In this document: one piece after another, positions 1-64,000 of the stretch
Numbering within the stretch: the first letter of the stretch is position 1
Layout of the letters: every line of letters starts with the position of its first letter
Assembly (NCBI GenBank): GCA_965230895.1
Contig: OZ246394.1
Location: 1,185,887-1,249,886, forward strand
From: an uncultured Gammaproteobacteria bacterium
Lineage (GTDB): Bacteria; Patescibacteriota; Microgenomatia; Levybacterales; UBA12049
Length of the DNA stretch: 64,000 nt
Direction: 5' to 3'
Position numbers and translations under genes: made by a program
Notes under the pieces: generated by a model
Database searches by the model: none
Told to the model about the DNA's origin: nothing
The model's input: the letters and a program-made list of their open reading frames with translations, nothing else

Positions 1-356
1 ATAAAAACAAATGATCCTTGCATTACAGCCAGCGTCGCTCCACCAAATGTTTTACCCAACATAATATGTAATCGCGGAACAGGAGCAACAAGTGTTTCTT
101 TTAAAAAACCAAATTGTTTATCCCAAATAACTTGAATGCCAGCAAAAATTGCGGTAAATAAAATACTCATTGAGATAATTCCCGGACCAAGGAATTGAAA
201 GTAATTTCCCTGCCCTGCTTTTTGAAAGACAGGGCCCAATCCGAAACCTAATGCAAAAAGAAATAGGATTGGTTGTCCGAGAGATCCAATCATTCGAGAA
301 CGAGAACGGAAGTACCGCTTTAATTCTCTCAGCCATAATATATAAATTGCATTCAT
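1..356 (-). CDS. ABC-2 type transporter permease (5' part; gene runs off left edge)
   Basis: Minus-strand ATG at 356-354 gives MNAIYILWLRELKRYFRSRSRMIGSLGQPILFLFALGFGLGP..., a hydrophobic ABC-2 permease-like N-terminus 5 nt after the ATPase stop. The track ORF 118..423 is in a different, implausible frame. Confidence 0.55.
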   Translation of the reverse strand, partial: MNAIYILWLRELKRYFRSRSRMIGSLGQPILFLFALGFGLGPVFQKAGQGNYFQFLGPGIISMSILFTAIFAGIQVIWDKQFGFLKETLVAPVPRLHIMLGKTFGGATLAVMQGSFVF

Positions 357-361
357 AATGT

Positions 362-1159
362 TTATCTTGCTCGTATGAAAGGTCTATTACGTAAACGATC
401 AACTGCACTTGCTGATTCTTCACGAATACTATTACCGGTCAATTTAAGAAACGCTTCTTCAAGACTTTTTTTACCAGTTTTCTCTAAGAGTTGTTTGAGT
501 GTGCCTTCAGTGAGGATATGTCCATGATCCATGATTGCAATCCGTTCTGCATACTCTTCTGCTTCTTCAAGATAATGCGTCGTAAAGAAAATTGTTATTC
601 CCTCTTTCTCGCTAAGATTCTTTATGTAGTGCCACATAAGATTTCTTGTTTGTGGATCAAGCCCTTGAGTTGGTTCATCAAGAAAAAATATTTTAGGATG
701 ATGAAGTAAACCTCGAGCAATTTCCAAGCGACGCTTCATACCACCAGAAAACGTTTTTACTAAGCTATCTTTTCTGTCCCACAGTTCGACTAATGTTAAT
801 AAATCCTGAATATCTTTCTTATATTTTTCTTTTTTTATGTTATATAAGACAGCATGAAACTCCATATTTTCATACGCTGTTAACTCATCTTCAAGACTTG
901 GATCCTGGAAGACAATCCCAAACGATTTACGTACTGCATCTTGATTAGTTAATGCATCATGTCCATTAATGAGTATTTCACCTGAGGTTGGTAAAAGTAA
1001 TGTTGTAAGCATTTTGATAGTCGTACTCTTACCAGCGCCATTTGGTCCGAGGAAAGCAAAAATTTGACCTTTTGGAACGGAGAATGATACATCGTTTACG
1101 GCTGTAAAATCTTTAAAGCGTTTCGTAAGATTTTTAACTGAGATTATTTCTTCTGACAT
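362..1159 (-). CDS. ABC transporter ATP-binding protein
   Basis: Walker A GPNGAGKST, ABC signature LSGGMKRRLEIARGL, Walker B FFLDEPT. Confidence 0.9.
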   Translation of the reverse strand: MSEEIISVKNLTKRFKDFTAVNDVSFSVPKGQIFAFLGPNGAGKSTTIKMLTTLLLPTSGEILINGHDALTNQDAVRKSFGIVFQDPSLEDELTAYENMEFHAVLYNIKKEKYKKDIQDLLTLVELWDRKDSLVKTFSGGMKRRLEIARGLLHHPKIFFLDEPTQGLDPQTRNLMWHYIKNLSEKEGITIFFTTHYLEEAEEYAERIAIMDHGHILTEGTLKQLLEKTGKKSLEEAFLKLTGNSIREESASAVDRLRNRPFIRAR

Positions 1160-1273
1160 AGATTAAGTATATACCTTTTACCGTAAGTTTCTTCCCTTAA
1201 TTTTTGCTTAACAAAAATAGGATAGGAGAAGCAAATTCTCACCTCTCCTATCCCTTAGTTTCAATGTGTAAGC

Positions 1274-1504
1274 TTAGGGTTGCTGCTTGACGTTTACATC
1301 AACCTTGTCTGGCACATTAACTTGTGTTCCAGCATTCATACCTGCATTAAGGTATGGTAAACCGTAATAAATAAGTGCAAGAACAAAAAGTATTAAAAGA
1401 ATGATTCCAACTAGAAAGCCACTGCCATTTCCATTTGATTCAACTGGCTGCTGTGCTGACTGTTGCGCTGGTGGGTTATTAATGACTGTTGCCATAGATA
1501 TCAC
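1274..1504 (-). CDS. small membrane protein (hypothetical)
   Basis: 76 aa with Q-rich N-terminus and one strong TM helix (GFLVGIILLILFVLALIYYGL). Confidence 0.35.
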   Translation of the reverse strand: MISMATVINNPPAQQSAQQPVESNGNGSGFLVGIILLILFVLALIYYGLPYLNAGMNAGTQVNVPDKVDVNVKQQP

Positions 1505-1636
1505 CTCCTTTAGGTATAGTTATTTTAAATTGTTGAGGTAAGCTAAAAGTGAAATAAATGTAAGAATAAGGCTAGAATAAATAGAAATAGCTTCAAAAAC
1601 CTTTTCTTTTTTGTGTAAGTACGCTAGACTAATTTC

Positions 1637-2185
1637 ATGGCACAATTACAAACAGCGACTTTCGCAAATGGATGCTTTTGGTGTACTGAAGCTGTATTTC
1701 AGCGACTAAAGGGAGTAGCATCAGTACAATCAGGTTATTCAGGTGGAACAACTAAAAATCCATCGTATTATGAAGTGGCTTCTGGAGAAACCGGTCACGC
1801 GGAATCCCTTCAAATCGAATATGACCCTGATATAATCTCCTATGAAACTCTTTTGCATATCTTTTTTGCAACCCATGATCCAACAACATTAAACCGTCAA
1901 GGGAACGACGTAGGGACACAATATCGCTCTGAGATTTTTTATCATAATGATGAACAGAAAGAAGTTGCAGAAAAAGTAAAAAAAGAATTAGATGAATCAG
2001 GTGCGTATAAAGAGCCTATTGTTACAGCTATTTCAGGATATTCTTCTTTCTTTCCTGCAGAAGATGAACATAAAAATTATTATGAGAATAACCCTAATGC
2101 GCCATATTGTAGAATAATTATTGATCCGAAAATCCATAAGTTATTAGAGAAATATTCAAAAGAGGTTAAGGAGGAATATAAGTAA
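1637..2185 (+). CDS. msrA: peptide methionine sulfoxide reductase MsrA
   Basis: N-terminal GCFWCTEAVF active-site motif typical of MsrA; 182 aa. Confidence 0.9.
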   Translation: MAQLQTATFANGCFWCTEAVFQRLKGVASVQSGYSGGTTKNPSYYEVASGETGHAESLQIEYDPDIISYETLLHIFFATHDPTTLNRQGNDVGTQYRSEIFYHNDEQKEVAEKVKKELDESGAYKEPIVTAISGYSSFFPAEDEHKNYYENNPNAPYCRIIIDPKIHKLLEKYSKEVKEEYK

Positions 2186-2187
2186 TA

Positions 2188-2640
2188 TTATTTTCTTCTT
2201 GGAGCTCGAAAAACTTCTCTTGGAACAGTAATCGGATTTACAACCCATGGACCCTCGGGTGATCGTGTAATAAGGCCAGTATAGACATTCCCTCTAAACC
2301 CAGCACCCCTTGCGATCCCTTCTACTATCCGAGTTGCTATTGCTAACTGTTCTTCTTTTGCTTCATTACTGACAGGGTTTCCAGCACATTCTTCATGACC
2401 AAAAATACCTATTCCAGAAGAATCATGCAATTGTGTCGATATTAATAATTTCTTTCTAATCTGTACAAGGTTATTCCTCTGACCATCAACACCAGCAACA
2501 ATATAGCCTTCAATACCGGGTTCTGTAATCGTATCGATATAGTCAGCTCCAGTTTTATCTCGGAGGAAATCTGCTGCCGGAACTTGTGTGCGTCCGTCCA
2601 TACAATTAAACGCAGTTGAAAAAGTTTCTTTTGTGCTCAT
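2188..2640 (-). CDS. small beta-carbonic-anhydrase-like protein (CxDxR...HxxC)
   Basis: NCMDGR and GHEECAG motifs resemble beta-CA zinc ligands, but at 150 aa it is shorter than canonical beta-CA. Confidence 0.3.
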   Translation of the reverse strand: MSTKETFSTAFNCMDGRTQVPAADFLRDKTGADYIDTITEPGIEGYIVAGVDGQRNNLVQIRKKLLISTQLHDSSGIGIFGHEECAGNPVSNEAKEEQLAIATRIVEGIARGAGFRGNVYTGLITRSPEGPWVVNPITVPREVFRAPRRK

Positions 2641-2681
2641 GACAAGAGCTCATTATAATAGTTTAGCCTGAGAAGTCAATA

Positions 2682-3653
2682 CTATGAGGATAAATTAATC
2701 CTATTATTTTCAATAACAATAAACCCCTCTTTCTTCATTTCAGAAATAATACTATTAATAAGTGCATTATCCTCTTCTGAAAAATCTTCCTTAAGGAGGG
2801 CCCCTATATCTTGCAACGGAATTTCTCTCTTCTTTATAAGAAGTTTTACGATTTTCCCTCTGTAGTACCTCCGCGAACCTTTAAATGTTGATTGTTTGGG
2901 AATATCTATTTTTTCTTTTTTTAACATCAAACTACTGTAGTCCATCAATGCCTGATTCCAATCATAAGCCCTCCCTTGCGGAACGAGAGTCTCTGCTATC
3001 GCAGCAATTTCTTTGTCACTAACCTTATCTATTTTTGATTTCGTTGCATCTGCTAAATGAATCATTCTTTGATTCTTCAATAATTGGGTTAAAATAACTT
3101 TTTTAACATTAATATCCACAACAGCTACTTGTTGATCAAAAGCAAAACACATGATAGCCCGTGCCGTGTATTGCCCAATCCCTGGAAGAGATAATAATTC
3201 TTTTTCATCGTTAGGAAAAATTCCATTAAATCGATCAACAACTACTTGTGCAGTTTTCTTCAGATTTAATGCGCGCCGATTATAACCAAGCCCTGACCAA
3301 TGTTTTAAGACGTCTGAAACAGGCGCCTTTGCCAAATCTTGAATTGTTGGAAATGCTTCAAACCATGCTTCATATTTTGGAATAACCCGATTCACTTGTG
3401 TTTGTTGCAACATAATTTCAGAAACAAGAATTCGGTACGGGTCACGAGTTTTTCTCCATGGCAAATCCCGTTGATTTGCAGTGTACCATGTAAGAATCTT
3501 CTCTTGAAATGTTTTGATTTGAGGATTAGAAAGTTTCAATTTATAAAAGTCCCATTTTATCTCGAACTTCACGAACCGTTGCTTGTGCGATTGATTTTGC
3601 CTTTTCATTACCTTCCTGAATAATTCGATCAACCTCGTGAGGATTCTCTTCAA
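2682..3653 (-). CDS. HhH-GPD DNA glycosylase (MutY/Nth-like, no Fe-S Cys cluster)
   Basis: DLPWRKTRDPYRILVSEIMLQQTQV and LPGIGQYTARAI HhH-GPD motifs. The track ORF overlaps the trpS 3' end by about 110 nt; the real start is probably internal, e.g. TTG near 3539. Confidence 0.7.
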   Translation of the reverse strand: MKRILTRLIELFRKVMKRQNQSHKQRFVKFEIKWDFYKLKLSNPQIKTFQEKILTWYTANQRDLPWRKTRDPYRILVSEIMLQQTQVNRVIPKYEAWFEAFPTIQDLAKAPVSDVLKHWSGLGYNRRALNLKKTAQVVVDRFNGIFPNDEKELLSLPGIGQYTARAIMCFAFDQQVAVVDINVKKVILTQLLKNQRMIHLADATKSKIDKVSDKEIAAIAETLVPQGRAYDWNQALMDYSSLMLKKEKIDIPKQSTFKGSRRYYRGKIVKLLIKKREIPLQDIGALLKEDFSEEDNALINSIISEMKKEGFIVIENNRINLSS

Positions 3654-4572
3654 AATATTTTCGCTTTTCTTGGAATGGTTGTAAGTCTTTATAAATAGTT
3701 TCTGCTAATTCTTGTTTCATTTCGCCATATCGAATTCTTTTCTCACGATAATCTTCTACATATTTAATAAAGCGATCCTTTTCTGCAAATAATTTGAAAA
3801 TTGTAAATAAACTTCCTACACCACCTTCAGTCGGAATTGCACCACCATTGGTTCCACTATCTGTTGGTATCTTTGCAACTTTTTTCTTAATGATTTCTAA
3901 ATCATCAACTAAGTTTATATAACTTCCTTCTATTGATTTGCCCATTTTCCCTTCTCCCAAAAGTGATGGAACATACTCACCTTCTGTTTTAAAACGCTTT
4001 GGCTCTGGGAAATCCGTGCCATATTCCTGATTCATTTTTCTTGCAATTTCACGAGTCACTTCTATATGCGGTTCTTGATCAATTCCTACGGGAACACTAT
4101 CAGCTTTATAAATAAGGATGTCTGCAGCCATCAGAATTGGATAATTAAGAAGTGCCATTGTTGCTGAGTCAGGATGCTGTTTTACTTTATCCTTAAAAGT
4201 TGGCAAATGCTGCATCCGAGCGATTGTCTGTACACTAGAGAAATAAAATGCTAATTCAGCATGCGGACTTTCTGATTGTTGAAATAAGGTACTTTTTTCT
4301 GGATCAAGTCCTGCAGCAAGATAATCCATAATTATCTCTCTTCGATCTTTACGTAATTCTTCAACATTGTACGGAGTTGTTAATGCATGGAGATCTGCCA
4401 CCATGTATAGTGTCTCGTAATCTGGATCCTCTTGAAGAGCAAGCATTCCTTTTATCGCACCCAAATAGTTACCTAAATGAAGGCGTCCAGTAGCACGAAT
4501 TCCTGATAAAACACGTTTCTTATTCATGAGAGTATTGTACCATGTTTGACTCTTCAAAGCATACATACGCAT
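3541..4572 (-). CDS. trpS: tryptophan--tRNA ligase
   Basis: HIGH motif HLGNYLG, KMSKS-type motif KMGKS, class I aaRS, 343 aa. Confidence 0.95.
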   Translation of the reverse strand: MRMYALKSQTWYNTLMNKKRVLSGIRATGRLHLGNYLGAIKGMLALQEDPDYETLYMVADLHALTTPYNVEELRKDRREIIMDYLAAGLDPEKSTLFQQSESPHAELAFYFSSVQTIARMQHLPTFKDKVKQHPDSATMALLNYPILMAADILIYKADSVPVGIDQEPHIEVTREIARKMNQEYGTDFPEPKRFKTEGEYVPSLLGEGKMGKSIEGSYINLVDDLEIIKKKVAKIPTDSGTNGGAIPTEGGVGSLFTIFKLFAEKDRFIKYVEDYREKRIRYGEMKQELAETIYKDLQPFQEKRKYFEENPHEVDRIIQEGNEKAKSIAQATVREVRDKMGLL

Positions 4573-4576
4573 AATC

Positions 4577-5578
4577 TTGTATAATGCATTTATGCATAAT
4601 TGTAATTTACCAGAAAAATTTCTTGAACGAATAGGAATGCTTTATTCTGAAAAAGATCTGCCAAATGTTCTTAAAGCATTTGAAGAGCGGCCGATCCCAT
4701 CATTTCGTGTTAATACATTACGCGCTAAAACAACTGACGTCAAGCAAAAACTTGAAGCTCAGGGATTTGATCTTGAACAAGTACGTTGGTACGGAGACGC
4801 GTTTTTACTCAGAAATAAATCCGTACGAGAGTTAACCGAGTCAGATGTATATACAGCAGGAAATATTTATATCCAAAATCTTTCAAGTATGATTCCAGCA
4901 CTTGCACTTGATCCAAAGCCTGATGAAAGGATTCTTGATATTGCTGCCGCACCTGGAAGTAAAACGACACAAATTGCAGATCTTATGCAGAACAATGGAG
5001 AGATTGTTGCAAATGACCTGAGCCGAAAAAGAATTTTTAAGCTCAAAGATAATCTTGAACAATATGGAGTAACAAATACAAAAATTGAAAACCATGCAGG
5101 TGAAACATTTTGGAAACGTTACCCTGAAGTATTCAAGAAGACTCTAGTCGATGTTCCTTGCAGTATGGAAGGAAGAATTTTGTGTAGTGATCCAAAATCA
5201 TATCAAGATTGGTCACCAAAGAAGATTAAACAGCTTGCACTTTTACAAAAATATTTGCTCCGCTCAGCAATTTCGGCAACTGATGTTGGAGGAACAATCA
5301 TTTATTCCACTTGTACATTGTCTCCCGAAGAAAATGAAGATGTTATTGAATGGGTCATCAAAAGAGTTAATGGTAATACTACCAATGCTGTCAGTGTAGA
5401 AAAAATAGAAATTCCAAATATATCACTTACTCCAGCATTAGACTCTTGGAAGAAGCGAACGTTTGAGCATGCAAAACATACATCAAGAGTAACTCCAAGC
5501 GCTACCATGGAAGGATTCTTTATCGCGAAAATTAAAAAGCACAAATCTACTGTTCCAGGCATGGAAATCTTCCATTAA
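4577..5578 (+). CDS. rRNA m5C methyltransferase, RsmB/RsmF (NOL1/NOP2/Sun) family
   Basis: DIAAAPGSKT SAM motif, PCSMEGR and YSTCT catalytic motifs. A TATAAT at 4580-4585 lies inside the annotated N-terminus, so the real start is likely ATG at 4592. Confidence 0.8.
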   Translation: MYNAFMHNCNLPEKFLERIGMLYSEKDLPNVLKAFEERPIPSFRVNTLRAKTTDVKQKLEAQGFDLEQVRWYGDAFLLRNKSVRELTESDVYTAGNIYIQNLSSMIPALALDPKPDERILDIAAAPGSKTTQIADLMQNNGEIVANDLSRKRIFKLKDNLEQYGVTNTKIENHAGETFWKRYPEVFKKTLVDVPCSMEGRILCSDPKSYQDWSPKKIKQLALLQKYLLRSAISATDVGGTIIYSTCTLSPEENEDVIEWVIKRVNGNTTNAVSVEKIEIPNISLTPALDSWKKRTFEHAKHTSRVTPSATMEGFFIAKIKKHKSTVPGMEIFH

Positions 5579-5589
5579 TCCTTAAATTT

Positions 5590-6576
5590 TTGTGGCTTTT
5601 TAAACTTCTGTGGTATAGAATAGGATTGATGAAGAGAGTTATTTGGGCTATCGTTTTTATCGGTCTTCTTGCTTTGGGCTATGTAAATCGTACCGCAATA
5701 GTTGCAACAGCGGAAGCAATTGTTTCGCAATCTCCATGCGCTGTCCCACGAACATATAGTATTGGAGAAGTTGATCCACGTTTTAAAATTTCAAAAGAAA
5801 ACTTTTTAGCTGCAACGCAAGAAGCTGCAGGAGTTTGGAAGAATGCTGACGAAGAACCTCTGTTTAAGTATGATCCAGAATCTAAGCTTACAATAAGTTT
5901 AACGTATGACGAACGACAATTTCTTAATTCACAGATTAACGATCTCAATACGCAAGTCGATGAACAGAAAGACACACTTAAGCCAGAAATTGCTGAATAT
6001 GAGACACGGGCAAGCCAATTTAAGCAAAGAAATGCAGCTTTAAATAATCGGATTTCTTATTGGAATGATCAAGGCGGCGCACCAGAAGATGAGTACAATA
6101 AACTTCTTCAAGAACAACGATCACTACAACAAGAAGCAAAAGAACTGCAATCAATGGCGGAAACACTTAATCAATCTACAGATCAATATAATACACAGAT
6201 TCAAGAGTTAGACCAAAAAGTTGATGCATATAATCACACGCTTGAACAGAAGCCGGAAGAGGGAATTTATATCCGAGAAGGTCGTGATGAGAGAATCATT
6301 ATTTACTTCAATAACTCACGTCAGGAATTGATTCATACGCTCGCGCATGAAATGGGCCATGCACTTGGGATGCCGCACGTTGATACGACAGAATCTATCA
6401 TGTATCCCAAGACTACTGAAGTTATTGATCCCTCACCTGAGGATATAACGGCGTTAGCAGAAGTGTGCCGAAAAAGAAGCATTGTCGAAACAATGGGAAA
6501 AAATTTATCACTTTTAGCTGGAGATATACAGGACTTTGCGACAACCACGATAACTAAACTTCAATCAACTAATTAA
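5590..6576 (+). CDS. membrane-anchored zinc metalloprotease, matrixin/metzincin-like
   Basis: HEMGHALGMPH (HExxHxxGxxH) motif; N-terminal TM; central coiled-coil region. Confidence 0.65.
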   Translation: MWLFKLLWYRIGLMKRVIWAIVFIGLLALGYVNRTAIVATAEAIVSQSPCAVPRTYSIGEVDPRFKISKENFLAATQEAAGVWKNADEEPLFKYDPESKLTISLTYDERQFLNSQINDLNTQVDEQKDTLKPEIAEYETRASQFKQRNAALNNRISYWNDQGGAPEDEYNKLLQEQRSLQQEAKELQSMAETLNQSTDQYNTQIQELDQKVDAYNHTLEQKPEEGIYIREGRDERIIIYFNNSRQELIHTLAHEMGHALGMPHVDTTESIMYPKTTEVIDPSPEDITALAEVCRKRSIVETMGKNLSLLAGDIQDFATTTITKLQSTN

Positions 6577-6787
6577 CTATTGAGGCCTTATAGCCAGTCT
6601 TATTAATTACTTTGAGTATTTCTTCAGTCTTTATCTTTTGTGGGTCAAAAGTGACAGAGGTCCTTTCTTTTGCATAGTTCGTTCTAGATTCTTTAATGCC
6701 TTCAGTATCTTCAAGCATTCCATCGATATTAATAACGCAGCTAGCGCAATCTAAATCTTCAACTTTAAAAGTAACAGTTTTTATCAT
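6569..6787 (-). CDS. copZ: heavy-metal-associated (HMA) copper chaperone CopZ-like
   Basis: 72 aa with CASC metal-binding CxxC motif in HMA context. Confidence 0.8.
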   Translation of the reverse strand: MIKTVTFKVEDLDCASCVINIDGMLEDTEGIKESRTNYAKERTSVTFDPQKIKTEEILKVINKTGYKASIVN

Positions 6788-7812
6788 TAAATAACGTTAA
6801 TTGTACCTCTATACATTCCCATACTACACATAAATGAAATTTGTCCTGTTTTTTGAGGAGCTGTAAATGTTACGGTTTGAGAAGTACCCATTGGTACAAT
6901 TTTTTCTACTCCAAGTTCAGGAATTGTAAATGCTTGTGCACAATTATTGCTATCTTGATTCTCAAGATGGATCGTGACAGCAGCTCCTGCATTTACAGAG
7001 AAGTTATGTGGCGTGTACCCTGCTGAACTAATAACAATATTTGTATCATTGGTAGGCGCAGGGATATTTCTCTCACTTGTGCAAAAGCTTAATGTACACC
7101 AAACGTTCTTTGCCATCCCATCTATCGTATAATTACTTCCAGTCAAGGCAATTGCATTATTAAAATTGAATAAAGCAAATGATAAGAGAATAACTGCAGC
7201 GAATTTTGTAATCAATTCCGTTGTCGAAGATGTTACCTTACTTGTAAAGTAGCCAAGCAAAAAGAATATAGGAGATGTTCCTAAAACAAAAGCAAAAAGA
7301 ATAAGTGCTCCTGTAAGTGGATTACCTGATCCAATACTCAGAGCCATCATGGCCTGTGTTGCACCACATGGAATAAATACTGTAAAAGCTCCAATAATAG
7401 CTGGCGCAAAAATATTTTTACTTTTTGTTTCCTTACGAATTAACTTCGTTAAAAAATATGGGGGTTGAATTACAAAATAACGAAATATCGGATGAACCTT
7501 TAAAAGATTCAGTGCTGTACCTAACATAAATATCGCTACAACTACCTGAAGAGCAATTTGTAAATTTAAACTGAATTGAAGTGTGGATCCAAGCCAACCA
7601 AGAAGAAATCCAAGAATTGTATATGCAGTAAGCTTCGACAGAAGAAACCAGAGTATTGGTTGCATTGTACCGCTCACAGCTTTCTCTGTAAGATGTGATT
7701 CATGTCGCTGTGCAATAGTAGCAGCAAGGAGGCCGCCCTGAACGGCCATACACGAGAGTCCTCCAGCAAGTAGTCCTGTTAAAAAAATTCCAATTAATTG
7801 TCCAGTCTCCAT
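6787..7812 (-). CDS. polytopic membrane protein (DsbD_2-like TM region) with C-terminal cupredoxin-like domain; putative metal transporter
   Basis: N-terminal GLLAGGLSCMAVQGGLL TM motif and about 7 TM helices; C-terminal soluble domain with ...NNCAQAF...FMCSMGMY. Immediately downstream of copZ, sharing start/stop overlap. Confidence 0.4.
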   Translation of the reverse strand: METGQLIGIFLTGLLAGGLSCMAVQGGLLAATIAQRHESHLTEKAVSGTMQPILWFLLSKLTAYTILGFLLGWLGSTLQFSLNLQIALQVVVAIFMLGTALNLLKVHPIFRYFVIQPPYFLTKLIRKETKSKNIFAPAIIGAFTVFIPCGATQAMMALSIGSGNPLTGALILFAFVLGTSPIFFLLGYFTSKVTSSTTELITKFAAVILLSFALFNFNNAIALTGSNYTIDGMAKNVWCTLSFCTSERNIPAPTNDTNIVISSAGYTPHNFSVNAGAAVTIHLENQDSNNCAQAFTIPELGVEKIVPMGTSQTVTFTAPQKTGQISFMCSMGMYRGTINVI

Positions 7813-7935
7813 GGCAGATATACATTATAATACATTTCTTTCTTTCAGAGCAAAATTCGTGTTCAGTTACATTTTCTCTTACCTATTTCTAGATTATTTC
7901 TAATATAGTATTTAACTGAGAAGCGTATCCTAATC

Positions 7936-8577
7936 TTGTTTCGCTTACATGTACATTACTACTGCGCCATGAAGGAGGGTAACATGGATAAAGGTAGAAT
8001 AGCAACTGGAGATTGGAAGACTTTCCTTACGTTAAAGGACGAAAGTCTGTTGCTTGTTATTCGGAAACATCCATATGTTGTTGTCTTTCCTATCTTATTT
8101 TTACTCCTTATAACTGTTTTTTGTATCGGTAGTGCGTATCTTTTATTTGAGAGAGTCCTTTCCTCATTACCACTTTTTATAACCTCAAGCTTTTTACTGA
8201 TAAGTTTATCGTTTGGAATTCTTGCAAAACTCATTATTGACTGGTATTTCCATATTTATCTTCTAACAAATAGAAAAATTCTGGAATTTCGATATACTCC
8301 TCTCACCTCATATGTCGTAAATGATGTAATGTTAGACAGAGTTTTTTGTACAGAAATTGACTTCCAAACAAATGGCTTTATAGAAGATCTTATTGATCTT
8401 GGAGATATCATCATTACGTTTGATAGACCGACACATCAAGAAGAATTTATTATGAAAGATATTCGAGAATGTCATGAGGTTGGAAACTTTTTAACACAGC
8501 AACTCCTTGATGGTAGCCAAAAGAATGAGCCAATTGTTCCGATTTGGTTCCAGGGACATAGTTGGGGAAAAAGGTAA
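7936..8577 (+). CDS. membrane protein with two TM helices plus bacterial PH-like domain (YdbS/bPH_2-like), paralog 1
   Basis: Architecture shared with 35502..36332 and 42057..42617; real start probably at MDKGRIATG (about 7981). Confidence 0.4.
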   Translation: MFRLHVHYYCAMKEGNMDKGRIATGDWKTFLTLKDESLLLVIRKHPYVVVFPILFLLLITVFCIGSAYLLFERVLSSLPLFITSSFLLISLSFGILAKLIIDWYFHIYLLTNRKILEFRYTPLTSYVVNDVMLDRVFCTEIDFQTNGFIEDLIDLGDIIITFDRPTHQEEFIMKDIRECHEVGNFLTQQLLDGSQKNEPIVPIWFQGHSWGKR

Positions 8578-8804
8578 GGAGGTTTATGGAGATACTGAAA
8601 ATTATTATTTTTTCTTGCTATGTATTTCTTATTGGAGTCATCGTATTTTTTAATTGGCTATATTCTGTAAGGACAATTCGTGCTAACAAAAAGATCGGAT
8701 TATATGTCCCACAATATATTAAGCTCATTATTCGTATTAGCAATGTCTTTGCTTTAATAACGATTGCTCTTATCGGTTTTTTCCTCATGACTAAAAACTT
8801 CTAA
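8562..8804 (+). CDS. small membrane protein (hypothetical)
   Basis: 80 aa, two hydrophobic helices; 16 nt overlap with the upstream gene. Confidence 0.3.
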   Translation: MGKKVRRFMEILKIIIFSCYVFLIGVIVFFNWLYSVRTIRANKKIGLYVPQYIKLIIRISNVFALITIALIGFFLMTKNF

Positions 8805-8869
8805 ACTAATCGGCATTGGAGCAAAGTTAGTAACTATTGCTCGAAACTTTAAAATGATATACTTAAAAA

Positions 8870-9604
8870 ATGAACAAAAAGAAAAGCTTTTATCTTTATT
8901 GCTTCTCACCGTTAGTTATGCTCACTACTTTCTTAATTGAGATCTGTGCAGCCTTGTATACACTTTTCCGCTATAAATTGGACAGAATAGCTCAACTGAT
9001 TATTGCGATGCTTGGATTCCTTTCACTTTTCCAGCTTGCTGAATATATGGTTTGCGAAGGTGCATTTATGCTTTCGAGTCTTGATTGGGCTAGACTCGGA
9101 TATGCTTCAATCACGATTCTTCCCCCACTAGGAATACACATGGGTCTTCAAATTGCAAAGAAGAAGAATAGCGCACTGCTAGCAGCTGCTTATGGAAGCG
9201 CAGCAATTTTTGCTACATTTTTCTTATTTGTAGGACATGGTATGCAATCACAACAATGTCTTGGGAACTACGTCATCTTCAGTATTGCACCCTATGCAGC
9301 AATTCCATACGGAATATATTATTACGGATGGCTTGTAACAGGAGTCCTCTTGGCTTGGCATGGACGAACTCGTATTGCAAACGGGAATCATAAGAAAGCG
9401 CTTGCTTGGCTCGTTTTTGGTTACCTTTCATTCATGGTTCCAACGACTGTTGCAAATATGATTAACCCAGCGACAATTGCAGCAATACCAAGTATTATGT
9501 GCGGATTTGCGATAATAATGGCTTTGACATTATTATTTAAAGTTTCACCTCTTGTTCTTGAAGAGAAGGATAAAGCTCAAAAAGCCTCACTCTCTACGAA
9601 GTAA
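8870..9604 (+). CDS. polytopic membrane protein (hypothetical)
   Basis: 244 aa with about 7 predicted TM helices and no recognisable motif. Confidence 0.4.
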   Translation: MNKKKSFYLYCFSPLVMLTTFLIEICAALYTLFRYKLDRIAQLIIAMLGFLSLFQLAEYMVCEGAFMLSSLDWARLGYASITILPPLGIHMGLQIAKKKNSALLAAAYGSAAIFATFFLFVGHGMQSQQCLGNYVIFSIAPYAAIPYGIYYYGWLVTGVLLAWHGRTRIANGNHKKALAWLVFGYLSFMVPTTVANMINPATIAAIPSIMCGFAIIMALTLLFKVSPLVLEEKDKAQKASLSTK

Positions 9605-9608
9605 TATT

Positions 9609-11993
9609 CTATAGTCTCGCTCTGGTAGCAATTTCGGTTTCGATAACGTCGACTGATCTTCCATACTTCAATCGTGATAGTTCTCGCACCAACTCTGCTA
9701 CTCGAGGATTTTCCATAGCCTTCTCTTTCTCAACATCCTTGGTCGTATCAAGTGAGAATGGACGAACAGGCTCACCATTTACGATCGTTCGCATATAACA
9801 ATTATATTTATCTACATTAATTAAATCCTGTTCACTGAAGATCGGTTGGAACTCATGCTGAAGATAATTTGCATCAGTTACACCAATACGGAAAGATGCG
9901 ATTGTACCAACGTTACCAAAGATAGCATTTTTAATTTCTTCTTCCATCTGTCCGATAAACTGATTTGCCACAATAAGATTCAAACGATACTTTCGAGCCT
10001 CGGAAAGAATTTGCGCAAAATCTGGCGTCGCAAAGTTTTGGAACTCGTCGACATAGAGGAAGAAGTCTTTACGATCTTCCTTATTTACAATATCTTGTCG
10101 AGACATCGCAGCAACGAGAATTTTAGGAACTAAAATTAACCCAAGAAAGCTCGCATTTTCTTCACCAATCTTACCTTTAGAAAGATTGATAAGAAGAATC
10201 TTTTGTTCATCCATAACCTTTCGGAAATTGAACGCACTATCAGACTGCCCAATGATATTACGAATCATTTTGTTGGTAACGAAACGTCCAAACTTTGATG
10301 TAATATAATCCAAGACTTCAGATTTGTGGAAGTCAGACGTCTGAGCAATCTGGTCTGTCCAATAGCGTCTAATAATCGGATCTTCAACCTTTGGCAATAA
10401 CTCTTGAACGAAGTTCTGATCTGTTAAGACACGCATAACCTCGATAAAGGTACTTCCCTTTTCATACATAACAGTAAGCATCGCGTTACGAACAGCATGC
10501 TCAAATCGTGGACCGATGATACCAGTTTTGTTAGGATCAAAAAGCTTATACATCAAACCAATGATTGAATTTACAACAAAATGTTTTTGTTGTTCAGTTT
10601 CTGCTTCAAGCATGTTAAAGCCCATCGGACGATCGGTGTCTGAAGGATCAAAAAGAATAACATCTTCTGCACGCTTTGGCGGCATCATTTTCATGATATC
10701 TTCAACTAAATCTCCGTGCGGATCAATAACAGCACAACCTTCACCATTCATAATGTCCTGCATAATCATGCTTTTAAGAAATTCTGTTTTACCTGTACCT
10801 GTTTTTCCAATAATATATGTGTGTCTGCGCCTATCATCCCGTTCAACAAAAACATTTCGGGATATTCCCCGGAACGTACTGCGTCCCAGAAACAGACCCG
10901 TTGTTGGGAGATTTGATGGTGCAGCAGAACGTTTTGCATTAAGCCAATGAATACCTGGAGTTGAGATAGATTTGTTTGGGAAATGATAAATACTTGCAAG
11001 CTCTTCTGTCGTCAGAACAGAAGTCTGCCGAAACATTGGGAAATATCGATAGATGAAATCATTCATAAATAACCCTTTGTGGAATAATTCGCGCTTCTTG
11101 AACGCATTGCTTCCATTAAATTGGCCAAATGCCCCAAAGATATTTGAAAGATGAGCTTTTGCTGCAGCTTCTGTCTTTGCACACACAACAATACGAATGG
11201 TTGTATGAAAGCCTGCCTTACTTAATTTATTTTCGACAGCTTCCATTTCTTTCGCGTCTGTCTTATAACTAGCTTTTTCTGGATTAGATTCATTCTTTTT
11301 AAGACCTGCTAGATATGTTCTGCCTGCTTTCACCCATTTTGCATCTGCAGGTTTAATTAAAATTTGTATTGCTGCACCTTCGCCTTCTTGCATCTTGGCA
11401 AGAACTGATGTGATCGAAGACATAGGATCAACTGCAAGATCTTTGTATACCTTTATTGGCATGTAATCACTTGATTTTAAGTCTGTGTAAAGGAAAGCAA
11501 CTTTACCATCATCAGAAAAGATATTATATTCGGTACCAATTACGCCACCATCACGTTGTTTTGCAGCAGGATCATTAACAGGGACGATATCGGCTTCAGG
11601 ATATGCACCATTTATCTGTTTCTCGACGAAGTCACGATACTTTTGAGGAACATGGACGTAATATCGGATATCTCCGGGAAGACCAACAATCTCAAATGAA
11701 AGATGAGGTTGTGGTTTGAAGTTTTCAAATTTCCCACTTCCACGAATCGACGTAAGACTTGCAAACATTTGCTGAGCTGCATCAATCTTTGTATCATTAT
11801 CGCGTGGAACTGTCACTTGTAACAAGACTGAATTGAGAGAATCTGCTTCCCGAGTATGATGTCTTAAGTATAAAACGACTGCCCAATACAAAGCCCAAAA
11901 GAATCCAGCAAGAAACCCAAGCAATAAGACAATTCCGACAAGGGATGCCATAGCAACAAAGATATTATCGACTGTTAATACTGGTAATTCCAT
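9609..11993 (-). CDS. type IV secretion coupling-protein-like ATPase (VirD4/TraG/TraD family, membrane anchored)
   Basis: N-terminal TM helices; Walker A IIGKTGTGKT; Walker B-like FLYVDEFQNF; 794 aa. Fits the TraG/TraD-type P-loop NTPase architecture. Confidence 0.55.
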   Translation of the reverse strand: MELPVLTVDNIFVAMASLVGIVLLLGFLAGFFWALYWAVVLYLRHHTREADSLNSVLLQVTVPRDNDTKIDAAQQMFASLTSIRGSGKFENFKPQPHLSFEIVGLPGDIRYYVHVPQKYRDFVEKQINGAYPEADIVPVNDPAAKQRDGGVIGTEYNIFSDDGKVAFLYTDLKSSDYMPIKVYKDLAVDPMSSITSVLAKMQEGEGAAIQILIKPADAKWVKAGRTYLAGLKKNESNPEKASYKTDAKEMEAVENKLSKAGFHTTIRIVVCAKTEAAAKAHLSNIFGAFGQFNGSNAFKKRELFHKGLFMNDFIYRYFPMFRQTSVLTTEELASIYHFPNKSISTPGIHWLNAKRSAAPSNLPTTGLFLGRSTFRGISRNVFVERDDRRRHTYIIGKTGTGKTEFLKSMIMQDIMNGEGCAVIDPHGDLVEDIMKMMPPKRAEDVILFDPSDTDRPMGFNMLEAETEQQKHFVVNSIIGLMYKLFDPNKTGIIGPRFEHAVRNAMLTVMYEKGSTFIEVMRVLTDQNFVQELLPKVEDPIIRRYWTDQIAQTSDFHKSEVLDYITSKFGRFVTNKMIRNIIGQSDSAFNFRKVMDEQKILLINLSKGKIGEENASFLGLILVPKILVAAMSRQDIVNKEDRKDFFLYVDEFQNFATPDFAQILSEARKYRLNLIVANQFIGQMEEEIKNAIFGNVGTIASFRIGVTDANYLQHEFQPIFSEQDLINVDKYNCYMRTIVNGEPVRPFSLDTTKDVEKEKAMENPRVAELVRELSRLKYGRSVDVIETEIATRARL

Positions 11994-11997
11994 ATAT

Positions 11998-12618
11998 TTA
12001 ATTCCAAAATTTTATCAATTTATTTTCTTGTTTCTCTTCTTTTGTTTTCCCATGGGTTGGGTCTAGCTTTCTCCACACGTACATAACAAGCTCTGCTAAC
12101 CAATGTTTTGAATCGTTAAGTTTTGGATGTTGCTTCTCTTCAGCAACAGCCTGCTCAAAAGTCATTGGTAGTGATTTTACATTAAACACATTTTCATCAA
12201 TCGGTATACCTGGGCCGGAATGAGTCACTCCAGCCGCTTTTACTGCTTCGGACAGTTTCGGTTTATCAAGATCAGGTGTCTTTTCAATAATATTTTCGAC
12301 ACTTGATTCAACCTTCAGCTCCGGAGTTGTAGGTTGAACTTCAACTCGCTTGATTTCGGCAGTATTTTGAACAGGCTTAGTTGAAACTTCCTGTCTTGCT
12401 GGTTGGACATCTGCCTGATCTTCTGAAGATGCCACCGATACTGGACCTTGCTCCGGATGAACAGAAATTGCCTGTGGCGGAGTAGGAATTGATTGTATCA
12501 CAGGTTCAGATGGGGACATAGTTCCTGCCGAAATTGTTGGTGCAGGAGGTTGACCCCGGCCAGATATCATTGCCTGAGCACTTGGAGTACTCTGGACAGG
12601 AGATGTACTTGGATCCAT
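11998..12618 (-). CDS. Pro/Ser/Thr-rich low-complexity protein (hypothetical)
   Basis: 206 aa, immediately downstream of the coupling ATPase (4 nt gap); N-terminal PSTSPVQSTPSAQ low complexity. Confidence 0.35.
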   Translation of the reverse strand: MDPSTSPVQSTPSAQAMISGRGQPPAPTISAGTMSPSEPVIQSIPTPPQAISVHPEQGPVSVASSEDQADVQPARQEVSTKPVQNTAEIKRVEVQPTTPELKVESSVENIIEKTPDLDKPKLSEAVKAAGVTHSGPGIPIDENVFNVKSLPMTFEQAVAEEKQHPKLNDSKHWLAELVMYVWRKLDPTHGKTKEEKQENKLIKFWN

Positions 12619-12675
12619 ATATAAATCTTAACACGTTAAGGCTATGGTAGCAATGAAATGAACCTAACAAAAACG

Positions 12676-12819
12676 TTACAAGACTATCTCACCTGGTTTC
12701 CACCCACACTCAGGACATGCAGTTAACTCCCCACACTGAATTTGAGAGACAGCATGATCATCAGCCTCCCATTTACATTGTCTACAAATAATTTTATAGC
12801 AAAGCTTACAATCTTCCAT
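12676..12819 (-). CDS. small zinc-ribbon protein (47 aa), not in ORF track
   Basis: Minus-strand ORF MEDCKLCYKIICRQCKWEADDHAVSQIQCGELTACPECGWKPGEIVL; CxxC...CxxC-type. Its ATG lies 1 nt after the stop of the 461-aa gene (TAATATG), suggesting coupling. Confidence 0.4.
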   Translation of the reverse strand: MEDCKLCYKIICRQCKWEADDHAVSQIQCGELTACPECGWKPGEIVL

Positions 12820-12820
12820 A

Positions 12821-14206
12821 TTAATCACAACTTATCCCAGATTCCTCAGCATATGCTTCTTTTGTCAAACCACACCCTGGGCAACTATTCCCGACTGGCC
12901 CATCAGCTTTAAATGAACATTTAGGGCAGGAGAACCACTCTTGTCCTTCAGGTGCTTTCTTTCCAAATTGGGAAACGCTATTCAACATTGCATTCACATT
13001 GTTTCCACCAATCTTTACACCTGCAGATTTACCACAACCAACTTCTCTCTCTTCAGCTTGCTCATGCCCATGACGTTGGGCAAGTGTAGCCATATATCTG
13101 TAAGCATCTTCATGCAGTTTTTTATTTTTTGATTCAAAGATAACATGCTCTTCTCCATCTATATGCATAGTAGCTCGTTCTGAGCTTAATAGCATGATAT
13201 TGTAAGCACGAGCTATTGCTTCAGGATCAAAAGCATCCTTCGTAATTTGATCAAGGAGATAGAGTTTGTATGGTAAATATAATTTGTCTAATTTTTGCCA
13301 TTCTTCTTCTTCCATTGCACCAACATCTTCGGCAAAATATTTCTGAAAAACAGTATCTATAGTTTGGCCTTCTTGCTCCGGAATTATCAACGGATTCTCC
13401 AGATACCATGCATCTAATGGTATTTGCTTTCCAGTCGTTTGTTCACGTTCAGCTTTCCGCTCAAAGAAATGAGGATCCAGTCGTTGTGCAATTGAGACAT
13501 AATCAGTTGTATCAACAGAAGATGCATATCGAACATAATTAATAATTCGATCTCCAGTTTCAGGATCTATTGCAGATTGATACCCGTCAATAAAATTATG
13601 CATATAAGGGCTATCAGCTACTTCGCTTGGTGCAGAAATAACCATAAGTGTAGTACCAACAGGTGTTTGAGGATCAGTTAAAGTATCTTGAATTCTTAAA
13701 AACCCGTCTATCTCAGCTTTTTCACGAACGAGATCATTTGAGCCATTTCGTTCACGGTAAACTCTTCCTCTTTCTAAAACATTTTCATATGGTTCAGGAA
13801 ATGCTTCATATCTGACTTTCTTTTCTGAGTCTATTGTAAGTGTTAATCGGCTTTCTTTGGTATTGTGCCGTTCACGAAGTGCAGTCGTAATATTGTTAAA
13901 TTCTTCATTGCGGAAGCTTTCTTTCTCCTCTTCAGAACGTGCTCTTTCAAATCCCCATCGCGCAAGTACAGGATTATAGTTGTCCAATGTTCCAGAACGG
14001 TCTTCAGGAAGATTTAATGCTTTATTCCATCTTTTCTGGAGGCTTTTAACTCCTTCCAATTCACTTTCAGCGTTTTGAGCAAGGACTGCATCTATTCTGG
14101 AAATCGTAGCATCAGCTTTTGCAGTGACCAAACGTGATGTATAAGCTTTCCGTTGAGGGAATCTAAATTCCTCGGCATATGAACGTCTCGACATTCTTTC
14201 TTGCAT
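12821..14206 (-). CDS. uncharacterised 461-aa protein with C-terminal double zinc-ribbon (CPKC...CPGC)
   Basis: Long ORF with no recognisable catalytic motif; C-terminal Cys pairs. Preceded by a cobalamin-riboswitch-like element and a terminator hairpin. Confidence 0.6.
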   Translation of the reverse strand: MQERMSRRSYAEEFRFPQRKAYTSRLVTAKADATISRIDAVLAQNAESELEGVKSLQKRWNKALNLPEDRSGTLDNYNPVLARWGFERARSEEEKESFRNEEFNNITTALRERHNTKESRLTLTIDSEKKVRYEAFPEPYENVLERGRVYRERNGSNDLVREKAEIDGFLRIQDTLTDPQTPVGTTLMVISAPSEVADSPYMHNFIDGYQSAIDPETGDRIINYVRYASSVDTTDYVSIAQRLDPHFFERKAEREQTTGKQIPLDAWYLENPLIIPEQEGQTIDTVFQKYFAEDVGAMEEEEWQKLDKLYLPYKLYLLDQITKDAFDPEAIARAYNIMLLSSERATMHIDGEEHVIFESKNKKLHEDAYRYMATLAQRHGHEQAEEREVGCGKSAGVKIGGNNVNAMLNSVSQFGKKAPEGQEWFSCPKCSFKADGPVGNSCPGCGLTKEAYAEESGISCD

Positions 14207-14236
14207 AAAAAAACTCCTCGCTTCGGAGGAGTTGCA
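14207..14236 (-). terminator. rho-independent terminator / riboswitch expression platform abutting ATG of orf461
   Basis: Minus strand reads CTCCTCCGAAGCGAGGAG followed by UUUUUUU, then the ATG directly. Confidence 0.6.
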
Positions 14237-14344
14237 TGAAAAACTGCTTCTGCTCCGGAAGACTTAAAGGGGCTCTGGCTCGATTTGAAAACAAACCTTA
14301 CAGTTGCGGCACAGCTTAGGATTTTCACCTAATTCACCCACCAA
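14237..14344 (-). promoter_or_regulatory. cobalamin-riboswitch-like element B (compact variant)
   Basis: Minus strand AGGUGAAAAUCCUAAGCUGUGCCGCAACUGUAA (core at 14298-14329) matches the GGUGnnAAnUCC...GCUG...CGCAnCnGUnA core of cobalamin riboswitches. It is followed by AGCCAGAGCCCC (B12-box-like) and then a terminator. Confidence 0.5.
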
Positions 14345-14886
14345 TTATTTCTTAATCCATTTAATCTCTTTTTGTTTTTCCTGATGATTAATATATCGCG
14401 CGAGTGTAAATAACAAGTCAGAAAGACGGTTGAGGTAAATAAGAATTGCCTGATCAACTTCTTCCTTTTCAGCCAAAGTAACGACTCTTCTCTCTGCACG
14501 TCGTGCAAATGTCCTTGCAACATGAATGAGTGAGCCTGATTTACTACCTCCAGGCAGAATAAAATTCTTTAGCTCAGGAAGTTTCTTTGTTAATGAATCA
14601 ATCAAAATTTCAAACTCCTGTGGACGCTTTTCCAAACCAATCACAGGAATCGGATATGGAGTTGCAAGTGTAGATCCGATTGCAAAAAGATCATGCTGAA
14701 TTGATTCAAGCTCTTTTGCAACCATTCTATACCTGCTCTTTGGAAGGAACGCCAATGTTTGCCCTAAAACACTATTTAATTCATCGACTGCGGCATAAGT
14801 CTCAACCCGTTCATGGGATTTCGCTACACGAGTTCCATCAAAAAGTGATGTTGTCCCTTTATCTCCTGTTCTTGTATAAATTGGCA
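14345..14886 (-). CDS. pduO: ATP:cob(I)alamin adenosyltransferase, PduO-type
   Basis: MPIYTRTGDKGTTSL N-terminal signature of PduO/MMAB family. The track ORF (to 14920) is over-extended through the upstream terminator; real ATG at 14886-14884. Confidence 0.85.
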
Positions 14887-14913
14887 TAAAAAAATCCTTC
14901 CGTGCAGAAGGAT
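14887..14913 (-). terminator. rho-independent terminator / expression platform abutting pduO ATG
   Basis: Minus strand AUCCUUCUGCACGGAAGGAU followed by UUUUUUU, then ATG. Confidence 0.6.
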
Positions 14914-15009
14914 TTCTCAAAAGCTCCTGCGCGGGATAAAATGTTTTCTGACTATCACAGTTGCGGCACAGCCATGGAATTTCACCATGATTTCCTCTTT
15001 AATTGTCTC
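14914..15009 (-). promoter_or_regulatory. cobalamin-riboswitch-like element A (compact variant)
   Basis: Minus strand AAAGAGGAAAUCAUGGUGAAAUUCCAUGGCUGUGCCGCAACUGUGA (core at 14955-14986) followed by CCCGCGCAGGAGC (B12-box-like). About 30 nt are near-identical to element B. Confidence 0.5.
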
Positions 15010-17466
15010 TTAGCATTCAGAATAACCACATGCGTAGCATTTCTTGCAACCTTCTTCGTAAGCGAAACTTCCTGATCCACATTCTGGGCAAATATCAAAG
15101 AGCGATGTTGAAGAACTTGATGCTTCCATTCCTGTTTGTGGAAGTGCAAGTTGGTTTACAACAACTTCTTCTTCGCCCGTTACAACTGCATCTGCTTTGA
15201 TAGGTGTTGTGACACCGTTAGCATGGCCGTTTCCATTCCCGTTTGCAAGAACTGCTTGTGCAGGTGTGTACGAAGCTTTATCTTCAACCTTGCCATTAAC
15301 TCTAAATTCACAATGTCGTGCAAGAACTTTAGAAATAGCATCAGGCAATGAACGAACTCTGTTCTCACCAAATCCACTCGATCGTGAACCTCCGATGCCA
15401 GCCAATTCTGACACAATCTCGCGGACCCGCTCCCGGGCAGGAACCGGACTGTGGATACGTAACACAAAGGATACCATCCGGCCGAGCGCGTCCGCGAGGG
15501 CCATTAAATCAGAACCGCTTTTCCCGTGATTGATGAAGACTTCAAAGAGGTCGCCCTTTTCGTCCTGATTGATGGTGACATATAATTTACCAGTTGGACT
15601 ATCAGCTTTGTATGTAACTCCAGTCAACATCATTGGTCTTGGGACACGTGGAGTTACTGGAACAACTGGTTCTTGTACTACTGGAACTTCGACTTTCGCT
15701 TCTTTCTTTTCTTCTCGCTGCAGAACTCCGGTTCGTGATCCATCTCGGAAATAGGTAACCCCTTTAAGACCATTATCATATGCTGACATATAGAGATTTT
15801 TAACATCTTCGACAGTATGATGACTTGGTGCATTTACAGTCTTTGATATTGATGAATCAATATATTCTTGCGCAACTGTTTGGATCTTTACATGATCTTC
15901 AGGTGATAAATCATTTGCTCCTACAAAATAATCTGGTCTTTCAGCATCAGGATGCGATTCCTTCCATTCGCCATACAATCCGTGATAAACCATTTGCTTA
16001 CCCAAGCGACCGTTATGTGAGTATTCAAATTCATAGACTGGTTCTACGCCACTTGAAACTGCTGCGATAAGACTTGTTGTGCCTGTTGGAGCAATTGTCA
16101 AAAGTACAGCATTTCGGATTCCCTGCTTGTAGATCTTCTCGCGAATTTCTTCTGGTAATGCTTGAATATGATATCCCTGGAGATATTTATCTCGATCATA
16201 CTTCAAGAATGAACCTTTTTCTTTTGCTATATCCGCTGACGCAATATATGCATTGTCTCGAAGTGCTGCAAAGATCTTCTTTGACACTTCTTCTGACTCT
16301 TTTGATCCGTAGCGGATCTTCATCTTGATGAAGGTATCTGCAATTCCCATGATTCCCAATCCAGTTCGGCGAATATCTTTTGCAACTTTTTCGTTTTCTT
16401 TAAAGAAGTAATAGGTATCGTCGATAACATTGTCGAGGAAACGCATCGCAACTTGGACGTCTTTACCAAACGCTTCATAATCAAACCAACCTGCTTGATC
16501 ATTCTTAAGATCAGCATCTTTTACATACGCGGCCAAATTCATCGCACCTAAGTTACAAACTGCCCAACCTCCAAGTGGTTGTTCTCCGCAAGGGTTTGTT
16601 GCGAGTAATTTTTCGAAATACCAAGTGTTTGATCTTTTGTTAGAACGATCTAAGAAGTGAAGACCTGGCTCAGCAGATTTCCATGCAGCTGTACAAATAA
16701 GATCCCAAAGTTCTTTTGCTTGTACTGTCTTGTAAACTTTAACTTTACCGCCATTTGCTTTCCAACTTCGGAGGTCCCCGTCCCAATCTTTATCATAATT
16801 TGGATCACTCAAATCTGGGTAAACAAGATCCCATGGCTTATCAGCTTTGACTGCCTCCATAAATTCATCTGAAACACAGACGGAAAGGTTTGCTCCATTG
16901 ATCTTTGTTAAATCTTCTTTAACAGTGATGAATTCTTCAATATCTGGATGCCAGTCCCAAAGCATAAGCATTGTAGCTCCACGTCGTGATCCGCCTTGTT
17001 GCACAATATCATGTGTTGCTACAGAGAAAAGGGTCGCCCAGTTGATAGGTCCTGATGAAGTTCCATTTACTTTCTTAACGCGTGATCCTCGTGGTCGAAG
17101 TGATGAAAGATTAAGGCCAACTCCGCCTGCTCGTGATTGAATTTCGATGAGTTGCCCGAGTGATTCGAGGATTCCATGTCGTGAATCTTTTGGACTTGGG
17201 ATAACGAAACAATTGAAGTAAGTAACTTGGTATCCAGTACCAGCTCCTGAAAGGATACGTCCACCTGGAACAAATTTGAAATCCTCAAGGACTCGATAGA
17301 ATTCACCTTCCCATTTTGCTTGCTTAGATTTTTTCTCTTGTGCAGCGATACCTTTTGCAACTCTTCTCCACATTTCTTCAGGTGTGTTTTCAAGAAGTTC
17401 TCCTTCTACACCTTTAAGAGCATATCTATCTAAAAATACTTTTTGTCTTACGCCTTCAAATTTCAT
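15010..17466 (-). CDS. nrdJ: adenosylcobalamin-dependent ribonucleotide reductase, class II
   Basis: 818 aa with RNR catalytic-core motifs (CGEQPLGGWAVCNLGAMNL) and a C-terminal Cys-rich zinc-ribbon tail; ATGA overlap with nrdR. Confidence 0.9.
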   Translation of the reverse strand: MKFEGVRQKVFLDRYALKGVEGELLENTPEEMWRRVAKGIAAQEKKSKQAKWEGEFYRVLEDFKFVPGGRILSGAGTGYQVTYFNCFVIPSPKDSRHGILESLGQLIEIQSRAGGVGLNLSSLRPRGSRVKKVNGTSSGPINWATLFSVATHDIVQQGGSRRGATMLMLWDWHPDIEEFITVKEDLTKINGANLSVCVSDEFMEAVKADKPWDLVYPDLSDPNYDKDWDGDLRSWKANGGKVKVYKTVQAKELWDLICTAAWKSAEPGLHFLDRSNKRSNTWYFEKLLATNPCGEQPLGGWAVCNLGAMNLAAYVKDADLKNDQAGWFDYEAFGKDVQVAMRFLDNVIDDTYYFFKENEKVAKDIRRTGLGIMGIADTFIKMKIRYGSKESEEVSKKIFAALRDNAYIASADIAKEKGSFLKYDRDKYLQGYHIQALPEEIREKIYKQGIRNAVLLTIAPTGTTSLIAAVSSGVEPVYEFEYSHNGRLGKQMVYHGLYGEWKESHPDAERPDYFVGANDLSPEDHVKIQTVAQEYIDSSISKTVNAPSHHTVEDVKNLYMSAYDNGLKGVTYFRDGSRTGVLQREEKKEAKVEVPVVQEPVVPVTPRVPRPMMLTGVTYKADSPTGKLYVTINQDEKGDLFEVFINHGKSGSDLMALADALGRMVSFVLRIHSPVPARERVREIVSELAGIGGSRSSGFGENRVRSLPDAISKVLARHCEFRVNGKVEDKASYTPAQAVLANGNGNGHANGVTTPIKADAVVTGEEEVVVNQLALPQTGMEASSSSTSLFDICPECGSGSFAYEEGCKKCYACGYSEC

Positions 17467-17942
17467 AATGTTGGTTTAGTTATTTTTCTTTTTGCCACAG
17501 ATAATTCTTTAACTTCTTTTTCAAAGTCTCCGGCTTCAACAAAGCGCTTAAATACACTCGCAAAACGAATATACGCAACTTTGTCTAACTGCTTTAATCG
17601 GGAGGCAACTATTTCGCCGATTAGTTCACTCTTAACCTCAAGTGAGCCCATTGTTCGTAGCTCACGGCTTACTTCATTGATGATTTTTTCAATCACACTC
17701 GCCGGAACTACGGTTTTCTCACATGATTTTAAAAGTCCAGTTTTTAATTTTTCCCGGTTAAATTGCTCTCTGCGTCCGTCCCGTTTGATTACAATTAGTT
17801 GTACATGCTCGACTCGTTCATAAGTCGTAAATCGCTTGCAACATGCCAGGCAAGCTCTTCTCCTTCGAATCGTGTCCATGTCCGAGCTATCACGTGTCTC
17901 TACAACCTCTGAATCCTTGCTTCCACAGTACGGGCAGTGCAT
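17463..17942 (-). CDS. nrdR: transcriptional repressor NrdR
   Basis: MHCPYCGSKDSEVVETRDS zinc-ribbon N-terminus plus ATP-cone; 159 aa. Confidence 0.9.
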   Translation of the reverse strand: MHCPYCGSKDSEVVETRDSSDMDTIRRRRACLACCKRFTTYERVEHVQLIVIKRDGRREQFNREKLKTGLLKSCEKTVVPASVIEKIINEVSRELRTMGSLEVKSELIGEIVASRLKQLDKVAYIRFASVFKRFVEAGDFEKEVKELSVAKRKITKPTL

Positions 17943-18155
17943 ATAACCTTTCTATTGAAGTGAATCTTATATGCCTCTAAGATCGGCTCTTCAATAACAT
18001 ATCTAGTGCTATAAAAACGATACACCACTACATCTATAGCGTCAACTATAAAGAACTGTATCAAAATAATCACTAGCTTCAACTGTATACATTTATATCA
18101 TCGTTTTCTTACACTGAATTTAAGGGAAAATAAAGAATGTTGATTTTGCTTATTT

Positions 18156-18695
18156 TTAATTGTTGAGGAGTGCTGCTGATAATGAAGATATTTGCTCTGC
18201 TCGTTGCTTTGCTTGGTTATATTTTTCTTGATCTTGAGAACGCAACGATTGCTCAAGCTCTTTTAACGCCAAACTATGCCTTTTGGTTGCTTTATTAATT
18301 CGCTCAGACAGTTCTTTAATGTTCATTCCCTCTTTCTGTGCTGCTTTCGCCTGAGTAATTGCATCCTCCAGATGCTGTTGTCCACTTGCTAGGGTTCCAC
18401 TAGCAAGTTCCGGATCATTTTTTTGCGTTATTAAAATATGTGTTGCTGCAAATTGCTTATCTGCCTGTAATAAGGCAAAATCAGCTTTTTCTAAAGGTTT
18501 TCCTTTAAAAAAGCTAACTAAATTATCTCGTGTTACTTTAAGAAAGTATAATGGATGATCAGGCAATAAACCCGTATATACTTCATCATATGCTGCAGAA
18601 TTAGAGGACACTTCTTCTGCAGAAACAGACGTCGTTGCAGTTTGAGAAATAAAAATGATAAGTAGACAACTTATTATGTATTTTAGATTTTTCAT
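18156..18695 (-). CDS. secreted coiled-coil protein (hypothetical)
   Basis: Signal peptide MKNLKYIISCLLIIFISQTATTSVSA; Q/A/K-rich helical remainder. Confidence 0.4.
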   Translation of the reverse strand: MKNLKYIISCLLIIFISQTATTSVSAEEVSSNSAAYDEVYTGLLPDHPLYFLKVTRDNLVSFFKGKPLEKADFALLQADKQFAATHILITQKNDPELASGTLASGQQHLEDAITQAKAAQKEGMNIKELSERINKATKRHSLALKELEQSLRSQDQEKYNQAKQRAEQISSLSAALLNN

Positions 18696-18698
18696 ATG

Positions 18699-19298
18699 TT
18701 ATTTTACCTTTAGTGCTTGTAAAACAAGTTCTAAACTTTCTTCTTGGTTATGCGAAAAACTATTGACCATTAAGTCATAATATTTCTTATCCCAGTAAAT
18801 CCAATTTTGGTCATTATTAACATATAATCTCCTCCATTTTGCAAGATTACCATGTTCACGATCTCGGACATCCATTTTTGCTTCTTCAACAGAGATATTT
18901 TTTCTATTTACCAAACGGTCTATGCGAACATCTTGTTTGTCTTCACCGTCTTCTTCGCAAATGACACCGATCTTAAATACATTAGGTATATCTTGAGCAA
19001 AAAAACCAGCTAAATGACTTTGAACCACTGCATGCTTGTCACTGCGTATCATCTCTTTTAACTTGTCGTCAAACCATAACTCATGACTATCTGGACGAGC
19101 ATTTACATCAACTTCATTTCCATGCAATTCTTCTTTGTAGAACTTTTCAACGAGTGCTCCTCCTTCCCAGAAGCTCCAACCCAGGTGATCTGCTATTTTT
19201 TGTGCCAATGTCGTAGCCCCAGTGGCAATGCGGCCTGAAACAGTAATAAGTCTAATATCAGGTATATCAACAGGTTTTATCATAAGATGTAAAAACAA
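18699..19298 (-). CDS. cytidylate-kinase-like family protein (degenerate P-loop)
   Basis: ITVSGRIATGATTLAQKIA P-loop-like segment without the canonical lysine; overall weak similarity to the (d)CMP kinase-like fold. Confidence 0.3.
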   Translation of the reverse strand: MFLHLMIKPVDIPDIRLITVSGRIATGATTLAQKIADHLGWSFWEGGALVEKFYKEELHGNEVDVNARPDSHELWFDDKLKEMIRSDKHAVVQSHLAGFFAQDIPNVFKIGVICEEDGEDKQDVRIDRLVNRKNISVEEAKMDVRDREHGNLAKWRRLYVNNDQNWIYWDKKYYDLMVNSFSHNQEESLELVLQALKVK

Positions 19299-19376
19299 AA
19301 ATCAAAACTTAAAAATAAGAGATGAATAGTATTATACTATACATCTTTGCTACTTATAACTTCTGATTTTAGTGTT

Positions 19377-20447
19377 TTATTGTTGTGGGGCAGTTTGAGG
19401 AGCAGATTTTCGTCCAACCATGATTGTTTCTTCAACTAATCGATTCGCATAGCCATATTCGTTGTCGTACCATACAACAACTTTCAACATGTTGCCACCA
19501 ACAATTTGCGTTAGCGATAAGTCAACAATACTTGAATGAGAATTACCGATAATGTCACTTGAGACAAGTGGATCTTCGGTTACTGCAAGAATTCCTTTGT
19601 AAGCAGGGTTTTCTGATTCCTGTCTGAAGATTTGGTTCACTTCGTCCTTGGTTGTATCTTTATTAAGAAGGAATGTAATATCAGAAAGTGAACCGACAGG
19701 AACTGGGACACGGAAAGAAACACCAGCAAAATTACCCTTTAAAGCAGGAAGCGCTTCTGTTGCAGCTATTGTTGCACCTGTGGAAGTCGGAATAATATTT
19801 AATCCAGCAGCACGAGCTCTTCGATAATCCTTATGCCCTCCATCATGAAGTCGCTGATCAGATGTGTATCCATGAATTGTTGTCATCATTGCTTTCTGAA
19901 TACCAAAATGATCCTGAATAATCTTTGATGGTGGTGTAATACAATTAGTAGTACATGAAGCATTACTAATGACTTGTTCTCCTGTGTACTTACTATCATT
20001 TACAGAAATAACATATGTTGGAATTGGCTCTCCATCTTTTGCAGGTGCTGATAATACTGCAGCTTTTGCACCAGCAGCAATATGCGCCTTAATCTTCTCC
20101 ATTGAGGTAAATGCTCCAGTAGATTCAATAACAACATCAACATTATGTTTTCCCCATGGAAGCAGTGTTGGGTCTTTTTGTGAATAGACAGGAATTTCTT
20201 TTCCTCCTACAATCAAATGTCCAAGAAAATCTTTTTGTGTTTCATCTGTATTTGGACGAACACTTACTTCTTGAGGAAGTAATCCATACACACTATCGTA
20301 TTTGAGGAGATACATCCAACCTTTAATATCTGTAGAATGACCAGCGTTAATAGCAGCTATTTCAATGTCTTCATTATGCCATTGGAGGATGACCCTGTGA
20401 GCGATACGTCCTATTCTTCCGTATCCATTAATCGCGACTCGAACCAT
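19377..20447 (-). CDS. gap: glyceraldehyde-3-phosphate dehydrogenase
   Basis: MVRVAINGYGRIGR NAD-binding motif; active site SCTTNC. Confidence 0.95.
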   Translation of the reverse strand: MVRVAINGYGRIGRIAHRVILQWHNEDIEIAAINAGHSTDIKGWMYLLKYDSVYGLLPQEVSVRPNTDETQKDFLGHLIVGGKEIPVYSQKDPTLLPWGKHNVDVVIESTGAFTSMEKIKAHIAAGAKAAVLSAPAKDGEPIPTYVISVNDSKYTGEQVISNASCTTNCITPPSKIIQDHFGIQKAMMTTIHGYTSDQRLHDGGHKDYRRARAAGLNIIPTSTGATIAATEALPALKGNFAGVSFRVPVPVGSLSDITFLLNKDTTKDEVNQIFRQESENPAYKGILAVTEDPLVSSDIIGNSHSSIVDLSLTQIVGGNMLKVVVWYDNEYGYANRLVEETIMVGRKSAPQTAPQQ

Positions 20448-20491
20448 ATAATATAGTATTATATAATCGACAAAAAATTACAATGGATCAT

Positions 20492-21388
20492 TCAGGATCT
20501 TTTTGTATACTTCTTCTTTCGTACTGCTAAGATAAAAATAATTATTCCTGTAACTAAAACAACAGCCTGCACACCCAAAACAATTGCCCCTACAGTATTT
20601 GTTGCGAACGTGTATCCTTCTGTATTTTTAGCATTTGAAAGCATGGTGTATGCATAGACAACAAATCCTTTTTTGTCGGTCATTTTCACTATTGGCGTGA
20701 CAATCGCTGGATCCGTTGTATATGTATGCACCGGGTTCTTTTGATTACTCTTTCCCCCTTCCCCAAAATCCCAAGCATATGCTGAAATTTCTGTAGAGGG
20801 TCTATTTTTGACACTTGCTTCAAATGCAATTGGCGCCTTCATATTTATTTCCTGGGATTCATTTCTGAATGTCTTCTGATTTGCAAGAACCGCTGGTTCA
20901 GGCAAAACATATGTATCGTTTGGAAAGACATTTAGCTGCACAATTTCAATAACTTGGGGTTTTGCGACAGAATCATCATTAAAGTCAGCATAAATTGTTA
21001 CCACTTTTGAACCGATGGTTTTATATGTGTGTTTTACTTCTGTACCTGTTGCTGTTGTTCCATCTCCCATATCCCATTTATAGGTAATTTTATTGAGAAC
21101 ATCATCTGCATAGACTTGTCTTAAAACGGGTGTATCGATGAGAAACGATATTTCTTTATTAACAGCATAACGGTCTACGGAAAGATCTTCTGGAACGACG
21201 AAACTCGTTGGGGCGACAGTTTCTTTACGTACAGGATTCATATCAGGAAATTTACCATCGATTCTTAGAAATGGAATTAAACCTTCTGCATGAGCACTCA
21301 CTTGCTGAACCGATGCACAAAAGAAAAATAAAAGGAGCAGTAACACTTTTCGCATATATCTATAGTACCAAAAAGGCGGATATTTCAC
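20492..21388 (-). CDS. secreted protein with C-terminal TM anchor (hypothetical)
   Basis: Signal peptide ending ...QQVSAHAEG; C-terminal hydrophobic anchor followed by KKKYTKRS. Confidence 0.4.
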   Translation of the reverse strand: MKYPPFWYYRYMRKVLLLLLFFFCASVQQVSAHAEGLIPFLRIDGKFPDMNPVRKETVAPTSFVVPEDLSVDRYAVNKEISFLIDTPVLRQVYADDVLNKITYKWDMGDGTTATGTEVKHTYKTIGSKVVTIYADFNDDSVAKPQVIEIVQLNVFPNDTYVLPEPAVLANQKTFRNESQEINMKAPIAFEASVKNRPSTEISAYAWDFGEGGKSNQKNPVHTYTTDPAIVTPIVKMTDKKGFVVYAYTMLSNAKNTEGYTFATNTVGAIVLGVQAVVLVTGIIIFILAVRKKKYTKRS

Positions 21389-21419
21389 CGCCTTTTCAAT
21401 TTGCTTTTAGTAAGAAACA

Positions 21420-22055
21420 TTAGTTCTTCTTCTTTTTACGTGTTTGATACAACGCTACTGAAGAGAGAGCAATAGCTGCTACACTAAGGACAAAAGAAAC
21501 TTTTGTTGGAAAACCTTCCTTACGAATATCTTGTTCCTCATCTTTCGGCGCTTGCGCTAGGTCATCAATGATGTTTGTCTGAGAATATGGACCTTTGTCG
21601 CCGCCCTCATCATCATGTCCTTTTGCTTTTGGATCTTGATCCCATGAAACAACAGTACCATCTTCATATGTTTGGTACGCTTTCCAAGCAACTGTTGTTG
21701 GCGACGCTGGGACTTGCGCACTGAACATAAATTCATCTCGCTGTCCTGCAGGAACTGTTCCACCAGTCCAAGTAATTTCAGTTACTTTTGCATCTTCCCC
21801 TTCGCCAGTTTTTTTGACATCAATTGTCCAACCAGGTTTCACGTTTGGCGTAACATATTTCAATCCATCTGGGATAACCAAACGAATTTCTGTCGTTGGA
21901 ATATCTTTTTCAACTGGGACACCAACGGTAAAGGTTTGAAATGCTGCAGCACCAACTTCATTTGGCTTTACTGTAACATGAGCAAATGCAGGTGTTGCAC
22001 TGAGCATTAAAGTTGAAATAACAATTGTACTAATTACGATTTTTTTGATTTGCAT
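21420..22055 (-). CDS. YcnI-like (DUF1775) copper-binding protein, membrane anchored
   Basis: After signal peptide the mature N-terminus is HVTVKPNEV (YcnI His-first signature); C-terminal TM then KKKKN. The track ORF N-terminal extension is probably not translated. Confidence 0.55.
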   Translation of the reverse strand: MQIKKIVISTIVISTLMLSATPAFAHVTVKPNEVGAAAFQTFTVGVPVEKDIPTTEIRLVIPDGLKYVTPNVKPGWTIDVKKTGEGEDAKVTEITWTGGTVPAGQRDEFMFSAQVPASPTTVAWKAYQTYEDGTVVSWDQDPKAKGHDDEGGDKGPYSQTNIIDDLAQAPKDEEQDIRKEGFPTKVSFVLSVAAIALSSVALYQTRKKKKN

Positions 22056-22116
22056 AAATATCACCTCCTTCCTATGAGGGATTACATACGAGGTATGTAT
22101 TACTAAAAGCTTGGGA

Positions 22117-22545
22117 TTAGAAACCTCGCGGAGGAGCGCGAGTAGATAGGAGAACAAAGGATGGATTCACAACAAAACTTGGAACAATTTCCTTTCTCTT
22201 ATAAAGAAGAGATACCAACGGACTGATAATAAAGAAAACAATTACTGTCGCAACTTGTGGCATACAACAAGGATGTTGCTCTAGTGATTGAGATTGATGA
22301 TGCATTTGCATCATCGGAATAAATGGAACAACATGCAAAAGTGCAAATACGAGTAAGATGGTTACTGCAAAATATTTTTGTTGTAACTTGGGGAGAAACA
22401 AAAGAAGTAAAGGCAGAACCAAAAGAATAATTGGGAGAATACTTATTGTATGGTGGTGGCCACTACCCGAGAGGAGAAAAACACTACTAACAACGAAATA
22501 AACAAAAAGGAGAAGCCAATGAGATTGTAGTATCTTTACGTTCAT
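22117..22545 (-). CDS. His-rich small polytopic membrane protein (hypothetical)
   Basis: 142 aa with about 4 TM helices; HHH and MQMHHQ His clusters suggest metal binding. Confidence 0.35.
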   Translation of the reverse strand: MNVKILQSHWLLLFVYFVVSSVFLLSGSGHHHTISILPIILLVLPLLLLFLPKLQQKYFAVTILLVFALLHVVPFIPMMQMHHQSQSLEQHPCCMPQVATVIVFFIISPLVSLLYKRKEIVPSFVVNPSFVLLSTRAPPRGF

Positions 22546-23081
22546 TTAGTTTTTTTCTTTCGACTGAGAACAAGCCCCACAATTATAACAACCGCTGCGA
22601 CTAAAATAATATACTTTACGTTTTGGTTTTCGTCTCCTGTTCTTTCGGAAACAGCCGACGCTTCTCGCTCCACTCGAATATCCCAATTTAAGTTGAATGG
22701 TTCAAAATCGTCTTGAGTTATTGGAGTTCCTGAAACTGAAACTGTATAAATTCCCTTTTGCGGAAATGTGTAATAGACGCTTACATCCTCAAGGCTTGGA
22801 CTTGAAGAATTTTGAAATAATGATTGTGAATTTAACTCTTGACCGTTTTGCTTAACAGAAAAAATACAATTACATTTTGCTGGAGAAAAAGCATTTTTAG
22901 TATCTTTAAATTCGAAAAAAAATCCACTCTCTTGTCCAGCTATCGGATCATCTTCAGGATTGATATGAATTACTGCACCAATAGATCCATCCGTTTTTAA
23001 AACATGTGCGAGTGCATTTTGTAACGGGAACATCAAAGAAAAAATACTCAAAAAACTCACTAGTAAAAATACTTTTTTCAT
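22542..23081 (-). CDS. secreted/anchored protein with N-terminal His after signal peptide (possible Cu-binding)
   Basis: Signal peptide ...NALAHVLKTDGS; C-terminal TM then RKKKTK; 4 nt overlaps with both neighbours (operon). Confidence 0.4.
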   Translation of the reverse strand: MKKVFLLVSFLSIFSLMFPLQNALAHVLKTDGSIGAVIHINPEDDPIAGQESGFFFEFKDTKNAFSPAKCNCIFSVKQNGQELNSQSLFQNSSSPSLEDVSVYYTFPQKGIYTVSVSGTPITQDDFEPFNLNWDIRVEREASAVSERTGDENQNVKYIILVAAVVIIVGLVLSRKKKTK

Positions 23082-23090
23082 AATAAAAAT

Positions 23091-24656
23091 TTATTTTACG
23101 TCTATCGTATAGTCCGCAACAATCCGCTGTCCATCAGGATTAAATTCTGCAAAGACTCGATAGACTCCAGGACGAATTGGATCAGTTAATGTCATCGGCA
23201 TGAATGTCACTTCTGGACCACCATTTGCATTTGGCCCAAACGAAACGCCTAATGGATGCACATGTAAGTAAGCGTAACTTGCTTGATGGATCATAACCAA
23301 ATGGCCAAATGCTCCAAGATATGGCTTTAATGTTCGAACCGGTTTTTTGGTTTGAGCATCTTTTACTGTAAACGTCATTGTCTGATTGCCAAGCATCATA
23401 TCTTTTGCATTAAGCGCCTTATCCATTGATAATGTTATTTCATATTTACCAAAGTTTTTTGTCGTATTTGTATCAACTTTTTGTTCTGAACGCTGAGCTA
23501 GTATTTGATCAGTCGATCCGACATTCATACTAAAACCAACCTGTTGCTCGACTGCTCCGACAGGTTGATATGACAGATATGCACGATAGACTCCAGGCTT
23601 TGGAAAAGTAGTTGTTATAGTAAATGTATTGCCATTTCGTTGCGGATGAATATGCTCAAAATAATTTAATTCATCATTAACGACAACTAAGTGCGCTTCT
23701 TTTTCATAAATCTTTTTATAAAGATTTACTGGACTACCATTCGTTGCGTTATACAGTACAAACTTTAATTCTGTATTTTGATTTGGAAGAATCTGTTCTG
23801 GTTTTTCTAATCCAACTGTGTAGCGTAATGTTTTATCTCCTTGCATACTAGCAAGCAATGGACTTTCTATCCCCGATGATTGTTGCTGTTCAAGTTGTTG
23901 TAAATGTTTCGAATGGAGGCCAAAAGAAACTGCTCCTTGTTGCGGAAAGAAAACAAAATATCCTCCGAGAACAATTACTGAAACAAGTATCATAGATGCA
24001 TAATTAAACTGCGGATTGAGCGAGAATTTCTTTTGCAGAAAAGCATCGACGCGCAATGCCTCGAGGAAAAAGAGAAATGCCAACGCTACAAAAGTAATCA
24101 TTGGGATTAAAGAAGATATTTCTTGATAATGCGTTCCTAAAAGGAGCATATGAATAAGCACAAGTATTCCAGCAACGTACACAAACCGTTGGAGAATTTT
24201 CCAACGAGGAAATGTCATCTTTTTAATAACAGCATCAAATGAAGTAATTGCCTGAAAAAATAAAATGATTAACGCAATAAAGCTACTACTCAACGCTAAT
24301 ACATAATTTGTTGTGAGGAATGAAATTCCTGTAAAACCACCGAGTTGTCCAAAAAAGGCAATAACGCCATGCAGTGCAGCAAAATAAAATGAAGAGACAC
24401 CGAGTGCACGACGCGCTTTGAGGTATTGCTTGCCCCAGGAAAAATCAGGGAACATGTAGACAAACGGACCAGCAAGAAGCGCAAAATACAGGTACGTGAC
24501 AGAGACTAGTCCATAGATTTGATTGAGGCGAATTGTCTGTAATTGTCCGTCAGGAATTGTAGTGACAATAATTACATTAAGAGTAAACGAAAGGACGACA
24601 CTAAAAACTAAAATATAAAATCGAATATTACGAAATAAATCACTCATGAAGCTCAT
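23091..24656 (-). CDS. ferric-reductase-like (MsrQ/YedZ-type) heme-binding TM domain fused to two extracytoplasmic beta-sandwich repeats (YtkA/CopC-like?)
   Basis: N-terminal 6-TM region with conserved His in TM helices (ALHGVIAFFG, LIHMLLLGTHY). Two C-terminal repeats share HxHP and PGVYR motifs. Confidence 0.45.
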   Translation of the reverse strand: MSFMSDLFRNIRFYILVFSVVLSFTLNVIIVTTIPDGQLQTIRLNQIYGLVSVTYLYFALLAGPFVYMFPDFSWGKQYLKARRALGVSSFYFAALHGVIAFFGQLGGFTGISFLTTNYVLALSSSFIALIILFFQAITSFDAVIKKMTFPRWKILQRFVYVAGILVLIHMLLLGTHYQEISSLIPMITFVALAFLFFLEALRVDAFLQKKFSLNPQFNYASMILVSVIVLGGYFVFFPQQGAVSFGLHSKHLQQLEQQQSSGIESPLLASMQGDKTLRYTVGLEKPEQILPNQNTELKFVLYNATNGSPVNLYKKIYEKEAHLVVVNDELNYFEHIHPQRNGNTFTITTTFPKPGVYRAYLSYQPVGAVEQQVGFSMNVGSTDQILAQRSEQKVDTNTTKNFGKYEITLSMDKALNAKDMMLGNQTMTFTVKDAQTKKPVRTLKPYLGAFGHLVMIHQASYAYLHVHPLGVSFGPNANGGPEVTFMPMTLTDPIRPGVYRVFAEFNPDGQRIVADYTIDVK

Positions 24657-25839
24657 TCAATCATACAAAAACTCCTCATTAATGCAAAGCATGAATGCTA
24701 TAATACAAGCACTTCCTATGCAAAAATTGATTCGGACAGTCTGCGCAGCGATTTTTACAATCGTTTTTCTCCTTACAGCGCTCCCCGTTCATGCGCAAAC
24801 TGCACCGCCAGATTCTAAACCAAAAGAAGAAGTAAGTAAAGCAAAAGTGCTGAAAGTTCTCGAAGAGGGACAAAAAGATATTGGTGGACAAAAGCAACTC
24901 TATCAGAAAGTTGAGATACAGTTCTTAGACGGAGCAGAAAAAGATAAAAAACTCACAATAACACATGGAGACATCACAACAATACGTGAAGAGCAAAAAG
25001 TAAAGCAAGACCAAACGGTTGTCGTCCTTAAAACATCATCGCCACAAACAACGCTTTATCAAATTGTTGATACGTATCGTTTGACTAGCTTAATTCCAAT
25101 CGTTGTTTTCTTCCTTTTATTAGTCATAGCAATAAGTAGATGGAAGGGACTTGGCTCGTTGATTGGATTGGCAATTAGTTTCTTAGTCATTGTCAATTTC
25201 ATCGTTCCAAATATTTTGGCAGGAGATGATCCTTTAACAACGAGTATCGTTGGCTCCCTTTTCATCATGGTTACTACTATTTATATATCGCATGGGTTTA
25301 ATCAAAAAACACATATCGCATTGATGGCAACATGCATTTCTTTAGTCCTTACGGGCGTTCTTGCATATATATTTGTAAATGCCACTTCATTAACAGGACT
25401 TGGGAGCGAAGATGCAACAAGTTTGATCTATGGACCAACCAGCAATATTAACTTCCAAGGATTATTACTCGGCGGGATTATCATCGGTACACTTGGAGTC
25501 CTCGATGATATAACTACCGGATTGTCTTCGGCGATGCAAGAACTTGCGAGAGCAAATCCAAAATTTCAATTCAAACAGCTCTTTGGAAGTGGGCTCCGTA
25601 TTGGAAGTGACCATATTGCATCCTTGGTAAATACACTTGCGCTTGCATATGCTGGTGCAGGATTGCCACTCTTCTTATTTATAGTTCTTAATCCAAGCAA
25701 TCAGCCACTTTGGTTTATTCTTAATAGTGAAATGCTCGTCGAAGAAATCATTAGAACATTGGCAGGGAGTATCGGACTTATTTTGGCAGTACCGTTAACA
25801 GCTATTCTTGCAGCATGGGCATTTCAAAGGAAAACCTGA
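24646..25839 (+). CDS. YibE/F family membrane protein
   Basis: Multi-TM protein with GVLDDITTGLSSAMQE motif typical of YibE/F; start likely at an internal Met (divergent 10 nt overlap with the neighbour). Confidence 0.65.
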   Translation: MKLIQSYKNSSLMQSMNAIIQALPMQKLIRTVCAAIFTIVFLLTALPVHAQTAPPDSKPKEEVSKAKVLKVLEEGQKDIGGQKQLYQKVEIQFLDGAEKDKKLTITHGDITTIREEQKVKQDQTVVVLKTSSPQTTLYQIVDTYRLTSLIPIVVFFLLLVIAISRWKGLGSLIGLAISFLVIVNFIVPNILAGDDPLTTSIVGSLFIMVTTIYISHGFNQKTHIALMATCISLVLTGVLAYIFVNATSLTGLGSEDATSLIYGPTSNINFQGLLLGGIIIGTLGVLDDITTGLSSAMQELARANPKFQFKQLFGSGLRIGSDHIASLVNTLALAYAGAGLPLFLFIVLNPSNQPLWFILNSEMLVEEIIRTLAGSIGLILAVPLTAILAAWAFQRKT

Positions 25840-25898
25840 CAATACAAATGTCCCAAAAATGTCCAGCAATCCTTACATAGCATTTTTATAATAGGAAC

Positions 25899-27191
25899 AT
25901 GTCTTCACACAACCCTTGGCAAAGAGCAAAAAAACAATTAACAAAAACAAGTGAACATTTAAAACTTGACCCACTTCTTCTAGCACATCTCATTGAACCC
26001 GAAAAAGTAATTGAAGTATCACTTCCTTTAAAGAGAGATAATGGCGAAGTGCAAACAATAAAGGGTTACCGTGTACAACATAATAGTCATCATGGGCCAT
26101 ATAAAGGCGGGCTTCGTTTTCATCCCGACGTTTCAATGGACGAAGTGAAGGCACTCGCCTTCTGGATGACAGTTAAAACAGCGCTTATTGATATTCCATT
26201 TGGCGGTGGGAAAGGCGGAATTACCGTCGATCCGAAAACACTTTCTGAATCCGAGCTTGAACGACTAACAAGAATCTTTACCCGTAGACTTTCTCATGCA
26301 ATCGGTCCTGATAAAGATATCCCTGCACCTGATGTAAATACAAATGGCAAAATTATGTCGTGGATTGTAGATGAGTACAGCAAAATTGTTGGAAAACATA
26401 CTCCAGGTGTTGTGACTGGAAAACCAATTGAGCATGGTGGTTCCGAAGGAAGAACTGAAGCAACTGGACTCGGTGGATGTTATGCCCTTTTAGAGATAGT
26501 AAAACGCGAAAAACTTGACCCATCAAAATTAACTGTAGCTGTTCAAGGTTTTGGAAATGTTGGATATTATGCTGCATATTTCCTCCAGAAGAATGGCTTT
26601 AAAGTAGTTGCTCTCTCGGATTCAAAAGGTGGAATCTATATCCCAAATGGATTAGCAGATATCGAACAAATTGAGCGGTGTAAAAAAGAAAAAGGGTACC
26701 TTGCAGGATGTTATTGTGTCGGATCTGTTTGTGATATTCGTTATAAAGATAAAGTAAAAGGACAAGATATTTCTCCAAGTGACATCCTCGAATTACCAGT
26801 AGACATCATAGTCCCCTCTGCTTTAGAGAATGTTATAACAAAAGATAATGCTTATCGTATTAAAGCAAATATTATTTTAGAAATGGCGAATGGTCCGACA
26901 ACAACTGAAGCAGATGAGATACTTCAAGCAAACAACAAAATAGTTATTCCGGATATTCTTGCAAATTCTGGTGGTGTTGCGGTAAGTTATTTTGAATGGT
27001 ATCAAAATATCCATAATGAACAATGGACAAAAGAAAAAGTTTTCAAACAGTTAGAAGAAAAAATGAGAAAAGCAGTTGATGAAGTATACGAGACGGCAAA
27101 CAAAAGCAATGTTTCCCTCCGAGATGCAGCATATCTCGTCGCCATCAAACGCCTCGATAAAACCTGGAGAAAGAATAATCAAGTTAATTAA
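25899..27191 (+). CDS. gdhA: glutamate dehydrogenase (Glu/Leu/Phe/Val dehydrogenase family)
   Basis: KGGLRFHPDV and PFGGGKGGI catalytic-region motifs; 430 aa. Confidence 0.9.
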   Translation: MSSHNPWQRAKKQLTKTSEHLKLDPLLLAHLIEPEKVIEVSLPLKRDNGEVQTIKGYRVQHNSHHGPYKGGLRFHPDVSMDEVKALAFWMTVKTALIDIPFGGGKGGITVDPKTLSESELERLTRIFTRRLSHAIGPDKDIPAPDVNTNGKIMSWIVDEYSKIVGKHTPGVVTGKPIEHGGSEGRTEATGLGGCYALLEIVKREKLDPSKLTVAVQGFGNVGYYAAYFLQKNGFKVVALSDSKGGIYIPNGLADIEQIERCKKEKGYLAGCYCVGSVCDIRYKDKVKGQDISPSDILELPVDIIVPSALENVITKDNAYRIKANIILEMANGPTTTEADEILQANNKIVIPDILANSGGVAVSYFEWYQNIHNEQWTKEKVFKQLEEKMRKAVDEVYETANKSNVSLRDAAYLVAIKRLDKTWRKNNQVN

Positions 27192-27320
27192 ATTACTATA
27201 TTCACAGTATGCGTATCGGAGTGTATAATAGAGAAGTCTTCTCATTTAAAAATTGATTCACATGAATGTAGTTGACAACTCTGCCCCAATTGTAATTCAA
27301 TAAAGAAAGAGGCTACCACT

Positions 27321-28334
27321 ATGAACATCCCAACAGTGACCCACAACGGGCTATCATTTATTAACTTAAGTAAACCAACAGCCGAACAGCTTCAATTTTT
27401 GAATAAGAATTTCGGATTTAGCTTGTTGAACCTTGAAGACTATCTTTATAAAACTCAGATTCCAAAGATTGAAGTAGATAAGGATTATACCCTCTTTGTG
27501 ATGGACGTCCCTCACTACCCACAATCTCGGTCAAAACCGCAAACTACGACACAAAAGAACGCAGCATTAACAAACGTATTATCAAATCGTGTCGCTTTAC
27601 CGTCATTCACAAAAGGTGGAAAAAGAAAGAGGATTAATATTGGTGAAGTCGATTTCTTTATCGGAAAGGATTACTTAGTTATCCTACACGACGAAAGAAC
27701 TCCACAAATTGATGACATCTTCGAGATGTGCAAAATTTCATCAAAGCATCGAGAAGATCTCATGGCAAAAGGCGCAAATTACCTTTTTTATCGTATCGCG
27801 GACATACTCATTGATTCTTCTTTCGCATACGCAGAAGATATCGCAAGTACAATCGATTACATTGATCGACAGCTTGAAGAAACAAGAGGTAATGCTTTAA
27901 TTGAAGACATTTCCATCACAAGACGCAATATTGTCGTCTTCGAAACAATGATTAAACCACTTCTTCCTATCTTTGCTGACCTGGAAAAAGGAAGATATTC
28001 CCAATTAAATGGAACAATGGCTGATTATTGGTCCAACCTTTTAGACCATTTGCAAAAGATTTGGGAACGACTTGAAGATAACAAAGAATTGATTGCAGGC
28101 ATTTCAAGCAGTAATGAGTCCATCCTTTCAAATAGGAACAACGAATTAGTTAAATTCCTCACAGTAATTACATCAATTTCATTTCCGTTTGTTATTGTAA
28201 ATAATCTCTATTCTATGAACGTAAATGGCCTTCCGTATTCAGATCAACCGTGGATTGTAGTAGTACTTTTCTTCCTTATTTTTGCAGGAGGAATCTCAAT
28301 TATTACCTACTTCAAATACAAAGACTGGTTATAA
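27321..28334 (+). CDS. corA: CorA-family divalent cation transporter (variant SMN motif)
   Basis: Cytoplasmic N-domain plus two C-terminal TM helices with YSMNVNGLP in place of the YGMN signature. Confidence 0.55.
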   Translation: MNIPTVTHNGLSFINLSKPTAEQLQFLNKNFGFSLLNLEDYLYKTQIPKIEVDKDYTLFVMDVPHYPQSRSKPQTTTQKNAALTNVLSNRVALPSFTKGGKRKRINIGEVDFFIGKDYLVILHDERTPQIDDIFEMCKISSKHREDLMAKGANYLFYRIADILIDSSFAYAEDIASTIDYIDRQLEETRGNALIEDISITRRNIVVFETMIKPLLPIFADLEKGRYSQLNGTMADYWSNLLDHLQKIWERLEDNKELIAGISSSNESILSNRNNELVKFLTVITSISFPFVIVNNLYSMNVNGLPYSDQPWIVVVLFFLIFAGGISIITYFKYKDWL

Positions 28335-28337
28335 ATC

Positions 28338-28366
28338 CTGAAATAGTCAGGATTTTTTTTCCTTTG
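28338..28366 (+). terminator. rho-independent terminator after corA
   Basis: AATCCTGAAATAGTCAGGATT hairpin followed by T8. Confidence 0.6.
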
Positions 28367-29018
28367 CCTTCTTTCTAAATTCTTTAATCTTCCCTTTATA
28401 GAAAAAATATAACAAACCCAAACCAAGAAGAAATCCAATAATGACCATAGGACTTTCTGACGTTGAGATCTTATTGTATGCTGTCTCGCCGACATAATAT
28501 CCAATCGCGCTTGGAATAAGAGAAAGTAACGTTGCCAGGAAAAATTTTCCAAAGCTTAACTTCGTAAGACCAGCAAGATAACTAATAAAGTCCATCACAG
28601 GACCTGTGGTTAAACGAACCAAAATAAATCCCCAGAGTTCTGTTTTATCATCCAATTTCCCTTCCCATTTATTGAGCTCTTGCAAAGGAACAAATCTTTT
28701 GACGAGTGGCTCACGGAACTTTCTTGCAAGCAGAAAGGCGATAACCGCACCTGAAAGAAGTCCCATTGTACTGTAGAAAAATACCCAGAACCATCCTAAT
28801 ATCGGAATCAAAGTAAATGCCAGAATTCCTGCTGGAATTGGTGGGATCACAACGCCAATCAATCGCCATACTATTAAAATGGCGGGAGCAAGAATAGGAT
28901 GCGCGATAGTAAATTGAAGTATTGGTTCCTGATATGTTGGAAGGAAGAAAATAAGCAGGATACAGAAAAGTATACTCAATCCCCCAGTCATCCAACCTAA
29001 TAACTCATGACTTTTCAT
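28347..29018 (-). CDS. DedA/SNARE-associated (TVP38/TMEM64) family membrane protein
   Basis: VRLTTGPVMDFISYLAGLTKLSFGKF motif characteristic of DedA family. Confidence 0.7.
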   Translation of the reverse strand: MKSHELLGWMTGGLSILFCILLIFFLPTYQEPILQFTIAHPILAPAILIVWRLIGVVIPPIPAGILAFTLIPILGWFWVFFYSTMGLLSGAVIAFLLARKFREPLVKRFVPLQELNKWEGKLDDKTELWGFILVRLTTGPVMDFISYLAGLTKLSFGKFFLATLLSLIPSAIGYYVGETAYNKISTSESPMVIIGFLLGLGLLYFFYKGKIKEFRKKAKEKKS

Positions 29019-30043
29019 TAATCGGTAAACTCCTGACTATACATTTTGCCATAGATTCCACCATCGACGACCCCAATACCAATCTTTTTGAAGTTTGGAC
29101 TCAAAATATTTGCTCGATGGCCAGGACTATTCATTAACCCTTGCATTGCTAAATTCGTACTTGGAGCAAGTGCAAGATTTTCGCCTGCATATGAAAATGT
29201 TATTCCAGCATCTTCCATACGCTCAAATGGAGTTCTTCCATCAAGTGATTGATGAGAGAAATACCCTTGCGCAAACATATCTTGTGAATGAGCTCTGGCT
29301 ACATCTCGTAAATCGTTGTCAAATGACACGAGTTCCAGTCCAGCCTTCGTACGTTCTGTATTAACAAGTTTAAACATTTCTTGTTCTGCCTTTTCATCAT
29401 ATGTCCCATCTTTCACCTGAAAATGAAGTGTAACTCGCTTGTCACTTTCTGGTTCTACAGTGAGGAAGTTCAATGAGTCATTTAACGCTCCACCGAAGAG
29501 ATCATCAAGCTTTTTTTCAAAAAGAGATGTATTTGCAACTAATTTTGATCCAACATTGGATTCTTCGACTGCATTTTTGATGACAGGCGATGACGGAAAT
29601 GTGACGATGACGCTAAGGAGAAAGGAGAGAATTATGAATGCAGATACAAGCCCAGGCAAAATACCAAACCAATGATTTGCACCTTTAAGCCAATTGGTAA
29701 ATTTATTAATAGGGAGTCCTGGCAGATAGCGTATGCCACGCCGAACGAGGATTGTCAGTATAATCTCACTTGCCAGCGCCAGCACAAAAAAACCGATTGC
29801 ATTTGCTATGCCAATTGGTAAAGCAAAGAATGTTGTAAGGATCCAAGCTAAATGCTTATATAATTGAAGTGCCGCAACGAAAGAGATAATAAAGCTGACA
29901 AGATCTAAAGTCGCGAGAGTAAAACCCAAGGTATAGCCTTCATGTACATAAAATAGTATGATACAAAGGATTATAAAATCTAAAAAGTTAAATCCGCCTT
30001 GTAAAGACGGAAGCGACGAAAACAGTGCAGAAAGCAAATCCAT
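29018..30043 (-). CDS. CvpA-like membrane domain fused to CAP (SCP/PR-1, YkwD-like) domain protein
   Basis: N-terminal CvpA-like 4-TM region; C-terminal CAP motifs HSQDMFAQGYFSH...GENLA...GHRANIL. Start taken at MDLLSALF (the track ORF extends to 30133 and overlaps the PBP gene). Confidence 0.55.
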   Translation of the reverse strand: MDLLSALFSSLPSLQGGFNFLDFIILCIILFYVHEGYTLGFTLATLDLVSFIISFVAALQLYKHLAWILTTFFALPIGIANAIGFFVLALASEIILTILVRRGIRYLPGLPINKFTNWLKGANHWFGILPGLVSAFIILSFLLSVIVTFPSSPVIKNAVEESNVGSKLVANTSLFEKKLDDLFGGALNDSLNFLTVEPESDKRVTLHFQVKDGTYDEKAEQEMFKLVNTERTKAGLELVSFDNDLRDVARAHSQDMFAQGYFSHQSLDGRTPFERMEDAGITFSYAGENLALAPSTNLAMQGLMNSPGHRANILSPNFKKIGIGVVDGGIYGKMYSQEFTD

Positions 30044-30119
30044 AGATATACTTCTATTATACGCAATTTCTGCAAGAACCAAACAAGAAAATCTGCTAAA
30101 ATAAAAAAACGCTACTCCT

Positions 30120-32300
30120 ATGATCAAGGTCAAACGCTACAAAAAAACGATTAAGAAAGTACGAAAAATATCCTTTACCAAACGGACTATCTTTCTTTTT
30201 CTTATTCCTGGCCTCATTCTGTTAACCGGGTTGATCTTCTTTTATGCATATATCCTCAAGGATCTCCCGTCTCCAACAAAATTAAGTAATAACACTGCTT
30301 CATACTCAAGCCAGATCTATGATCGGAATGGGAAACTCCTTTACACACTTTACTCCGATAAAAATCAAACATTCGTACCCCTCGCGAAGATTCCAAAAGA
30401 TTTGCAAGAAGCAACAATTGCTATTGAAGATAAAGACTTTTATCGTCATGGCGCAGTAGATTTTCGTGGAATTAGTCGAGCTGCTTACTCAATTTTTGTA
30501 AATAAACAAATCCAAGGAGGATCAACACTTACACAACAATTGGTAAAAACAAGTCTTCTTTCCCCAGAACAGACATTACAACGTAAAGTAAAAGAAGTTA
30601 TTTTAGCCTTCGCAACTGAAATTATGTACTCAAAAGACGAAGTATTAGAAATGTACCTTAATCAAGTTCCATATGGTGGCACTCAATATGGTGTGGGGGC
30701 TGCGGCAATGACATTCTTTGGGAAAGATGTGAGTAAATTAACTTTGGCTGAGAATGCATATCTTGCAGGACTTCCAGAATCACCAAGTACACTCTCACCT
30801 TTCGGTTCGCATCCAGAAAGAGGCAAGCAAAGACAGCAAGAAGTACTACGGAGAATGCTCGCACAAGGATATATTACAAAAGCAGAATATGACAAAGCAT
30901 TAAAGCAAGAACTCAAATTCCAAAAGATTAGTAATCCAATTAAAGCACCACATTTTGTTTTCTATATTCGTGATCTTCTTATCAAAAAGTATGGACAGCA
31001 AGTCGTTGAACAAGGTGGGTTACAAATCAGAACGAGTCTTGATCTTAAGACGCAAGACTACGTCCAAGAAATTGTTACTGAAGAAGTCGCAGACTTAAAG
31101 CAATATAAAGTAGGAAACGGAGCAGCACTCGTAACAAATCCTGCAACAGGAGAAATCCTTGCAATGGTGGGAAGTAAAGATTACTTCGATCCAGAACATG
31201 GTAATGTAAATGCAACAATCGCAATGCTCCAACCAGGTTCTTCTATCAAACCAATCAATTATGCAGTTGGTTTAATCAATGGGTATTCTGCAGCAACACC
31301 ATTTGTTGACCAGCCAGTATGCTTTCCGCAGACAGGAGAAAAACCATATTGTCCGAGAAATTATGATGGAACATTCCGAGGAGTAGTTCAGATGCGATAT
31401 GCATTGGCAAATTCATTAAACATTCCTGCAGTACAGATGTTAAAGCTTAATGGGCTTGACTCTATGATCGCGACAGCAAGTGCAATGGGTATCACGACGT
31501 TTAAAGATCCGAGTCAGTATGGACTTTCACTAACACTTGGAGGAGGAGAAGTTATGATGACAGATATGGCAACAGCGTTTGGTGTCTTTGCAAATCAAGG
31601 ATATCGAATTGATCTTCACCCTATTTTGAAGATTACTGATCGAAAAGGAAAAGTTATTGAAGAATACAAACCACCAAAGAGTCCAATCTTTGGAAAAAAG
31701 GTCATCCCATCAGAGGTAAGCTTTATTATCTCAGACATTTTGGCTGATAATAATGCACGCACACCAGCATTTGGAGCAAATTCTGCACTTAAGATTGATA
31801 AGCAAAGAGTTTCTGTTAAAACCGGAACAACAAATGATTATCGAGATAACTGGACAATTGGATATACACCATCGTATGTTGTTGCTGTCTGGGTAGGAAA
31901 TAATGATCATTCACCAATGTCTGGAATTGTATCGGGTGTGACAGGAGCTGCGCCAATTTGGAATAAAGTTATGACGCATTTGCTTGAAGGAAAGAAACCT
32001 GAAATACCACAGAAACCACCAAATGTATATGGTAAATATATTTGTGTTGGAACCGGACAGATTGCTTCAGGAAGTGCTGCGGGATGCCAGACACGATATG
32101 AATATCTCATCAAAGGCACAGATGAAAAGAAAGTTGCTGTAAATAGACAAAAGGTATTTATCGATAAAGGCACCAATCAAATTGCGAAACCTGGACAAAC
32201 AGAAAATGTGGAGGAACGTGAAGAATCAATCATCACAGATCCATTGGGGAATAAATTCTGTATAAGTTGTGCAAAACCTACACCAGCACCAACACCGTAA
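30120..32300 (+). CDS. bifunctional penicillin-binding protein 1A (glycosyltransferase + transpeptidase)
   Basis: GT51 motif IAIEDKDFYRHGAVD; transpeptidase SxxK (SSIKP), SxN (SLN) and KTGTT motifs; N-terminal TM. Confidence 0.9.
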   Translation: MIKVKRYKKTIKKVRKISFTKRTIFLFLIPGLILLTGLIFFYAYILKDLPSPTKLSNNTASYSSQIYDRNGKLLYTLYSDKNQTFVPLAKIPKDLQEATIAIEDKDFYRHGAVDFRGISRAAYSIFVNKQIQGGSTLTQQLVKTSLLSPEQTLQRKVKEVILAFATEIMYSKDEVLEMYLNQVPYGGTQYGVGAAAMTFFGKDVSKLTLAENAYLAGLPESPSTLSPFGSHPERGKQRQQEVLRRMLAQGYITKAEYDKALKQELKFQKISNPIKAPHFVFYIRDLLIKKYGQQVVEQGGLQIRTSLDLKTQDYVQEIVTEEVADLKQYKVGNGAALVTNPATGEILAMVGSKDYFDPEHGNVNATIAMLQPGSSIKPINYAVGLINGYSAATPFVDQPVCFPQTGEKPYCPRNYDGTFRGVVQMRYALANSLNIPAVQMLKLNGLDSMIATASAMGITTFKDPSQYGLSLTLGGGEVMMTDMATAFGVFANQGYRIDLHPILKITDRKGKVIEEYKPPKSPIFGKKVIPSEVSFIISDILADNNARTPAFGANSALKIDKQRVSVKTGTTNDYRDNWTIGYTPSYVVAVWVGNNDHSPMSGIVSGVTGAAPIWNKVMTHLLEGKKPEIPQKPPNVYGKYICVGTGQIASGSAAGCQTRYEYLIKGTDEKKVAVNRQKVFIDKGTNQIAKPGQTENVEEREESIITDPLGNKFCISCAKPTPAPTP

Positions 32301-32461
32301 TGGCTAAAGAAAAAACTATCATTACAGAATCTGTTCCACCTCAGGAATTAACAAAATATAATCGTGAGTCAGGGAAAAAGACACTAATGCTTGTGAGTGT
32401 GTTAATAACGTTAATTGTTGTACTTACAATAGCTTTACTCTTGTTATTCAGATTCAGTTGA
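32299..32461 (+). CDS. small single-TM protein (hypothetical)
   Basis: ATG overlaps the PBP stop (TAATGG); MAKEKTIITES... followed by one TM helix. Confidence 0.3.
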
Positions 32462-33160
32462 ATGCAATGAAGAAGTTGCGTCCGTTAATTTCTGCTGTAA
32501 CAATTTATATTGTTGTTCTGGAGTTTCCAAATTAAAAAGAAAGCTTGTTGCAACAAAACGATTTGCACCCATTGCTGATGCTATCTCAATAGTCTCATCA
32601 TTAATTCCCCCATCCACTTCAATCGGCAAATATTCATTTCTTGCTCGTGCTTCCTTCACTTTTTTCAGTAATGATTCTTCAAATTTTTGCCCTGAAAATC
32701 CAGCTTGAATCGTCATAATAAGAAGTGAATCTAAATCCTCGAGATTTACTTTAATTGCATCAAGTGGTGTTTGTTTATCAAGAGCAAGTGAAACTTCTCC
32801 ATATAATTGCGCTTCTGCAACGAAAGTCTCTTGATCGGGCATCTTTTCAACTTGGCCAATGAATCGTTGAAATCCTGCATCTGCCCATTTTTTTATATGA
32901 GCCAGTGGATCTTCAACCATTAAATGGACTTCAAAAACCAACCCTTTATCGCCTACTTCTTGCCCTCGCAATCCACCAGGTAATTCTTTTGTATACTTTT
33001 TAAAAGGTTCAGGATCTGCAAAGGTTGTATTTTGTGCAAACTTTCCATCACAAACATCAATATGAATTGTTTTAACAAAAGGTTTTACCAATTCAATCTT
33101 TTTTTCAATGTCAGGCCATGCTTTATTTTCTGTTCCAGGACTTGGGATTATTTCGTACAT
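32444..33160 (-). CDS. rpe: ribulose-phosphate 3-epimerase
   Basis: HIDVCDGKF, HLMV and VDGGIN motifs of the Rpe TIM barrel. Confidence 0.85.
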   Translation of the reverse strand: MYEIIPSPGTENKAWPDIEKKIELVKPFVKTIHIDVCDGKFAQNTTFADPEPFKKYTKELPGGLRGQEVGDKGLVFEVHLMVEDPLAHIKKWADAGFQRFIGQVEKMPDQETFVAEAQLYGEVSLALDKQTPLDAIKVNLEDLDSLLIMTIQAGFSGQKFEESLLKKVKEARARNEYLPIEVDGGINDETIEIASAMGANRFVATSFLFNLETPEQQYKLLQQKLTDATSSLHSTESE

Positions 33161-33161
33161 A

Positions 33162-33662
33162 TTATTTTTCTATTGCTTTAATTTTTTCAATTCTTCGCAA
33201 ATGTCGATCCGCTATTGCGCCAGGAGTTTCTAACCAAAGTTTAATACCTTTTAAAATATCTTCTTCTTTCAAGAATCGAAATCCGATTGATAACATATTT
33301 GCGTTATTATGTTCTCGAGTTAACTGAAGAATTGCAAAAGGATCAGGATTTTGATCTCCTTCAATGTTTATCGGATCGGTAGCAACTGCAGGCGAATAAA
33401 ATAGCGCGCATCGAACATTATTAAACTTATTTGAGACAATTGCTTCACCTTGTCCTGATCCTCCAAAGACAATTCCTCTCGAATTTTCTGGATCATTCGA
33501 AACACTTTGTGCAGCCTTACCTATAAAATCTGGGTAGTCGTCATCTGGATTAAATTCATATGCTCCACAATCTTCGACATCATATCCAAGATCTGAAAGC
33601 ATCGCGTGGACTTTATTTTTTATTTCTAACCCTGCATGATCTGTCGCTAAGAAAACTTTCAT
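33162..33662 (-). CDS. rpiB: ribose-5-phosphate isomerase B
   Basis: MKVFLATDHAGLEIK RpiB/LacAB N-terminal signature; 166 aa. Confidence 0.9.
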   Translation of the reverse strand: MKVFLATDHAGLEIKNKVHAMLSDLGYDVEDCGAYEFNPDDDYPDFIGKAAQSVSNDPENSRGIVFGGSGQGEAIVSNKFNNVRCALFYSPAVATDPINIEGDQNPDPFAILQLTREHNNANMLSIGFRFLKEEDILKGIKLWLETPGAIADRHLRRIEKIKAIEK

Positions 33663-33724
33663 AGAAGATACTCTGATCCTATCATATTCAGAGAACCTTT
33701 TAAACTGTATGTTATAATAATAGT

Positions 33725-35449
33725 ATGCCCTTGAAAAAAATCTTCCTCATTTTTTCTGTTGTCGCAATATTTGTTGCACCATTTATTTATTCAAATATTG
33801 CATCCGCACAAGTTGACACCTCGGACGCAAATTTAGCAAATATATCGAAAGAACTTGCTGAATTAAATGATTCTTTAAATAAATCTGTTGCAGCGACAAA
33901 ACCATTACAATCTGAACTTGATGGCATTCAAAAACGAATGACATCTATACGGAGTCGGGTTGCAGCAGTCGAAACAGATTCACAACTCAAGAGGAAACAA
34001 ATTGATGCCGGATATAAAGATCTTGCTGAGAAAGAACAGCTAATCAATCAGACAATCCGAGACTTTTATGTAACAAGCTACTACGATTCCCCAATGTTAA
34101 TATTTTTCTCACTTGAAACTGCATCTGAAGTTACCCAAACACTTGCGTATCAGCGAGCAAAAACAAAACAAGACAAAGCAATGATCGCAAATATTGCACT
34201 GACAATCAGTGATTTAGAAAAAAAGAAGATCCAACTTGAAGCCGAAGAAAAGTTTCTTGTTAGTGCCAGAGCAAGTCTCAGTCAACAAAGTACAAAGCTA
34301 AATGAAGCAATTACAAATGCTCAAAATTACCAAAGCGAACTCAATGGAAAAATCGCAACACTGAATGCAAAACAGCAAGAAATCGTTAATGCAAAAAGTG
34401 GCGGTTTCACATTTAGTTTGAGTGATGGAGAATCTGCTGATGAATACCTTTCATCAGCAAAAGGATTCCGAGAATCTGCACCTGCAGGATCTTTCGCGAT
34501 ATTCTCTTTTGGTGCATATACACATAGAAATGGCATGAGTCAGTACGGAGCAAAAGCTCGTGCAGAACAAGGGCAATCAGTCGAAGATATTTTGAAAGCA
34601 TATTATCCAAACGCAACTTTAAAGAAAGATTATTCGGGAATGAGCTCTATCAATGTTGAAGGCACAGGATCTATCTCATTTGAAGATCAATATCTCCAGG
34701 GTATCTATGAAATGCCAGCAACATGGCACGTTAATGCATTGAAAGCGCAAGCAATTGCAGCTCGAACGTTTGCTGTTCGTTATACAAACAATGGACAAAA
34801 ATCAATTTGTACCACAGAAGCATGCCAAGTATTTAGAAATTCGCCAAAAGGTGGAGCATGGCAAACCGCAGTAAACGAGACAAAGGGATGGATACTCGTC
34901 GATGGCGGAGGAAATCCAGTTTCGACACAATATGCATCAACACATGGCGGATTTACAAATACAGCAGGCTGGGATACCACAGATAAAAGTGGCGGATCAA
35001 ACTTCATTGATAAAGCCTATGAGAAACTTGGTGGATCACCATGGCTTTATAAAGCTTGGTGGAGAGAGCACTACAGTAATTCTGGCGCAACTTGTGGCAG
35101 ATCAAATCCATGGCTTAATGCTCAAGAGATGGCAGATATTGTCAATGCTGCTGTCGCGATGAAGACGCCGGGAATAGATACTGGAAGAATTACCCCCGTA
35201 ACAACATCTTGCTGGGGTGGAAATCCATATAGTATGGATGAGCTACGAAACTTAACGTCTGGGAAAGGTGGTATCAGCGCTGCAACTAGTGTTTCTGTAT
35301 CTCAGGGAAATGGAAATACGAACAGCGTCACTATTAATGGAGTAACAATGAGTGGTAATGAATTTAAACAAGCCGTTGCACTTCGTGCCCCTGGTTATGT
35401 GAGAATTCCACAAAGTGGTTTCGCATTCTTCAACATTGAAAAGAAATAA
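33725..35449 (+). CDS. SpoIID/LytB-domain protein with N-terminal coiled-coil
   Basis: Signal/TM, long coiled-coil, then SpoIID-like motifs (GMSQYGAKARAEQGQSVEDILKAYYP). Confidence 0.65.
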   Translation: MPLKKIFLIFSVVAIFVAPFIYSNIASAQVDTSDANLANISKELAELNDSLNKSVAATKPLQSELDGIQKRMTSIRSRVAAVETDSQLKRKQIDAGYKDLAEKEQLINQTIRDFYVTSYYDSPMLIFFSLETASEVTQTLAYQRAKTKQDKAMIANIALTISDLEKKKIQLEAEEKFLVSARASLSQQSTKLNEAITNAQNYQSELNGKIATLNAKQQEIVNAKSGGFTFSLSDGESADEYLSSAKGFRESAPAGSFAIFSFGAYTHRNGMSQYGAKARAEQGQSVEDILKAYYPNATLKKDYSGMSSINVEGTGSISFEDQYLQGIYEMPATWHVNALKAQAIAARTFAVRYTNNGQKSICTTEACQVFRNSPKGGAWQTAVNETKGWILVDGGGNPVSTQYASTHGGFTNTAGWDTTDKSGGSNFIDKAYEKLGGSPWLYKAWWREHYSNSGATCGRSNPWLNAQEMADIVNAAVAMKTPGIDTGRITPVTTSCWGGNPYSMDELRNLTSGKGGISAATSVSVSQGNGNTNSVTINGVTMSGNEFKQAVALRAPGYVRIPQSGFAFFNIEKK

Positions 35450-35501
35450 TTTTTCAGTCTATTGGAATATGTACAGCTAAACACTGTATAATACAGCTAT
35501 T

Positions 35502-36332
<831 letters not shown>

Positions 36333-36576
36333 TATACTGAATATTTTTACATACTTCCAAGATGAAGGAATTTTTCTTATATTTAAAACACTTTTATTAG
36401 TATTGATTTTCGTTTATATAATTTTTTCTTTTATTGTTTTTAATAGAATTCGTGCGCTCAATCGAACTGTTTATATTACCGGTGGAAAAGCATCAGCAAC
36501 GTTACAATTCATTAGTTTAATTTCATTATTTGCAGCTCTATCGCTTTTTATTGCCACACTTGTTATAGTATAAACA

Positions 36577-38466
36577 ATGCCCGAATCCCAACACGCTGCC
36601 AAACCAAGCTTATCCTTTGCAAAACTTGTCGCAACGCCATCCGACCAGGCATGGTCTCAGGCATATAACGCTGGGAATTTGTTTGTTTGTTTGTCTTTAA
36701 CAAGAGAATTAGATGAAGAGAGTGACACACTACAAACTATTGGGAAAGATATGTTTAATGCCCTTCAATCAGAGTTCTTTTCTCTTGAAGATAAGCATTC
36801 AGAAGCAATTAAGGAAGCAATTGCAATAAGCTTGACTAAACTCCCAGAAACTATCCGAGCAAGTGTTGTTCTCGCAAATTTCAAAGAAGACATGCTTACT
36901 GTCTTTATCGCTGGCACAGGAAGTGTCGCGATGAAACGAGGTGAAAAAGTTGGAACACTTATCGAGAAGCATACGAGCGAACATCATGCTATTAATTATG
37001 CTGCTGGATATCTACAAAATAATGATACAATCGTTCTGCAAACAGGTCAGTTCGCACAAGGAATATCTTCTGAGACAGTAAAGAGTGCTTTGGAGCTAGA
37101 ATTGCCAAATGACGTTGTTGAATCGCTCTCTCCACAAGTGCACGAGCAAGATAATGGAGCACAAGCTGCAATCGTCATCAGATACAGTGGCCCCACATCT
37201 CACCAAGCAATTACAACAGATACGGAAGCTCCAGCAACTGATGATCAACCACCTGAGTTACCATCAGAAGAAGAATCAAAAGCAGAGGTAGCAGACGAAC
37301 CAACATTAGCAACTGCTGTTGCTGAAGATCAAATTGAACATGAGCAAGCAGATCCTACGCTAGCAGATGCCATAGAGAAAGAATCAGAAGTAGAGGATGA
37401 AGAAGATCATAAAAAAAGAAGTTTTGCATTAAAACTTCCCGATATACCTTTTGCAAAAAACATTTCGTTTCATCTTTCTCATCGACGAAAGGTCTTTCTC
37501 AGTGTCGCTGTGGTTATTTTTCTTCTTTTAGGAATTAGCATCTTCTTCACTTTCCAAAAGGAAAACGCCGAAAAACGCCAAGCGCTGTTTGCAGAAATTT
37601 ATCCAGTCGCGGAGCAATACTATGAAGAAGGACAAGGGCTTGAAAGCCTCAATAAGGATCGCAGTCGCGAAAGCTATTTAAAAGCAGAAGCAAAGATTAA
37701 AGAAGGTGAAGAAAAGATTGCTCAGGGAACTGATGAATATAAGCAGCTGGAAGATTTGAAAGCAAAAGTAGCTGCAGCGTTACAAGGTACACCTGCAACG
37801 CAACAAGCATCAAATCTACAGGAAGCAACTCCCCCAGCAAATTCATTCCTTGCTATAGAGAAAGCCAATGCTTCGGGCAAAGGATTTGGACAAGATACAG
37901 CAGCAGTGTATATGATTACATCGAATGTCATTACATCTTTTTCAAAAAGTAGTGGAAGTAAAAAAGATGTGATTGAGAATGATAGCGATTGGGCGACACC
38001 AAAAGCAGTAGTTCCATATCAAACAAATATTTATGTCCTTGACCAAAAGAACGGCGTCTTGAAATTTACACCAAGCGAAGATACGTTTACTAAATCTTCA
38101 TACTTTACAGGAACAAAACCAAACTTATCAAAAGCATCAGGAATGGCAATTGATGGTTCAATCTGGATAATCAGTACCGATGGAAAAATCCTTAAATATA
38201 CAAAAGGACAACAAGATACCTTTGGCATCTCTGGCATAGACAAGCCGTTAAACAACCCTACAAAGATATACACCGATACCAGCATCGATTCTGTATATAT
38301 ATTAGATAAAGGAAACAGTCGGATTGTACAGTTAGATAAAAAGGGCGCATTCCAGAAAGAATACCCTGCAGGTGTTATTGCAAATGCACAGGATTTTGAT
38401 GTTAATCAGAAGGATAATAAAATACTTATTCTCTCAGGCGATAAAGTCTGGGAACTCCCGTTATAA
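36577..38466 (+). CDS. large hypothetical protein with central TM helix and C-terminal beta-propeller-like repeats
   Basis: 629 aa; acidic linker; TM around FLSVAVVIFLLLGISIFF; C-terminal repeated IYVLD/VYILD motifs. Confidence 0.4.
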   Translation: MPESQHAAKPSLSFAKLVATPSDQAWSQAYNAGNLFVCLSLTRELDEESDTLQTIGKDMFNALQSEFFSLEDKHSEAIKEAIAISLTKLPETIRASVVLANFKEDMLTVFIAGTGSVAMKRGEKVGTLIEKHTSEHHAINYAAGYLQNNDTIVLQTGQFAQGISSETVKSALELELPNDVVESLSPQVHEQDNGAQAAIVIRYSGPTSHQAITTDTEAPATDDQPPELPSEEESKAEVADEPTLATAVAEDQIEHEQADPTLADAIEKESEVEDEEDHKKRSFALKLPDIPFAKNISFHLSHRRKVFLSVAVVIFLLLGISIFFTFQKENAEKRQALFAEIYPVAEQYYEEGQGLESLNKDRSRESYLKAEAKIKEGEEKIAQGTDEYKQLEDLKAKVAAALQGTPATQQASNLQEATPPANSFLAIEKANASGKGFGQDTAAVYMITSNVITSFSKSSGSKKDVIENDSDWATPKAVVPYQTNIYVLDQKNGVLKFTPSEDTFTKSSYFTGTKPNLSKASGMAIDGSIWIISTDGKILKYTKGQQDTFGISGIDKPLNNPTKIYTDTSIDSVYILDKGNSRIVQLDKKGAFQKEYPAGVIANAQDFDVNQKDNKILILSGDKVWELPL

Positions 38467-38509
38467 GACTTCCTCAGATTTAGCCTCCAGCCTGTGGTAA
38501 AATGAATAT

Positions 38510-38950
38510 ATGAAAATAGAAAACAATAAAGCATCATTTGATTATGTATTGCAAGATCGTTTAGAAGCTGGAATTAATCTTCTCGGAGCAGAAGTAAAAG
38601 CAGTAAAGCTTGGCCATGTTGACTTAGCAAGTAGCTTCGTTCGAATTATGAGGAATGAGGCATATCTCATCAATGCAAAGATTTTCCCATATAAATTTGC
38701 CCGTCCAGAAGCATACGATGAAAGACGGACACGAAAGCTTCTTTTGCATAAAAAACAGATTATTTCACTGAAATCCAAAATGGACGGTTCAGGCTTGACA
38801 CTTGTGCCTATTTCCCTATATACTACGCACAATCTGATTAAACTTGAAATTGCTTTAGCCAAAGCAAAGAAGAAGTTTGAGAAGAAAGAAGCGATTAAAA
38901 ATCGCGATATCGACCGAGATATCCAAGAAGCAATTCGAGGAAAATTGTAA
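38510..38950 (+). CDS. smpB: SsrA-binding protein SmpB
   Basis: Characteristic SmpB N-terminus (IENNKASFDYVLQDRLEAGINLLGAEVK); 146 aa. Confidence 0.9.
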   Translation: MKIENNKASFDYVLQDRLEAGINLLGAEVKAVKLGHVDLASSFVRIMRNEAYLINAKIFPYKFARPEAYDERRTRKLLLHKKQIISLKSKMDGSGLTLVPISLYTTHNLIKLEIALAKAKKKFEKKEAIKNRDIDRDIQEAIRGKL

Positions 38951-39013
38951 TCGATATTCGCTTTAACTCTTCGACTTTTGGGTGGCTTGTCCCCCGTAGC
39001 GCGAAGAGTGAAA

Positions 39014-39427
39014 GGGGATGAATCGATTCGACGGAAAAAGTTCTTTTAAAACTGCAAGCCGACTTTGATTACTAGTCGTAAAACAGAGTCAAAAAATAAA
39101 TGCTAAATCTAGCATTGAAGCCCTAAGAGCTGAAAGGGATGCAATTCTTGCTGAACTTAACAACTCTTTTGGTGGCCAAAAGGCTTACGCTCTCGCAGCT
39201 TAAGCTTTAAAGCCTGTTCGCATATGTCTTCCCTTTCCGGGACAGTGCGGGCATAAAAACAGGAGAGGAAAACCTTAAGGAGTTGACGCGCCCTTATTGT
39301 ATACCGTCTATACTTTGTTATTCCGGCCAACAGGACACGGCAAAGTGAATTTTAAGAGTTGGCTACGCTTGTAGAGGTTTTACTAAATTTTTTTCACACT
39401 CCGGTTCACTGCCGGACATCTCCACAT
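39014..39427 (+). ncRNA. ssrA: tmRNA (ssrA)
   Basis: 5' GGGGAUGAAUCGAUUCGACGG. Acceptor stem pairs with 3' CAUCUCC, giving a G3:U70 Ala identity pair; T-arm CCGGUUCACUGCCGG. Internal tag ORF ends ...GGQKAYALAA then TAA. Located immediately downstream of smpB. Confidence 0.8.
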
Positions 39428-39612
39428 TATTTGAAGGGCGAGAAGCGAGAAGAGACATTTTGTTTTTTATCTCTGGGAGAATTCGAAGGTTTATCCTTAA
39501 ACTGAGAGAACTCCTTAACAAATTCATCCGCAATTTCAGAAACTTCTTTTGCAAACTGATTATATATTTTCTTTTCTTGAATTTCCTTACTTTGCTTTTT
39601 CATAACTCTCTC

Positions 39613-40527
39613 CTATTTTAAGGTTAGCAACTTTATCAACTTTTTTCCATTCCCAGTATTGATGTCTTTTTCTATATCATCACTTACAACTTCCCAAATA
39701 TCATTCCAAAATGGATAATCTTGATGGAGAGTAACATTAAATCCGTATCCTTTAAGATCATCTCCAAATATAGCAAATCCATGATCAGGAAATCCATAAA
39801 TTAGGTAAGAAATGAGTAAATTACGGTATTTCTCACTTGTATTCTTTAAACTGTATTTTTCTAAAAATTCTGTTCCATATTTTTCGGCAACATCAAGTAC
39901 TCTATTACATCTGCTTAAATCCGTCGGATCTAACTGCGAAACGATTGGATGAAAAAGTTTTACAGAATTATCATAAGCAATTTTCATTGACTCTTTGACT
40001 GAAATAGTATTACCAGAATCTAATCTTATTTTCTTATAAAATTGTGAACTAGCAGAAGCAACAACTCCAACGATATAACTTGTCGGATTGGTAATATCCA
40101 AAGCTGAGATTGATTTTTCTTTATTCGGATGTTTTATTTGCATATCTAAAGGACCTAGTTGAGAGAGATCAGACATCACAAGCTCGTTTCCACCAATTGC
40201 AATTAAAGTCCCTGCACTTTTTGCCCAAAACGGAACTACGACAGTTACAAAATCAAATTTTTTGTGGAGCATATTAACGATCGTAGCGGCAGTATAAGGA
40301 TTCCCTCCTGTCGTATGAAGAACTAAATGAATTCTATTTTTGCCTTCAGCTATTTTTACTTTCTGTAGCTCTGTCTGAATTGCAAGAGTATCTGCAGTAT
40401 TCATAGAGTCAGATTGTGATGTAAGGTATAAGAGGAAATGATCCGTAACTTTTTCTTCTACTTTTTGAGAATCCTGTACATCTTCTTTGCCAGTGTTTTT
40501 AGATACAGCCATGGCTGAATTATACAC
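39613..40527 (-). CDS. ClpP/crotonase-fold serine protease (SDH / NfeD-like family)
   Basis: HTTGGNPYTA and WAKSAGTLIAIGG resemble the ClpP-type Ser/oxyanion segments. Confidence 0.55.
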   Translation of the reverse strand: MYNSAMAVSKNTGKEDVQDSQKVEEKVTDHFLLYLTSQSDSMNTADTLAIQTELQKVKIAEGKNRIHLVLHTTGGNPYTAATIVNMLHKKFDFVTVVVPFWAKSAGTLIAIGGNELVMSDLSQLGPLDMQIKHPNKEKSISALDITNPTSYIVGVVASASSQFYKKIRLDSGNTISVKESMKIAYDNSVKLFHPIVSQLDPTDLSRCNRVLDVAEKYGTEFLEKYSLKNTSEKYRNLLISYLIYGFPDHGFAIFGDDLKGYGFNVTLHQDYPFWNDIWEVVSDDIEKDINTGNGKKLIKLLTLK

Positions 40528-40566
40528 ACTATAAAAATAAATCTCAATGTAGAGCTTTCTTGATTA

Positions 40567-40896
40567 TTAAACTTGTGCAGTGAAGAGGTTAATTATTGAG
40601 AGAAGTACTCCAAACAATAGCGCCCAACCGAAATTATCGATCGTAAATCCTGGGACAATTGAACTAGCAAGAAGAACGACTAACGCATTAATCACAATCG
40701 TAAAAAGCCCCAGCGTTACAATTGTTAACGGTAACGTTAAAAGCAAAAGTAATGGCTTTACTAATACATTTAAAATACCGAGGACCACGGCAAAGACCAA
40801 TGCTGCGAAGAAATTATCGACATGCACCCCAGGAAGAAGATATGCTGCGATGAGAACAACAATTGCGCTGAGAAACCATCCAATTATGATATTCAT
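40567..40896 (-). CDS. DUF360 / phage-holin-4-like small membrane protein
   Basis: 109 aa; AAYLLPGVHVDNFFAALVFAVVLGILNVLVKP...TLGLFTIVINALVVLLAS pattern of YvlD/holin family 4. Confidence 0.5.
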   Translation of the reverse strand: MNIIIGWFLSAIVVLIAAYLLPGVHVDNFFAALVFAVVLGILNVLVKPLLLLLTLPLTIVTLGLFTIVINALVVLLASSIVPGFTIDNFGWALLFGVLLSIINLFTAQV

Positions 40897-40932
40897 GAAC
40901 CAATTATAATCTCTGCCAAATCGCTTTGCAAA

Positions 40933-41631
40933 TCACTCACCATGTGCAAAAGTGACTCCCCAGACATGTCTCACACCTGCCCTTTTGACTGTATTGGCAG
41001 CCTCTTTCAATGTCGCTCCTGATGTTACTACGTCATCCACAAGAAAAACTTGCGGATATTCTTTCATAATTCTTTCAAACTCTGCCTTTACCCTAAAAGC
41101 ACCTTTTATATTTTCCTGCCGTAATTCTTTGGACAACCCAACCTGTGTCTTCGTCTCTTTTACCCTTTCGAGACAATCAATAACTGGGATACCAAATCGC
41201 TCCGCAATACCTTTTGCCAGAAGATATGATTGATTGTATCCGCGTTTTCTTAATTTTTTCTTATGTAATGGTATTGGTACTAGAACACTTTTTATGTAGA
41301 GTAATGGATAAAATAATTCTTTTTGGATAACTCCTTCGCAAAGCAACTCCGAAATCATTTTCTGCATATCAGTTAAATATGGTGAATACTTAAAACTAAA
41401 GACAATCTTTTTGACAACGCCCTTATACACAACACTTGGGAAAACTCCATCAATGCTATATTTCGTTTTGCATACAGGATGCGTTAGACCATCCAAAGAT
41501 TCTCTTTGACATAATACGCAAACCATATTGTCAGTAAATGAAATATACGATAAACAGTTCGAACACAGATATCCACCAGAGGCTTTACATTGGATGCAAT
41601 GTTTGGGGAAAAGAAAATCAAAGAGTAACAC
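40933..41631 (-). CDS. comF: competence protein ComF (ComFC) family, zinc-finger + PRTase domain
   Basis: N-terminal CxxC...CxxC zinc finger; C-terminal PRTase motif VFLVDDVVTSGATL. Confidence 0.8.
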   Translation of the reverse strand: MLLFDFLFPKHCIQCKASGGYLCSNCLSYISFTDNMVCVLCQRESLDGLTHPVCKTKYSIDGVFPSVVYKGVVKKIVFSFKYSPYLTDMQKMISELLCEGVIQKELFYPLLYIKSVLVPIPLHKKKLRKRGYNQSYLLAKGIAERFGIPVIDCLERVKETKTQVGLSKELRQENIKGAFRVKAEFERIMKEYPQVFLVDDVVTSGATLKEAANTVKRAGVRHVWGVTFAHGE

Positions 41632-41673
41632 AATAAAATTGTATTACTAAAATAGAATTTTGTCTACCAAATG

Positions 41674-41760
41674 CGGAGGGAACAGGATTCGAACCTGCGG
41701 TAGGTGTAACCCCACGACTCCTTAGCAAGGAGTTACCATAAACCACTCGGACATCCCTCC
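41674..41760 (-). tRNA. tRNA-Ser (anticodon GCU), type II
   Basis: Manual fold: acceptor GGAGGGA/TCCCTCC, anticodon arm ACTCC-TTGCTAA-GGAGT, long variable arm, T-loop TTCGAAT; no encoded CCA. Confidence 0.8.
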
Positions 41761-41781
41761 TCGTAAGAATGAACTCTTTTG

Positions 41782-41868
41782 CGGAGGAGATGAGATTCGA
41801 ACTCATGGACCCTTTGACAGGTCGGAGGTTTAGTAAACCTCTGCACTCGGCCACTATGCGACTCCTCC
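41782..41868 (-). tRNA. type II Ser-like tRNA with anomalous anticodon loop UUACUAA (apparent anticodon ACU)
   Basis: Manual fold: acceptor GGAGGAG/CTCCTCC, discriminator G, D-arm almost identical to the Ser(UGA) gene, anticodon arm GAGGT-TTACTAA-ACCTC. Confidence 0.55.
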
Positions 41869-41887
41869 TCGTGCATTTACGATAATG

Positions 41888-41974
41888 CGGAGAGAGTGGG
41901 ATTCGAACCCACGGAAGGCTTGCACCCTCAGATGTTTTCAAGACATCCGCACTCGACCACTATGCGATCTCTCC
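41888..41974 (-). tRNA. tRNA-Ser (anticodon UGA), type II
   Basis: Acceptor GGAGAGA/TCTCTCC, anticodon arm GATGT-CTTGAAA-ACATC, long variable arm, T-loop TTCGAAT. Confidence 0.8.
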
Positions 41975-42056
41975 GTAAATTAACGCTTTATATAAACGTC
42001 GTCTGCCTATTATAGCATTTCTTGACTTCCTTTTTCTAATCAGTTAGAGTGAAAAT

Positions 42057-42617
42057 ATGCCTACTGCCCAAGAAAAAACCAAAGATCCTCAAAAAAATGA
42101 CGAGGAATTTTATGAGGAACATAATGTAAAAACGTTTATGTCCTGGCATGCTCCGGGAAGACCGTACAGAAAACGGTCCAGAGAATATTACATTAATAGT
42201 TTTCTCATAACTATGGCTCTGGAAATAATCCTTTTTCTCTTCTCACAATATCTTCTTATGCTCGTCGTTTTCTCTCTTGCGTTCCTCGCTTTTGCTTTGG
42301 CAATTGTTCCACCGCATAAATTTTATTACAGCATCAGCTCCGAAGGCATTCGAGTTGAAGATAATTATTTTATTTGGGAAGAACTTTACGACTTCTATTT
42401 TATGGAACGACAAGGCGTAGATGTACTCCACGTTCGAACAAAAGCATATTTCCCAGGAGAACTCACCATAGTTTTAGGTGATCTTCCTGTAGAACAGGTA
42501 CGAAAAGTCCTTCTTATGTTTCTTCCTTTCCGGGAATATGTCGAGCCGACATTTATGGAAAAAGCTGGCGATTGGTTAGAAAGAAATTTTCCACTGGAAC
42601 GATCTCCACAGCAATAA
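42057..42617 (+). CDS. membrane protein with two TM + bPH_2-like domain, paralog 3 (hypothetical)
   Basis: 186 aa; same architecture as 7936 and 35502 proteins; sits between two tRNA clusters. Confidence 0.4.
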   Translation: MPTAQEKTKDPQKNDEEFYEEHNVKTFMSWHAPGRPYRKRSREYYINSFLITMALEIILFLFSQYLLMLVVFSLAFLAFALAIVPPHKFYYSISSEGIRVEDNYFIWEELYDFYFMERQGVDVLHVRTKAYFPGELTIVLGDLPVEQVRKVLLMFLPFREYVEPTFMEKAGDWLERNFPLERSPQQ

Positions 42618-42670
42618 ATTCCATATCAGTTGCCTCGAAAACCTGTTTAAGGTAAAATACACTTTATTAT

Positions 42671-42744
42671 GCACCCGTAGCTCAGCTGGATAGAGCGCAA
42701 CATTGCGGATGTTGAGGTCGGAAGTTCGAATCTTCTCGGGTGTA
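42671..42744 (+). tRNA. tRNA-Arg-like (anticodon GCG)
   Basis: Sequence closely resembles bacterial tRNA-Arg (GCACCCGTAGCTCAGCTGGATAGAGC...); anticodon arm CAACA-TTGCGGA-TGTTG; G1:U72; discriminator A. Confidence 0.65.
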
Positions 42745-42755
42745 CTCAAATGGTT

Positions 42756-42845
42756 GGAGGGATCGCATAGTGGTCGAGTGCGGCGGTTTCGAAAACCGCT
42801 GTTCCGATTTTTTCGGAACCGAGGGTTCGAATCCCTCTCCCTCCG
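42756..42845 (+). tRNA. tRNA-Ser (anticodon CGA), type II
   Basis: Acceptor GGAGGGA/TCCCTCC, anticodon arm GCGGT-TTCGAAA-ACCGC, long variable arm. Confidence 0.8.
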
Positions 42846-42853
42846 CAACACGC

Positions 42854-43801
42854 TTATTTCTTCTTACTCGCTTTTCCAAATAACTGCAGTTCGAAGATAA
42901 AAGCGATCATAAGCGCAATTGCGGCAAGGACTATAACTTTAAAAAGACCTCTCGCAATTTTGTTCACATTCTTCTCTTCAAGCCGATGCATCAACGTACG
43001 AAGTCTTGCTCTCCACTCTTTCTTGTCGGTTTCACTCATATCTGATGTCTCGATATCCACTCGAGCCTTTTTTGCACGTTCTAGTGCGTCTTTTTGTGCA
43101 GGATCTTCTTCTTCATCTTCAGGAGCAACAGGAGTTTCAGGATCCTCTTCTTCAATAGATGGGACACCGTCTAAAAGCTCTGCTTTTTGTTCATCATTTA
43201 GTTTTGAATCCTGCAATAGTGACTCTCTATGCTCTTTTTTCAGTCCAGTCATTGCAGCTTTAACAGCTTGCATCTCTTCAGGAGTCAGCTGTTCTTTCCC
43301 TTTAATAAGCTTGTCGACAGCCAATCGTTGTTTTACAACTTCCTTATCTTCTTCGCTCAGATCAAGTTTATCGACGAGATCCTCAGGCTTAGAGGTAGGT
43401 TCTCCTTCTTCAGCTTCATCTGCAGAGAAATCGTCCTCAGGAGCAAGCACTTCACGAATCTTACCATCAGTCAGAGAGAGATCTTTCAATGATTGAGAAA
43501 AAGCCTCCCTGGCTTTTGCACTAACCGCTACATCTTGTTCATCTACCTCATCATTTTCATTCGAATCTGTAGCTTTAATAATTTCGTACACTTCGAGTTT
43601 TAATTCAGACTTATGCTCTTCCGAGATGTTTCCTTCTGCATCAATTGGAGTTTGTTTTACTTTCCACAAAAGCTCTTTTACATTTTCAGCAATATTTGCT
43701 GTAGCAAATGCATCTCGTCTTTCATGATCCGGGATCATGGCTTCATAGTGAGCTTGTTTTTCATGCTCGAGTTCTTGTTCGTGATTATCTCCTAATTCCA
43801 T
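42854..43801 (-). CDS. highly acidic coiled-coil protein with C-terminal TM anchor (hypothetical)
   Basis: 315 aa, E/D/K-rich; C-terminal LFKVIVLAAIALMIAFIF TM; SD-like AGGAAA upstream of the ATG. Confidence 0.5.
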   Translation of the reverse strand: MELGDNHEQELEHEKQAHYEAMIPDHERRDAFATANIAENVKELLWKVKQTPIDAEGNISEEHKSELKLEVYEIIKATDSNENDEVDEQDVAVSAKAREAFSQSLKDLSLTDGKIREVLAPEDDFSADEAEEGEPTSKPEDLVDKLDLSEEDKEVVKQRLAVDKLIKGKEQLTPEEMQAVKAAMTGLKKEHRESLLQDSKLNDEQKAELLDGVPSIEEEDPETPVAPEDEEEDPAQKDALERAKKARVDIETSDMSETDKKEWRARLRTLMHRLEEKNVNKIARGLFKVIVLAAIALMIAFIFELQLFGKASKKK

Positions 43802-43956
43802 ACATTTCCTTTCTTTATCCTCTATTATTTAGCCTGAATTGTCAAGTAGAACCTGACCTTGGCTTCATACGAAAGAATACGTTATAATTACAAAACGATT
43901 ATAGGAAAACTCTTCATTTTATACTTGATATTTTCCTTATAAAAAAATTACGATTT

Positions 43957-44043
43957 GGAGGAGTCGGATAGCGGTCTATTCCACACGCTTGGAAAGCGTG
44001 CGAGCGCAAGCTCACGCGGGTTCGAATCCCGCCTCCTCCGCCA
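43957..44043 (+). tRNA. tRNA-Ser (anticodon GGA), type II, CCA encoded
   Basis: Acceptor GGAGGAG/CTCCTCC, anticodon arm CACGC-TTGGAAA-GCGTG, long variable arm, 3' GCCA. Confidence 0.85.
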
Positions 44044-44108
44044 TCTATATTTTTGCTTCACTTTAAACACCAAACGGTACGGTTTGAAATTTTGTTATAA
44101 TTTAAGGA

Positions 44109-44552
44109 ATGCAAACTGATCGATTTCACCTTATTGGCGCCGTTTTTATTATTCTAGAAAAGGATGGTAAAGTCTTCCTCACTCGTAGACAAAATACAGG
44201 TTGGGAAGATGGTAAATATTCACTTACTGGTGGTCATTTAGACGGAGAAGAAACAGCAAAACAAGCAGCAATACGAGAAGCTAAAGAAGAATTAGGCGTT
44301 ACAATTGATCCAAACGATGTGCAGTTTGTGAACGTAAGTCATCTTATTACTAATAGTGAAAGAATCCACTTTACTTTTATTGCTAAGAGCTGGGAAGGGG
44401 AACCCCGAAATAATGAACCTGAGAAAGCTGACGATGGCCAATGGTTTGATATCGATAATTTACCTGAGAATATAATGGAAGTATCGAAGCAAACAATTAA
44501 TTGGTATAAAAATAATATCGTCTACACAGAATTCGGTTGGGATAATAAATAA
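44109..44552 (+). CDS. Nudix hydrolase
   Basis: Nudix box GGHLDGEETAKQAAIREAKEELGV. Confidence 0.8.
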   Translation: MQTDRFHLIGAVFIILEKDGKVFLTRRQNTGWEDGKYSLTGGHLDGEETAKQAAIREAKEELGVTIDPNDVQFVNVSHLITNSERIHFTFIAKSWEGEPRNNEPEKADDGQWFDIDNLPENIMEVSKQTINWYKNNIVYTEFGWDNK

Positions 44553-44627
44553 GTTCCAACATCGTCCCACTTGGCCCGCACCTCGGATACTATTGACATC
44601 GCAAGGTAAATCCATCACACTGAAATT

Positions 44628-46610
44628 ATGCGTAGTTCTGCCCTCGCTCGTTCGTTTGCGAAATTTTTCTTTTCTTTTATTCTTTCTGCCGGTGTAGGCC
44701 TTGCCTTCTTCTTCAGCTTCGCGAACTTTGCATCAGCACAGACTGTTACTCCAATCCCTACTGCAGTTACCCAGCCAGCTACCTATGATGAGTTCCGTAC
44801 ACCAAATGTGGATCCTGATGTCCCACGAAATCATCATACATATGTACAAGTTGTTGTTATTGATCTGCTATCAGCATTAATGTGCCAAATGATAGGTGTA
44901 GATCCTACATCTCCGACACAACAATGCTTAACCTTTAACCCTGTTACAAATAATTTAGGCTATGCAGACCAACAATTTGGACAGTCGTCCTCCCCACAAC
45001 TTGGAGGAGCAGTCGGAACCATGGCGACACTAATCGGTGGTATGTATACACCAACAGTCAGCTCTACACAATACATGAGTTATCTGTCTTCAAACTTCGG
45101 TATCGTTAAGACTGCAAATGCACAGGCACCAGCTGGAGGAGATTGTTCAAAGGATACTAATTTTGGATATGGATTCTGCGGATTACAGCCTATTTTTAAT
45201 TTATGGGTAGCAATGAGAGACTTCTCATATGCGCTACTGGTAATAGCCTTTATTTTCCTGGGTGTTGGTGTGATGCTGCGTTTTAAAGTCGACCCGAGGA
45301 CAGTAATGAATCTCCAGAACCAGATTCCAAGAGTCATTATCGCGATCCTTCTTATTACGTTTTCTTATGCGATTGCCGGTGGAATGGTTGACCTGATGTG
45401 GACGGTCACATACTCTGGCGTAAATATGATTGCAAGTACTACCCCCGATGCAAAAGTTAGAGAAGGTTGCGGCAACGAACCTGGGGACGGAGTTTCATTG
45501 ACAGAATCCGCCACAAATAACTTATTAGACAATCCTGTTAGTTTTGCGAATAGAATTTATTTACGTGATTGTAATGGCGTGGATAGCGGAATTGTAAATG
45601 TTTCAGGCCGCGTAACAGATGCATTCATTGCGCTGGCTATAAGCATCATCAAGGAGATCACTGGATGGAATATAGACAATCTTAATTGCGGCGTTATTAC
45701 AGGAAATATTGGTGATTGTCTTGTTGAAGCAGGACTATGGCTAACTGAGCTGATCATCACACTTATTATCTTGGTGACTATATTTATTGCTCTTTTCCGA
45801 CTATGGTTTGAACTTATAAAGGCTTATATTACCTTCTTTATTTTCGTAATTCTTGGTCCGATATGGATTGTGCTAGGACTTGTGCCGGGAAGACCTCTCG
45901 GCTTTGAGAAATGGTTCAGATTGATCTTTGCAAACCTTGCAGCGTTCCCACTTGTAGCTTTTATTCTTGTCTTCGCTCGAGTTGTTGTGGAGTCTGTACA
46001 AAAAGACCCAACAGTACCTGTTAATCCGACAGCAATCTTTGTTCCACCACTTGTAGGAAATCCTAATGCAAATGCATTCGGGGTACTCCTCGCTTTAGGG
46101 GCAATTCTTATCGCGCCAACCATCCCAGGCATGATCCGCGAAAGAATGAAGGTTGGACAAGGTAAGTTCGGTACGACAATTGCAGCAGGACTTGGTATTG
46201 CGACAGGAATTGCAGCAGCGCCTGCCACCAAGGCTTGGAAGAGTCTTAATAGAAGGAATTCAACAACAGGAGCTCCTGAGGGAACTTTGGCAGTATGGAA
46301 GCATCGAGCTGCCGGAAAGGTACCTGGTGTAAAAACCTTACGAGCACGAAATGCGGCAACAAGGCAACAATACGCTGCCGAGCAACAAGGACAAAATCTT
46401 TCAAGAAGAGAAGCACTCTTTAATACAGCAACAGAAGGTGGAGCAAGAAGACAACGTATTTTCGGAAGAGCAACTAATCAAGAACAACAAAGGATGTATA
46501 GCAAAACATCGGGAGAGGAGAGACAAAATCTTTTCAATCAAGCGTCATCCCAACAAAAGCAAAACCTTATCAACCAAGATCACGACGAGGCAAAGAAACA
46601 GAATAAATAA
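44628..46610 (+). CDS. polytopic membrane protein, putative T4SS VirB6/TrbL-like component
   Basis: Signal peptide, about 180-aa extracytoplasmic region, then about 6 TM helices and a C-terminal Q/N/R-rich hydrophilic tail. This is architecture only, with no sequence signature. Confidence 0.35.
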   Translation: MRSSALARSFAKFFFSFILSAGVGLAFFFSFANFASAQTVTPIPTAVTQPATYDEFRTPNVDPDVPRNHHTYVQVVVIDLLSALMCQMIGVDPTSPTQQCLTFNPVTNNLGYADQQFGQSSSPQLGGAVGTMATLIGGMYTPTVSSTQYMSYLSSNFGIVKTANAQAPAGGDCSKDTNFGYGFCGLQPIFNLWVAMRDFSYALLVIAFIFLGVGVMLRFKVDPRTVMNLQNQIPRVIIAILLITFSYAIAGGMVDLMWTVTYSGVNMIASTTPDAKVREGCGNEPGDGVSLTESATNNLLDNPVSFANRIYLRDCNGVDSGIVNVSGRVTDAFIALAISIIKEITGWNIDNLNCGVITGNIGDCLVEAGLWLTELIITLIILVTIFIALFRLWFELIKAYITFFIFVILGPIWIVLGLVPGRPLGFEKWFRLIFANLAAFPLVAFILVFARVVVESVQKDPTVPVNPTAIFVPPLVGNPNANAFGVLLALGAILIAPTIPGMIRERMKVGQGKFGTTIAAGLGIATGIAAAPATKAWKSLNRRNSTTGAPEGTLAVWKHRAAGKVPGVKTLRARNAATRQQYAAEQQGQNLSRREALFNTATEGGARRQRIFGRATNQEQQRMYSKTSGEERQNLFNQASSQQKQNLINQDHDEAKKQNK

Positions 46611-46637
46611 GAAGCCGAGAATATTAGAGAAGAAGAG

Positions 46638-49622
46638 TTAATACCCTCTAAAGACTGCATTAAGGAACATAGTCACAGAATCACTTAATCCTCCATCAGA
46701 TTTATGTTTGGTTAGATCCTGCCAGAGGCCACGAAGGAACATTCTGAATTCGGTAGTCTTGGAAAGATTCTTCAACCATTTGATATCTTCTTTCGAGAAG
46801 AAGTTCTTGGTTACAGCTCCAGCAGTAAGATTAAATTCATCACCAAGGAAGTCTGCCGGGATCGAGTTAATTGCATCGAGAACTGTCGTGAAATAGTGAA
46901 CATTATAATTTGGATCTTTACTATGCTTGTCTATGTGTGTCCATAAGTCTCCCCCAAGTTTCATTAGCGCCCATTGTTTGTATGCTTGCGTTGGTTTCTC
47001 TTGGAGCTTTGTATAGTCAATCTCATAGCGACCATCAGCACCGATAATCCACTTCCCTGGTTTATCTTTTCCATTTTCATCTTTTTCACATTTACGATAT
47101 TCAGGAATGTCCAATATTTGATGCCCAAAAAGTGCCTCTCCCAACGGCATTTCTCGGAACTCATACTTATCCTTGCCATTCTTATCTCGTCCCATGAAGA
47201 CTTGATCCCGGACAAGCATGCTGTAGTTTACTTCACCAAACGTGTCAAATAAATATCGGAGCGGTTTCAAGAAATCTTCCTGAATTTCTTTCTGGAATTC
47301 TTCCCTATTGAAACTCATATGGCGGGTGAGAGGATCATACTTAGAGAATTTATCAAACTTAATCTCCTTTGCGCCCATAAGTCCATCGTATACTTTTTGA
47401 GCACGAGCGACGTGGTTCGCGACGTAATTTGTCATCGCCCGCTCATGGAACTCCAATTGTCCGGCGACACGGTTAGCGCTTTTATATAAATCTTCAAGTT
47501 CTTTCCGCTTTGCATTATATTTTTCAACATCATTTTTAGACTCCTCTATTTCTTTTTCCAAACGTTTTCTCGCTGCAAGCTGCTCAAGTCGCGTTTCGTT
47601 CATATCTTCAAAGACTTCACGGAGTGCTTTTTTTCGAGTTTGCTTTTTTCCGTTACGATCAACAACTTCATTGCCATCTTTATCTTTTGAATTTGTATAG
47701 GCCTGAGACACGCGAATACCATTCATGAAGTCCAACATTACTCGCTTGAACATCGGAATTGTATACAGATTACCTGCGCCATTACCACGTGAATCGGTAA
47801 CCATCTTTCGACGATATCCTTCTGTTCCCGTAAGCTTCTTTGTCGAGTCATACGCTGAAAAACCAACGTCATTTCTTGTCGCAGCTCCAGAAAAACGTAG
47901 CCATGATTTGGCGAGAAGAAGCGCCATATCCAAACTCGCATTGTCGACCACCATTGCATCACCATGATCGAGGGCATGTTCGTCAACTGCATAGATATTC
48001 TGTTCTCCCGAAGTAAATGAATGCTGGTCTTGAAGCGAAATTTTGAGTGCCTCTCGTACCACTTTTTCTAGCATTCCACTGTAGGCCATAGCGCCAAAGT
48101 AGTTTGCAAACGCTGAAAATCCACCTTTCTTTTCACCGGTTTTTGGGTCAATCTGATATTCCACAGCGTTTCCCTCTTTGTCAAAAGCAGCATCAAAACC
48201 ATTTGCTTGATCACCTAGGAATACCATCATTTCATCACGGCTAACGCGAGTTTGTTTATGTTTGCTTTTTACAACATTCTTCATCGCTTGCTTCCATGTA
48301 TCCTTCTGGAAGAATATTGAATCTTCCCCCATGACATTCTGCAATTCTTTGAAATCAGCCAGATTATAGTAGGCAAGCAAAGCCGTCGTAAATGCTGCTC
48401 CGACTTTATCATCAGGTTGTTCTTTGTTGTAGTCAAGCGCAAACGTAGACATAAAGTATGTCATGCTTTTACCATAGGAGGATTTTGTAATCTTATTCTT
48501 ATAATACAACTCGTTCAATTTCTTCGTGAGGTCTCCACCGCTTGACATCACTGTCTGGTAGTTTAGATCATAGTTTCGGAGATACATGACAGACAGCACT
48601 TCTTTAAGCAATTGATCATAAAGCTCTGTATTCATATGATTATCTTCATCATTAAAGAAACGAGATTTTTCGTCGATGAGGTCGTCAAGGGTAACAGGGC
48701 GGTATTCTTTTGGAATTTTGACTGCATGAAAGAAATCCACTTCAGAATCTGGTTCTTTATCATCAGCATAGAAGACGATAATCGTACGCATCCATCGCAT
48801 AAAATTTGCGTTATTCACATGATATCTTCCTCTAAATTCACCTTTCTCATCTTTCCGTACTTCCATCTGCATGATTGGGTATCGTCCATTAATACCAAAT
48901 TCAGCAGAGTCGTTGTAACCGATTTGCCAACCAAGTTGCTCTAATCCTTGAGGAGTTTTACTATCGTATTCGTTTTTATTCTCGTCGTTGAATTCATCAT
49001 AAAGAACATATTTGCGGACATATTCATCACGATCGATGCCAAGTCCGTGCGTTTCATTTGTGAGGAGCACTCGTTTTCTATAGTCTTTGCGGCTCCCACC
49101 ATATCGTTCTACGTAACGATCGACCTCGGCCTGAATTTCATTTTCGGCCTTATCACTCAAGTTAAGCATTTCACGGGTTTTGGCAACTGCCGCATCACCT
49201 GTGTAACCCTGGCCGACGAGGATTTCCATGAGGTTGTTAATTTTCCCTCGGACAGCTCTCTTTTCAAGCTCTGTCATAGCTGTTTCATCCCAATCAAGTA
49301 TTTTTTTGAGGTTCTCAGCAACTTCTTTTTTTTGTTTATTCTCTTCATTTTCTACATCCCAACCAAATTCCTTCCAGCTATCCATTTTACGAAGTACTGT
49401 TCCTTGTTTTTTCTCGGCTTGTTCCGCTTCAACACCAGCATCTAAGCCTGCTTCAAACTCTCGGAGCTCTTCCTCAATCTCAGACCATCTTTTCGGAGAA
49501 ATTCTTTTTGCAGCTGCAACGGCCTCTTCTGCAGAGTTTTCGGCAACATCTACTCCACCTTCATTCATAGTTCTATTATATCGGCTTGCGGAGAAGCCAG
49601 TCAATTCACTGTGGTTTTCCAT
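46638..49622 (-). CDS. large (994 aa) soluble protein of unknown function
   Basis: Uninterrupted ORF with no TM and no recognisable catalytic motif; sits between the VirB6-like gene and the regulator. Confidence 0.5.
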   Translation of the reverse strand: MENHSELTGFSASRYNRTMNEGGVDVAENSAEEAVAAAKRISPKRWSEIEEELREFEAGLDAGVEAEQAEKKQGTVLRKMDSWKEFGWDVENEENKQKKEVAENLKKILDWDETAMTELEKRAVRGKINNLMEILVGQGYTGDAAVAKTREMLNLSDKAENEIQAEVDRYVERYGGSRKDYRKRVLLTNETHGLGIDRDEYVRKYVLYDEFNDENKNEYDSKTPQGLEQLGWQIGYNDSAEFGINGRYPIMQMEVRKDEKGEFRGRYHVNNANFMRWMRTIIVFYADDKEPDSEVDFFHAVKIPKEYRPVTLDDLIDEKSRFFNDEDNHMNTELYDQLLKEVLSVMYLRNYDLNYQTVMSSGGDLTKKLNELYYKNKITKSSYGKSMTYFMSTFALDYNKEQPDDKVGAAFTTALLAYYNLADFKELQNVMGEDSIFFQKDTWKQAMKNVVKSKHKQTRVSRDEMMVFLGDQANGFDAAFDKEGNAVEYQIDPKTGEKKGGFSAFANYFGAMAYSGMLEKVVREALKISLQDQHSFTSGEQNIYAVDEHALDHGDAMVVDNASLDMALLLAKSWLRFSGAATRNDVGFSAYDSTKKLTGTEGYRRKMVTDSRGNGAGNLYTIPMFKRVMLDFMNGIRVSQAYTNSKDKDGNEVVDRNGKKQTRKKALREVFEDMNETRLEQLAARKRLEKEIEESKNDVEKYNAKRKELEDLYKSANRVAGQLEFHERAMTNYVANHVARAQKVYDGLMGAKEIKFDKFSKYDPLTRHMSFNREEFQKEIQEDFLKPLRYLFDTFGEVNYSMLVRDQVFMGRDKNGKDKYEFREMPLGEALFGHQILDIPEYRKCEKDENGKDKPGKWIIGADGRYEIDYTKLQEKPTQAYKQWALMKLGGDLWTHIDKHSKDPNYNVHYFTTVLDAINSIPADFLGDEFNLTAGAVTKNFFSKEDIKWLKNLSKTTEFRMFLRGLWQDLTKHKSDGGLSDSVTMFLNAVFRGY

Positions 49623-49688
49623 AGTAGGCGCATTGTAAAAGAAGAAGGGAGAATGTACTTTATATTGAAATTACAAAATAATTACAAT

Positions 49689-51017
49689 TTAGCTTATAAA
49701 TTTGAAGCCACGGCCTTTAATTGTATGGAGATGTGTCGGATGATTTGCATCTTCCTCAATTTTTCGCCGTACACGAAAAATAAGCTGATCCACGGCCTGA
49801 TCCGTGATACCTGCTGTTGACTTCATGCTCGACCATACTACGTTAATAAGTTCTTCCCGGTCCACAACTCGATCCTCATTCTGTAGCAAGTAGGTCAGCA
49901 AACGAAACTCAGATGAGGTGAGCTGGTCAGAAAGAATTGTCGAACCCTTCTTAATAGTATTAGTATTTTGATCATAAATAATTTTCTTTGATGTACTATT
50001 TTCCGTACCAGAATCTGAAGCCACAAACGCCGAAAGGAGCGGGATCTGCACAATATTATCTTTTAATAACCCTATGTTTTGGAGATATGTACGGACTTCT
50101 TCCTCTTCAAAACTATTCTCTTGGATATCAGCTTGTTCTGCAGGAGAAAGTGACAACCATATCTCACGTAAAGCACTCTTTATAGTTTTCTGCGCTAATA
50201 GATACTTTTGGAGATCGTCAGGGATCTCGCCATAACCAAGTAACGACTCTACTGCAATTTTGGTCAATTTACCATGTCCACCAGTCAGCTTCAACACGGC
50301 ATCGAGAACAGATTTTTCAAGTTTTTTGCTGGAAACTTTCTCTACAAATGATAGGCGATGTTTCGAAAAGACTTCATCATATAAAGAGACATAGACAATC
50401 TTCCCTGCAACAAATTCATAATAATCTGCAAGAAGTGATGGCTCCAAAAGATCTTCCAAAGGCCGATTTACAGAAAATACAATTGAGAAATGATATTTTG
50501 CTCGATTCCTAAGAATTCTCAAGTTACTAAAGAATTCCACAGGTACAGTACGGATATATTCCTCAAAGCGACTAAAGAGGAAGACCGTGGTTAGCTTGCG
50601 TTCCAATGCAAGGTAATCGATTGCTTCTTTGAATCCTTGGAAAAGAACCAGTTCATCATTGAATTGTAAATGCTCACGGAACTTATCTCCAACAACCTGG
50701 TTCTCTGCCTTCAAGCCACGTTCGCGTAACGACTCAGTTAAATTGAGGAAGAGAAATTTCATAACATCAAAGAGTGGTCGTGTTTTAATCTCAGAAAAGT
50801 CTACGATGACGAAATGCGTATTCTTTTGAGCATCCTTCAGGTATTTTTGTCTGATCTTACTATTATTTGCCAACAGCCCGAGGATTGTTGAACGACTGAC
50901 ACCCGGCATTCCGACAACCTGGCAAGAATTACCTTCCTTAATATATTGGATAATTTTTGAGATTTCCTCTTCACGTGTTGTGTCTGGAAATTGTGCTTCA
51001 AAATATTCTTCTACCAT
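49689..51017 (-). CDS. AAA+/P-loop ATPase fused to C-terminal OmpR/PhoB-type winged-helix DNA-binding domain (putative regulator)
   Basis: N-terminal VVGMPGVSRSTILGLL P-loop-like segment with hhhhD-type Walker B candidates (FVIVDFSE, VFLFSRFEE). C-terminal LTSSEFRLLTYLLQNEDRVVDREELINVVW...DQLIFRVRRKIE...TIKGRGFKF matches the trans_reg_C signature. Confidence 0.6.
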   Translation of the reverse strand: MVEEYFEAQFPDTTREEEISKIIQYIKEGNSCQVVGMPGVSRSTILGLLANNSKIRQKYLKDAQKNTHFVIVDFSEIKTRPLFDVMKFLFLNLTESLRERGLKAENQVVGDKFREHLQFNDELVLFQGFKEAIDYLALERKLTTVFLFSRFEEYIRTVPVEFFSNLRILRNRAKYHFSIVFSVNRPLEDLLEPSLLADYYEFVAGKIVYVSLYDEVFSKHRLSFVEKVSSKKLEKSVLDAVLKLTGGHGKLTKIAVESLLGYGEIPDDLQKYLLAQKTIKSALREIWLSLSPAEQADIQENSFEEEEVRTYLQNIGLLKDNIVQIPLLSAFVASDSGTENSTSKKIIYDQNTNTIKKGSTILSDQLTSSEFRLLTYLLQNEDRVVDREELINVVWSSMKSTAGITDQAVDQLIFRVRRKIEEDANHPTHLHTIKGRGFKFIS

Positions 51018-51101
51018 ACTATGATTCTAATTTGTTTCAAGCCAATCTTCAAGTAAATTTCTATGCTTGCATAGCATGCAGTTCTTTAGTATCGTAGATT
51101 T

Positions 51102-51428
51102 ATGGACTACTTAGCACTTACCTTACCAGGGAATAGATCAATTGAACCACCTGCAGGAGCAAATTTGCCCACAGGAGGATTAGACACATTATCCAATGCT
51201 ATTAGCGTCGGAATTTCATGGATGATTATTATTGCAATCATCCTTTCCTTATTTTTTCTTGTAACAGGAGGTATTGCTTGGTCTTCATCTGGTGGAGATA
51301 AGGGCAAAATTGCAGCTGCAAGAGCAAGACTTACGTATGCTCTTGTTGGTTTACTCGTAGCAATTTCAGCGTTCTTCATAATTAATGTATTCGGAACCTT
51401 TTTGGGCGTTAAATTCTTTGGGAATTGA
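51102..51428 (+). CDS. VirB2/T4SS-pilin-like small hydrophobic protein, paralog 1
   Basis: Shares the TM-GGIAWSSSGGDKGKIAAARARLTYALVGLLVAISAFFI core with the next two genes; N-terminal region lacks a clear signal peptide. Confidence 0.45.
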   Translation: MDYLALTLPGNRSIEPPAGANLPTGGLDTLSNAISVGISWMIIIAIILSLFFLVTGGIAWSSSGGDKGKIAAARARLTYALVGLLVAISAFFIINVFGTFLGVKFFGN

Positions 51429-51467
51429 GATAATCTGATCTATTGACAAAGATTAAATTATTGTTCT

Positions 51468-51896
51468 ATGATGAATAAAGATAATATGAAAAAAGTTCTA
51501 ACAGCGATAGTTTCAGGAAGTGCAGCATACCTTGCAACAGCAGGATACGCATTAGCAGGAACAAGTGTTGATCCATGTGATGGTATCCAAAGTGGATTTG
51601 ATACGCTTTGCGGTCTTAGTGGAGATAATCTTGGAGCAATTATTGGTGCTGCTGTTACCTTCATCTTGATTGTTGCAGTTCTTATCGCTCTCTTCTTCCT
51701 TATCTTTGGAGGTATCCGATGGATCACATCAGGTGGAGATAAAGCAAAAGTAGAAAGTGCACGAGGCACTATTATCGCAGCAATCATTGGTTTAGTTATC
51801 GCTTTCTTAGCATTCTTCATCCTCTCACTCGCTTTGAGTTTCTTCGGCTTGAGTCTCTCAAACCTTCAACTCCCTACACTCGAAGGAATCAACTAA
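51468..51896 (+). CDS. VirB2/T4SS-pilin-like protein, paralog 2
   Basis: Signal peptide (real start probably MKKVLTAIV at 51486), two TM helices flanking GGIRWITSGGDKAKVESARG. Confidence 0.55.
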   Translation: MMNKDNMKKVLTAIVSGSAAYLATAGYALAGTSVDPCDGIQSGFDTLCGLSGDNLGAIIGAAVTFILIVAVLIALFFLIFGGIRWITSGGDKAKVESARGTIIAAIIGLVIAFLAFFILSLALSFFGLSLSNLQLPTLEGIN

Positions 51897-51973
51897 GATT
51901 CTCTTTACATTTACTCTAATTGATATTGTTATACCTCTTGCATTCTATTAAATATCTTTGCTAGGCTAATTAT

Positions 51974-52372
51974 ATGTTAAAGAAATTACTTGTATCAGCT
52001 CTAGCTGTAGTAACTTTATTTTTCGCTACGGCACCAGTCGCGCCTGTACATGCACAATTTCGGGATTGGGATCAAGGTTGTTTGAAAGATGGTGTAGCAT
52101 CACTTCGATGTATTCCATTTGTGTTTGGAAATATTGTAACAGCTCTTCTTATCTTTGTAGGGACAGTAGCTGTTATCTTGCTCGTTTATGCGGGCATTCG
52201 ATTTATCACATCAGGTGGAGACCCAAAGAAAGTTGCAGGGGCACGACAAATAATTACGTACGCCATAATTGGATTAGTACTTGTATTATCATCGTTCCTA
52301 ATAATTACACTCATCAGTTACACAACTGGCGTCGAATGTATCAGGACGTTTGGATTTGCTAACTGCAAATAG
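51974..52372 (+). CDS. VirB2/T4SS-pilin-like protein, paralog 3
   Basis: Signal peptide MLKKLLVSALAVVTLFFATAPVAPVHA; core AGIRFITSGGDPKKVAGARQIITYAIIGLVL. Confidence 0.55.
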   Translation: MLKKLLVSALAVVTLFFATAPVAPVHAQFRDWDQGCLKDGVASLRCIPFVFGNIVTALLIFVGTVAVILLVYAGIRFITSGGDPKKVAGARQIITYAIIGLVLVLSSFLIITLISYTTGVECIRTFGFANCK

Positions 52373-52601
52373 TTCCAAACTTTTCACACTTGAGGCTAAA
52401 CCACTACTCCTTTTGACATACTTTGTTGGGGTTGCAATCAAATTTTTCACGTTATACACTTTTAGCAACAGAAGACATCATTTCGAGTCTTTAATCGGGT
52501 ATTAGAGCATGCTATCCGAGACAGCAAAAGAAACTCAGTATTATCCATCATTTGCTTTGTTTATTTCGTTCACAGTGTGCTTAGAATTTATCTAACTATT
52601 T

Positions 52602-54002
52602 ATGGACCAACATCCTATACCACAAGACGTTACCGGATTTCAGTTTAAATTGATCGGCACAATGACTGTTAAGCAGTTCGGTTATGTTGCGGTGGGAGCA
52701 GTAATGGCAGTTGTCCTCTATTACCTACCTCTATCAGGTTTTTTTGCTGTTCTTTTTAAAGTATTTATGATCCCTATACTTGGAGCAAGTGGCGTTATTG
52801 TTGCTTTTGTACCAATAGACGGTCGACCGATAGATACTATGGCTACAAATTTTGTAAAAGCACTCTTTTCTCCAAATCAGTATATATATAAAAGACAAGG
52901 GAGAAAGATGAGCTTTTCAACAGTAACAGTAGTCAAGCCTGTGGCTGCAACGACGACAGCACAAACTGCAGCAACCCCAGTAAAGTCAGTGGGTTCAGCA
53001 AAAGATCTTGATGCTAAAGAAGAAAAATTAAGAGCATTCCTTATGAGTTCTCAAGGACGAGTTAAAAACGATCTTGATAAAAAGGAGGCATCGTTCCTTA
53101 AGACATTCGGACCCCCAGCTATTGCTGTACCAAATAAAGCACAGATTGGAGCAGCTCCTACACCAGCTATTCCAGTGAGACCTGCTGCACCAACATTACA
53201 GAAAGCTCAGGTGGCAAAACCGACAATAATACAACCACTGTCACAAATACAGAAAACTGCACCTTTGACACCAAAACCAGCAATTACGCCAGCTCAACCT
53301 GTTCAAAAACCAGTAATGGCTGCTCCTGCTCCACAAAAGGAAACACCAGAGACATTGGCACAGAAAGAACAAGTACTGACACAAGAACTTGCGCAAGCAA
53401 AGCAGGAAGAAGCTACACAAGTACAACCTGCTGCACATGATGCGGCTCATGCAAAGGTAGAAATACTTGCAAAGCAAATTGAAGATATCCATTCTCAAAA
53501 GCAGAAGCTTGAGACTGAACTTATGGCCTTGAGACAGCAGCTCACAGAACAAAAGAGTCAGCCAACACCAGTTCAACAGCCTGCGACTGTACCAGCTCCA
53601 GCTGCAAAACCAGCAATCCCAATCCAGGACCCGCATCTAGTCAAAGTTGTAGCCGCAGATGGAGCAGTAAAGAAGCATGATGTTCCACGAGTATCAGACA
53701 CACCAAATGTTGTTGTTGGTATTGTAAAAGATCCTCGAGGTAACATATTGTCAAATATACTTGTTGAGGTAAAAGATAGCGAAGGAAACCCGGTAAGAGC
53801 ATTTAAGACAAATCCTCTTGGACAGTTTGCTTCTGCAACACCTCTTAGTCCAGGAGTGTATACATTGGAGCTTGAAGATCCAAAGAAGCAACACAGTTTT
53901 GATGTTATTCAGATAACTGCGAATAATGAGATTATGCGTCCGATTGAAGTTATTTCTCATGATGCTCGAGAAGCATTGCGACAACAACTGTTCGCATCTT
54001 AA
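52602..54002 (+). CDS. membrane-anchored protein with Pro/Ala/Gln-rich linker, coiled-coil and C-terminal CarboxypepD_reg-like beta-sandwich
   Basis: Two N-terminal TM helices; PAxP-rich spacer; C-terminal VVGIVKDPRGNILSNILVEVKDSEGNPV...GVYTLELE pattern. Confidence 0.4.
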   Translation: MDQHPIPQDVTGFQFKLIGTMTVKQFGYVAVGAVMAVVLYYLPLSGFFAVLFKVFMIPILGASGVIVAFVPIDGRPIDTMATNFVKALFSPNQYIYKRQGRKMSFSTVTVVKPVAATTTAQTAATPVKSVGSAKDLDAKEEKLRAFLMSSQGRVKNDLDKKEASFLKTFGPPAIAVPNKAQIGAAPTPAIPVRPAAPTLQKAQVAKPTIIQPLSQIQKTAPLTPKPAITPAQPVQKPVMAAPAPQKETPETLAQKEQVLTQELAQAKQEEATQVQPAAHDAAHAKVEILAKQIEDIHSQKQKLETELMALRQQLTEQKSQPTPVQQPATVPAPAAKPAIPIQDPHLVKVVAADGAVKKHDVPRVSDTPNVVVGIVKDPRGNILSNILVEVKDSEGNPVRAFKTNPLGQFASATPLSPGVYTLELEDPKKQHSFDVIQITANNEIMRPIEVISHDAREALRQQLFAS

Positions 54003-54010
54003 TAAATACT

Positions 54011-54676
54011 ATGGCTGCCCAAAAAATACACGCAACAACACAAAAATTCACCGAGATCGTAGATTTTGGTGAAGACATTGTAATTCTCGAGGGAGGAAAT
54101 GCATGCATGATCATAGAGATCACTGCAAGTAACTTCGCGTTGCTTTCAAAAAGAGAACAAGATTCGAGAATCTTCTCATATGCAGGACTTTTAAATTCTC
54201 TTTCCTTCCCTATTCAAATTTTAATTCGTAACCGCCGTATGGACATCTCACAATACATTAACGAGCTTAATGAGGTGATTAAGAACACGAAGAATCCACA
54301 ATTGAAAGCATATGTCGAATATTACAGTGGCTTTGTTCAAGAAATGGTCACTGTTAATGTCGTTTTGAATAAGCAATTTTATATCGTAATCCCCTTCTCC
54401 TCGCTTGAAATGGGTGTAACTGGTGCGACACAAGCAACGCAAAAAGGACAAGCTCAAGTTGATGCTTTTACAACAGCTGCAAGAAAGGCATTACAAACAA
54501 AAGCAAACTCCCTCCTTGGGCAACTTCAGAAATTCGCAACTTCGGCAAGAGTACTGGAAAAAGAAGATTTGATAAAACTCTTTTACGAAATTTACAATGA
54601 GTCTACTGAAGTTGCCATGGATCAGATGGAAGAAGGGGCAGAAGCTTCAATCGTGAAAGGAGGAACACCACAATAA
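54011..54676 (+). CDS. hypothetical soluble protein immediately upstream of VirB4 (stop/start overlap)
   Basis: 221 aa, no TM; ATGA overlap with the VirB4 gene suggests translational coupling. Confidence 0.4.
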   Translation: MAAQKIHATTQKFTEIVDFGEDIVILEGGNACMIIEITASNFALLSKREQDSRIFSYAGLLNSLSFPIQILIRNRRMDISQYINELNEVIKNTKNPQLKAYVEYYSGFVQEMVTVNVVLNKQFYIVIPFSSLEMGVTGATQATQKGQAQVDAFTTAARKALQTKANSLLGQLQKFATSARVLEKEDLIKLFYEIYNESTEVAMDQMEEGAEASIVKGGTPQ

Positions 54677-56718
54677 TGAATTTGCCATTTGGAAAAAAAG
54701 CTAACCCAGCAGCTCCTACAGCTGCACCTGTTGCAGGACAAAAACCTGCAGTAGCGGCCGCAAAGCCAGGTGCTGCTCCAGCAAAAGGGAAAGCTCCTGC
54801 TGCGCCAGTTTCAAAAGGCATAGACACATTTGAAAAAGGTCTTACGTCTGTCGTGGACCTTATTGCCCCATCATCAGTAGAAGTTGATTTCCGGTATATT
54901 CGAGTTGGAGACAACTTCTATACTACGCTTTTTATTGCAGGATACCCACGTTATGTATCACCTGGTTGGCTTGAAGGCATTATCGATTACGATCATACAA
55001 TGGATATTGCGATGTTTTGCTATCCAACCTCCTCTTCTGATGTCCTCGCAGATTTGAAAAGAAAAATTGGAGAAATGCAGGCAACACTTGCGTCAGATGC
55101 TGAACAAGGAAAAGTTGCAGATCCGACAGTTGAAGCTGCTCTTGAAGATGCTTTGGGCCTCCAGGAAGAACTTGCAAAGGGCGTTGAAAGATTCTTCCAA
55201 TTTGGTTTTTATATTACCGTCTCAGATGGCGATATCACAAGGCTTCAGGAAACAATTAAAAATCTTCAAACAGCACTCAACGGGCTTTTGCTTACAGGAA
55301 AAATTGCAACGCTGCAAATGGAAGAAGGATTTAAATCATCACTTCCGATTGGACAAGACAGACTCTATATTACTCGTAATATGGATACCTCATCTTTGGC
55401 TTCGACCTTTCCATTTACCTCTGCTGTTTTGACGCAAAACAGAGGTGTTATGTACGGTGTGAACCAACAAAATGGATCGCTCATCATTTTTGATCGGTTC
55501 TCTTTGGAAAATGCAAACGAAGTTGTACTCGGAAAATCCGGTGCAGGAAAATCTTTTACGATTAAGCTTGAGATCATGCGGCAATTCATGCTTGGAGCCG
55601 AAGTTATTGTTATTGATCCTGAAGGAGAATATGAGACAATGACCCCTGCTCTTGGCGGTGAAGTTGTAGAGTTCTCATCAGGTTCGGCGATAAAAATTAA
55701 TCCGTTTGACCTCTCAGATATTTATGAAGAGGGAGAAAATGAACTTGGATTGAAGATTCTCTCACTACATGGTCTACTCAAAATTATTACAGGTGATCTT
55801 GATGCAGAACATGATGCGATTCTTGATCGTGCGCTTATTGAAACATATAAATCTAAAGGTATTACTACAGATCCTGCAACACAAAAGAAACAACCACCGT
55901 TAATGGAAGATTTATACAAAATCCTTCTTGGTATGGAAAATGAGCCAGCACGTGAGTTGGCATATACCCTTGAGAAGTTTATTAAAGGTAGTGCTTCTGG
56001 CATCTTCAATCAACAATCAAACTTTGAGATTAACAATCCGCTTACAGTTTTCTCTATTCGAAATCTCGAGGAAGCACTCCGTCCAGTGGCAATGCATATC
56101 ATTCTTGATTTCGTTTGGACCAAAGTTAAACGATCATTGAAAAAGCGTATTTTGATCCTTGATGAAGGTTGGTACATGATGAAGTATCAAGACTCAGCCT
56201 CATTCGTTTATTCAATTGCCAAACGTGCTCGTAAATACTTCCTTGGGATGACAACTGCCACACAGGATGTTGAAGACTTTTTGAAAAACGAATACGGAAA
56301 AGCTGTCCTTACCAACTCGTCTATTCAGGTGCTTCTCAAACAAGGTACAGCAGAAGTTGATATGATTACCGACACTTTCTACCTTTCAGAGGGAGAGAAA
56401 GCCTTACTGCTTTCTGCGGACGTAGGAGAAGGCCTTTTCTTTGCTGGACAGAATCACGTAGCAATGAAGGTTTTTGCGGCTCCTTTTGAACATGAACTCA
56501 TCACATCCAACCCAATGGAACTCCTTAAAAGACAGCAGGAGAAAGAGCGCGCAAATCTAGCAGAAGGTATTAAACCGGAAGCAGAGCCCGGCCAGACATC
56601 AGTAGAGAATCCTTCAGTAGCTCCTGCCACCGAACCTGGAATACCTTCGGTAGAAAATCCTGATATCCCCTCAACTCCGCCGCCAGGAACACCTCCAGGT
56701 GGGAATCCAAATGCTTAA
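54676..56718 (+). CDS. virB4: type IV secretion system ATPase VirB4/TrbE/CagE family (Gram-positive TraE/PrgJ-like)
   Basis: Walker A VVLGKSGAGKS, Walker B RILILDEGW; N-terminal domain YTTLFIAGYPRYVSPGWLEGII typical of VirB4. Confidence 0.85.
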   Translation: MNLPFGKKANPAAPTAAPVAGQKPAVAAAKPGAAPAKGKAPAAPVSKGIDTFEKGLTSVVDLIAPSSVEVDFRYIRVGDNFYTTLFIAGYPRYVSPGWLEGIIDYDHTMDIAMFCYPTSSSDVLADLKRKIGEMQATLASDAEQGKVADPTVEAALEDALGLQEELAKGVERFFQFGFYITVSDGDITRLQETIKNLQTALNGLLLTGKIATLQMEEGFKSSLPIGQDRLYITRNMDTSSLASTFPFTSAVLTQNRGVMYGVNQQNGSLIIFDRFSLENANEVVLGKSGAGKSFTIKLEIMRQFMLGAEVIVIDPEGEYETMTPALGGEVVEFSSGSAIKINPFDLSDIYEEGENELGLKILSLHGLLKIITGDLDAEHDAILDRALIETYKSKGITTDPATQKKQPPLMEDLYKILLGMENEPARELAYTLEKFIKGSASGIFNQQSNFEINNPLTVFSIRNLEEALRPVAMHIILDFVWTKVKRSLKKRILILDEGWYMMKYQDSASFVYSIAKRARKYFLGMTTATQDVEDFLKNEYGKAVLTNSSIQVLLKQGTAEVDMITDTFYLSEGEKALLLSADVGEGLFFAGQNHVAMKVFAAPFEHELITSNPMELLKRQQEKERANLAEGIKPEAEPGQTSVENPSVAPATEPGIPSVENPDIPSTPPPGTPPGGNPNA

Positions 56719-56764
56719 TACGCATTCGCTTATCTCATCTTCTGGTTTCTGATACTATTAATAT

Positions 56765-59533
56765 ATGGCCACTGATACCAAACCTAAAGACGAAGTAGAA
56801 AATGGACTAGTTGATCCTAAAAAAAAAGAACAACAAGAACAAGATCACGAATTTGAACTCCATCAAATAGCCCAAACCGCAAGTGGCAGAATACGTCGTT
56901 ATGGATTACGATTAAAGGCAGGACCAAAGCTCCATCAGGAAGTTAATGAATTAGCCGAAACTATTGAAAAAAGCATCACTTCACTCGCAAAGAAGGCACG
57001 ATCCGAAGACGCGCTACTTATTCAGGTTGAGGAAGAAATTCATAAAGTTGAGAAATATATTGATTCTGAAGCAAAGGCAGAGCACAAAAAAGAGAAAGAC
57101 GAAGAAGAGCGAGAAAAAAAAGAGAAGGAGGAAAAAGAACATCATGGAGGGCACGAGGAACATGAAGAGCATGATACAAGCCGCCACGAACAAGAAAAAC
57201 CTGCCAGCGCAAATAAAACGGTTGAGGAAAAAAGTCGAGATAAAGTAGAAGAACTAAAGGCTGAAATTGCAGCCGGAATAGCTGGAACTGCCGCGAGCAC
57301 AACCGTAGGATCTTCCCAAGCTTTTACTGATGAGCGCGCCAAACAACTCAAGGCAGAACAGGAAGCATATTTATCAGAAGCTGAAAAAGCAAGAATCGCA
57401 GCACTCCCCCCTGAAGAAAGAGCAAAAGTACGCTTAGAACAGATTAGAAATGGGACATACAAGAAACCTGAGATATCTGTGAAGCCTTCTGAAGGAGCTA
57501 AACCGAGAACAGATGCCGAAGCAGTTGAAGGATTTCATAAACAGCAACGCCCAGATGCAGCAAAAAAACGCCTCGAGCAATTGAGAGAAGAAGTACGATC
57601 ACAGAGAACTACCACCGGTGCACAAAAAAGCGTGAGAAAAATGGGGAGAAGCGCGCCTGCGCAAAGAAAACAATTAAGGACACAGACTCCTGGTTCAGTG
57701 ATACCAACTCGCCCCATGCCTCCACGACGAGTGCAAACAAGGATTTCTGCTGGGACAAGCCGACGAGGACCTGGGGGAAAAATAACTACAACATCAACTA
57801 CTGAGAGTATATTCTCTCATGACGACGGGAGAACATACGAAGACATTACCGAATTTAGAATGCGAAGGCCGATGCCTTCAACCATGACGACAGAGGCAGA
57901 AACACGTGGTGGATCATACGGACATGGTTCAGGTGGCTCACAAGGTGGCGGATCTGAGCATGGAGGTGACAGTGGCGGTGGCAGCGGAGGATCAGGTGGA
58001 GGAAACAACAGAGGTGGTTTAGGTCGAGCAAATCCTTTAAGAAATATTATGCGTGGAGGATTAGGTGGAGGACCAAAAGGATTAGCAAGCAAAGGACTTC
58101 AGGGATTAGCGAAAAACGGAACAAAGGTTGCTGCACAAGCCGCTCTGCGTAATCCTTATGTACTTGCTGCACTTGCAGTATTACTTATAGTTATTTTCCT
58201 TATATTATTTATCCTTGTACTTCTTGGTGATGCTGAAGAACAAAATCAGAAGAACGCATGCCAGGCTCCAGCCGAAACACTAAAAGCAACGATAACAGGA
58301 CCTGCAGCTGCAAATGCAGGCCAAGAACTAACATATGCAGTAAATATTACTGACACGGTTGCTGCACAAGATATTACAGTTGTAGCAACTATACCTCAAG
58401 GACAAACGTTCGTAAGATCAGATTGGGCAAAAAGCGTCGTCACAGGAAATACTGTAACCTGGAAGGCTGTGGAGAATCTCCCGCCAAACAGTTTAAGCCC
58501 CCCAAACTTTACTTTTAATATTACAGTTAGTCCAGGTGCAGCAAATACAAATTCTGTAATCATGGTTGATGCAACCCCTGTGAGAGCAGCCGCTATTGCT
58601 CCAGGCGGTGGTGGAGATCAACAGGCAGGAAGACAGAAAAGCACTGAAGAATTAAAGTCAATTTATGGTGCAGATCAGGCTGCGGTTGAAGCCAATCTTG
58701 TCACAATCAACTTTCAAGGAAAACAAGTTCAGGTACACAAACTTGTTCAAGGCGTATTTGAAAAAGTGAATAATGAAATAACAGCTGCAAATACCGGATA
58801 TGAATTTAGACAGGTTGGTACGTATGCATGGCGTACAAAGAATATTCCAGGTCAAAATTCTACAGAACTTTCAACACATAGTTTTGGGATAACCATGGAT
58901 ATTAATCCTGATACCAATCCTTACACTACGGCCAATACTCATGATATTCCGCAGCCAATCGTAGACATTTTCAAAAGAAACGGATTTATCTGGGGTGGTG
59001 ATTGGACGCCACAGCATGACTGGATGCATTTTGAATATGCTGGAGCACCAGGAGCAGTGCCAGGATCTGGAAATACTGGTGGCGGATGTAACCCAGGAGC
59101 TGGGGCACCAGTAAATGCAAATTATGTCCCTCCAAGTGCAGATACTTGTGGAGGTAAATATAAATTAACCAGTCCTCTTAAGATGAATTTTGGAGATCCA
59201 CAGTGTAATTTTAATAAAGACGCTTTATATTCACAATTAAAGACTGAGGATCCTGCAAATGCTGATGTTTGGTTTAACAAAGTCGTGCCTTGTGAAAGTG
59301 GATATAATCCAAATGCATATGCTGGTCCAAGTACGGGTACCCCCGACGCTGCAGGAGCATGGGGTCTATATCAAATGGGTAGTGCAAACCCGCCAGGTTC
59401 CCCACCTCCTGCACCTGGTAAAAATGGAATTAATGATCGTGGAGATGTACCGTGGACAATACAAACAACTAATGCGACTACATATGGTAAAAAAATTGCG
59501 AGACTTGGAGCATATTGGGCATGTGCTAGATAA
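56765..59533 (+). CDS. membrane-anchored cell-wall hydrolase with peptidase M15 (VanY-like) and lytic-transglycosylase-like domains (VirB1/PrgK-like)
   Basis: TM LAALAVLLIVIFLILFILVLL; DUF11-like segment; M15 zinc motifs STHSFGITMDIN and DWMHFEY; SLT-like CESGYNPNAY...GAWGLYQM. N-terminal half E/K/G-rich low complexity. Confidence 0.6.
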   Translation: MATDTKPKDEVENGLVDPKKKEQQEQDHEFELHQIAQTASGRIRRYGLRLKAGPKLHQEVNELAETIEKSITSLAKKARSEDALLIQVEEEIHKVEKYIDSEAKAEHKKEKDEEEREKKEKEEKEHHGGHEEHEEHDTSRHEQEKPASANKTVEEKSRDKVEELKAEIAAGIAGTAASTTVGSSQAFTDERAKQLKAEQEAYLSEAEKARIAALPPEERAKVRLEQIRNGTYKKPEISVKPSEGAKPRTDAEAVEGFHKQQRPDAAKKRLEQLREEVRSQRTTTGAQKSVRKMGRSAPAQRKQLRTQTPGSVIPTRPMPPRRVQTRISAGTSRRGPGGKITTTSTTESIFSHDDGRTYEDITEFRMRRPMPSTMTTEAETRGGSYGHGSGGSQGGGSEHGGDSGGGSGGSGGGNNRGGLGRANPLRNIMRGGLGGGPKGLASKGLQGLAKNGTKVAAQAALRNPYVLAALAVLLIVIFLILFILVLLGDAEEQNQKNACQAPAETLKATITGPAAANAGQELTYAVNITDTVAAQDITVVATIPQGQTFVRSDWAKSVVTGNTVTWKAVENLPPNSLSPPNFTFNITVSPGAANTNSVIMVDATPVRAAAIAPGGGGDQQAGRQKSTEELKSIYGADQAAVEANLVTINFQGKQVQVHKLVQGVFEKVNNEITAANTGYEFRQVGTYAWRTKNIPGQNSTELSTHSFGITMDINPDTNPYTTANTHDIPQPIVDIFKRNGFIWGGDWTPQHDWMHFEYAGAPGAVPGSGNTGGGCNPGAGAPVNANYVPPSADTCGGKYKLTSPLKMNFGDPQCNFNKDALYSQLKTEDPANADVWFNKVVPCESGYNPNAYAGPSTGTPDAAGAWGLYQMGSANPPGSPPPAPGKNGINDRGDVPWTIQTTNATTYGKKIARLGAYWACAR

Positions 59534-59559
59534 ATTAAAATTAGCAGTATAATAAGACT

Positions 59560-60129
59560 ATGAAAAGAAAGAAAGAAGACTATTTTGTTATTGGATTAGG
59601 TGTCGTACTTGTTGTCGTTATTTTTATGATAGCTTTTATAGTTGCAAAGGAAAATCAACAAAAGCCAGAAGAAAATATAAGCATTGTCCCAACAGATAGC
59701 CCAACAGCAGCACCAGTACCGACAAGACAAACAGACCAGCCAAATAGCAATCCACCTGTTCTCTATGATGATAATGCGCAAAATAAACTTGTGGCATATG
59801 TAAAGGCGAGACAGCCAATCTCAGATACAGATAAGCTAGCTAAAGCAAAAATGTTGGCATTACGTCCTGAAAATCAAATGTCGGGAGTTATTCATCAAAC
59901 GCAAAATATAAGAATTGACTACACCAGATCTGCAGATCTTTTCCAGGTTGAAATACTAACAACAAATGTACAAGATGCAAAAAATGAAGCTAATATATGG
60001 CTTCGAACTCAAGGATTAAGTCAAGACGGAATTTGCAAATTACCTATTGGCTTCTACCTTAACTACGATATCGCTAACGAATTAAGAGAAACGGGATATG
60101 TATTTAATCCTTTAGCAAATGGCTGTTAA
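59560..60129 (+). CDS. membrane-anchored extracytoplasmic protein, paralog A1 (ends FNPLANGC)
   Basis: N-terminal TM; domain shares SDTDKLAKAKM...ADLFQVEILTT...DGICKLPIGFYLNYD...FNPLAxGC with A2. Confidence 0.45.
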   Translation: MKRKKEDYFVIGLGVVLVVVIFMIAFIVAKENQQKPEENISIVPTDSPTAAPVPTRQTDQPNSNPPVLYDDNAQNKLVAYVKARQPISDTDKLAKAKMLALRPENQMSGVIHQTQNIRIDYTRSADLFQVEILTTNVQDAKNEANIWLRTQGLSQDGICKLPIGFYLNYDIANELRETGYVFNPLANGC

Positions 60130-60631
60130 TATGCAATTTATAAAAAGTAATAAAAAATTAGTTTTTTTTGTATTACTTTTACTAATAGTATTTCCTATAA
60201 GTTTATCTCTTTATCGACTTGAGCCTCAAAATAGCGAAAAGAAGACAAAGGAGACTCCTCCAATAAAGGAATCTGCTCAAGCTGTCGATCCAGAGAAAAG
60301 GCTTCTTGATTACATTCAAAATAGACGCCCTTTATCAGACTCAGATAAACAAGCTAAAAATACTATCATTCAAAGAGTTGATCAATCTGGGATTGCATTC
60401 AGATCTGACACAATATCAATCGAGTATATAAAGTCTGCAGATATGTTCCAAGTCGAAATATTATCAACGAAAACTGATGTTGCAAAAGAGGAAGCAGTAA
60501 ATTGGTTCAGGCAAAACGGTATGAGCAAAGACGGTTTATGTAATTTACCTATTAGCTTTTATCTCAATTATGAAGTCGCAAATACTAATTCGCAGGAAGA
60601 TACATTTAATCCACTCGCACCAGGTTGTTGA
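60119..60631 (+). CDS. membrane-anchored extracytoplasmic protein, paralog A2 (ends FNPLAPGC)
   Basis: Tandem duplicate of A1; 11 nt overlap. Confidence 0.45.
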   Translation: MAVNMQFIKSNKKLVFFVLLLLIVFPISLSLYRLEPQNSEKKTKETPPIKESAQAVDPEKRLLDYIQNRRPLSDSDKQAKNTIIQRVDQSGIAFRSDTISIEYIKSADMFQVEILSTKTDVAKEEAVNWFRQNGMSKDGLCNLPISFYLNYEVANTNSQEDTFNPLAPGC

Positions 60632-60679
60632 AAGTGTATGAACTTGCGCACTTACAAGTGAGCTTGATATGATGATTTT

Positions 60680-61354
60680 ATGAACGCTAATTTTTTGTCT
60701 AAATCGATCAATTTTATAAAAGGAAATAAAGCCATTGTAATAGCTGTAGCATTAGTTATTTTATTCATTTATATTTTAGTTGTTTCAATTACTGCAACAT
60801 CTTCACAAAAGAATCCAAGAGATCCAAACTCCCCTGATCCAACAAGAAGTTCATCTTCCGGAGGAGGACCAGTCCCAACAGCATCAAAGGATGTTTCCAT
60901 ATACGAGCCGAACACAGTTTGGCAACCCACAAGATTTTCAGAGAGTAGTATCCAAAACGTTTTAATTGAAAAAACACAATTAAACGATGGTTCGACAAAA
61001 TACAAATATCAATCTGAAGATCCAAAAAGACCCAATGAACTAATCGTTAAAGATAATGAAGTTATTTATCAACGAACTGTTATAAAGAACAAATACATAT
61101 ATAACTATACCAATACTCTTGGCGCTCCAGACTTTGTTTTTGAAAGTTCAAAATATTATGGTCCAAGTACAATGATTTATGTCTATCTTAAGAGCGGGAC
61201 AGCATTTGTAGCAGACGATAAGACAACAATTGTAAAAGAGCAATTATCTTTTAAACCAACTTCTTTTGAGCAATTTCGAGACAAATATGGAGACGATATT
61301 GCTGATTACAAGATTATACCAACACTTCCAGATGAAGATTTTGCACGACCATAG
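60680..61354 (+). CDS. membrane-anchored extracytoplasmic protein, paralog B1
   Basis: N-terminal TM, S/P/G-rich linker; shares DGS..Y...S..P.R...IVK......GP..YGP.T.IY.Y...GTA...F.P.S..EF pattern with B2. Confidence 0.45.
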   Translation: MNANFLSKSINFIKGNKAIVIAVALVILFIYILVVSITATSSQKNPRDPNSPDPTRSSSSGGGPVPTASKDVSIYEPNTVWQPTRFSESSIQNVLIEKTQLNDGSTKYKYQSEDPKRPNELIVKDNEVIYQRTVIKNKYIYNYTNTLGAPDFVFESSKYYGPSTMIYVYLKSGTAFVADDKTTIVKEQLSFKPTSFEQFRDKYGDDIADYKIIPTLPDEDFARP

Positions 61355-61360
61355 AATCAT

Positions 61361-61990
61361 ATGCTCATAAGATATATTATTGCCATTGTAATATCATTAA
61401 GTCTTCTTGTTATGCTGCCTATAATTGATATCCCCTCTTATGCCGCTGTAAAGGCATGTTTCTTAACCAAGATTGGACCCAATGCACCAGCAGACTTTAC
61501 GATGCCTCCAGGATGTGGAGGTGATATAAGTGGAGATGCCAAACAGCTTGCGCAACAAATATTAAATAATCCGAAGATAACTCTCTCTTCTCAAGCACGA
61601 CAAGACATCCAAGCAACAGTCGATGGTAAGCAAATACAGAATTCCGATTCGTGCAACAATGCTGTGAGTTTGAGTCCGGCCTTATTAAAACTTATTCTTC
61701 AAATAGCCCAAACGCATTCATACGACTTAAATTACATAATTACACAGCATGGATGCGATACTGCATATCATCCCAAAGGCAGGGCAATGGATATCGGTAA
61801 AGCCGATGGTCAAAGCAGTTGGCAAAACACACAGTTCCGCCAAGATGTCGCGAATCTTTTACCCGAAGGTGGAGGACTAGGCCAACAAGGTTGTCCTGCA
61901 AGTGCTGGTGTTTCAGGGAAAAATTCTATTCGTCAATTTGCTGATGCATGCACCCACCAGCACGTTGATGTGGGAGCAACAGCACAATAA
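61361..61990 (+). CDS. secreted small peptidase M15-like (Hedgehog/DD-peptidase fold) protein
   Basis: Signal/TM N-terminus; YHPKGRAMDIG (HxxGxAxD) and THQHVDV His motifs resemble LAS/M15 zinc ligands. Confidence 0.35.
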   Translation: MLIRYIIAIVISLSLLVMLPIIDIPSYAAVKACFLTKIGPNAPADFTMPPGCGGDISGDAKQLAQQILNNPKITLSSQARQDIQATVDGKQIQNSDSCNNAVSLSPALLKLILQIAQTHSYDLNYIITQHGCDTAYHPKGRAMDIGKADGQSSWQNTQFRQDVANLLPEGGGLGQQGCPASAGVSGKNSIRQFADACTHQHVDVGATAQ

Positions 61991-61992
61991 TC

Positions 61993-62646
61993 ATGAGAAA
62001 CTCTTCCAATGTATTTAACTCAATTCTTAAAGGTAATTTTGCATATATACTACTTGGCGGCGCGCTTATAATTCTTCTTCCGATTATCTTTGTCTTCAAT
62101 TCGTATTCTTCTGAAAATTTGAGTAAAGAAGAACCGACACCGACTGGTGAGTCTCAGCAATCAGCATCTGGAGGAAAAGCACCTGCAAACAGAATTTCAC
62201 CAACAAAAAATCCGACAGGCACTACAATCTCTGATGAAAAAAATGCAGTAGAATCAGGACCAGTTTCTTTTTCAAATCTGAGCGAAATTGCAAATGACGC
62301 ACAAAAGCAAACCCAAAGCGATGGATCAGTCATCTATACCTTTGAGTCGCTCCATCCAAATCGATCGGACATGATTATTGTAAAAAATGGATCAATTATT
62401 TTTTCTCGACATGCGGTCGTCGGAGTGGGAGCAAGTGATAAATATAAAAGCCTTTTAGAGAAGCAAGCAAAAACAATCCAAGGCCCAACATTTTACGGAC
62501 CAAATACTTTAATTTATTTCTATGAGAATGGCGGTACAGCACTTATTGCAAATCCTCAAACCGATACAACATATGAAGAATTTACATTTCAACCTCCAGT
62601 ATCACTTGCGGAATTCAATTCTACATATAAGAAATATACTCTATAG
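61993..62646 (+). CDS. membrane-anchored extracytoplasmic protein, paralog B2
   Basis: Paralog of B1 (see above). Confidence 0.45.
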   Translation: MRNSSNVFNSILKGNFAYILLGGALIILLPIIFVFNSYSSENLSKEEPTPTGESQQSASGGKAPANRISPTKNPTGTTISDEKNAVESGPVSFSNLSEIANDAQKQTQSDGSVIYTFESLHPNRSDMIIVKNGSIIFSRHAVVGVGASDKYKSLLEKQAKTIQGPTFYGPNTLIYFYENGGTALIANPQTDTTYEEFTFQPPVSLAEFNSTYKKYTL

Positions 62647-62654
62647 TTTGAAGA

Positions 62655-63764
62655 TTAACTTTGAACGCGGATTGGCATGATCATATGAAGGTACGATTCA
62701 TCACCTTGAACTTTAAATACACCAGGATTCAACGGTCCAATCATATCAAACGCTAAATCTTTTTCTTCAACATTTGAGAGAACATCTAAGAGATATCGTG
62801 CATTAAATGCAATTTCATTCTCTTCCCCATTTAATTTAGCATCAACACGAACAGTGTTTTCTCCTATAGCGGATGATCCTGAAGAAACAGTGATGTGGTC
62901 CGATGAAAGAGCAAGCTTAATGATATTTGCAGAATCTCGAGCAAAGACTGAACATATTTTTACGGCTTTTAATAATTCATCTTTATCGAAGGAAACACTG
63001 ACTGAGAAGTCTGACGGGATTATCTTTTCAAAATTAGGAAACTCCGCTTCAATTAATCTTCCAATTAAAATTGTATCCTCCTGTTCAAATAGTACCTGAT
63101 TATTTTGTTGCGAGACATACATGGATATATCTTTGTTTTCATCCTTCAGAGAAAGTAATTCTCGGAATACACGCGCTGGAATAATGAATGACGACGCTTC
63201 TGAAGCTTTATTCTCTGAAGTTTTATAATGACGTAGTGAGAGTCTATAACCATCGGTCGCTACAAGAAGAAATCCCTCAGCTTCTTTACGAACTAAGACA
63301 CCTGATAATGCAGGTCGTGTTGTATCAGGACTGGCAGAAAAAACGACTGACGAGAACTCTTTCTTAATATCTTTACCAGATAATGTTGCTAATATTTCTC
63401 CTCGTTCTTCATAAAGCTTAGGGAATTCTTCGCTACTGATTGTTTGAAAGGTACTCTTAGTTCGCTTTGTTTGAACTTCGAGCGTACTATCTTCAGAGGT
63501 TAAGGTTAATACTTCATCAGTTAGTGAATTAATAAGCTCTGTAAATAATTTTGCTGGTACTGTAGTTTCTCCCTCTTCTTCTATCTTCGCTGGACAATAA
63601 GTCTCAATACCTATTTCAAGATCAGTCGTACTTAGTTTTACTTTATCTCCTTTTGCTTCTATCAAAATATTCTGTAGAACGGGTAATTGGCTTTTAGAAG
63701 AGACTGCTTTATTAAGAAACGAAAGTTTATTTTGAAGGTTAGGGGTCAATATCTGTACTTTCAT
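62655..63764 (-). CDS. dnaN: DNA polymerase III beta subunit (sliding clamp)
   Basis: MKVQILTPNLQNKLSFLNKAVSSKSQLPVLQNILIEA... three-domain DnaN, 369 aa. Confidence 0.9.
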   Translation of the reverse strand: MKVQILTPNLQNKLSFLNKAVSSKSQLPVLQNILIEAKGDKVKLSTTDLEIGIETYCPAKIEEEGETTVPAKLFTELINSLTDEVLTLTSEDSTLEVQTKRTKSTFQTISSEEFPKLYEERGEILATLSGKDIKKEFSSVVFSASPDTTRPALSGVLVRKEAEGFLLVATDGYRLSLRHYKTSENKASEASSFIIPARVFRELLSLKDENKDISMYVSQQNNQVLFEQEDTILIGRLIEAEFPNFEKIIPSDFSVSVSFDKDELLKAVKICSVFARDSANIIKLALSSDHITVSSGSSAIGENTVRVDAKLNGEENEIAFNARYLLDVLSNVEEKDLAFDMIGPLNPGVFKVQGDESYLHMIMPIRVQS

Positions 63765-63795
63765 ATATATCTATTTGTTGTTGTAGTAGTGTATA

Positions 63796-64000
63796 TGGAA
63801 ATGTGGAAAAAAGCAATAAGCATCCATCTCATAAGATGTGAATCCCAAGTGGAAGTATAGACTTTGATGTTGTAAATAATAATGTTCTTTGTAGCTGATT
63901 CTATTCACATTTAGATGTGGACAACTTGTTGATGAAATTGGGGGTAAATTGTGGGTAAGTTTTTTATTTAAAGTATTCCCCAAGTTATCCCCGTAAAGAT
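63796..64000. promoter_or_regulatory. cluster of DnaA-box-like 9-mers (probable dnaA-dnaN intergenic / oriC region)
   Basis: TGTGGAAAA (63802), TGTGGACAA (63916), TGTGGGTAA (63951) and TTATCCCCG (63983) are each 1-2 mismatches from TTATCCACA/TGTGGATAA, in an AT-rich region upstream of dnaN. Confidence 0.45.

Follow-up and report, generated by a model that had tools for sequence, protein, structure and literature searches.

Co-encoded adenosyltransferase systems described elsewhere have a corrinoid reductase or processing protein as partner (PduS, CblC/CblD, CobR). The PduS-PduO pair of Salmonella joins a cobalamin reductase to a PduO-type adenosyltransferase; PduS, encoded in a microcompartment operon, is a flavoprotein that carries two [4Fe-4S] clusters and has Pfam domains that can be recognised. 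CblC (MMACHC) and CblD (MMADHC) process cobalamin, with hand-over of thiolato-cobalamin to MMAB, and BtuM, an integral membrane protein, is a Cys-ligating, decyanating B12 transporter for which the placing of Cys on cobalt has been shown. Riboswitches are reliable signposts to missing pieces of vitamin pathways.

At the locus analysed here, which is part of a 64,000-nucleotide stretch of DNA (the window), the minus strand carries in order nrdR, nrdJ, an AdoCbl-II riboswitch, pduO, a second cobalamin riboswitch, gene X and a micro-ORF:

17463..17942, minus strand: nrdR, opening the conserved nrdR-nrdJ-pduO-X array (Pfam Zn_ribbon_NrdR and ATP-cone; phmmer survey)
15010..17466, minus strand: nrdJ, class II (AdoCbl-dependent) ribonucleotide reductase (Pfam matches of the identical gene)
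14933..15009, minus strand: AdoCbl-II riboswitch aptamer A, lying after the nrdJ stop and before pduO (RF01689, 46.9 bits)
14345..14887, minus strand: pduO, PduO-type ATP:cob(I)alamin adenosyltransferase (Pfam Cob_adeno_trans, 2.7e-58; TIGR00636, 9.9e-56)
14252..14376, minus strand: cobalamin riboswitch aptamer B, 5′ of X and overlapping the last pduO codons (RF00174, RF01689 and our own model)
14205..14233, minus strand: expression platform of aptamer B, a hairpin and T7 run (terminator scan and sequence)
12821..14206, minus strand: gene X, 461 aa (ORF list, homologues)
12824..13045, minus strand: C-terminal Cys module of X, residues 388-461 (Cys conservation in family alignments)
12676..12819, minus strand: micro-ORF, 47 aa (ORF list, sequence reading, homologues)

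The nrdJ product has a C-terminal TSCPD/cysteine-rich domain with a six-Cys tail and is the sole B12-dependent enzyme identified in the locus and its conserved array; pduO, 180 aa by gene call on identical contigs, adjoins X on the upstream side as its constant partner. X resembles PduS in being a Cys/metal protein co-encoded with a PduO-type adenosyltransferase, to which it is proposed to deliver reduced corrinoid, yet it is without the PduS-type Pfam domains, has another predicted fold and is under riboswitch control instead of belonging to a microcompartment operon. What it would share with CblC/CblD is a place in the cytoplasm after uptake and before adenosylation, in a step other than transport, for which Cys thiolate chemistry on cobalt is proposed; X differs, however, in having neither an MMACHC Pfam match nor a nitroreductase-like Foldseek match, and it adds a Cys4 ribbon and a partner micro-protein. 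The role proposed for X would thus parallel PduS-PduO or CblC/CblD-MMAB functionally, without homology. Like BtuM, X would be a B12-regulon protein using Cys on cobalt (shown for BtuM, proposed for X), but BtuM is an integral membrane protein whereas X has no hydrophobic segment.

The original prediction had described a 461-aa ORF with no recognisable domain besides C-terminal ribbons. Such an ORF is indeed found at 12821..14206, its product ending in ...CPKCSFKADGPVGNSCPGCGLTKEAYAEESGISCD, and Pfam and NCBIfam gave no match above noise, while a PDB sequence search returned a single, marginal match to the C-terminal ribbon only. The X family marked here by the riboswitch is large and unannotated (at least 672 cluster representatives, with clusters at 50% identity; no Pfam model or recognisable fold), and it is kept in reduced genomes that retain only needed genes. 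All identified X loci are from Microgenomates-type CPR bacteria; homologue identity reaches down to ~20-25%, protein length is 347-480 aa, and dN/dS between the window and locus L003 is ~0.14 (with dS saturated). X is therefore a real, widely conserved gene, more than a chance ORF. Residues E112, R161, E162, E165, S191, F205, R226, P272, C391, C427 and C445 are invariant. The protein is soluble and acidic (pI 5.1); since neither a hydrophobic segment nor a signal peptide was found, the roles of transporter and secreted binder were rejected. A P-loop reading of its GCGKS motif was likewise discarded because the Lys and Ser vary among homologues. In Pfam-A, none of 28 X-family members matched MMACHC, a PduS-type reductase or the B12-binding domain (PF02310); a DxHxxG B12-binding motif is absent from X, as are a nucleotide-binding motif and any kinase/transferase family match (Pfam, NCBIfam). 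One source labels an X homologue RPC12/RpoP-like.

The AF2 model of X (pLDDT 78.7, core >90) consists of a disordered N-terminus (~1-44), an alpha/beta plus helical core (~75-400) and the Cys-rich C-terminal module. Foldseek comparison of two confident AlphaFold models with the PDB found no significant fold (best E 0.05) and no nitroreductase-like fold, and the models contain no reductase-like barrel; the structure search therefore surfaced no known unrelated function of the kind that could have undercut a B12-related role. Recurrent weak resemblances were to ligand-binding PAS/GAF/LOV/Cache-type domains (best E 0.05-0.07, not significant), with CodY/VqmA-type proteins among the matches.

The C-terminal module runs from a GCG motif (C391) through a Gly/Ser-rich, low-confidence linker and an NSVxxFG motif to the CPKC...CPGC ribbon (C427, C430, C442, C445) and the penultimate Cys460. 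These six Cys in the last ~70 residues are invariant in 36 sequences and invariant or nearly so in 148, and 147 of 192 X-family members have a Cys within their last three residues. The ribbon, WFSCPKC...CPGCG, comprises two CxxC knuckles, the second of them CPxCG, with flanking aromatics; it is invariant in the canonical subfamily, and ribbon type varies across the family. Its pattern aromatic-x-CPxC-x-Y...CPxCG-x-x-KE-x-[FY], at residues ~420-455, aligns with the rubredoxin-like domain of rubrerythrin and nigerythrin, but the match to rubrerythrin is marginal (E 0.027, domain i-E 0.048; PDB profile search) and Pfam yielded no rubredoxin match. A weak NCBIfam nigerythrin match was also seen at the ribbon. 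Pfam zinc-ribbon families (for example, Zn_ribbon_3 and Zn_Ribbon_TF) gave best E values of 0.016-0.2, far below cut-offs. The six C-terminal Cys of the NrdJ cysteine-rich domain hold a zinc atom and pass electrons on (Loderer et al. 2017, PMC5704485). X, whose gene is the second one after that of such an NrdJ, likewise has six conserved Cys at its extreme C-terminus; when compared with this domain (taken as 150-220 aa ending in six conserved Cys), however, it shows other spacing and sequence and no TSCPD match, and it is a separate protein that is probably under B12 repression. The ribbon could also merely hold structural zinc.

The 47-aa ORF had been placed 1 nt after X, and direct reading of TAATATG (the X TAA, one base, ATG) agrees. 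Its product, MEDCKLCYKIICRQCKWEADDHAVSQIQCGELTACPECGWKPGEIVL, has six conserved Cys (CxxC-x4-CxxC...CPxC) and two conserved Trp. Seventeen distinct homologues occur downstream of X, also where the genes further downstream differ, with all six Cys invariant; compared with L003, dN is 0.078 and dS 1.17 (dN/dS ~0.07). The micro-ORF is a real gene, and it occurs in only about half of X loci.

Aptamer A exceeds the RF01689 gathering score (46.9 versus 36.5 bits), and a terminator-like hairpin and T-run precede the pduO ATG. Aptamer B, assigned to the cobalamin riboswitch clan CL00101, lies narrowly above the RF00174 gathering score (31.9 versus 31.5 bits), falls below that of RF01689 (34.6 versus 36.5 bits) and scores 60.3 bits with our own covariance model, built from related matches. 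In an alignment of 38 related elements that had been fitted to the model, pairing holds in 96% of cells and double changes occur in 14 of the 19 pairs, with a covariation score of 0.595 versus 0.141 when shuffled and at most 0.127 when slid. The element before X, predicted to be B12-riboswitch-like, thus passes the RF00174 gathering score and shows strong covariation. Its expression platform is a hairpin, AACTCCTCC-GAAGC-GAGGAGTT, followed by a T7 run (14205-14211) and ending directly before the X ATG; a Shine-Dalgarno-like GAGGAG lies within the 3′ arm, and the platform (CTTCCGAGCAGAAG ... CTCCTCGGAAGCGAGGAG-T7-ATG) is kept before X in other loci. Because X shares transcripts with putative uptake genes, from which the polarity of the switch is taken, and because the platform is a terminator/SD-sequestering hairpin, we infer that the riboswitch represses X at plentiful cofactor. 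Neither a search for kissing-loop complementarity of aptamer loops to the CTTC-CGAGCA-GAAG hairpin conserved in the platform nor simple MFE folding of the leader settled this polarity.

For the genome scan, one alignment (A1) was too divergent and a second (A2), anchored on the conserved ribbon, worked; the loci so obtained are biased toward X members with the canonical ribbon. The B12 context implied by the original prediction recurs in ~30 independent loci, where X homologues lie downstream of pduO/nrdJ behind cobalamin riboswitches. In 30 of 31 informative non-redundant loci, the gene just upstream of X, in the same orientation, is pduO, and where the two are not separated by a riboswitch the gap measures −19 to +52 nt; many junctions overlap or span 1-6 nt, and X is often translationally coupled to pduO. 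A cobalamin-class riboswitch precedes X or the X operon in every one of these informative loci: 41 riboswitch matches were found in 563 kb, all on the X strand and all in the nrdJ-pduO or pduO-X gap. In 12 loci the sole riboswitch is directly 5′ of X, including L040, where purF- and purN-like genes lie between pduO and X and the riboswitch next to X is kept. At L017, pduO is absent within 3.7 kb upstream of X, and an AdoCbl (RF01482)-like match, below the Rfam gathering score, is directly 5′ of X. What follows X differs from locus to locus, and the link is therefore one of X to pduO. A 206-aa Pro-rich protein and the downstream VirD4-like ATPase were dropped as module parts, as they are not beside X in L010, L011, L022-L024, L028, L030, L037 and L044.

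In three loci (L006, L007 and L013), X, DUF4430, DUF6580 and pduO belong to a single operon headed by a riboswitch. DUF4430 is the C-terminal domain of transcobalamins (PMC4350170); its product here is a transcobalamin-like binder and the DUF6580 product a membrane protein, both co-transcribed with X in these genomes. PDB sequence searches with either gave no matches, and the literature search found DUF6580 mentioned in no paper. Part of the synteny of X may be inherited rather than selected, because all identified loci come from one CPR lineage.

Membership of X in the B12 regulon is supported, and X and the micro-ORF mark a part of B12 handling, not described before, that this bacterium has in common with dozens of its ultra-small (CPR) relatives. 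Of the original prediction, which had put forward cobalamin acquisition or processing, or B12 sparing, the regulon part stands; the choice of option and the activity are reached by inference. Our preferred reading, held tentatively, is that X is a B12-scarcity-induced cytoplasmic partner of PduO that uses a Cys/metal redox module to ready scavenged corrinoid for adenosylation. On this view X, together with the micro-ORF if there is one, would be a new cytoplasmic element in how Microgenomates-type CPR bacteria supply themselves with adenosylcobalamin; X would be turned on by B12 shortage and act jointly with the PduO adenosyltransferase. Its substrate would be imported corrinoid, before or during adenosylation, most likely bound in the alpha/beta core; the flexible Cys-rich tail (C391, the Cys4 metal knuckle and the terminal C460) may reduce the cobalt or strip its upper ligand, so that PduO would receive cob(II)/cob(I)alamin, and the six-Cys micro-protein may serve X as a redox or metal partner. 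The source of reduced corrinoid for PduO-type adenosyltransferases in organisms without known reductases becomes testable, with the gene pair and residues E112, R161, E162, E165, S191, C391, C427, C430, C442, C445 and C460 as an entry point for biochemistry. To our knowledge, episymbiotic CPR bacteria cannot make B12, and how they supply it to their only ribonucleotide reductase can now be tested as well.

A B12-sparing role would account just as well for regulation by B12 scarcity; X would then be made when AdoCbl is short and compensate for idle NrdJ, for example, through another route of deoxyribonucleotide supply or sparing, with metE, nrdAB and nrdDG, which riboswitches control in other bacteria, as the analogue. 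X alone stands behind the riboswitch in the 12 loci above, with nrdJ and pduO upstream of it, no B12-dependent enzyme other than nrdJ was identified in the conserved array, and the Cys array of X, one Cys of which is at the extreme C-terminus, is reminiscent of reductase tails (PMC5704485). We nevertheless consider sparing unlikely, as X is far too small for a ribonucleotide reductase (347-480 aa) and its models show no reductase-like barrel, neither a nucleotide-binding motif nor a kinase/transferase family match was found, and the overlapping or 1-6 nt pduO junctions of many loci favour a pathway common to X and PduO. Context and regulation would suit equally a corrinoid chaperone, buffer or store without chemistry of its own, by which X (with the micro-protein) would capture scarce B12 in the cytoplasm and pass it to PduO or NrdJ. 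The only recurrent fold resemblances of X, to ligand-binding PAS/GAF/LOV/Cache-type domains, are consistent with such a role, but they are not significant, and the invariant charged residues and six invariant Cys resemble a catalytic or redox site more than a passive pocket; passive carriage is rather improbable in our estimate.

We know of no physiological electron donor of the NrdJ cysteine-rich C-terminal domain, of which X might be a dedicated redox or assembly partner. NrdJ at this locus carries the TSCPD/six-Cys tail, thioredoxins and glutaredoxin were found not to reduce an enzyme of this kind (Loderer et al. 2017, PMC5704485), and X and the micro-ORF, each with six conserved Cys, are always in the nrdJ neighbourhood. 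Yet X is behind a cobalamin riboswitch, on transcripts common to putative uptake genes, and would therefore be repressed exactly when NrdJ has its cofactor and works; X loci come from one CPR lineage, whereas the cysteine-rich domain is present in ~70% of NrdJ sequences (PMC5704485); and X apart from the array keeps the riboswitch, not nrdJ, all of which leaves the partnership very unlikely. A regulatory or stress factor, with a ligand-sensing PAS/GAF-like domain and a nucleic-acid- or protein-binding zinc ribbon acting on replication, transcription or division in B12 starvation, would agree with the weak PAS/GAF/CodY/VqmA-type fold matches, with the frequency of zinc ribbons among nucleic-acid-binding proteins and with the RPC12/RpoP-like name of one homologue; it appears distinctly unlikely, however, as no DNA-binding domain was detected in X (Pfam, NCBIfam), the protein is acidic and regulators are seldom so tightly coupled in translation to an enzyme gene. 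It is also conceivable, if quite improbable, that X and the micro-protein form a self-contained, B12-starvation-induced thiol/metal redox machine sustaining deoxyribonucleotides while the sole ribonucleotide reductase is without cofactor, as the long-sought physiological electron donor (for class II cysteine-rich-domain reductases or PduO-type adenosyltransferases) or as a B12-independent bypass, and would represent a new enzyme class with a new fold.

Word-index protein searches with the micro-ORF and with the 53-aa C-terminal module of X returned no matches, and the distribution of both was read from fetched loci. The micro-ORF, first described as unannotated, is not universally so: a gene caller had called it on same-sequence Logan contigs.

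The relevant genes of the X locus in the window are all on the minus strand, and the original observation of a riboswitch-like leader before X, a 461-aa ORF with C-terminal zinc ribbons, and of a 47-aa ORF behind it holds in all its details. In gene order, the features are as follows.

17942..17463, minus strand: nrdR, first in gene order
17466..15010, minus strand: nrdJ, after nrdR
15009..14933, minus strand: aptamer A, an AdoCbl-II riboswitch (46.9 bits versus gathering score 36.5)
14887..14345, minus strand: pduO, a PduO-type adenosyltransferase (Pfam 2.7e-58; TIGR00636 9.9e-56)
14376..14252, minus strand: aptamer B, the second cobalamin riboswitch (RF00174, 31.9 bits versus gathering score 31.5; RF01689, 34.6 versus 36.5)
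14206..12821, minus strand: X, ORF of 461 aa
12819..12676, minus strand: micro-ORF of 47 aa, beginning one base past the TAA of X
9609-12618, minus strand: a 206-aa Pro/Gln-rich protein and a 794-aa VirD4/TrwB-like ATPase (DUF8128 N-terminus), downstream of the B12 genes

The nrdR and nrdJ genes share 4 nt, and the C-terminus of NrdJ, the AdoCbl-dependent ribonucleotide reductase (15010-15100, minus strand), carries a TSCPD domain followed by a six-Cys array. Since aptamer A (14933-15009, minus strand) starts directly at the base following the nrdJ stop, nrdJ is outside B12 control; pduO, unlike nrdJ, is behind a riboswitch, and its last codons are overlapped by aptamer B. The pair of Pro-rich protein and VirD4/TrwB-like ATPase adjoins X in many, not all, CPR loci and looks like a separate conserved module.

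X had been described as having no recognisable domain apart from the ribbon, and profile searches of Pfam and NCBIfam indeed gave no match, nor was a consistent Pfam match found among 28 family members scanned. The only match in a PDB sequence search was marginal, between the C-terminal ribbon and the rubredoxin-like domain of rubrerythrin (E 0.027). A word-indexed search retrieved 50 relatives and an exhaustive profile search 672 cluster representatives at 50% identity (394 of them below 1e-30), with all but one of the 150 matches listed covering most of the profile in a single stretch. X is a genuine gene and belongs to a large family that lacks annotation; no description of this family or of DUF6580 was found in the literature. 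Invariant or nearly invariant in the alignments are E112, R113, R161, E162, E165, S191, P192, F205 and P272, together with C391 (in a GCG motif), the ribbon cysteines C427, C430, C442 and C445, and the penultimate C460. The ribbon type differs between subfamilies. Three features hold across the family: the GCG motif, the motif NSVxxFG and a cysteine among the three C-terminal residues (147 of 192 sequences). The protein is soluble and acidic (maximum 19-residue hydropathy, 0.68; pI 5.1).

AlphaFold models were produced for X of the window (28 sequences; pLDDT 78.7, core above 90) and for a 353-aa relative (148 sequences; pLDDT 86.6, pTM 0.76). Both predict an alpha/beta domain with a five-stranded antiparallel sheet and then a helical domain, after which the GCG motif leads through a low-confidence Gly/Ser linker to the ribbon and a final short helix. 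Foldseek gave no significant match to PDB for either model (best E 0.073 and 0.054; TM no higher than 0.2) and none to BFVD, the only weak recurring fold matches being PAS/GAF/LOV/Cache, TagF and longin-type sandwiches. By sequence and by Foldseek searches of PDB and BFVD, X is outside every known family.

Genomic context was sampled from the contigs of ten X homologues plus 31 loci from a species-representative genome collection; the genome scan was anchored on the canonical ribbon, and the gene content of all loci was surveyed by phmmer/HMM. The identified hosts are all Microgenomates-type CPR (Levy-, Curtiss- and Roizmanbacteria and 'Patescibacteria group'), some records being generically labelled. 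Many MAGs with the locus (L012, L018, L020, L022-L024 and others) bear labels such as 'uncultured Gammaproteobacteria', 'Lysobacterales', 'Methylomirabilota' or 'Actinomycetota', which look wrong, as locus gene content is uniformly Microgenomates-like.

The order nrdR-nrdJ-[DUF4430-DUF6580]-pduO-X was found in 30 of the 31 informative non-redundant loci, the distance from pduO stop to X start being −19 to +52 nt where no riboswitch intervenes. Exceptions are L040, where purF- and purN-like genes separate X from pduO, and L017, where pduO is absent within 3.7 kb upstream of X. Because the genes 3′ of X vary by lineage (some have VirD4-like genes, others NUDIX/SmpB or different genes), its constant partner is pduO.

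A covariance model built on seven Rfam-detected aptamers detected 41 elements in 563 kb. Every one shares the strand of X and lies either in the gap from nrdJ to the pduO operon or in that from pduO to X. The sole element is directly 5′ of X in 12 loci (L014-L016, L020, L025, L027, L029, L034, L035, L038, L040 and L042), including L040 with its detached X; both elements are present in the window, L003, L018, L019, L033 and L039; and in the other loci the upstream element leads the operon holding X, to which L006, L007 and L013 add DUF4430 and DUF6580 genes. The model had no match in L017, where Rfam gives an AdoCbl-like match directly 5′ of X (RF01482; 33.1 bits versus gathering score 50; E 2.3e-4). 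In the 38 aligned elements, pairing holds in 96% of cells and compensatory changes occur in 14 of the 19 pairs. The covariation score is 0.595; shuffles score 0.141 and slid controls no more than 0.127. These figures come from an alignment that had been fitted to the model, which works in their favour. The shifting position (before pduO, before X or both) suggests that the riboswitch was repeatedly duplicated or relocated. X is a member of the cobalamin regulon in these bacteria and the constant neighbour of PduO, within the well-known frame of a riboswitch-controlled B12 salvage operon.

The DUF4430 and DUF6580 (membrane) proteins are encoded between riboswitch and pduO in L006, L007, L013 and L033 (for example, L007 4374-5457) and may together form a two-component system for B12 uptake. 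DUF4430 is transcobalamin C-terminal-like (PMC4350170); DUF6580 has no relative in PDB, and the survey found neither gene in the 64-kb window.

A hairpin, AACTCCTCC-GAAGC-GAGGAGTT, with a T7 run ends just 5′ of the ATG of X and includes the Shine-Dalgarno GAGGAG; pduO is preceded by the same hairpin/T-run design. Before X, the platform CTTCCGAGCAGAAG ... CTCCTCGGAAGCGAGGAG-T7-ATG is conserved across loci, with CTTCCGAG complementary to CTCGGAAG of the terminator, and judged from sequence it is a putative terminator/antiterminator design. We infer a switch of the usual OFF type, as the terminator would sequester the Shine-Dalgarno and as X shares its transcript, in three lineages, with the transcobalamin-like DUF4430 binder and the membrane protein. 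X would then be made at cofactor scarcity, which argues against an obligatory partner of working NrdJ.

Two classes of role remain for X, a part in making AdoCbl or a way of managing in its absence, and the former is tentatively favoured. Adenosyltransferases have a partner that reduces or processes the corrinoid, such as PduS, CblC/CblD or CobR; this precedent, the translational coupling of X to pduO and the Cys-rich, apparently mobile tail with its rubrerythrin-like Cys4 knuckle argue for the AdoCbl-making role. The chemistry may be Co(III)/Co(II) reduction, thiolate-mediated removal of the upper ligand or hand-over to PduO. A B12-sparing or bypass function appears unlikely, and a passive corrinoid chaperone or store equally so; a starvation regulator is more doubtful still. 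The least probable is a redox partner for the NrdJ cysteine-rich domain: the presence of six conserved Cys in X, in the micro-protein and in the tail of NrdJ speaks for it, but neither repression by B12 nor the narrow taxonomic spread of identified X loci agrees with it. The physiological reductant of that domain is reported as unknown (PMC5704485).

Homologues of the micro-ORF follow X in 18 tabulated loci and the window, often overlapping the X stop, and are kept there even where further downstream genes differ; about half of the loci lack it. Its 17 distinct sequences share C-x2-C-[FY]-x-I-x-C-x2-C-x-W ... L-T-A-C-P-x-C-G-W-x-P. Between the window and L003, dN is 0.078 and dS 1.17, with weaker constraint on X (dN 0.26, dS about 1.8). 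The micro-ORF is a genuine gene, though an accessory one.

Two divergent loci (L045 6615-7091; L043 6316-6777) carry, just 3′ of X, a gene of the PNPOx_N type (FMN-binding split barrel) that might provide a flavin-dependent source of electrons. Over-long nrdJ genes occur in the contig of homologue P0011, L037 (2183-5809) and L014 (1-3237); one has intein and LAGLIDADG domains, and the remaining ones are probably also intein-bearing. In L033 (1942-8199; MAG labelled Actinomycetota), nrdR, nrdJ, DUF6580 and pduO are each broken into several ORFs with both riboswitches intact, probably by long-read assembly frameshift errors and not as pseudogenes. Elsewhere in the window, a tmRNA (39014-39427, plus strand; 92 bits) contains, near its tag-coding region, an insertion of ~66 nt that does not align to the Rfam model; six clustered tRNA genes (41674-44040) come after it.

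What the first reader, a model, noticed from the sequence alone, without database searches (positions are those of the whole stretch)
14207..15009. Two near-identical compact cobalamin-riboswitch-like elements flanking pduO in the nrdR-nrdJ-pduO operon
Seen in sequence: two intergenic regions on the minus strand each carry a 30-nt motif GGUGAAAWUCCNNRGCUGUGCCGCAACUGURA. One lies between the nrdJ stop and the pduO start, the other between the pduO stop and the 461-aa gene. Each is followed by a B12-box-like AGCCAG/GCGCAGGAGC segment and a strong hairpin plus U7.

Established knowledge: the motif fits the cobalamin-riboswitch core (GGUGnnAAnUCC...GCUG...CGCAnCnGUnA, cf. the E. coli btuB leader). 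The elements are only about 95-110 nt long, closer to the compact Cbl-II/AdoCbl-variant classes than to the classical roughly 200-nt form.

Inference: AdoCbl feedback control of the adenosyltransferase and of the downstream unknown gene. An AdoCbl-dependent RNR gene directly upstream fits this.
Basis: partly seen in the sequence, partly recalled or inferred. Interest (0 to 1): 0.7.

Follow-up and report, generated by a model that had tools for sequence, protein, structure and literature searches.

The report
Two cobalamin riboswitches gating B12-salvage genes
Two vitamin-B12-sensing RNA switches sit inside an operon of a tiny uncultured bacterium, switching off a B12-activating enzyme and an uncharacterised 461-aa protein when B12 is plentiful; the switches are an ordinary known kind, and the unknown protein is the interesting leftover.

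Summary
The shared 32-nt motif occurs exactly twice in 64 kb, with 0 expected by chance. Rfam calls both sites cobalamin riboswitches: site A scores 46.9 bits on RF01689 (threshold 36.5), and site B scores 31.9 bits on RF00174 (threshold 31.5).

The flanking genes are confirmed as nrdR, nrdJ, a PduO-type adenosyltransferase, and a 461-aa ORF with no known domain. A covariance model built here finds 32 further sites in related Microgenomates/Levybacteria-like loci. All lie upstream of pduO or of homologues of the 461-aa gene, and the helices covary strongly.

It is the P13/L13 hairpin, the likely kissing-loop partner of L5. Its 3' half can instead pair with the 5' arm of the terminator. The terminator's 3' arm holds the Shine-Dalgarno sequence, and the U7 run is the spacer before AUG. 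The inferred logic is an OFF switch acting on both termination and translation.

The two elements are not near-identical. They are distinct subtypes, about 58% identical overall. Whether they prefer AdoCbl over other cobalamins cannot be read from sequence.

As riboswitches they are new members of a known kind. The unexplained part is the 461-aa family: 672 clusters, no Pfam match, no similar solved fold, and always under a cobalamin riboswitch.

The parts
17463..17942 (-). nrdR, the first gene of the operon
   Evidence: Pfam Zn_ribbon_NrdR 6.6e-18 and ATP-cone 2.3e-19. Its end overlaps the nrdJ start by 4 nt.
15010..17466 (-). nrdJ, the adenosylcobalamin-dependent (class II) ribonucleotide reductase
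   Evidence: Pfam RNR barrel 1.2e-120 plus TSCPD. NCBIfam NrdJ_Z scores 576 bits against a cutoff of 400.
14937..15001 (-). Riboswitch A aptamer, P1 to P1. Sub-elements: P1 15001-14995 / 14943-14937; J3/4 14994-14990; P4+L4 14989-14973; P5/L5 14970-14962 (L5 = GCC); P6 14960-14948; J6/3 AAAA 14947-14944.
   Evidence: RF01689 scores 46.9 bits against a threshold of 36.5, at 14933-15009. Model R1 scores 83.4 bits. Coordinates come and helix covariation.
14925..14936 (-). Riboswitch A P13 hairpin (UCC CGCGCA GGA). L13 is the putative kissing-loop partner of L5.
   Evidence: The hairpin is conserved in 24+ related sites with L13 = CGAGCA. Its stem covaries: UCC/GGA, CUUC/GAAG, GCU/AGC, CCU/AGG, GUUCCU/AGGAAC. 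The role is assigned by analogy to PMC10327014.
14900..14934 (-). Riboswitch A antiterminator. CCG.GCAGGAG (14934-14924) pairs with CUUCUGC.CGG (14910-14900). This pairing excludes both P13 and the terminator.
   Evidence: It is the minimum-free-energy fold of the full element. It reaches -14.0 kcal/mol once transcribed up to the terminator loop. In the full platform it is -15.2 kcal/mol, against -15.6 for P13 plus terminator.
14888..14915 (-). Riboswitch A terminator-like hairpin plus U7. The 3' arm holds the Shine-Dalgarno sequence GGAAGGA (14901-14895), and the pduO ATG (14887) follows U7 directly.
   Evidence: Sequence, hairpin energy -10.3 kcal/mol, coordinates. The same design recurs in related loci.
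14345..14887 (-). pduO-type ATP:cob(I)alamin adenosyltransferase
   Evidence: Pfam Cob_adeno_trans 2.2e-58. TIGR00636 PduO_Nterm scores 188 bits against a cutoff of 108.
14263..14356 (-). Riboswitch B aptamer. Sub-elements: P1 14356-14351 / 14268-14263; 8-nt J1/3 bulge 14350-14343; P3 GGUGG 14342-14338 / CCCC 14272-14269; P4+L4 14332-14316; P5/L5 14313-14305; P6 with a short hairpin extension 14303-14275. The 5' strand of P1 lies inside the last codons of pduO.
   Evidence: RF00174 scores 31.9 bits against a threshold of 31.5, at 14252-14376. RF01689 scores 34.6 bits, below its 36.5 threshold. Model R1 scores 45.0 bits, E 8e-10. Coordinates.
14247..14261 (-). Riboswitch B P13 hairpin (CUUC CGGAGCA GAAG)
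   Evidence: The orthologous hairpin in L001, L009, L012 and L016 is CUUC CG(G)AGCA GAAG.
14207..14233 (-). Riboswitch B terminator hairpin plus U7. The 3' arm holds the Shine-Dalgarno sequence GAGGAG (14219-14214), and the ATG of the 461-aa gene is at 14206. The alternative antiterminator pairs CUUC.GGAG of P13/L13 with CUCC-GAAG of the terminator's 5' arm and loop.
   Evidence: Terminator scan hit. Hairpin energy -10.6 kcal/mol. The antiterminator state is -15.2 kcal/mol, against -12.9 for P13 plus terminator.
12821..14206 (-). 461-aa protein 'X' of unknown function, controlled by riboswitch B. It has a flexible GCG motif (C391) and a C-terminal CPxC...CPGCG four-cysteine ribbon.

Best explanation
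Two cobalamin-sensing OFF riboswitches lie inside one minus-strand operon: nrdR-nrdJ-[RS-A]-pduO-[RS-B]-X. The source genome is Levybacteria/Microgenomates-like (CPR).

**Anatomy (shown).** Each switch has a compact class-II-type aptamer with P1/P3, P4 carrying a T-loop L4, P5 with L5 = GCC, P6, and J6/3. A P13 hairpin follows, then a hairpin plus U7. The 3' arm of that last hairpin is the Shine-Dalgarno sequence. The U-run is the spacer to the AUG.

**Mechanism with cobalamin bound (inferred).**
- L5 (GCC) kisses L13 (G[A/C]GC) and locks P13.
- This leaves the downstream hairpin free to form.
- The hairpin terminates transcription and, on any read-through RNA, buries the ribosome-binding site.

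**Mechanism without ligand (inferred).** The 3' half of P13/L13 pairs with the 5' arm of the terminator. This antiterminator lets pduO, and then X, be transcribed and translated.

**Operon logic (inferred).**
- RS-A starts 11 nt after the nrdJ stop codon, so it probably acts on transcripts coming from nrdJ.
- nrdJ would then be made regardless of B12.
- The B12-activating enzyme and X would be added only when cobalamin is scarce.
- X needs two successive read-throughs.

The helices, their covariation, the alternative pairings and the gene context are shown. Ligand binding, the kissing loop, the regulatory sign and termination are inferred from conservation and from experimentally dissected relatives.
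For: **Aptamer identity and structure.**
- Rfam hits sit at or above gathering scores.
- The motif occurs twice, against 0 expected.
- Model R1, built here, finds only these two sites in the window. It finds 32 more in related loci, all on the coding strand upstream of pduO, X or the uptake genes.
- 94.5% of cells are paired, against 66.9% in shuffles. 18 of 21 pairs change on both sides. Slid controls give 31-46%. On the independent MAFFT alignment the figure is 93.8% against 71.8%.
- The P13 stem covaries while L13 stays CGAGCA.

**Switching.**
- The terminator and antiterminator states are nearly equal in energy and mutually exclusive. For A they are -15.6 and -15.2 kcal/mol. For B they are -12.9 and -15.2 kcal/mol.
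- P13 does not overlap the terminator. That is the repressing layout shown by mutagenesis for the P. megaterium metE riboswitch. The activating cobT riboswitch has a different layout (PMC10327014).

**Context.**
- The Shine-Dalgarno-in-3'-arm / U7 / AUG design recurs in most related sites.
- The synteny nrdR-nrdJ-RS-(DUF4430-DUF6580)-pduO-(RS)-X is conserved.
- RS-A begins 6-35 nt after nrdJ in most loci.
Against: - No experiment is available for this lineage.
- Riboswitch B only just reaches the RF00174 threshold (31.9 against 31.5) and is below the RF01689 threshold.
- P1 of riboswitch A is weak: 6 of 7 pairs with an A-A mismatch.
- L5 and L13 are almost invariant, so the kissing loop has no real covariation support. 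There is one suggestive case (L021: L5 GUC with L13 CGAAUCA). The class-I-like relatives (L005, L014, L015) have L13 CGAUUCA/CGAUACA, which fits L5 poorly.
- The alignment used was fitted to the model.
- Whole-element folding energies are no better than shuffles (z = -1.1 and +0.2), as is common for riboswitches.
- A promoter inside the 3' end of nrdJ cannot be excluded. Promoter-like matches are at chance level, and CPR promoters are not well defined.
Confidence: 0.85

Rival explanations
1. The switches sense cobalamin but not specifically AdoCbl. One or both may prefer hydroxo-/methylcobalamin (class IIa behaviour) or be promiscuous. The two subtypes might then report different cobalamin pools, one for pduO and one for X.
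For: - Site A scores best on RF01689. That is the env8-type family. Class IIa members bind HyCbl/MeCbl according to PMC7367189.
- Site A has a plain 7-nt L6 (IIa-like) but no J1/3 bulge (IIb-like).
- Site B has an 8-nt J1/3 bulge (IIa-like) but a short P6 hairpin extension (IIb-like).
- Subtypes A and B are each conserved at their own position across genomes. Their junctions differ: J6/3 is AAAA in A and AGCC/AUCC in B.
Against: - The biological logic favours AdoCbl for pduO, as product feedback on the adenosyltransferase.
- Polaski 2018 (PMC6158498) notes that class-II members lacking J1/3, like site A, include the E. faecalis riboswitch. PMC7367189 gives class IIb as AdoCbl-binding.
- No sequence rule available here predicts selectivity.
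Confidence: 0.4
2. Control is translational only. The hairpin plus U7 merely sequesters the Shine-Dalgarno sequence, and the U-run is just the SD-AUG spacer, so there is no transcription termination.
For: - The Shine-Dalgarno sequence sits in the 3' arm and AUG follows U7 directly.
- Some orthologues have no terminator. In L017_B, L005 and L015 the GGAG of P13 is itself the Shine-Dalgarno sequence, 7 nt from AUG.
Against: - A GC-containing 8-10-bp stem followed by 7 U is the canonical intrinsic-terminator form.
- The antiterminator forms first during transcription, which is the layout of transcriptional switches (PMC10327014).
- The two modes do not exclude each other.
Confidence: 0.25
3. Riboswitch A is mainly a 3'-UTR element of nrdJ, for example setting nrdJ mRNA 3'-end stability, rather than a leader for pduO.
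For: It begins 11 nt after the nrdJ stop. It lies 6-35 nt after nrdJ in most related loci.
Against: - The expression platform is wired to the pduO Shine-Dalgarno sequence and AUG.
- In L002, L007 and L010 the same subtype sits 130-1200 nt from nrdJ but still directly before the downstream gene.
Confidence: 0.1
4. The switches are ON switches, or non-functional relics.
For: One activating corrinoid riboswitch is known (PMC10327014). Riboswitch B has marginal Rfam scores.
Against: - In the activating type, P13 overlaps the terminator. Here P13 and the terminator are separate, and a third helix competes with both.
- Helices covary and are kept across lineages whose X orthologues have diverged to about 30% identity, which argues against relics.
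Confidence: 0.04

Closest known systems
Rfam RF01689 (AdoCbl-II / 'AdoCbl-variant', env8-type class II cobalamin riboswitch), clan CL00101
   Same: - It has the same core: P1/P3, T-loop L4 GUGAAAUUC, P5 with a GCC loop, short P6, J6/3.
- Site A scores 46.9 bits over the full model.
- It has the L5-L13 kissing-loop architecture, and a bulged nucleotide in L13 is described for env8 (PMC10327014).
   Different: - Site A lacks the J1/3 bulge.
- Site B has a small P6 hairpin extension and scores slightly better as RF00174 at gathering level.
- env8 is translational. Here P13 is followed by a separate terminator / Shine-Dalgarno hairpin.
Priestia megaterium metE corrinoid riboswitch (repressing, transcriptional; PMC10327014)
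   Same: It uses the same three-helix logic. P13 is stabilised by the kissing loop and the terminator then forms. [quoted passage not shown]
   Different: - That aptamer is a larger class-I type with L5 UCCCG.
- Here the terminator's 3' arm is also the ribosome-binding site.
- Here the switch sits between genes of an operon rather than in a 5' leader.
B12 riboswitch control of ribonucleotide-reductase-related and B12-salvage genes (general B12 regulon; own knowledge, e.g. Streptomyces nrdABS repression by B12)
   Same: Cobalamin availability is linked to the choice or servicing of the B12-dependent reductase NrdJ.
   Different: Here it is not an alternative reductase that is repressed. The repressed genes are the adenosyltransferase, an unknown protein and, in relatives, DUF4430/DUF6580 uptake candidates. 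All sit downstream of nrdJ in the same operon.
Tandem riboswitch arrangements (e.g. Bacillus clausii metE SAM + AdoCbl; own knowledge)
   Same: Two complete switches in series on one transcript, each with its own terminator.
   Different: Both sense the same ligand family, and a gene (pduO) lies between them. They therefore gate successive cistrons rather than one.

Membership tests
Cobalamin riboswitch clan (Rfam CL00101: RF00174 / RF01689 / RF01482) | Covariance-model score at or above the curated gathering score | tested here: met
   Site A scores 46.9 on RF01689 against 36.5. Site B scores 31.9 on RF00174 against 31.5, which is marginal, and 34.6 on RF01689, below 36.5.
Cobalamin riboswitch clan | Conserved four-way-junction core (P3-P6, T-loop L4, B12-box strand) supported by compensatory changes | tested here: met
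   93.8-94.5% of cells are paired, against 67-72% in shuffles. 16 of 24 and 18 of 21 pairs change on both sides.
Cobalamin riboswitch clan | L5-L13 kissing loop linking the aptamer to the expression platform | tested here: inconclusive
   L5 GCC and L13 G(A/C)GC are complementary, with one bulge. The P13 stem covaries. The loops themselves are nearly invariant, so there is no covariation test. The class-I-like relatives fit poorly.
Cobalamin riboswitch clan | Direct, selective binding of a cobalamin | not testable with these tools
   This needs in-line probing or ITC with AdoCbl, MeCbl and HyCbl.
Cobalamin riboswitch clan | Location upstream of B12-related genes, conserved across genomes | tested here: met
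   All 34 model hits lie upstream of pduO, X or DUF4430-DUF6580.
Class Cbl-IIa (HyCbl/MeCbl-selective; definition in PMC7367189) | Bulged J1/3 plus P6 capped by a simple loop | tested here: not met
   Site A has the simple L6 but no J1/3 bulge. Site B has the J1/3 bulge, but its P6 carries a hairpin extension.
Class Cbl-IIb (AdoCbl-selective; definition in PMC7367189) | Short paired or mismatched J1/3 plus a short hairpin extension of P6 | tested here: not met
   Site A has the paired/mismatched J1/3 but no P6 extension. Site B has the P6 hairpin but an 8-nt bulge. Neither subclass fits cleanly.
Class Cbl-I | P2 module and large P6 extension (P7-P11) | tested here: not met
   Both features are absent from both window elements. 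Site B matches RF00174 only with large deletions (125 nt against a 189-position model).
Intrinsic (factor-independent) terminator | GC-containing stem-loop directly followed by a U-run | tested here: met
   Site A has a 10-bp stem (-10.3 kcal/mol) plus U7. Site B has an 8-bp stem (-10.6 kcal/mol) plus U7. Actual termination was not tested.
PduO-type ATP:cob(I)alamin adenosyltransferase (gene between the switches) | Match to PF01923 / TIGR00636 above cutoff | tested here: met
   PF01923 gives 2.2e-58. TIGR00636 scores 188 bits against 108.
Rubredoxin-like domain (C-terminus of X) | Match to a rubredoxin-type model above threshold | tested here: not met
   PF21349 RUBY_RBDX scores 15.9 bits against a cutoff of 26.5. 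Rubrerythrin in PDB gives E 0.027-0.3. Only a generic four-cysteine ribbon can be claimed.

The most novel reading that the evidence does not exclude
The 461-aa protein X and its superfamily may be a missing cytoplasmic step of B12 salvage in CPR bacteria.

**Proposed role.** X could be a cobalamin-processing or electron-delivering partner of PduO, or of NrdJ. For example, it could remove the upper ligand or reduce cob(III/II)alamin. The invariant Cys391 in a flexible GCG loop and a rubredoxin-like four-cysteine C-terminal knuckle would carry out the chemistry.

**Supporting observations.**
- The superfamily has 672 clusters at 50% identity, no Pfam domain and no similar solved fold.
- X sits after uptake candidates (DUF4430, DUF6580) and PduO in one riboswitch-gated operon.
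- In different lineages it is guarded by four different cobalamin aptamer subtypes.

**A second, weaker novel reading.** Subtypes A and B may have different upper-ligand selectivity and so read two cobalamin pools.
Probability: 0.35. Interest if true: 0.7.

Novelty: new member of a known kind. Interest (0 to 1): 0.42.

Why it matters
As riboswitches these are routine. A standard Rfam scan finds them, and their switching logic matches a dissected model system.

Three things add modest value:
- They extend cobalamin riboswitches to Microgenomates/CPR genomes. The literature searches here found no paper on this, although the library searched is limited.
- They show a tidy operon design. B12-sensing terminators placed after nrdJ append salvage genes only when B12 is short. 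This is probably combined with NrdR control at the operon promoter.
- They flag a large, wholly uncharacterised protein family as part of the B12 regulon.

Orphan genes behind B12 riboswitches have repeatedly led to new B12 transport and processing proteins. X is therefore a concrete, testable candidate in organisms that depend entirely on scavenged cofactor.

Tried and rejected
**Function of X.**
- Pfam and NCBIfam gave nothing, even for the longest relatives.
- PDB sequence profiles returned only weak zinc-ribbon/rubrerythrin hits.
- Foldseek against PDB gave E of at least 0.07.
- The AFDB libraries were unavailable.

**X as a B12-independent reductase.** I rejected this as unlikely. There is no barrel fold, and only one invariant cysteine lies outside the ribbon.

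**The X' proteins of L006/L007/L010.** A first single-sequence hhalign suggested they share only the C-terminal 80 aa with X. A profile-profile comparison then showed homology from X residue 158 to the end. They are therefore one superfamily, not a shared tail on unrelated domains.

**Other dead ends.**
- The alignment of 28 homologues was too diverse for the locus search. I repeated it with 13.
- Whole-element MFE z-scores are uninformative.
- The promoter scan is at chance level, so it cannot settle whether RS-A has its own promoter.
- Literature searches for cobalamin riboswitches in CPR/Microgenomates, and for DUF6580, found nothing.
- The ON-switch and relic readings were rejected on the helix layout and on covariation.
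Full report
**1. Observation**

The degenerate motif is 32 nt long. It matches exactly at 14298-14329 and 14955-14986 and nowhere else in 64 kb, even with three mismatches allowed. None of 100 shuffles produced a match.

The flanking ORFs are confirmed:

| Coordinates (minus strand) | Gene | Evidence |
|---|---|---|
| 17463-17942 | nrdR | Zn ribbon + ATP-cone |
| 15010-17466 | nrdJ | RNR barrel 1e-120; NrdJ_Z 576 bits against cutoff 400 |
| 14345-14887 | PduO-type adenosyltransferase | PF01923 2e-58; TIGR00636 188 bits against cutoff 108 |
| 12821-14206 | 461-aa ORF 'X' | no Pfam or NCBIfam match |

The 90%-identity cluster of this NrdJ includes a protein annotated as Candidatus Levybacteria. 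The nearest related loci come from Roizmanbacteria and Microgenomates MAGs. The window therefore most likely comes from a CPR/Microgenomates genome.

**2. Are they cobalamin riboswitches?**

Rfam at gathering thresholds reports two hits:
- RF01689 (AdoCbl-II) at 14933-15009(-), 46.9 bits against a threshold of 36.5.
- RF00174 (Cobalamin) at 14252-14376(-), 31.9 bits against a threshold of 31.5.

In a local scan the second site also scores 34.6 bits on RF01689, just below threshold.

I then collected loci that encode homologues of X. From 11 sites lying between nrdJ and pduO I made an alignment (A3) and a covariance model, R1, covering P1, P4, P5, P6 and the downstream P13 hairpin.
- R1 finds only the two known sites in the window, at 83.4 and 45.0 bits.
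- It finds 26 further matches in 22 related loci (25 on the coding strand; one weak minus-strand match at E 0.15) and 6 in four more, all of those six on the coding strand.

Helix support:
- On the MAFFT alignment A3, 93.8% of cells are paired, against 71.8% in shuffles. 16 of 24 pairs change on both sides.
- On the model-fitted 28-sequence alignment, 94.5% are paired against 66.9%. 18 of 21 pairs change on both sides. Slid controls give 31-46%.
- The second alignment leans towards the model by construction. The first does not.

The aptamer assignment is therefore solid.

**3.

AGUCAG (A) and AGCCAG (B) are the start of the true B12-box strand, that is, the P6 3' side plus J6/3.

GCGCAGGAGC is something else. 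It is the P13 hairpin of the expression platform (A: UCC-CGCGCA-GGA, 14936-14925; B: CUUC-CGGAGCA-GAAG, 14261-14247).
- Across related sites the loop is almost always CGAGCA.
- The stem changes by compensatory substitutions: UCC/GGA, UUCC/GGAA, CUUC/GAAG, CUUU/AGAG, GCU/AGC, CCU/AGG, GUUCCU/AGGAAC.
- L5 (GCC) can pair with L13 G(A)GC, leaving one bulged base. In site A the bulged A is a C.

The L5-L13 kissing loop is common to all cobalamin riboswitch classes (PMC7367189). A bulged kissing loop is described for env8 (PMC10327014). Both loops are nearly invariant here, so the kissing loop is inferred rather than shown. The single variant, L021 (L5 GUC with L13 CGAAUCA), is only suggestive.

**4. 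Switching mechanism**

Downstream of P13, each element has a hairpin followed by U7 and then immediately AUG.
- The 3' arm of the hairpin contains the Shine-Dalgarno sequence: GGAAGGA at 14901-14895 (A) and GAGGAG at 14219-14214 (B).
- The 3' half of P13/L13 can instead pair with the 5' arm and loop of that hairpin.
  - In A, CCG.GCAGGAG pairs with CUUCUGC.CGG.
  - In B, CUUC.GGAG pairs with CUCC-GAAG.
- This alternative is the minimum-free-energy fold of the full elements.

| Site | P13 + terminator (kcal/mol) | Antiterminator (kcal/mol) |
|---|---|---|
| A | -15.6 | -15.2 |
| B | -12.9 | -15.2 |

The antiterminator is complete before the terminator's 3' arm is transcribed, reaching -14.0 (A) and -13.1 (B) kcal/mol at that point.

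[quoted passage not shown] There, the kissing loop stabilises P13 and the terminator forms. [quoted passage not shown] In the activating cobT riboswitch, by contrast, P13 itself overlaps the terminator (PMC10327014).

I therefore infer OFF switches. The terminator doubles as a Shine-Dalgarno sequestering helix, so control is probably both transcriptional and translational. Some orthologues (L017_B, L005, L015) lack the terminator and use the GGAG of P13 as the Shine-Dalgarno sequence, which is purely translational control.

**5. Operon logic**

Riboswitch A starts 11 nt after the nrdJ stop codon. In most related loci the gap is 6-35 nt, which leaves no room for a promoter. The simplest reading has four parts:
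- nrdR-nrdJ transcripts run into RS-A.
- With cobalamin, they end there.
- Without it, pduO is added.
- A second decision at RS-B then governs X.

P1 of RS-B overlaps the last codons of pduO.

Upstream of nrdR there is a promoter-like site (18045-18017) overlapped by two sequences that resemble NrdR boxes. That resemblance rests on my memory of the consensus and was not tested. If real, the salvage genes would need both derepression by NrdR and low B12.

In several relatives, RS-A is followed by two extra genes before pduO and X:
- A DUF4430 gene. This is the transcobalamin C-terminal-type domain (PMC4350170), here with an N-terminal hydrophobic anchor.
- A multi-pass membrane DUF6580 gene.

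These are plausibly uptake genes. They are not present in this 64-kb window.

**6. Two subtypes, not near-identical copies**

A and B share 27 of 32 core positions but only about 58% of aligned columns overall.

| Feature | Subtype A | Subtype B |
|---|---|---|
| Junctions | AGGNAAxC ... CAGAAAAC | GGGUGAA ... CAGA(G/U)CCCC |
| P1-P3 | continuous | 5' bulge |
| P6 | simple L6 loop | often a short hairpin extension |
| Position | after nrdJ | before X |

Each subtype keeps its position across genomes.

Two further subtypes occur upstream of X elsewhere: a CUCCGAAGUC type in L003, L004 and L019, and a class-I type in L005, L014 and L015.

By the architectural definitions in PMC7367189, neither window element fits class IIa or class IIb cleanly. 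AdoCbl selectivity is therefore plausible, especially for pduO feedback, but not established.

**7. The 461-aa protein X**

*Family size and fold.*
- A first search found about 50 homologues, all hypothetical.
- A full profile search found 672 clusters at 50% identity, 394 of them at E below 1e-30.
- The AF2 model is fairly confident, with pLDDT 78.7 and a core above 90.

*Conserved residues.*
- Across 52 diverse members the invariant residues are E112, R161, G168, C391 (in a GCG motif within a low-confidence loop), C427 and C445.
- Nearly invariant residues include R113, R146, E162, E165, S191, F205, D207 and R226.

*C-terminus.*
- It is a CPxC...CPGCG ribbon ending in Cys-Asp.
- Its best matches, all below threshold, are to the rubredoxin-like domain of rubrerythrin.

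*Relatives and context.*
- A second group, X' (L006, L007, L010, P0035/36/42/45), is homologous from X residue 158 to the end (hhalign probability 99.7).
- All 26 loci that include upstream sequence have a cobalamin riboswitch upstream of X or of the operon containing it. X is nearly always the gene after pduO.
- X is 64% identical between the window and its closest relative, L001. The neighbouring genes are far more conserved: nrdJ 95%, pduO 92%, and the VirD4-like gene 97%.

My best guess is a cobalamin-processing or reducing partner for PduO. I put that at roughly 35-45%. It is inference from context only.

**8. Verdict**

The finding is correct and well supported. As riboswitches the elements are new members of a known kind and are detectable by routine annotation. 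The added value is the intra-operon, two-stage design and the uncharacterised X family, which is now firmly tied to the B12 regulon.

Noticed in passing
window 12821-14206 (-) compared with L001 5992-7380: X is only 64% identical to its closest orthologue. The flanking genes are far more conserved: nrdJ 95%, pduO 92%, the VirD4-like gene 97% and nrdR 99%. X is evolving much faster than its neighbours.
   Followed up: partly
L002 4397-5369; L009 3039-3990; L019 2536-3469; L028 3374-4457; L031 3366-4323: In several relatives riboswitch A is followed by two extra genes before pduO-X. One is a DUF4430 (transcobalamin-like, signal-anchored) gene and the other a DUF6580 multi-pass membrane gene. They are probably a B12 uptake pair. 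No homologue is present in the 64-kb window.
   Followed up: partly
window 14971-14972 with 14951-14952 (site A); alignment A3 columns 36-37 with 87-88: Two base pairs between J4/5 and the 3' end of L6 covary: GC/GU, GG/CC, UC/GA, GA/UC, AC/GU. 95.5% of cells are paired (helix 3). This pseudoknot-like contact is not in the Rfam structure line shown. I did not check whether it is described in the crystal-structure papers.
   Followed up: no
window 14351-14356 (-): The 5' strand of P1 of riboswitch B lies inside the last codons of pduO (...W-I-K-K-stop). This is also true in L001, L009, L017 and L021. A ribosome terminating on pduO would therefore cover part of the aptamer.
   Followed up: no
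window 9609-11993 (-) and 11998-12618 (-): A 794-aa VirD4/TraG-like coupling ATPase (TrwB_AAD_bind, DUF87; DUF8128 in relatives) and a small Pro-rich protein always follow X in the same orientation across Microgenomates loci. No link to B12 is evident.
   Followed up: no
window 39014-39427 (+): The tmRNA (92 bits) has an insertion of about 66 nt relative to the Rfam model, just after the tag-coding region.
   Followed up: no
window 41674-44040: A cluster of six tRNA genes on both strands, five of them long-variable-arm types of 84-90 nt.
   Followed up: no
window 17995-18045 (-): Upstream of nrdR there is a promoter-like TTGACG-17-TATCGT. It is overlapped by two imperfect palindromes, CTATAGATGTAGTG and CACTAGATATGTTA, about 31 bp apart. 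These resemble tandem NrdR boxes. The consensus is recalled from memory and was not tested.
   Followed up: no
L007 4250-4480; L010 3880-3930; L010 183-3809: In some relatives the nrdJ-riboswitch spacer holds tandem GGAATTA heptamer repeats, with a run of N in L007. The L010 nrdJ ORF is 1208 aa with an insertion of about 930 nt, possibly an intein.
   Followed up: no
L001, L002, L006-L010 record titles: Several MAG records carrying this clearly Microgenomates-type locus are labelled 'uncultured Gammaproteobacteria', 'Lysobacterales' or 'Actinomycetota'. These are probably wrong taxonomic labels in the source records.
   Followed up: no

Follow-up and report, generated by a model that had tools for sequence, protein, structure and literature searches.

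A STAND-type protein with a C-terminal OmpR/PhoB winged helix as candidate regulator of a chromosomal T4SS-like pilin locus in Levybacteria

STAND activators of the LAL family, such as MalT and GutR, consist of a NOD (nucleotide-binding domain, helical domain, winged helix) followed by a C-terminal DNA-binding domain, and the NOD presumably gates multimerisation and in this way promoter binding. These proteins comprise ∼800–900 aa and have canonical Walker motifs, a large sensor (arm plus SUPR/TPR) and a LuxR-type HTH. AfsR and the large SARPs of Streptomyces unite an OmpR/PhoB-type winged helix and a STAND NTPase in one polypeptide, with the winged helix and BTAD at the N-terminus, followed by NB-ARC and then TPR; AfsR has ∼1000 aa and is phospho-regulated. 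These proteins bind at or beside the −35 element of their target promoters (PMC10936776). In PhoB, WalR/YycF, and RegX3 the same type of DNA-binding domain is located C-terminally, after a regulatory module and a flexible linker. A T4SS-like system is near-universal in Patescibacteria and is reported to be required for the epibiotic growth of the only relative that is genetically tractable; the survey that describes it names no regulator (PMC12102498), and none was found in the literature searched.

The window analysed here, a stretch of 64,000 nucleotides, contains a locus with the components by which this system is defined, namely a VirB2-like pilin array, PrgI/VirB3, TrsD, VirB4 and VirB6-like genes close to dnaA/dnaN (PMC12102498). 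Divergent from the pilin genes lies the regulator gene (Table 1), a real and intact reading frame, as had been predicted. The identical protein (P0001) is encoded on 4 public contigs, and more than 1000 homologues exist, nearly all of them 440–445 aa long. An AlphaFold (AF2) model with a pLDDT of 86.9 shows the order nucleotide-binding domain (NBD), helical lid (HD1), winged-helix domain, linker and DNA-binding domain. We propose, with a probability of about 0.62, that this protein is a STAND-type one-component transcription factor lacking sensor repeats, and that it serves as dedicated regulator of the chromosomal T4SS-like/VirB2-pilin locus in Levybacteria and related CPR.

Table 1 Features of the regulator and its locus (positions are those of the window)
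Feature	Position	Strand	Details
VirB6/TrbL-like protein gene (660 aa)	44628..46610	+	convergent with partner gene; conserved position; homologue in L004 with weak TrbL match
Conserved ∼1000-aa partner gene (976/994 aa)	46638..49622	−	directly downstream of regulator; synteny
Predicted own promoter of partner gene	49604-49575	−	TTGACT-18-TATAAT
Regulator gene	49689..51017	−	intact ORF, ATG start, 442 aa; stop codon 49689-49691
OmpR/PhoB-type winged-helix DNA-binding domain, residues 345-442	49692..49985	−	Pfam, PDB sequences, Foldseek
Flexible linker, residues 336-344	49986..50012	−	pLDDT <50 at 337-343; sequence variable
Winged-helix domain of NOD module, residues 269-335	50013..50213	−	AF2 model
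Helical lid HD1, residues 215-262	50232..50375	−	model helices 215-229, 235-245, 249-262
GxP-like motif TGGHGKL in HD1, residues 245-251	50265-50285	−	aligns with TGGyPsL / TGGHPGLL of relatives
Nucleotide-binding domain, P-loop NTPase fold, residues 1-210	50388..51017	−	AF2 pLDDT mostly >90, Foldseek, hhalign
Sensor-1-like Arg185 (N-R-P)	50463..50465	−	end of strand beta4 (177-183 in model)
Walker B-like strand, residues 143-153, TTVFLF-S149-RFEE	50559..50591	−	Ser replaces canonical Asp; aligned to VldrFD
Degenerate Walker A, G36-M-P-G-V-S-R42-S-T44	50886..50912	−	alignments
Predicted regulator promoter	51024..51052	−	−35 TTGAAG (51052-51047), 17 nt, −10 TAGAAT (51029-51024), 6 nt, ATG; leaderless layout
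Direct repeat TTCAAGCCAAT / TTCAAGTAAAT, 12-nt spacing	51036..51058		over regulator −35 and spacer; candidate binding site, window-specific, not conserved family-wide
Perfect palindrome CTATGC-TT-GCATAG	51061..51074		over pilin −35; candidate binding site, not conserved
Predicted pilin promoter	51067..51095	+	−35 TTGCAT (51067-51072), 17 nt, −10 TATCGT (51090-51095), 6 nt, ATG 51102; leaderless layout
Three VirB2-like T4SS pilin genes	51102-51428, 51468-51896, 51974-52372	+	PF18895 (T4SS_pilin) E=9.6e-6, 3.3e-10, 3.5e-9; presumed target operon
PrgI/VirB3-like gene	52602-54002	+	conserved order
TrsD/TraC-like gene	54011-54676	+	conserved order
VirB4-like ATPase gene	54676-56718	+	conserved order
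M15 peptidase gene	56765-59533	+	conserved order

The PrgI/VirB3-like, TrsD/TraC-like, VirB4-like and M15 peptidase genes form the rest of the T4SS-like operon (52602..59533). In 38 of 38 related loci the regulator gene is situated between the VirB2-like pilin array and the pair of the big protein and the VirB6-like protein, a synteny that is partly inherited among related genomes and does not amount to 38 independent events. These loci are those with enough flanking sequence, mostly from Levybacteria, ultra-small and uncultured members of the CPR, with regulator identities of 41–83%. The linkage to the pilins is kept where the orientation of the regulator gene is flipped, in which case it heads the pilin array, as well as in loci where VirB4 is not nearby (L026-L028) and in the more distant clades P0134, which has a canonical GKS, and P0140. 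This linkage backs a regulatory role. In many genomes the locus forms a stable block of the chromosome that lies between tRNA-Ser(GGA) and dnaN; an Rfam 'tmRNA' match at 44000-44043 was rejected, being the 3′ part of this tRNA gene. For the ∼1000-aa partner, whose true start is probably Met19 at 49568, searches of Pfam, NCBIfam and the PDB yielded no significant match, PADLOC found no more than a weak match of the LmuB-like coiled-coil type, a homologue search returned 3 proteins only, and the AF2 model (pLDDT 47) was unusable.

The C-terminal OmpR/PhoB winged helix of the original prediction was borne out by several methods. Pfam Trans_reg_C (PF00486) matches residues 365–440 with E=1.2e-18 and 67.4 bits (cutoff 26.2), the same residues are matched by the solved DNA-binding domains of WalR, RegX3, and PhoB in a PDB sequence search (best E-value 2e-8), and Foldseek aligned the domain with those of YycF, VicR, and KdpE at TM 0.78–0.81. 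The sequence strings LTSSEFRLLTYLL, VDREELINVVW, FRVRRKIE and IKGRGFKF are present at the C-terminus as quoted there. In the model, beta structure at residues 346–361, helices at 368–379, 387–394 and 406–420, and beta structure at 430–440 give the expected fold of an N-terminal beta sheet, three helices and a C-terminal beta hairpin (wing). The stretch KSTAGITDQAVDQLIFRVRRKIE, which comprises the recognition helix and the loop leading into it, is nearly invariant among the aligned homologues, implying a conserved interface with DNA or RNAP. In the Pfam search the regulator matched neither Response_reg, and thus has no receiver domain with a phospho-acceptor Asp, nor BTAD (SARP), its winged helix being C-terminal and not N-terminal, nor GerE (LuxR-type HTH). 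NCBIfam response-regulator models align to residues ∼343–441 only, with scores far under their cutoffs, and no cognate histidine kinase is encoded nearby at the locus.

The intergenic region between regulator and pilin genes (51018-51101) has exactly the 84 nt given in the original prediction and is, as predicted from its sequence, composed of two back-to-back leaderless promoters. The layout of the regulator promoter is also conserved in compact loci, while the pilin promoter of related loci reads TTGC[TA]T, 17/18 nt, TACGCT or TATCGT, and these two promoters account for most of the conserved intergenic blocks. A position suited to control of the pilin operon, as had been claimed, agrees with the constant linkage, whereas control through the 84 nt is suggested by synteny, and a search of the regulator–pilin intergenic regions across related loci found no conserved operator. 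GAAGA/TTGAAG-like direct repeats with 10–12 bp spacing occur in this locus and in L007, L010 and L012, but a family-wide direct-repeat operator of this spacing was no better than shuffled sequence (P=0.32 and 0.84) and was rejected. Likewise dismissed were a GAAGATT x2 tandem (period 7), which is confined to one sub-clade, and the 9-mer ATAGCATGC, whose recurrence in the pil3-PrgI spacer is within chance (∼0.1).

In the proposed mechanism the NOD module would act as a conformational and oligomerisation switch that replaces the phospho-receiver. Its 'on' state would gather at least two winged-helix domains, enabling them to bind the control region between the pilin and regulator genes, which is very short. 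In the simplest logic the regulator would activate the weak pilin promoter (−10 TATCGT/TACGCT) and would also be autoregulated at its own promoter. Alternatively, the regulator could be mainly a repressor or autorepressor that occludes the two close −35 hexamers and keeps pilin and T4SS genes off until a signal releases them. Since the hexamers are only 8–24 bp apart, no dimer or oligomer bound to a site of normal size could leave both of them free, and in this locus the palindrome sits precisely on the pilin −35 and the direct repeat on the regulator −35 and spacer. The pilin −35 (TTGCAT/TTGCTT) is a fair match to the consensus, so this promoter might be constitutive and the regulator a repressor. 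However, neither candidate site is conserved, and the pilin −10 is weak compared to other promoters of the window, e.g. TTGACT-18-TATAAT, as would suit a promoter that depends on an activator. Most domains of the OmpR/PhoB family activate transcription from a site at or near the −35, and the invariant loop before the recognition helix, the counterpart of the PhoB transactivation loop, also argues against repression. A mainly repressing role is possible but unlikely.

Homology and structure prediction support the N-terminal ∼335 aa of the regulator as a STAND/AAA+-class P-loop NTPase module, in which an NBD, a helical lid and a winged-helix-like domain are predicted. For this domain searches against Pfam, NCBIfam, and PDB sequences gave nothing significant, and it stays below curated thresholds in the regulator itself and in its clade, so that relatives and structure were needed to place it; in the regulator clade the assignment is based on transitive homology and the predicted structure. 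Its identity, a point raised by the original prediction, follows from an hhalign comparison of the regulator clade with the nSTAND1-type branch of AAA_16/nSTAND1 relatives (100%, E=1.1e-51, 436 columns) and from Foldseek, which matched the module to PABY2304 (2qen), ORC/Cdc6, RFC, and CED-4. Pfam detected AAA_16 in 43, nSTAND1 in 38, AAA_22 in 38, NPHP3_N in 15 and NACHT in 6 of 70 sampled family members. The winged helix of the NOD is modelled with helices at residues 269–314, a beta hairpin at 317–322 and a helix at 326–335; W287, E294, Q295, Y311, and L312 are conserved among homologues, and no conserved His of the MHD type was seen in the homologue alignment.

While the P-loop fold of the predicted ATPase is supported, a working ATPase is doubtful. 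The putative P-loop GMPGVSRST is found at residues 36–44, but it departs from the canonical Walker A (GxxxxGK[ST]) in that Arg42 occupies the place of the expected Lys, and the Walker B strand (VFLF-S-RFEE) deviates from hhhhD plus acidic residues. In the hhalign alignment with the nSTAND1-type branch, R42 falls on the K of GxGKS; distant members have GxGKS, whereas 119 of 120 close homologues carry Arg. At residue 149 the same 120 proteins have D (98), N (14) or S (8). In the lid, the Pro of the relatives' GxP-type motif is Gly in the regulator clade. With the Walker A Lys replaced by Arg and the Walker B Asp often gone, the NTPase module of this clade has probably lost ATP turnover, and the NOD of the regulator is probably a binding switch rather than a working ATPase. 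It may be a switch that binds a nucleotide or other ligand but hydrolyses nothing, or else a scaffold for constitutive oligomerisation; with R42 and S149 combined, the nucleotide pocket could even be non-functional.

The opposite view, that the domain is still a working NTPase which uses Arg42 for Lys and cycles between ATP and ADP like MalT or AfsR, draws on the positive charge kept by Arg and on its independent recurrence at this position in distant members (25/111). It also draws on strong constraint elsewhere: in close homologues G39 and G247 are invariant, S43 (next to T44) is kept in 111/120, E152 in 118/120, E153 in 117/120, and R185, which from its position would have a sensor-1-like role, in 119/120. 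However, the Walker B Asp is replaced in 30 Arg-type proteins (∼1/5), compared to only 2 Lys-type proteins, and this concentration suggests relaxed constraint on catalysis. The regulator itself combines R42 with S149. Engineered Walker A K-to-R mutants, for example RecA K72R, typically bind nucleotide but do not hydrolyse it. We consider a working NTPase improbable. In a more speculative version of the binding switch, to which we give similarly little weight, the Arg-for-Lys NOD might be a hydrolysis-dead sensor of a nucleotide or phospho-ligand that ties nucleotide/energy supply to expression of the T4SS-like pilus. An obligate epibiont takes this supply from its host. If this were true, a 'pseudo-ATPase' STAND switch would, as master control, turn the host-interaction machinery of a CPR lineage on and off.

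The fusion of a STAND/AAA+ domain to a winged helix in this order was originally regarded as rare, a view that did not hold. The NTPase-to-wHTH architecture comprises 524 representative clusters at 50% identity, and Trans_reg_C was found in 68 of the 70 sampled members; as none of the 524 clusters is characterised, the architecture is uncharacterised rather than rare. Distant members share ∼20–29% identity with the N-terminal query and 21–27% over the full length. A TCAD9-AAA_16 gene, known from 'ternary' conflict systems (PMC7159879), lies directly downstream in 25 of 43 of their loci. T4SS-pilin linkage in this distant branch, as suggested by L053, was rejected, since metagenome loci show TCAD9 partners instead.

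This pairing, and the fact that STAND NTPases are common in defence (PMC13581612), could mean that the regulator belongs to a STAND-based conflict or defence system and that its T4SS neighbourhood is incidental. Yet PADLOC returned 0 matches for the regulator, the Pfam search found no effector domain, and Pfam and the AF2 model revealed no sensor or repeat domain (TPR, WD40, LRR, SUPR), the chain ending after the winged helix at residue 442. Between the ∼1000-aa partner in CPR and the TCAD9 partner there is no relationship (hhalign probability 0.05%), for which reason an ancestral pair of regulator and downstream big protein, common to this locus and to the TCAD9-AAA_16 pairs of the distant branch, was also rejected, and the locus is a stable block and not a variable island. 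A defence function is thus very improbable. About as improbable is an ORC/Cdc6-like AAA+ protein that, instead of acting as transcription factor, binds DNA close to the origin and serves replication, segregation or DNA transfer. Archaeal Orc/Cdc6 proteins are among the best structural matches over the whole length, and the locus is ∼12 kb from dnaN/dnaA, but the DNA-binding domain is a genuine Trans_reg_C, by sequence the protein is related to STAND families that carry a GxP-type lid motif and not to initiators, and in L049 the gene is still with the pilins but away from dnaA/dnaN.

The regulator is a concrete candidate controller of the T4SS-like locus, at least for the Levybacteria branch, and as a small, soluble protein it lends itself to tests in vitro. 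For STAND biology it represents a minimal transcription-factor version of the switch, without a sensor, and a natural exchange of Lys for Arg in Walker A that has become fixed in a large clade. The order of NOD and OmpR-type winged helix is not found among characterised STAND regulators, yet it is common in sequence databases.

In structure the N-terminal module is matched best by PABY2304 (PDB 2qen)/archaeal ATPase_2 and Orc1/Cdc6, and Orc/Cdc6 also resembles the regulator in its general layout of an AAA+ base, a lid and a winged helix, but identity is only 10–15% and the C-terminal domain is Trans_reg_C instead of an initiator WH. The nSTAND1/AAA_16 plus Trans_reg_C proteins beside TCAD9-AAA_16 are full-length homologues (hhalign 100%) of 440–480 aa with the same two modules, for which we found no individual description in the literature searched; they differ by a canonical GxGKS, their TCAD9 kinase-like STAND partner and the lack of T4SS linkage. 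In comparison to PhoB, WalR/YycF and RegX3 the regulator has a ∼335-aa STAND NOD and neither receiver domain nor phospho-acceptor Asp. In AfsR and the large SARPs the order is reversed, and the regulator lacks their BTAD and TPR. MalT and GutR share the order of the 442-aa regulator, which differs from them in having no sensor domain, an OmpR/PhoB-type winged helix and degenerate Walker A/B motifs. The protein is a variant of the STAND transcription factors represented by MalT, GutR, and AfsR, and the likely regulator of the T4SS-like locus of Patescibacteria.

The 442-aa ORF that encodes the putative regulator is genuine and begins with ATG; a protein of identical sequence occurs on four public contigs, and all sequence strings quoted in the original prediction were found in it. 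The OmpR/PhoB winged helix assigned to its C-terminus is confirmed by Pfam Trans_reg_C (PF00486, residues 365-440, E=1.2e-18). The same stretch is matched by the solved DNA-binding domains of WalR, RegX3, PhoB and OmpR, and in the AlphaFold2 model the C-terminus aligns to those of YycF, VicR and KdpE with TM ~0.8 (Foldseek against PDB). Since residues 1-340 had no direct match in the searched libraries (Pfam, NCBIfam, PDB sequences), structure, exhaustive sequence search and profile-profile comparison were used. The model, built from a 30-sequence alignment, was confident (mean pLDDT 86.9, N-terminal blocks mostly >90), and its top Foldseek match in PDB was PABY2304 (2qen), a Walker-type ATPase from Pyrococcus; ORC/Cdc6 of archaea and eukaryotes, RFC and CED-4 came next. 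A phmmer search with residues 1-340 (E<=1e-3) gave 524 representative clusters at 50% identity, nearly all of 420-480 aa, and among 70 aligned members Pfam matched AAA_16 (43), nSTAND1 (38) and AAA_22 (38) as well as AAA_35, NPHP3_N and NACHT. The window's clade, comprising T4SS-linked CPR members, matched the nSTAND1-type branch with 100% probability in the profile-profile comparison (E=1.1e-51, 436 columns). Because of these three results the N-terminal module is a STAND-class NOD, as the AAA+/STAND call had anticipated. The STAND-wHTH fusion was thought to be rare but is instead abundant, with Trans_reg_C in 68/70 aligned members. Since the NTPase part of the clade falls below Pfam thresholds, its proteins carry names such as 'winged helix-turn-helix domain-containing protein'. 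The NTPase-then-wHTH architecture is described neither in the Patescibacteria T4SS survey (PMC12102498), the ternary conflict systems paper (PMC7159879) and the 2026 STAND survey (PMC13581612), nor in anything retrieved by targeted literature searches.

We propose, with a probability of roughly 0.6, that this protein is a one-component regulator of STAND type, lacking a sensor, and is dedicated to the pilin/T4SS-like locus. In place of a phospho-receiver, the NOD would license multimerisation of the OmpR-type domains, which would gather at the shared regulator/pilin control region. In the simplest logic the weak pilin promoter would be activated and the regulator's own promoter autoregulated.

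The divergence from the pilin genes, with 84 nt in between, was predicted exactly. On the other side of this spacer lie three PF18895 T4SS pilin genes, followed by PrgI/VirB3-like, TrsD/TraC-like, VirB4-like and M15 peptidase genes. The VirB4 function is divided between these last-named TrsD/TraC-like and VirB4-like genes, two genes that overlap by one base (54676), a division already described for Patescibacteria (PMC12102498). On the identical contigs L001/L002, public gene calls from Logan give an ORF antisense to pil1, the first pilin gene, in place of the pilin; this call is probably an artefact, to which the leaderless start may have contributed. When the window's proteins were compared by tblastn with all fetched loci, the regulator had the pilin array on one flank and, on the other, the partner (a ~1000-aa protein) together with a VirB6/TrbL-like protein in 38/38 family loci with sufficient flank (41-83% identity). 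A flipped regulator comes first in a co-directional array, before a signal-peptide protein and the pilins, in L021, L030-33, L036, L038-39 and L041; in L026-28 the pilins still adjoin the regulator, and VirB4 is absent within 7 kb. The regulator-pilin linkage outlasts rearrangement. Members of more distant clades also adjoin pilin genes, namely P0134 (38% identity, canonical GVGKS) and P0140 (36% identity, Arg-type).

In many genomes the entire block lies between tRNA-Ser(GGA) and dnaN/dnaA, and this constant position identifies it as a stably kept core locus rather than an island; its placement agrees with the origin-proximal T4SS of Patescibacteria (PMC12102498). The tRNA borders the cluster in the window and likewise in L004, L007, L008, L009, L020, L028 and L030, and the dnaN homologue at the far end has 77-85% identity to the dnaN adjoining dnaA in L004/L005. 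A 'tmRNA' at this tRNA was a false lead, a sub-threshold Rfam match to the tRNA 3' part. A tRNA-Ser with anticodon ACT, between tRNA-Ser(GCT) and tRNA-Ser(TGA), is kept in a 60%-identity relative; A34 is unusual in a Ser tRNA. The family stems mainly from Levybacteria/Levyibacteriota MAGs. Several records with a Levybacteria-type locus (L007, L010, L012, L015, L016, L019, L027 and others) bear implausible labels ('uncultured Gammaproteobacteria', Sulfotelmatobacter, Acidiferrales, Methylomirabilota, Lysobacterales, Limnocylindrales, Saccharimonadales), probably placeholders or mis-binned contigs.

Features of the regulator, its locus and its relatives (window coordinates unless a residue range or another locus is named)
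Feature	Position	Strand	Details
Regulator gene	49689-51017	-	442 aa
Rossmann-like NBD	residues 1-210		AlphaFold2 model
Helical lid	residues 215-262		AlphaFold2 model
Winged-helix domain	residues 269-335		AlphaFold2 model
Disordered linker	residues 337-343		AlphaFold2 model
OmpR-type domain	C-terminal, after linker		AlphaFold2 model
Intergenic region	51018-51101		84 nt
Regulator promoter (predicted)			-35 TTGAAG, 17 nt, -10 TA[CG]AAT, 6 nt to ATG
Pilin promoter (predicted)			-35 TTGC[TA]T, 17/18 nt, -10 TACGCT or TATCGT, 6 nt to ATG
-10-like hexamers (examples)	51024-51029, 51090-51095, 44615-44620, 51962-51967
Candidate binding site: direct repeat	51036-51058		window-specific
Candidate binding site: palindrome	51061-51074		window-specific
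Antisense 90-aa ORF	51107-51379	-	Logan gene call
Partner gene (listed)	46638-49622	-
Partner promoter	49575-49604	-	TTGACT-18-TATAAT (11/12)
TrsD/TraC-like gene	54011-54676	+	221 aa
VirB4-like ATPase gene	54676-56718	+	680 aa
tRNA-Ser(GGA)	43957-44043	+
tRNA-Ser(ACT)	41781-41868	-	ARAGORN
tRNA-Ser(ACT), relative	L004 18799-18886
dnaN homologue	62655-63764	-
CTG start, regulator homologue	L010 7001
Tandem repeats	L030 ~6940-6975; L022 1-60
23S_rRNA_IVP / bAvd-like gene	L047 426-797; L052 2140-2511		123 aa; short contigs

At compact loci (78-95 nt) two back-to-back sigma-70-type promoters fill nearly all of the spacer, in the window as 84 = 6+6+17+6+14+6+17+6+6, and the distance from one -35 hexamer to the other is just 8-24 bp. 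Therefore, any binding site of usual size overlaps a -35. The same protein may act as a repressor on these promoters, a reading that we consider unlikely. No conserved operator was identified in the control region across the compared related loci. Expanded regulator-upstream regions elsewhere hold short tandem repeats (TTTGCGCTTTGAGT x2, AACAATNN x4, TAAAGTCN x4, CTTTGCA x2 and TTTTCA(A/G) arrays), which occur in L030, upstream of the regulator in L027, L033 and L039, in L022 and L026, and in the L008 and L028 intergenic regions; such repeats may be arrays of binding sites or insertions of simple sequence.

A -10-like TAnnnT ends 6 nt before the start of the regulator, pil1, pil3 and partner Met19, and with so short a gap the mRNAs would be leaderless. 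At the VirB6-like gene the hexamer at equal spacing is a weaker one, CACACT, many other window genes have a -10-like hexamer within ~6-11 nt of the start, and SD-like motifs precede only 8/58 window ORFs. Judged from these motifs, leaderless or very short-leader starts look general across the window. The apparent start of the L010 homologue is CTG, with ATG in all others and no in-frame ATG after its -10 box; either a sequencing error or, on a leaderless mRNA, a non-canonical start may explain it.

Homologues of the partner (~950-1235 aa) always accompany the regulator; their genes follow it directly in most loci and diverge from it in the flipped ones. The partner had no significant match in Pfam, NCBIfam or PDB and only a weak LmuB-like coiled-coil match in PADLOC, and its AlphaFold2 model from a 4-sequence alignment (pLDDT 47) was unusable. 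As a component of the CPR T4SS-like locus, it is probably cytoplasmic. A near-consensus promoter ends 6 nt before M19 (ATG 49568), and the listed start at 49622 is probably wrong, with M19 the true one. The partner would therefore have 976 aa, a leaderless mRNA and its own promoter, leaving the regulator monocistronic.

GMPGVSRST, originally read as a P-loop, turned out to be degenerate. In the profile alignment (GiPGv-R-ST vs GL-G-GKSn) Arg42 stands exactly at the Walker A Lys position and Ser149 at the Walker B Asp position. Among the 120 closest cluster representatives (at least 58% identity), Arg occupies residue 42 in 119, with Lys in the remaining one, the preceding Gly is G, S or N about equally, and residue 149 is D in 98, N in 14 and S in 8; the Walker A Lys prevails in more distant members (74/111). 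G39 and G247, the latter within the GxP-like TGGHGKL, are invariant, and further pocket residues are kept (R185 119/120, S43 111/120, E152 118/120, E153 117/120). Walker B lacks Asp in 30 Arg-type vs only 2 Lys-type proteins among all sequences compared, a raw count ignoring phylogeny that would fit relaxed constraint on catalysis following the K-to-R change. We infer from these residues that the NOD may be a binding or conformational switch with ATP turnover lost. An NTPase that is still active, with its pocket largely kept, appears rather improbable, and would bear on this sub-step, not on the overall role.

The distant branch (~25% identity, nSTAND1 plus Trans_reg_C, canonical GKS in Walker A) differs in genomic context from the pilin-linked clade. 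In 25/43 loci (L054-L095, L048, L053) a TCAD9 (kinase-like)-AAA_16 protein is encoded directly downstream, a conserved pairing within 'ternary' STAND systems that is apparently undescribed; TCAD9 proteins belong to the ternary conflict systems defined in PMC7159879. A role of the regulator itself as a conflict-system component is nevertheless very improbable, as it had no PADLOC match and its partner is unrelated to TCAD9. Pilin-like genes by P0187 are a one-off in this branch; ~3 kb downstream in L053 lie sortases, two small T4SS_pilin-like genes and Peptidase_M23. The intermediate relatives P0150 and P0155 have a GGGKA Walker A and, immediately before them, a four-helix-bundle gene. An ORC/Cdc6-like non-transcriptional role, to which the Foldseek matches might point, is scarcely credible.

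As a STAND one-component regulator, the protein would give the Patescibacteria T4SS-like system its first concrete regulator candidate, and would represent a STAND switch in which Lys has naturally given way to Arg. The lack of a receiver domain excludes it from the response regulators. The only transcription factors in the 2026 STAND survey are MalT, GutR and AfsR (PMC13581612). AfsR, likewise close to the regulator, has both of its domain types, but in reversed order and with additional BTAD and TPR. In function the regulator stands closest to MalT/GutR, with which it shares an identical domain order, although its DNA-binding domain is another one, its motifs are degenerate and it has no sensor domain.
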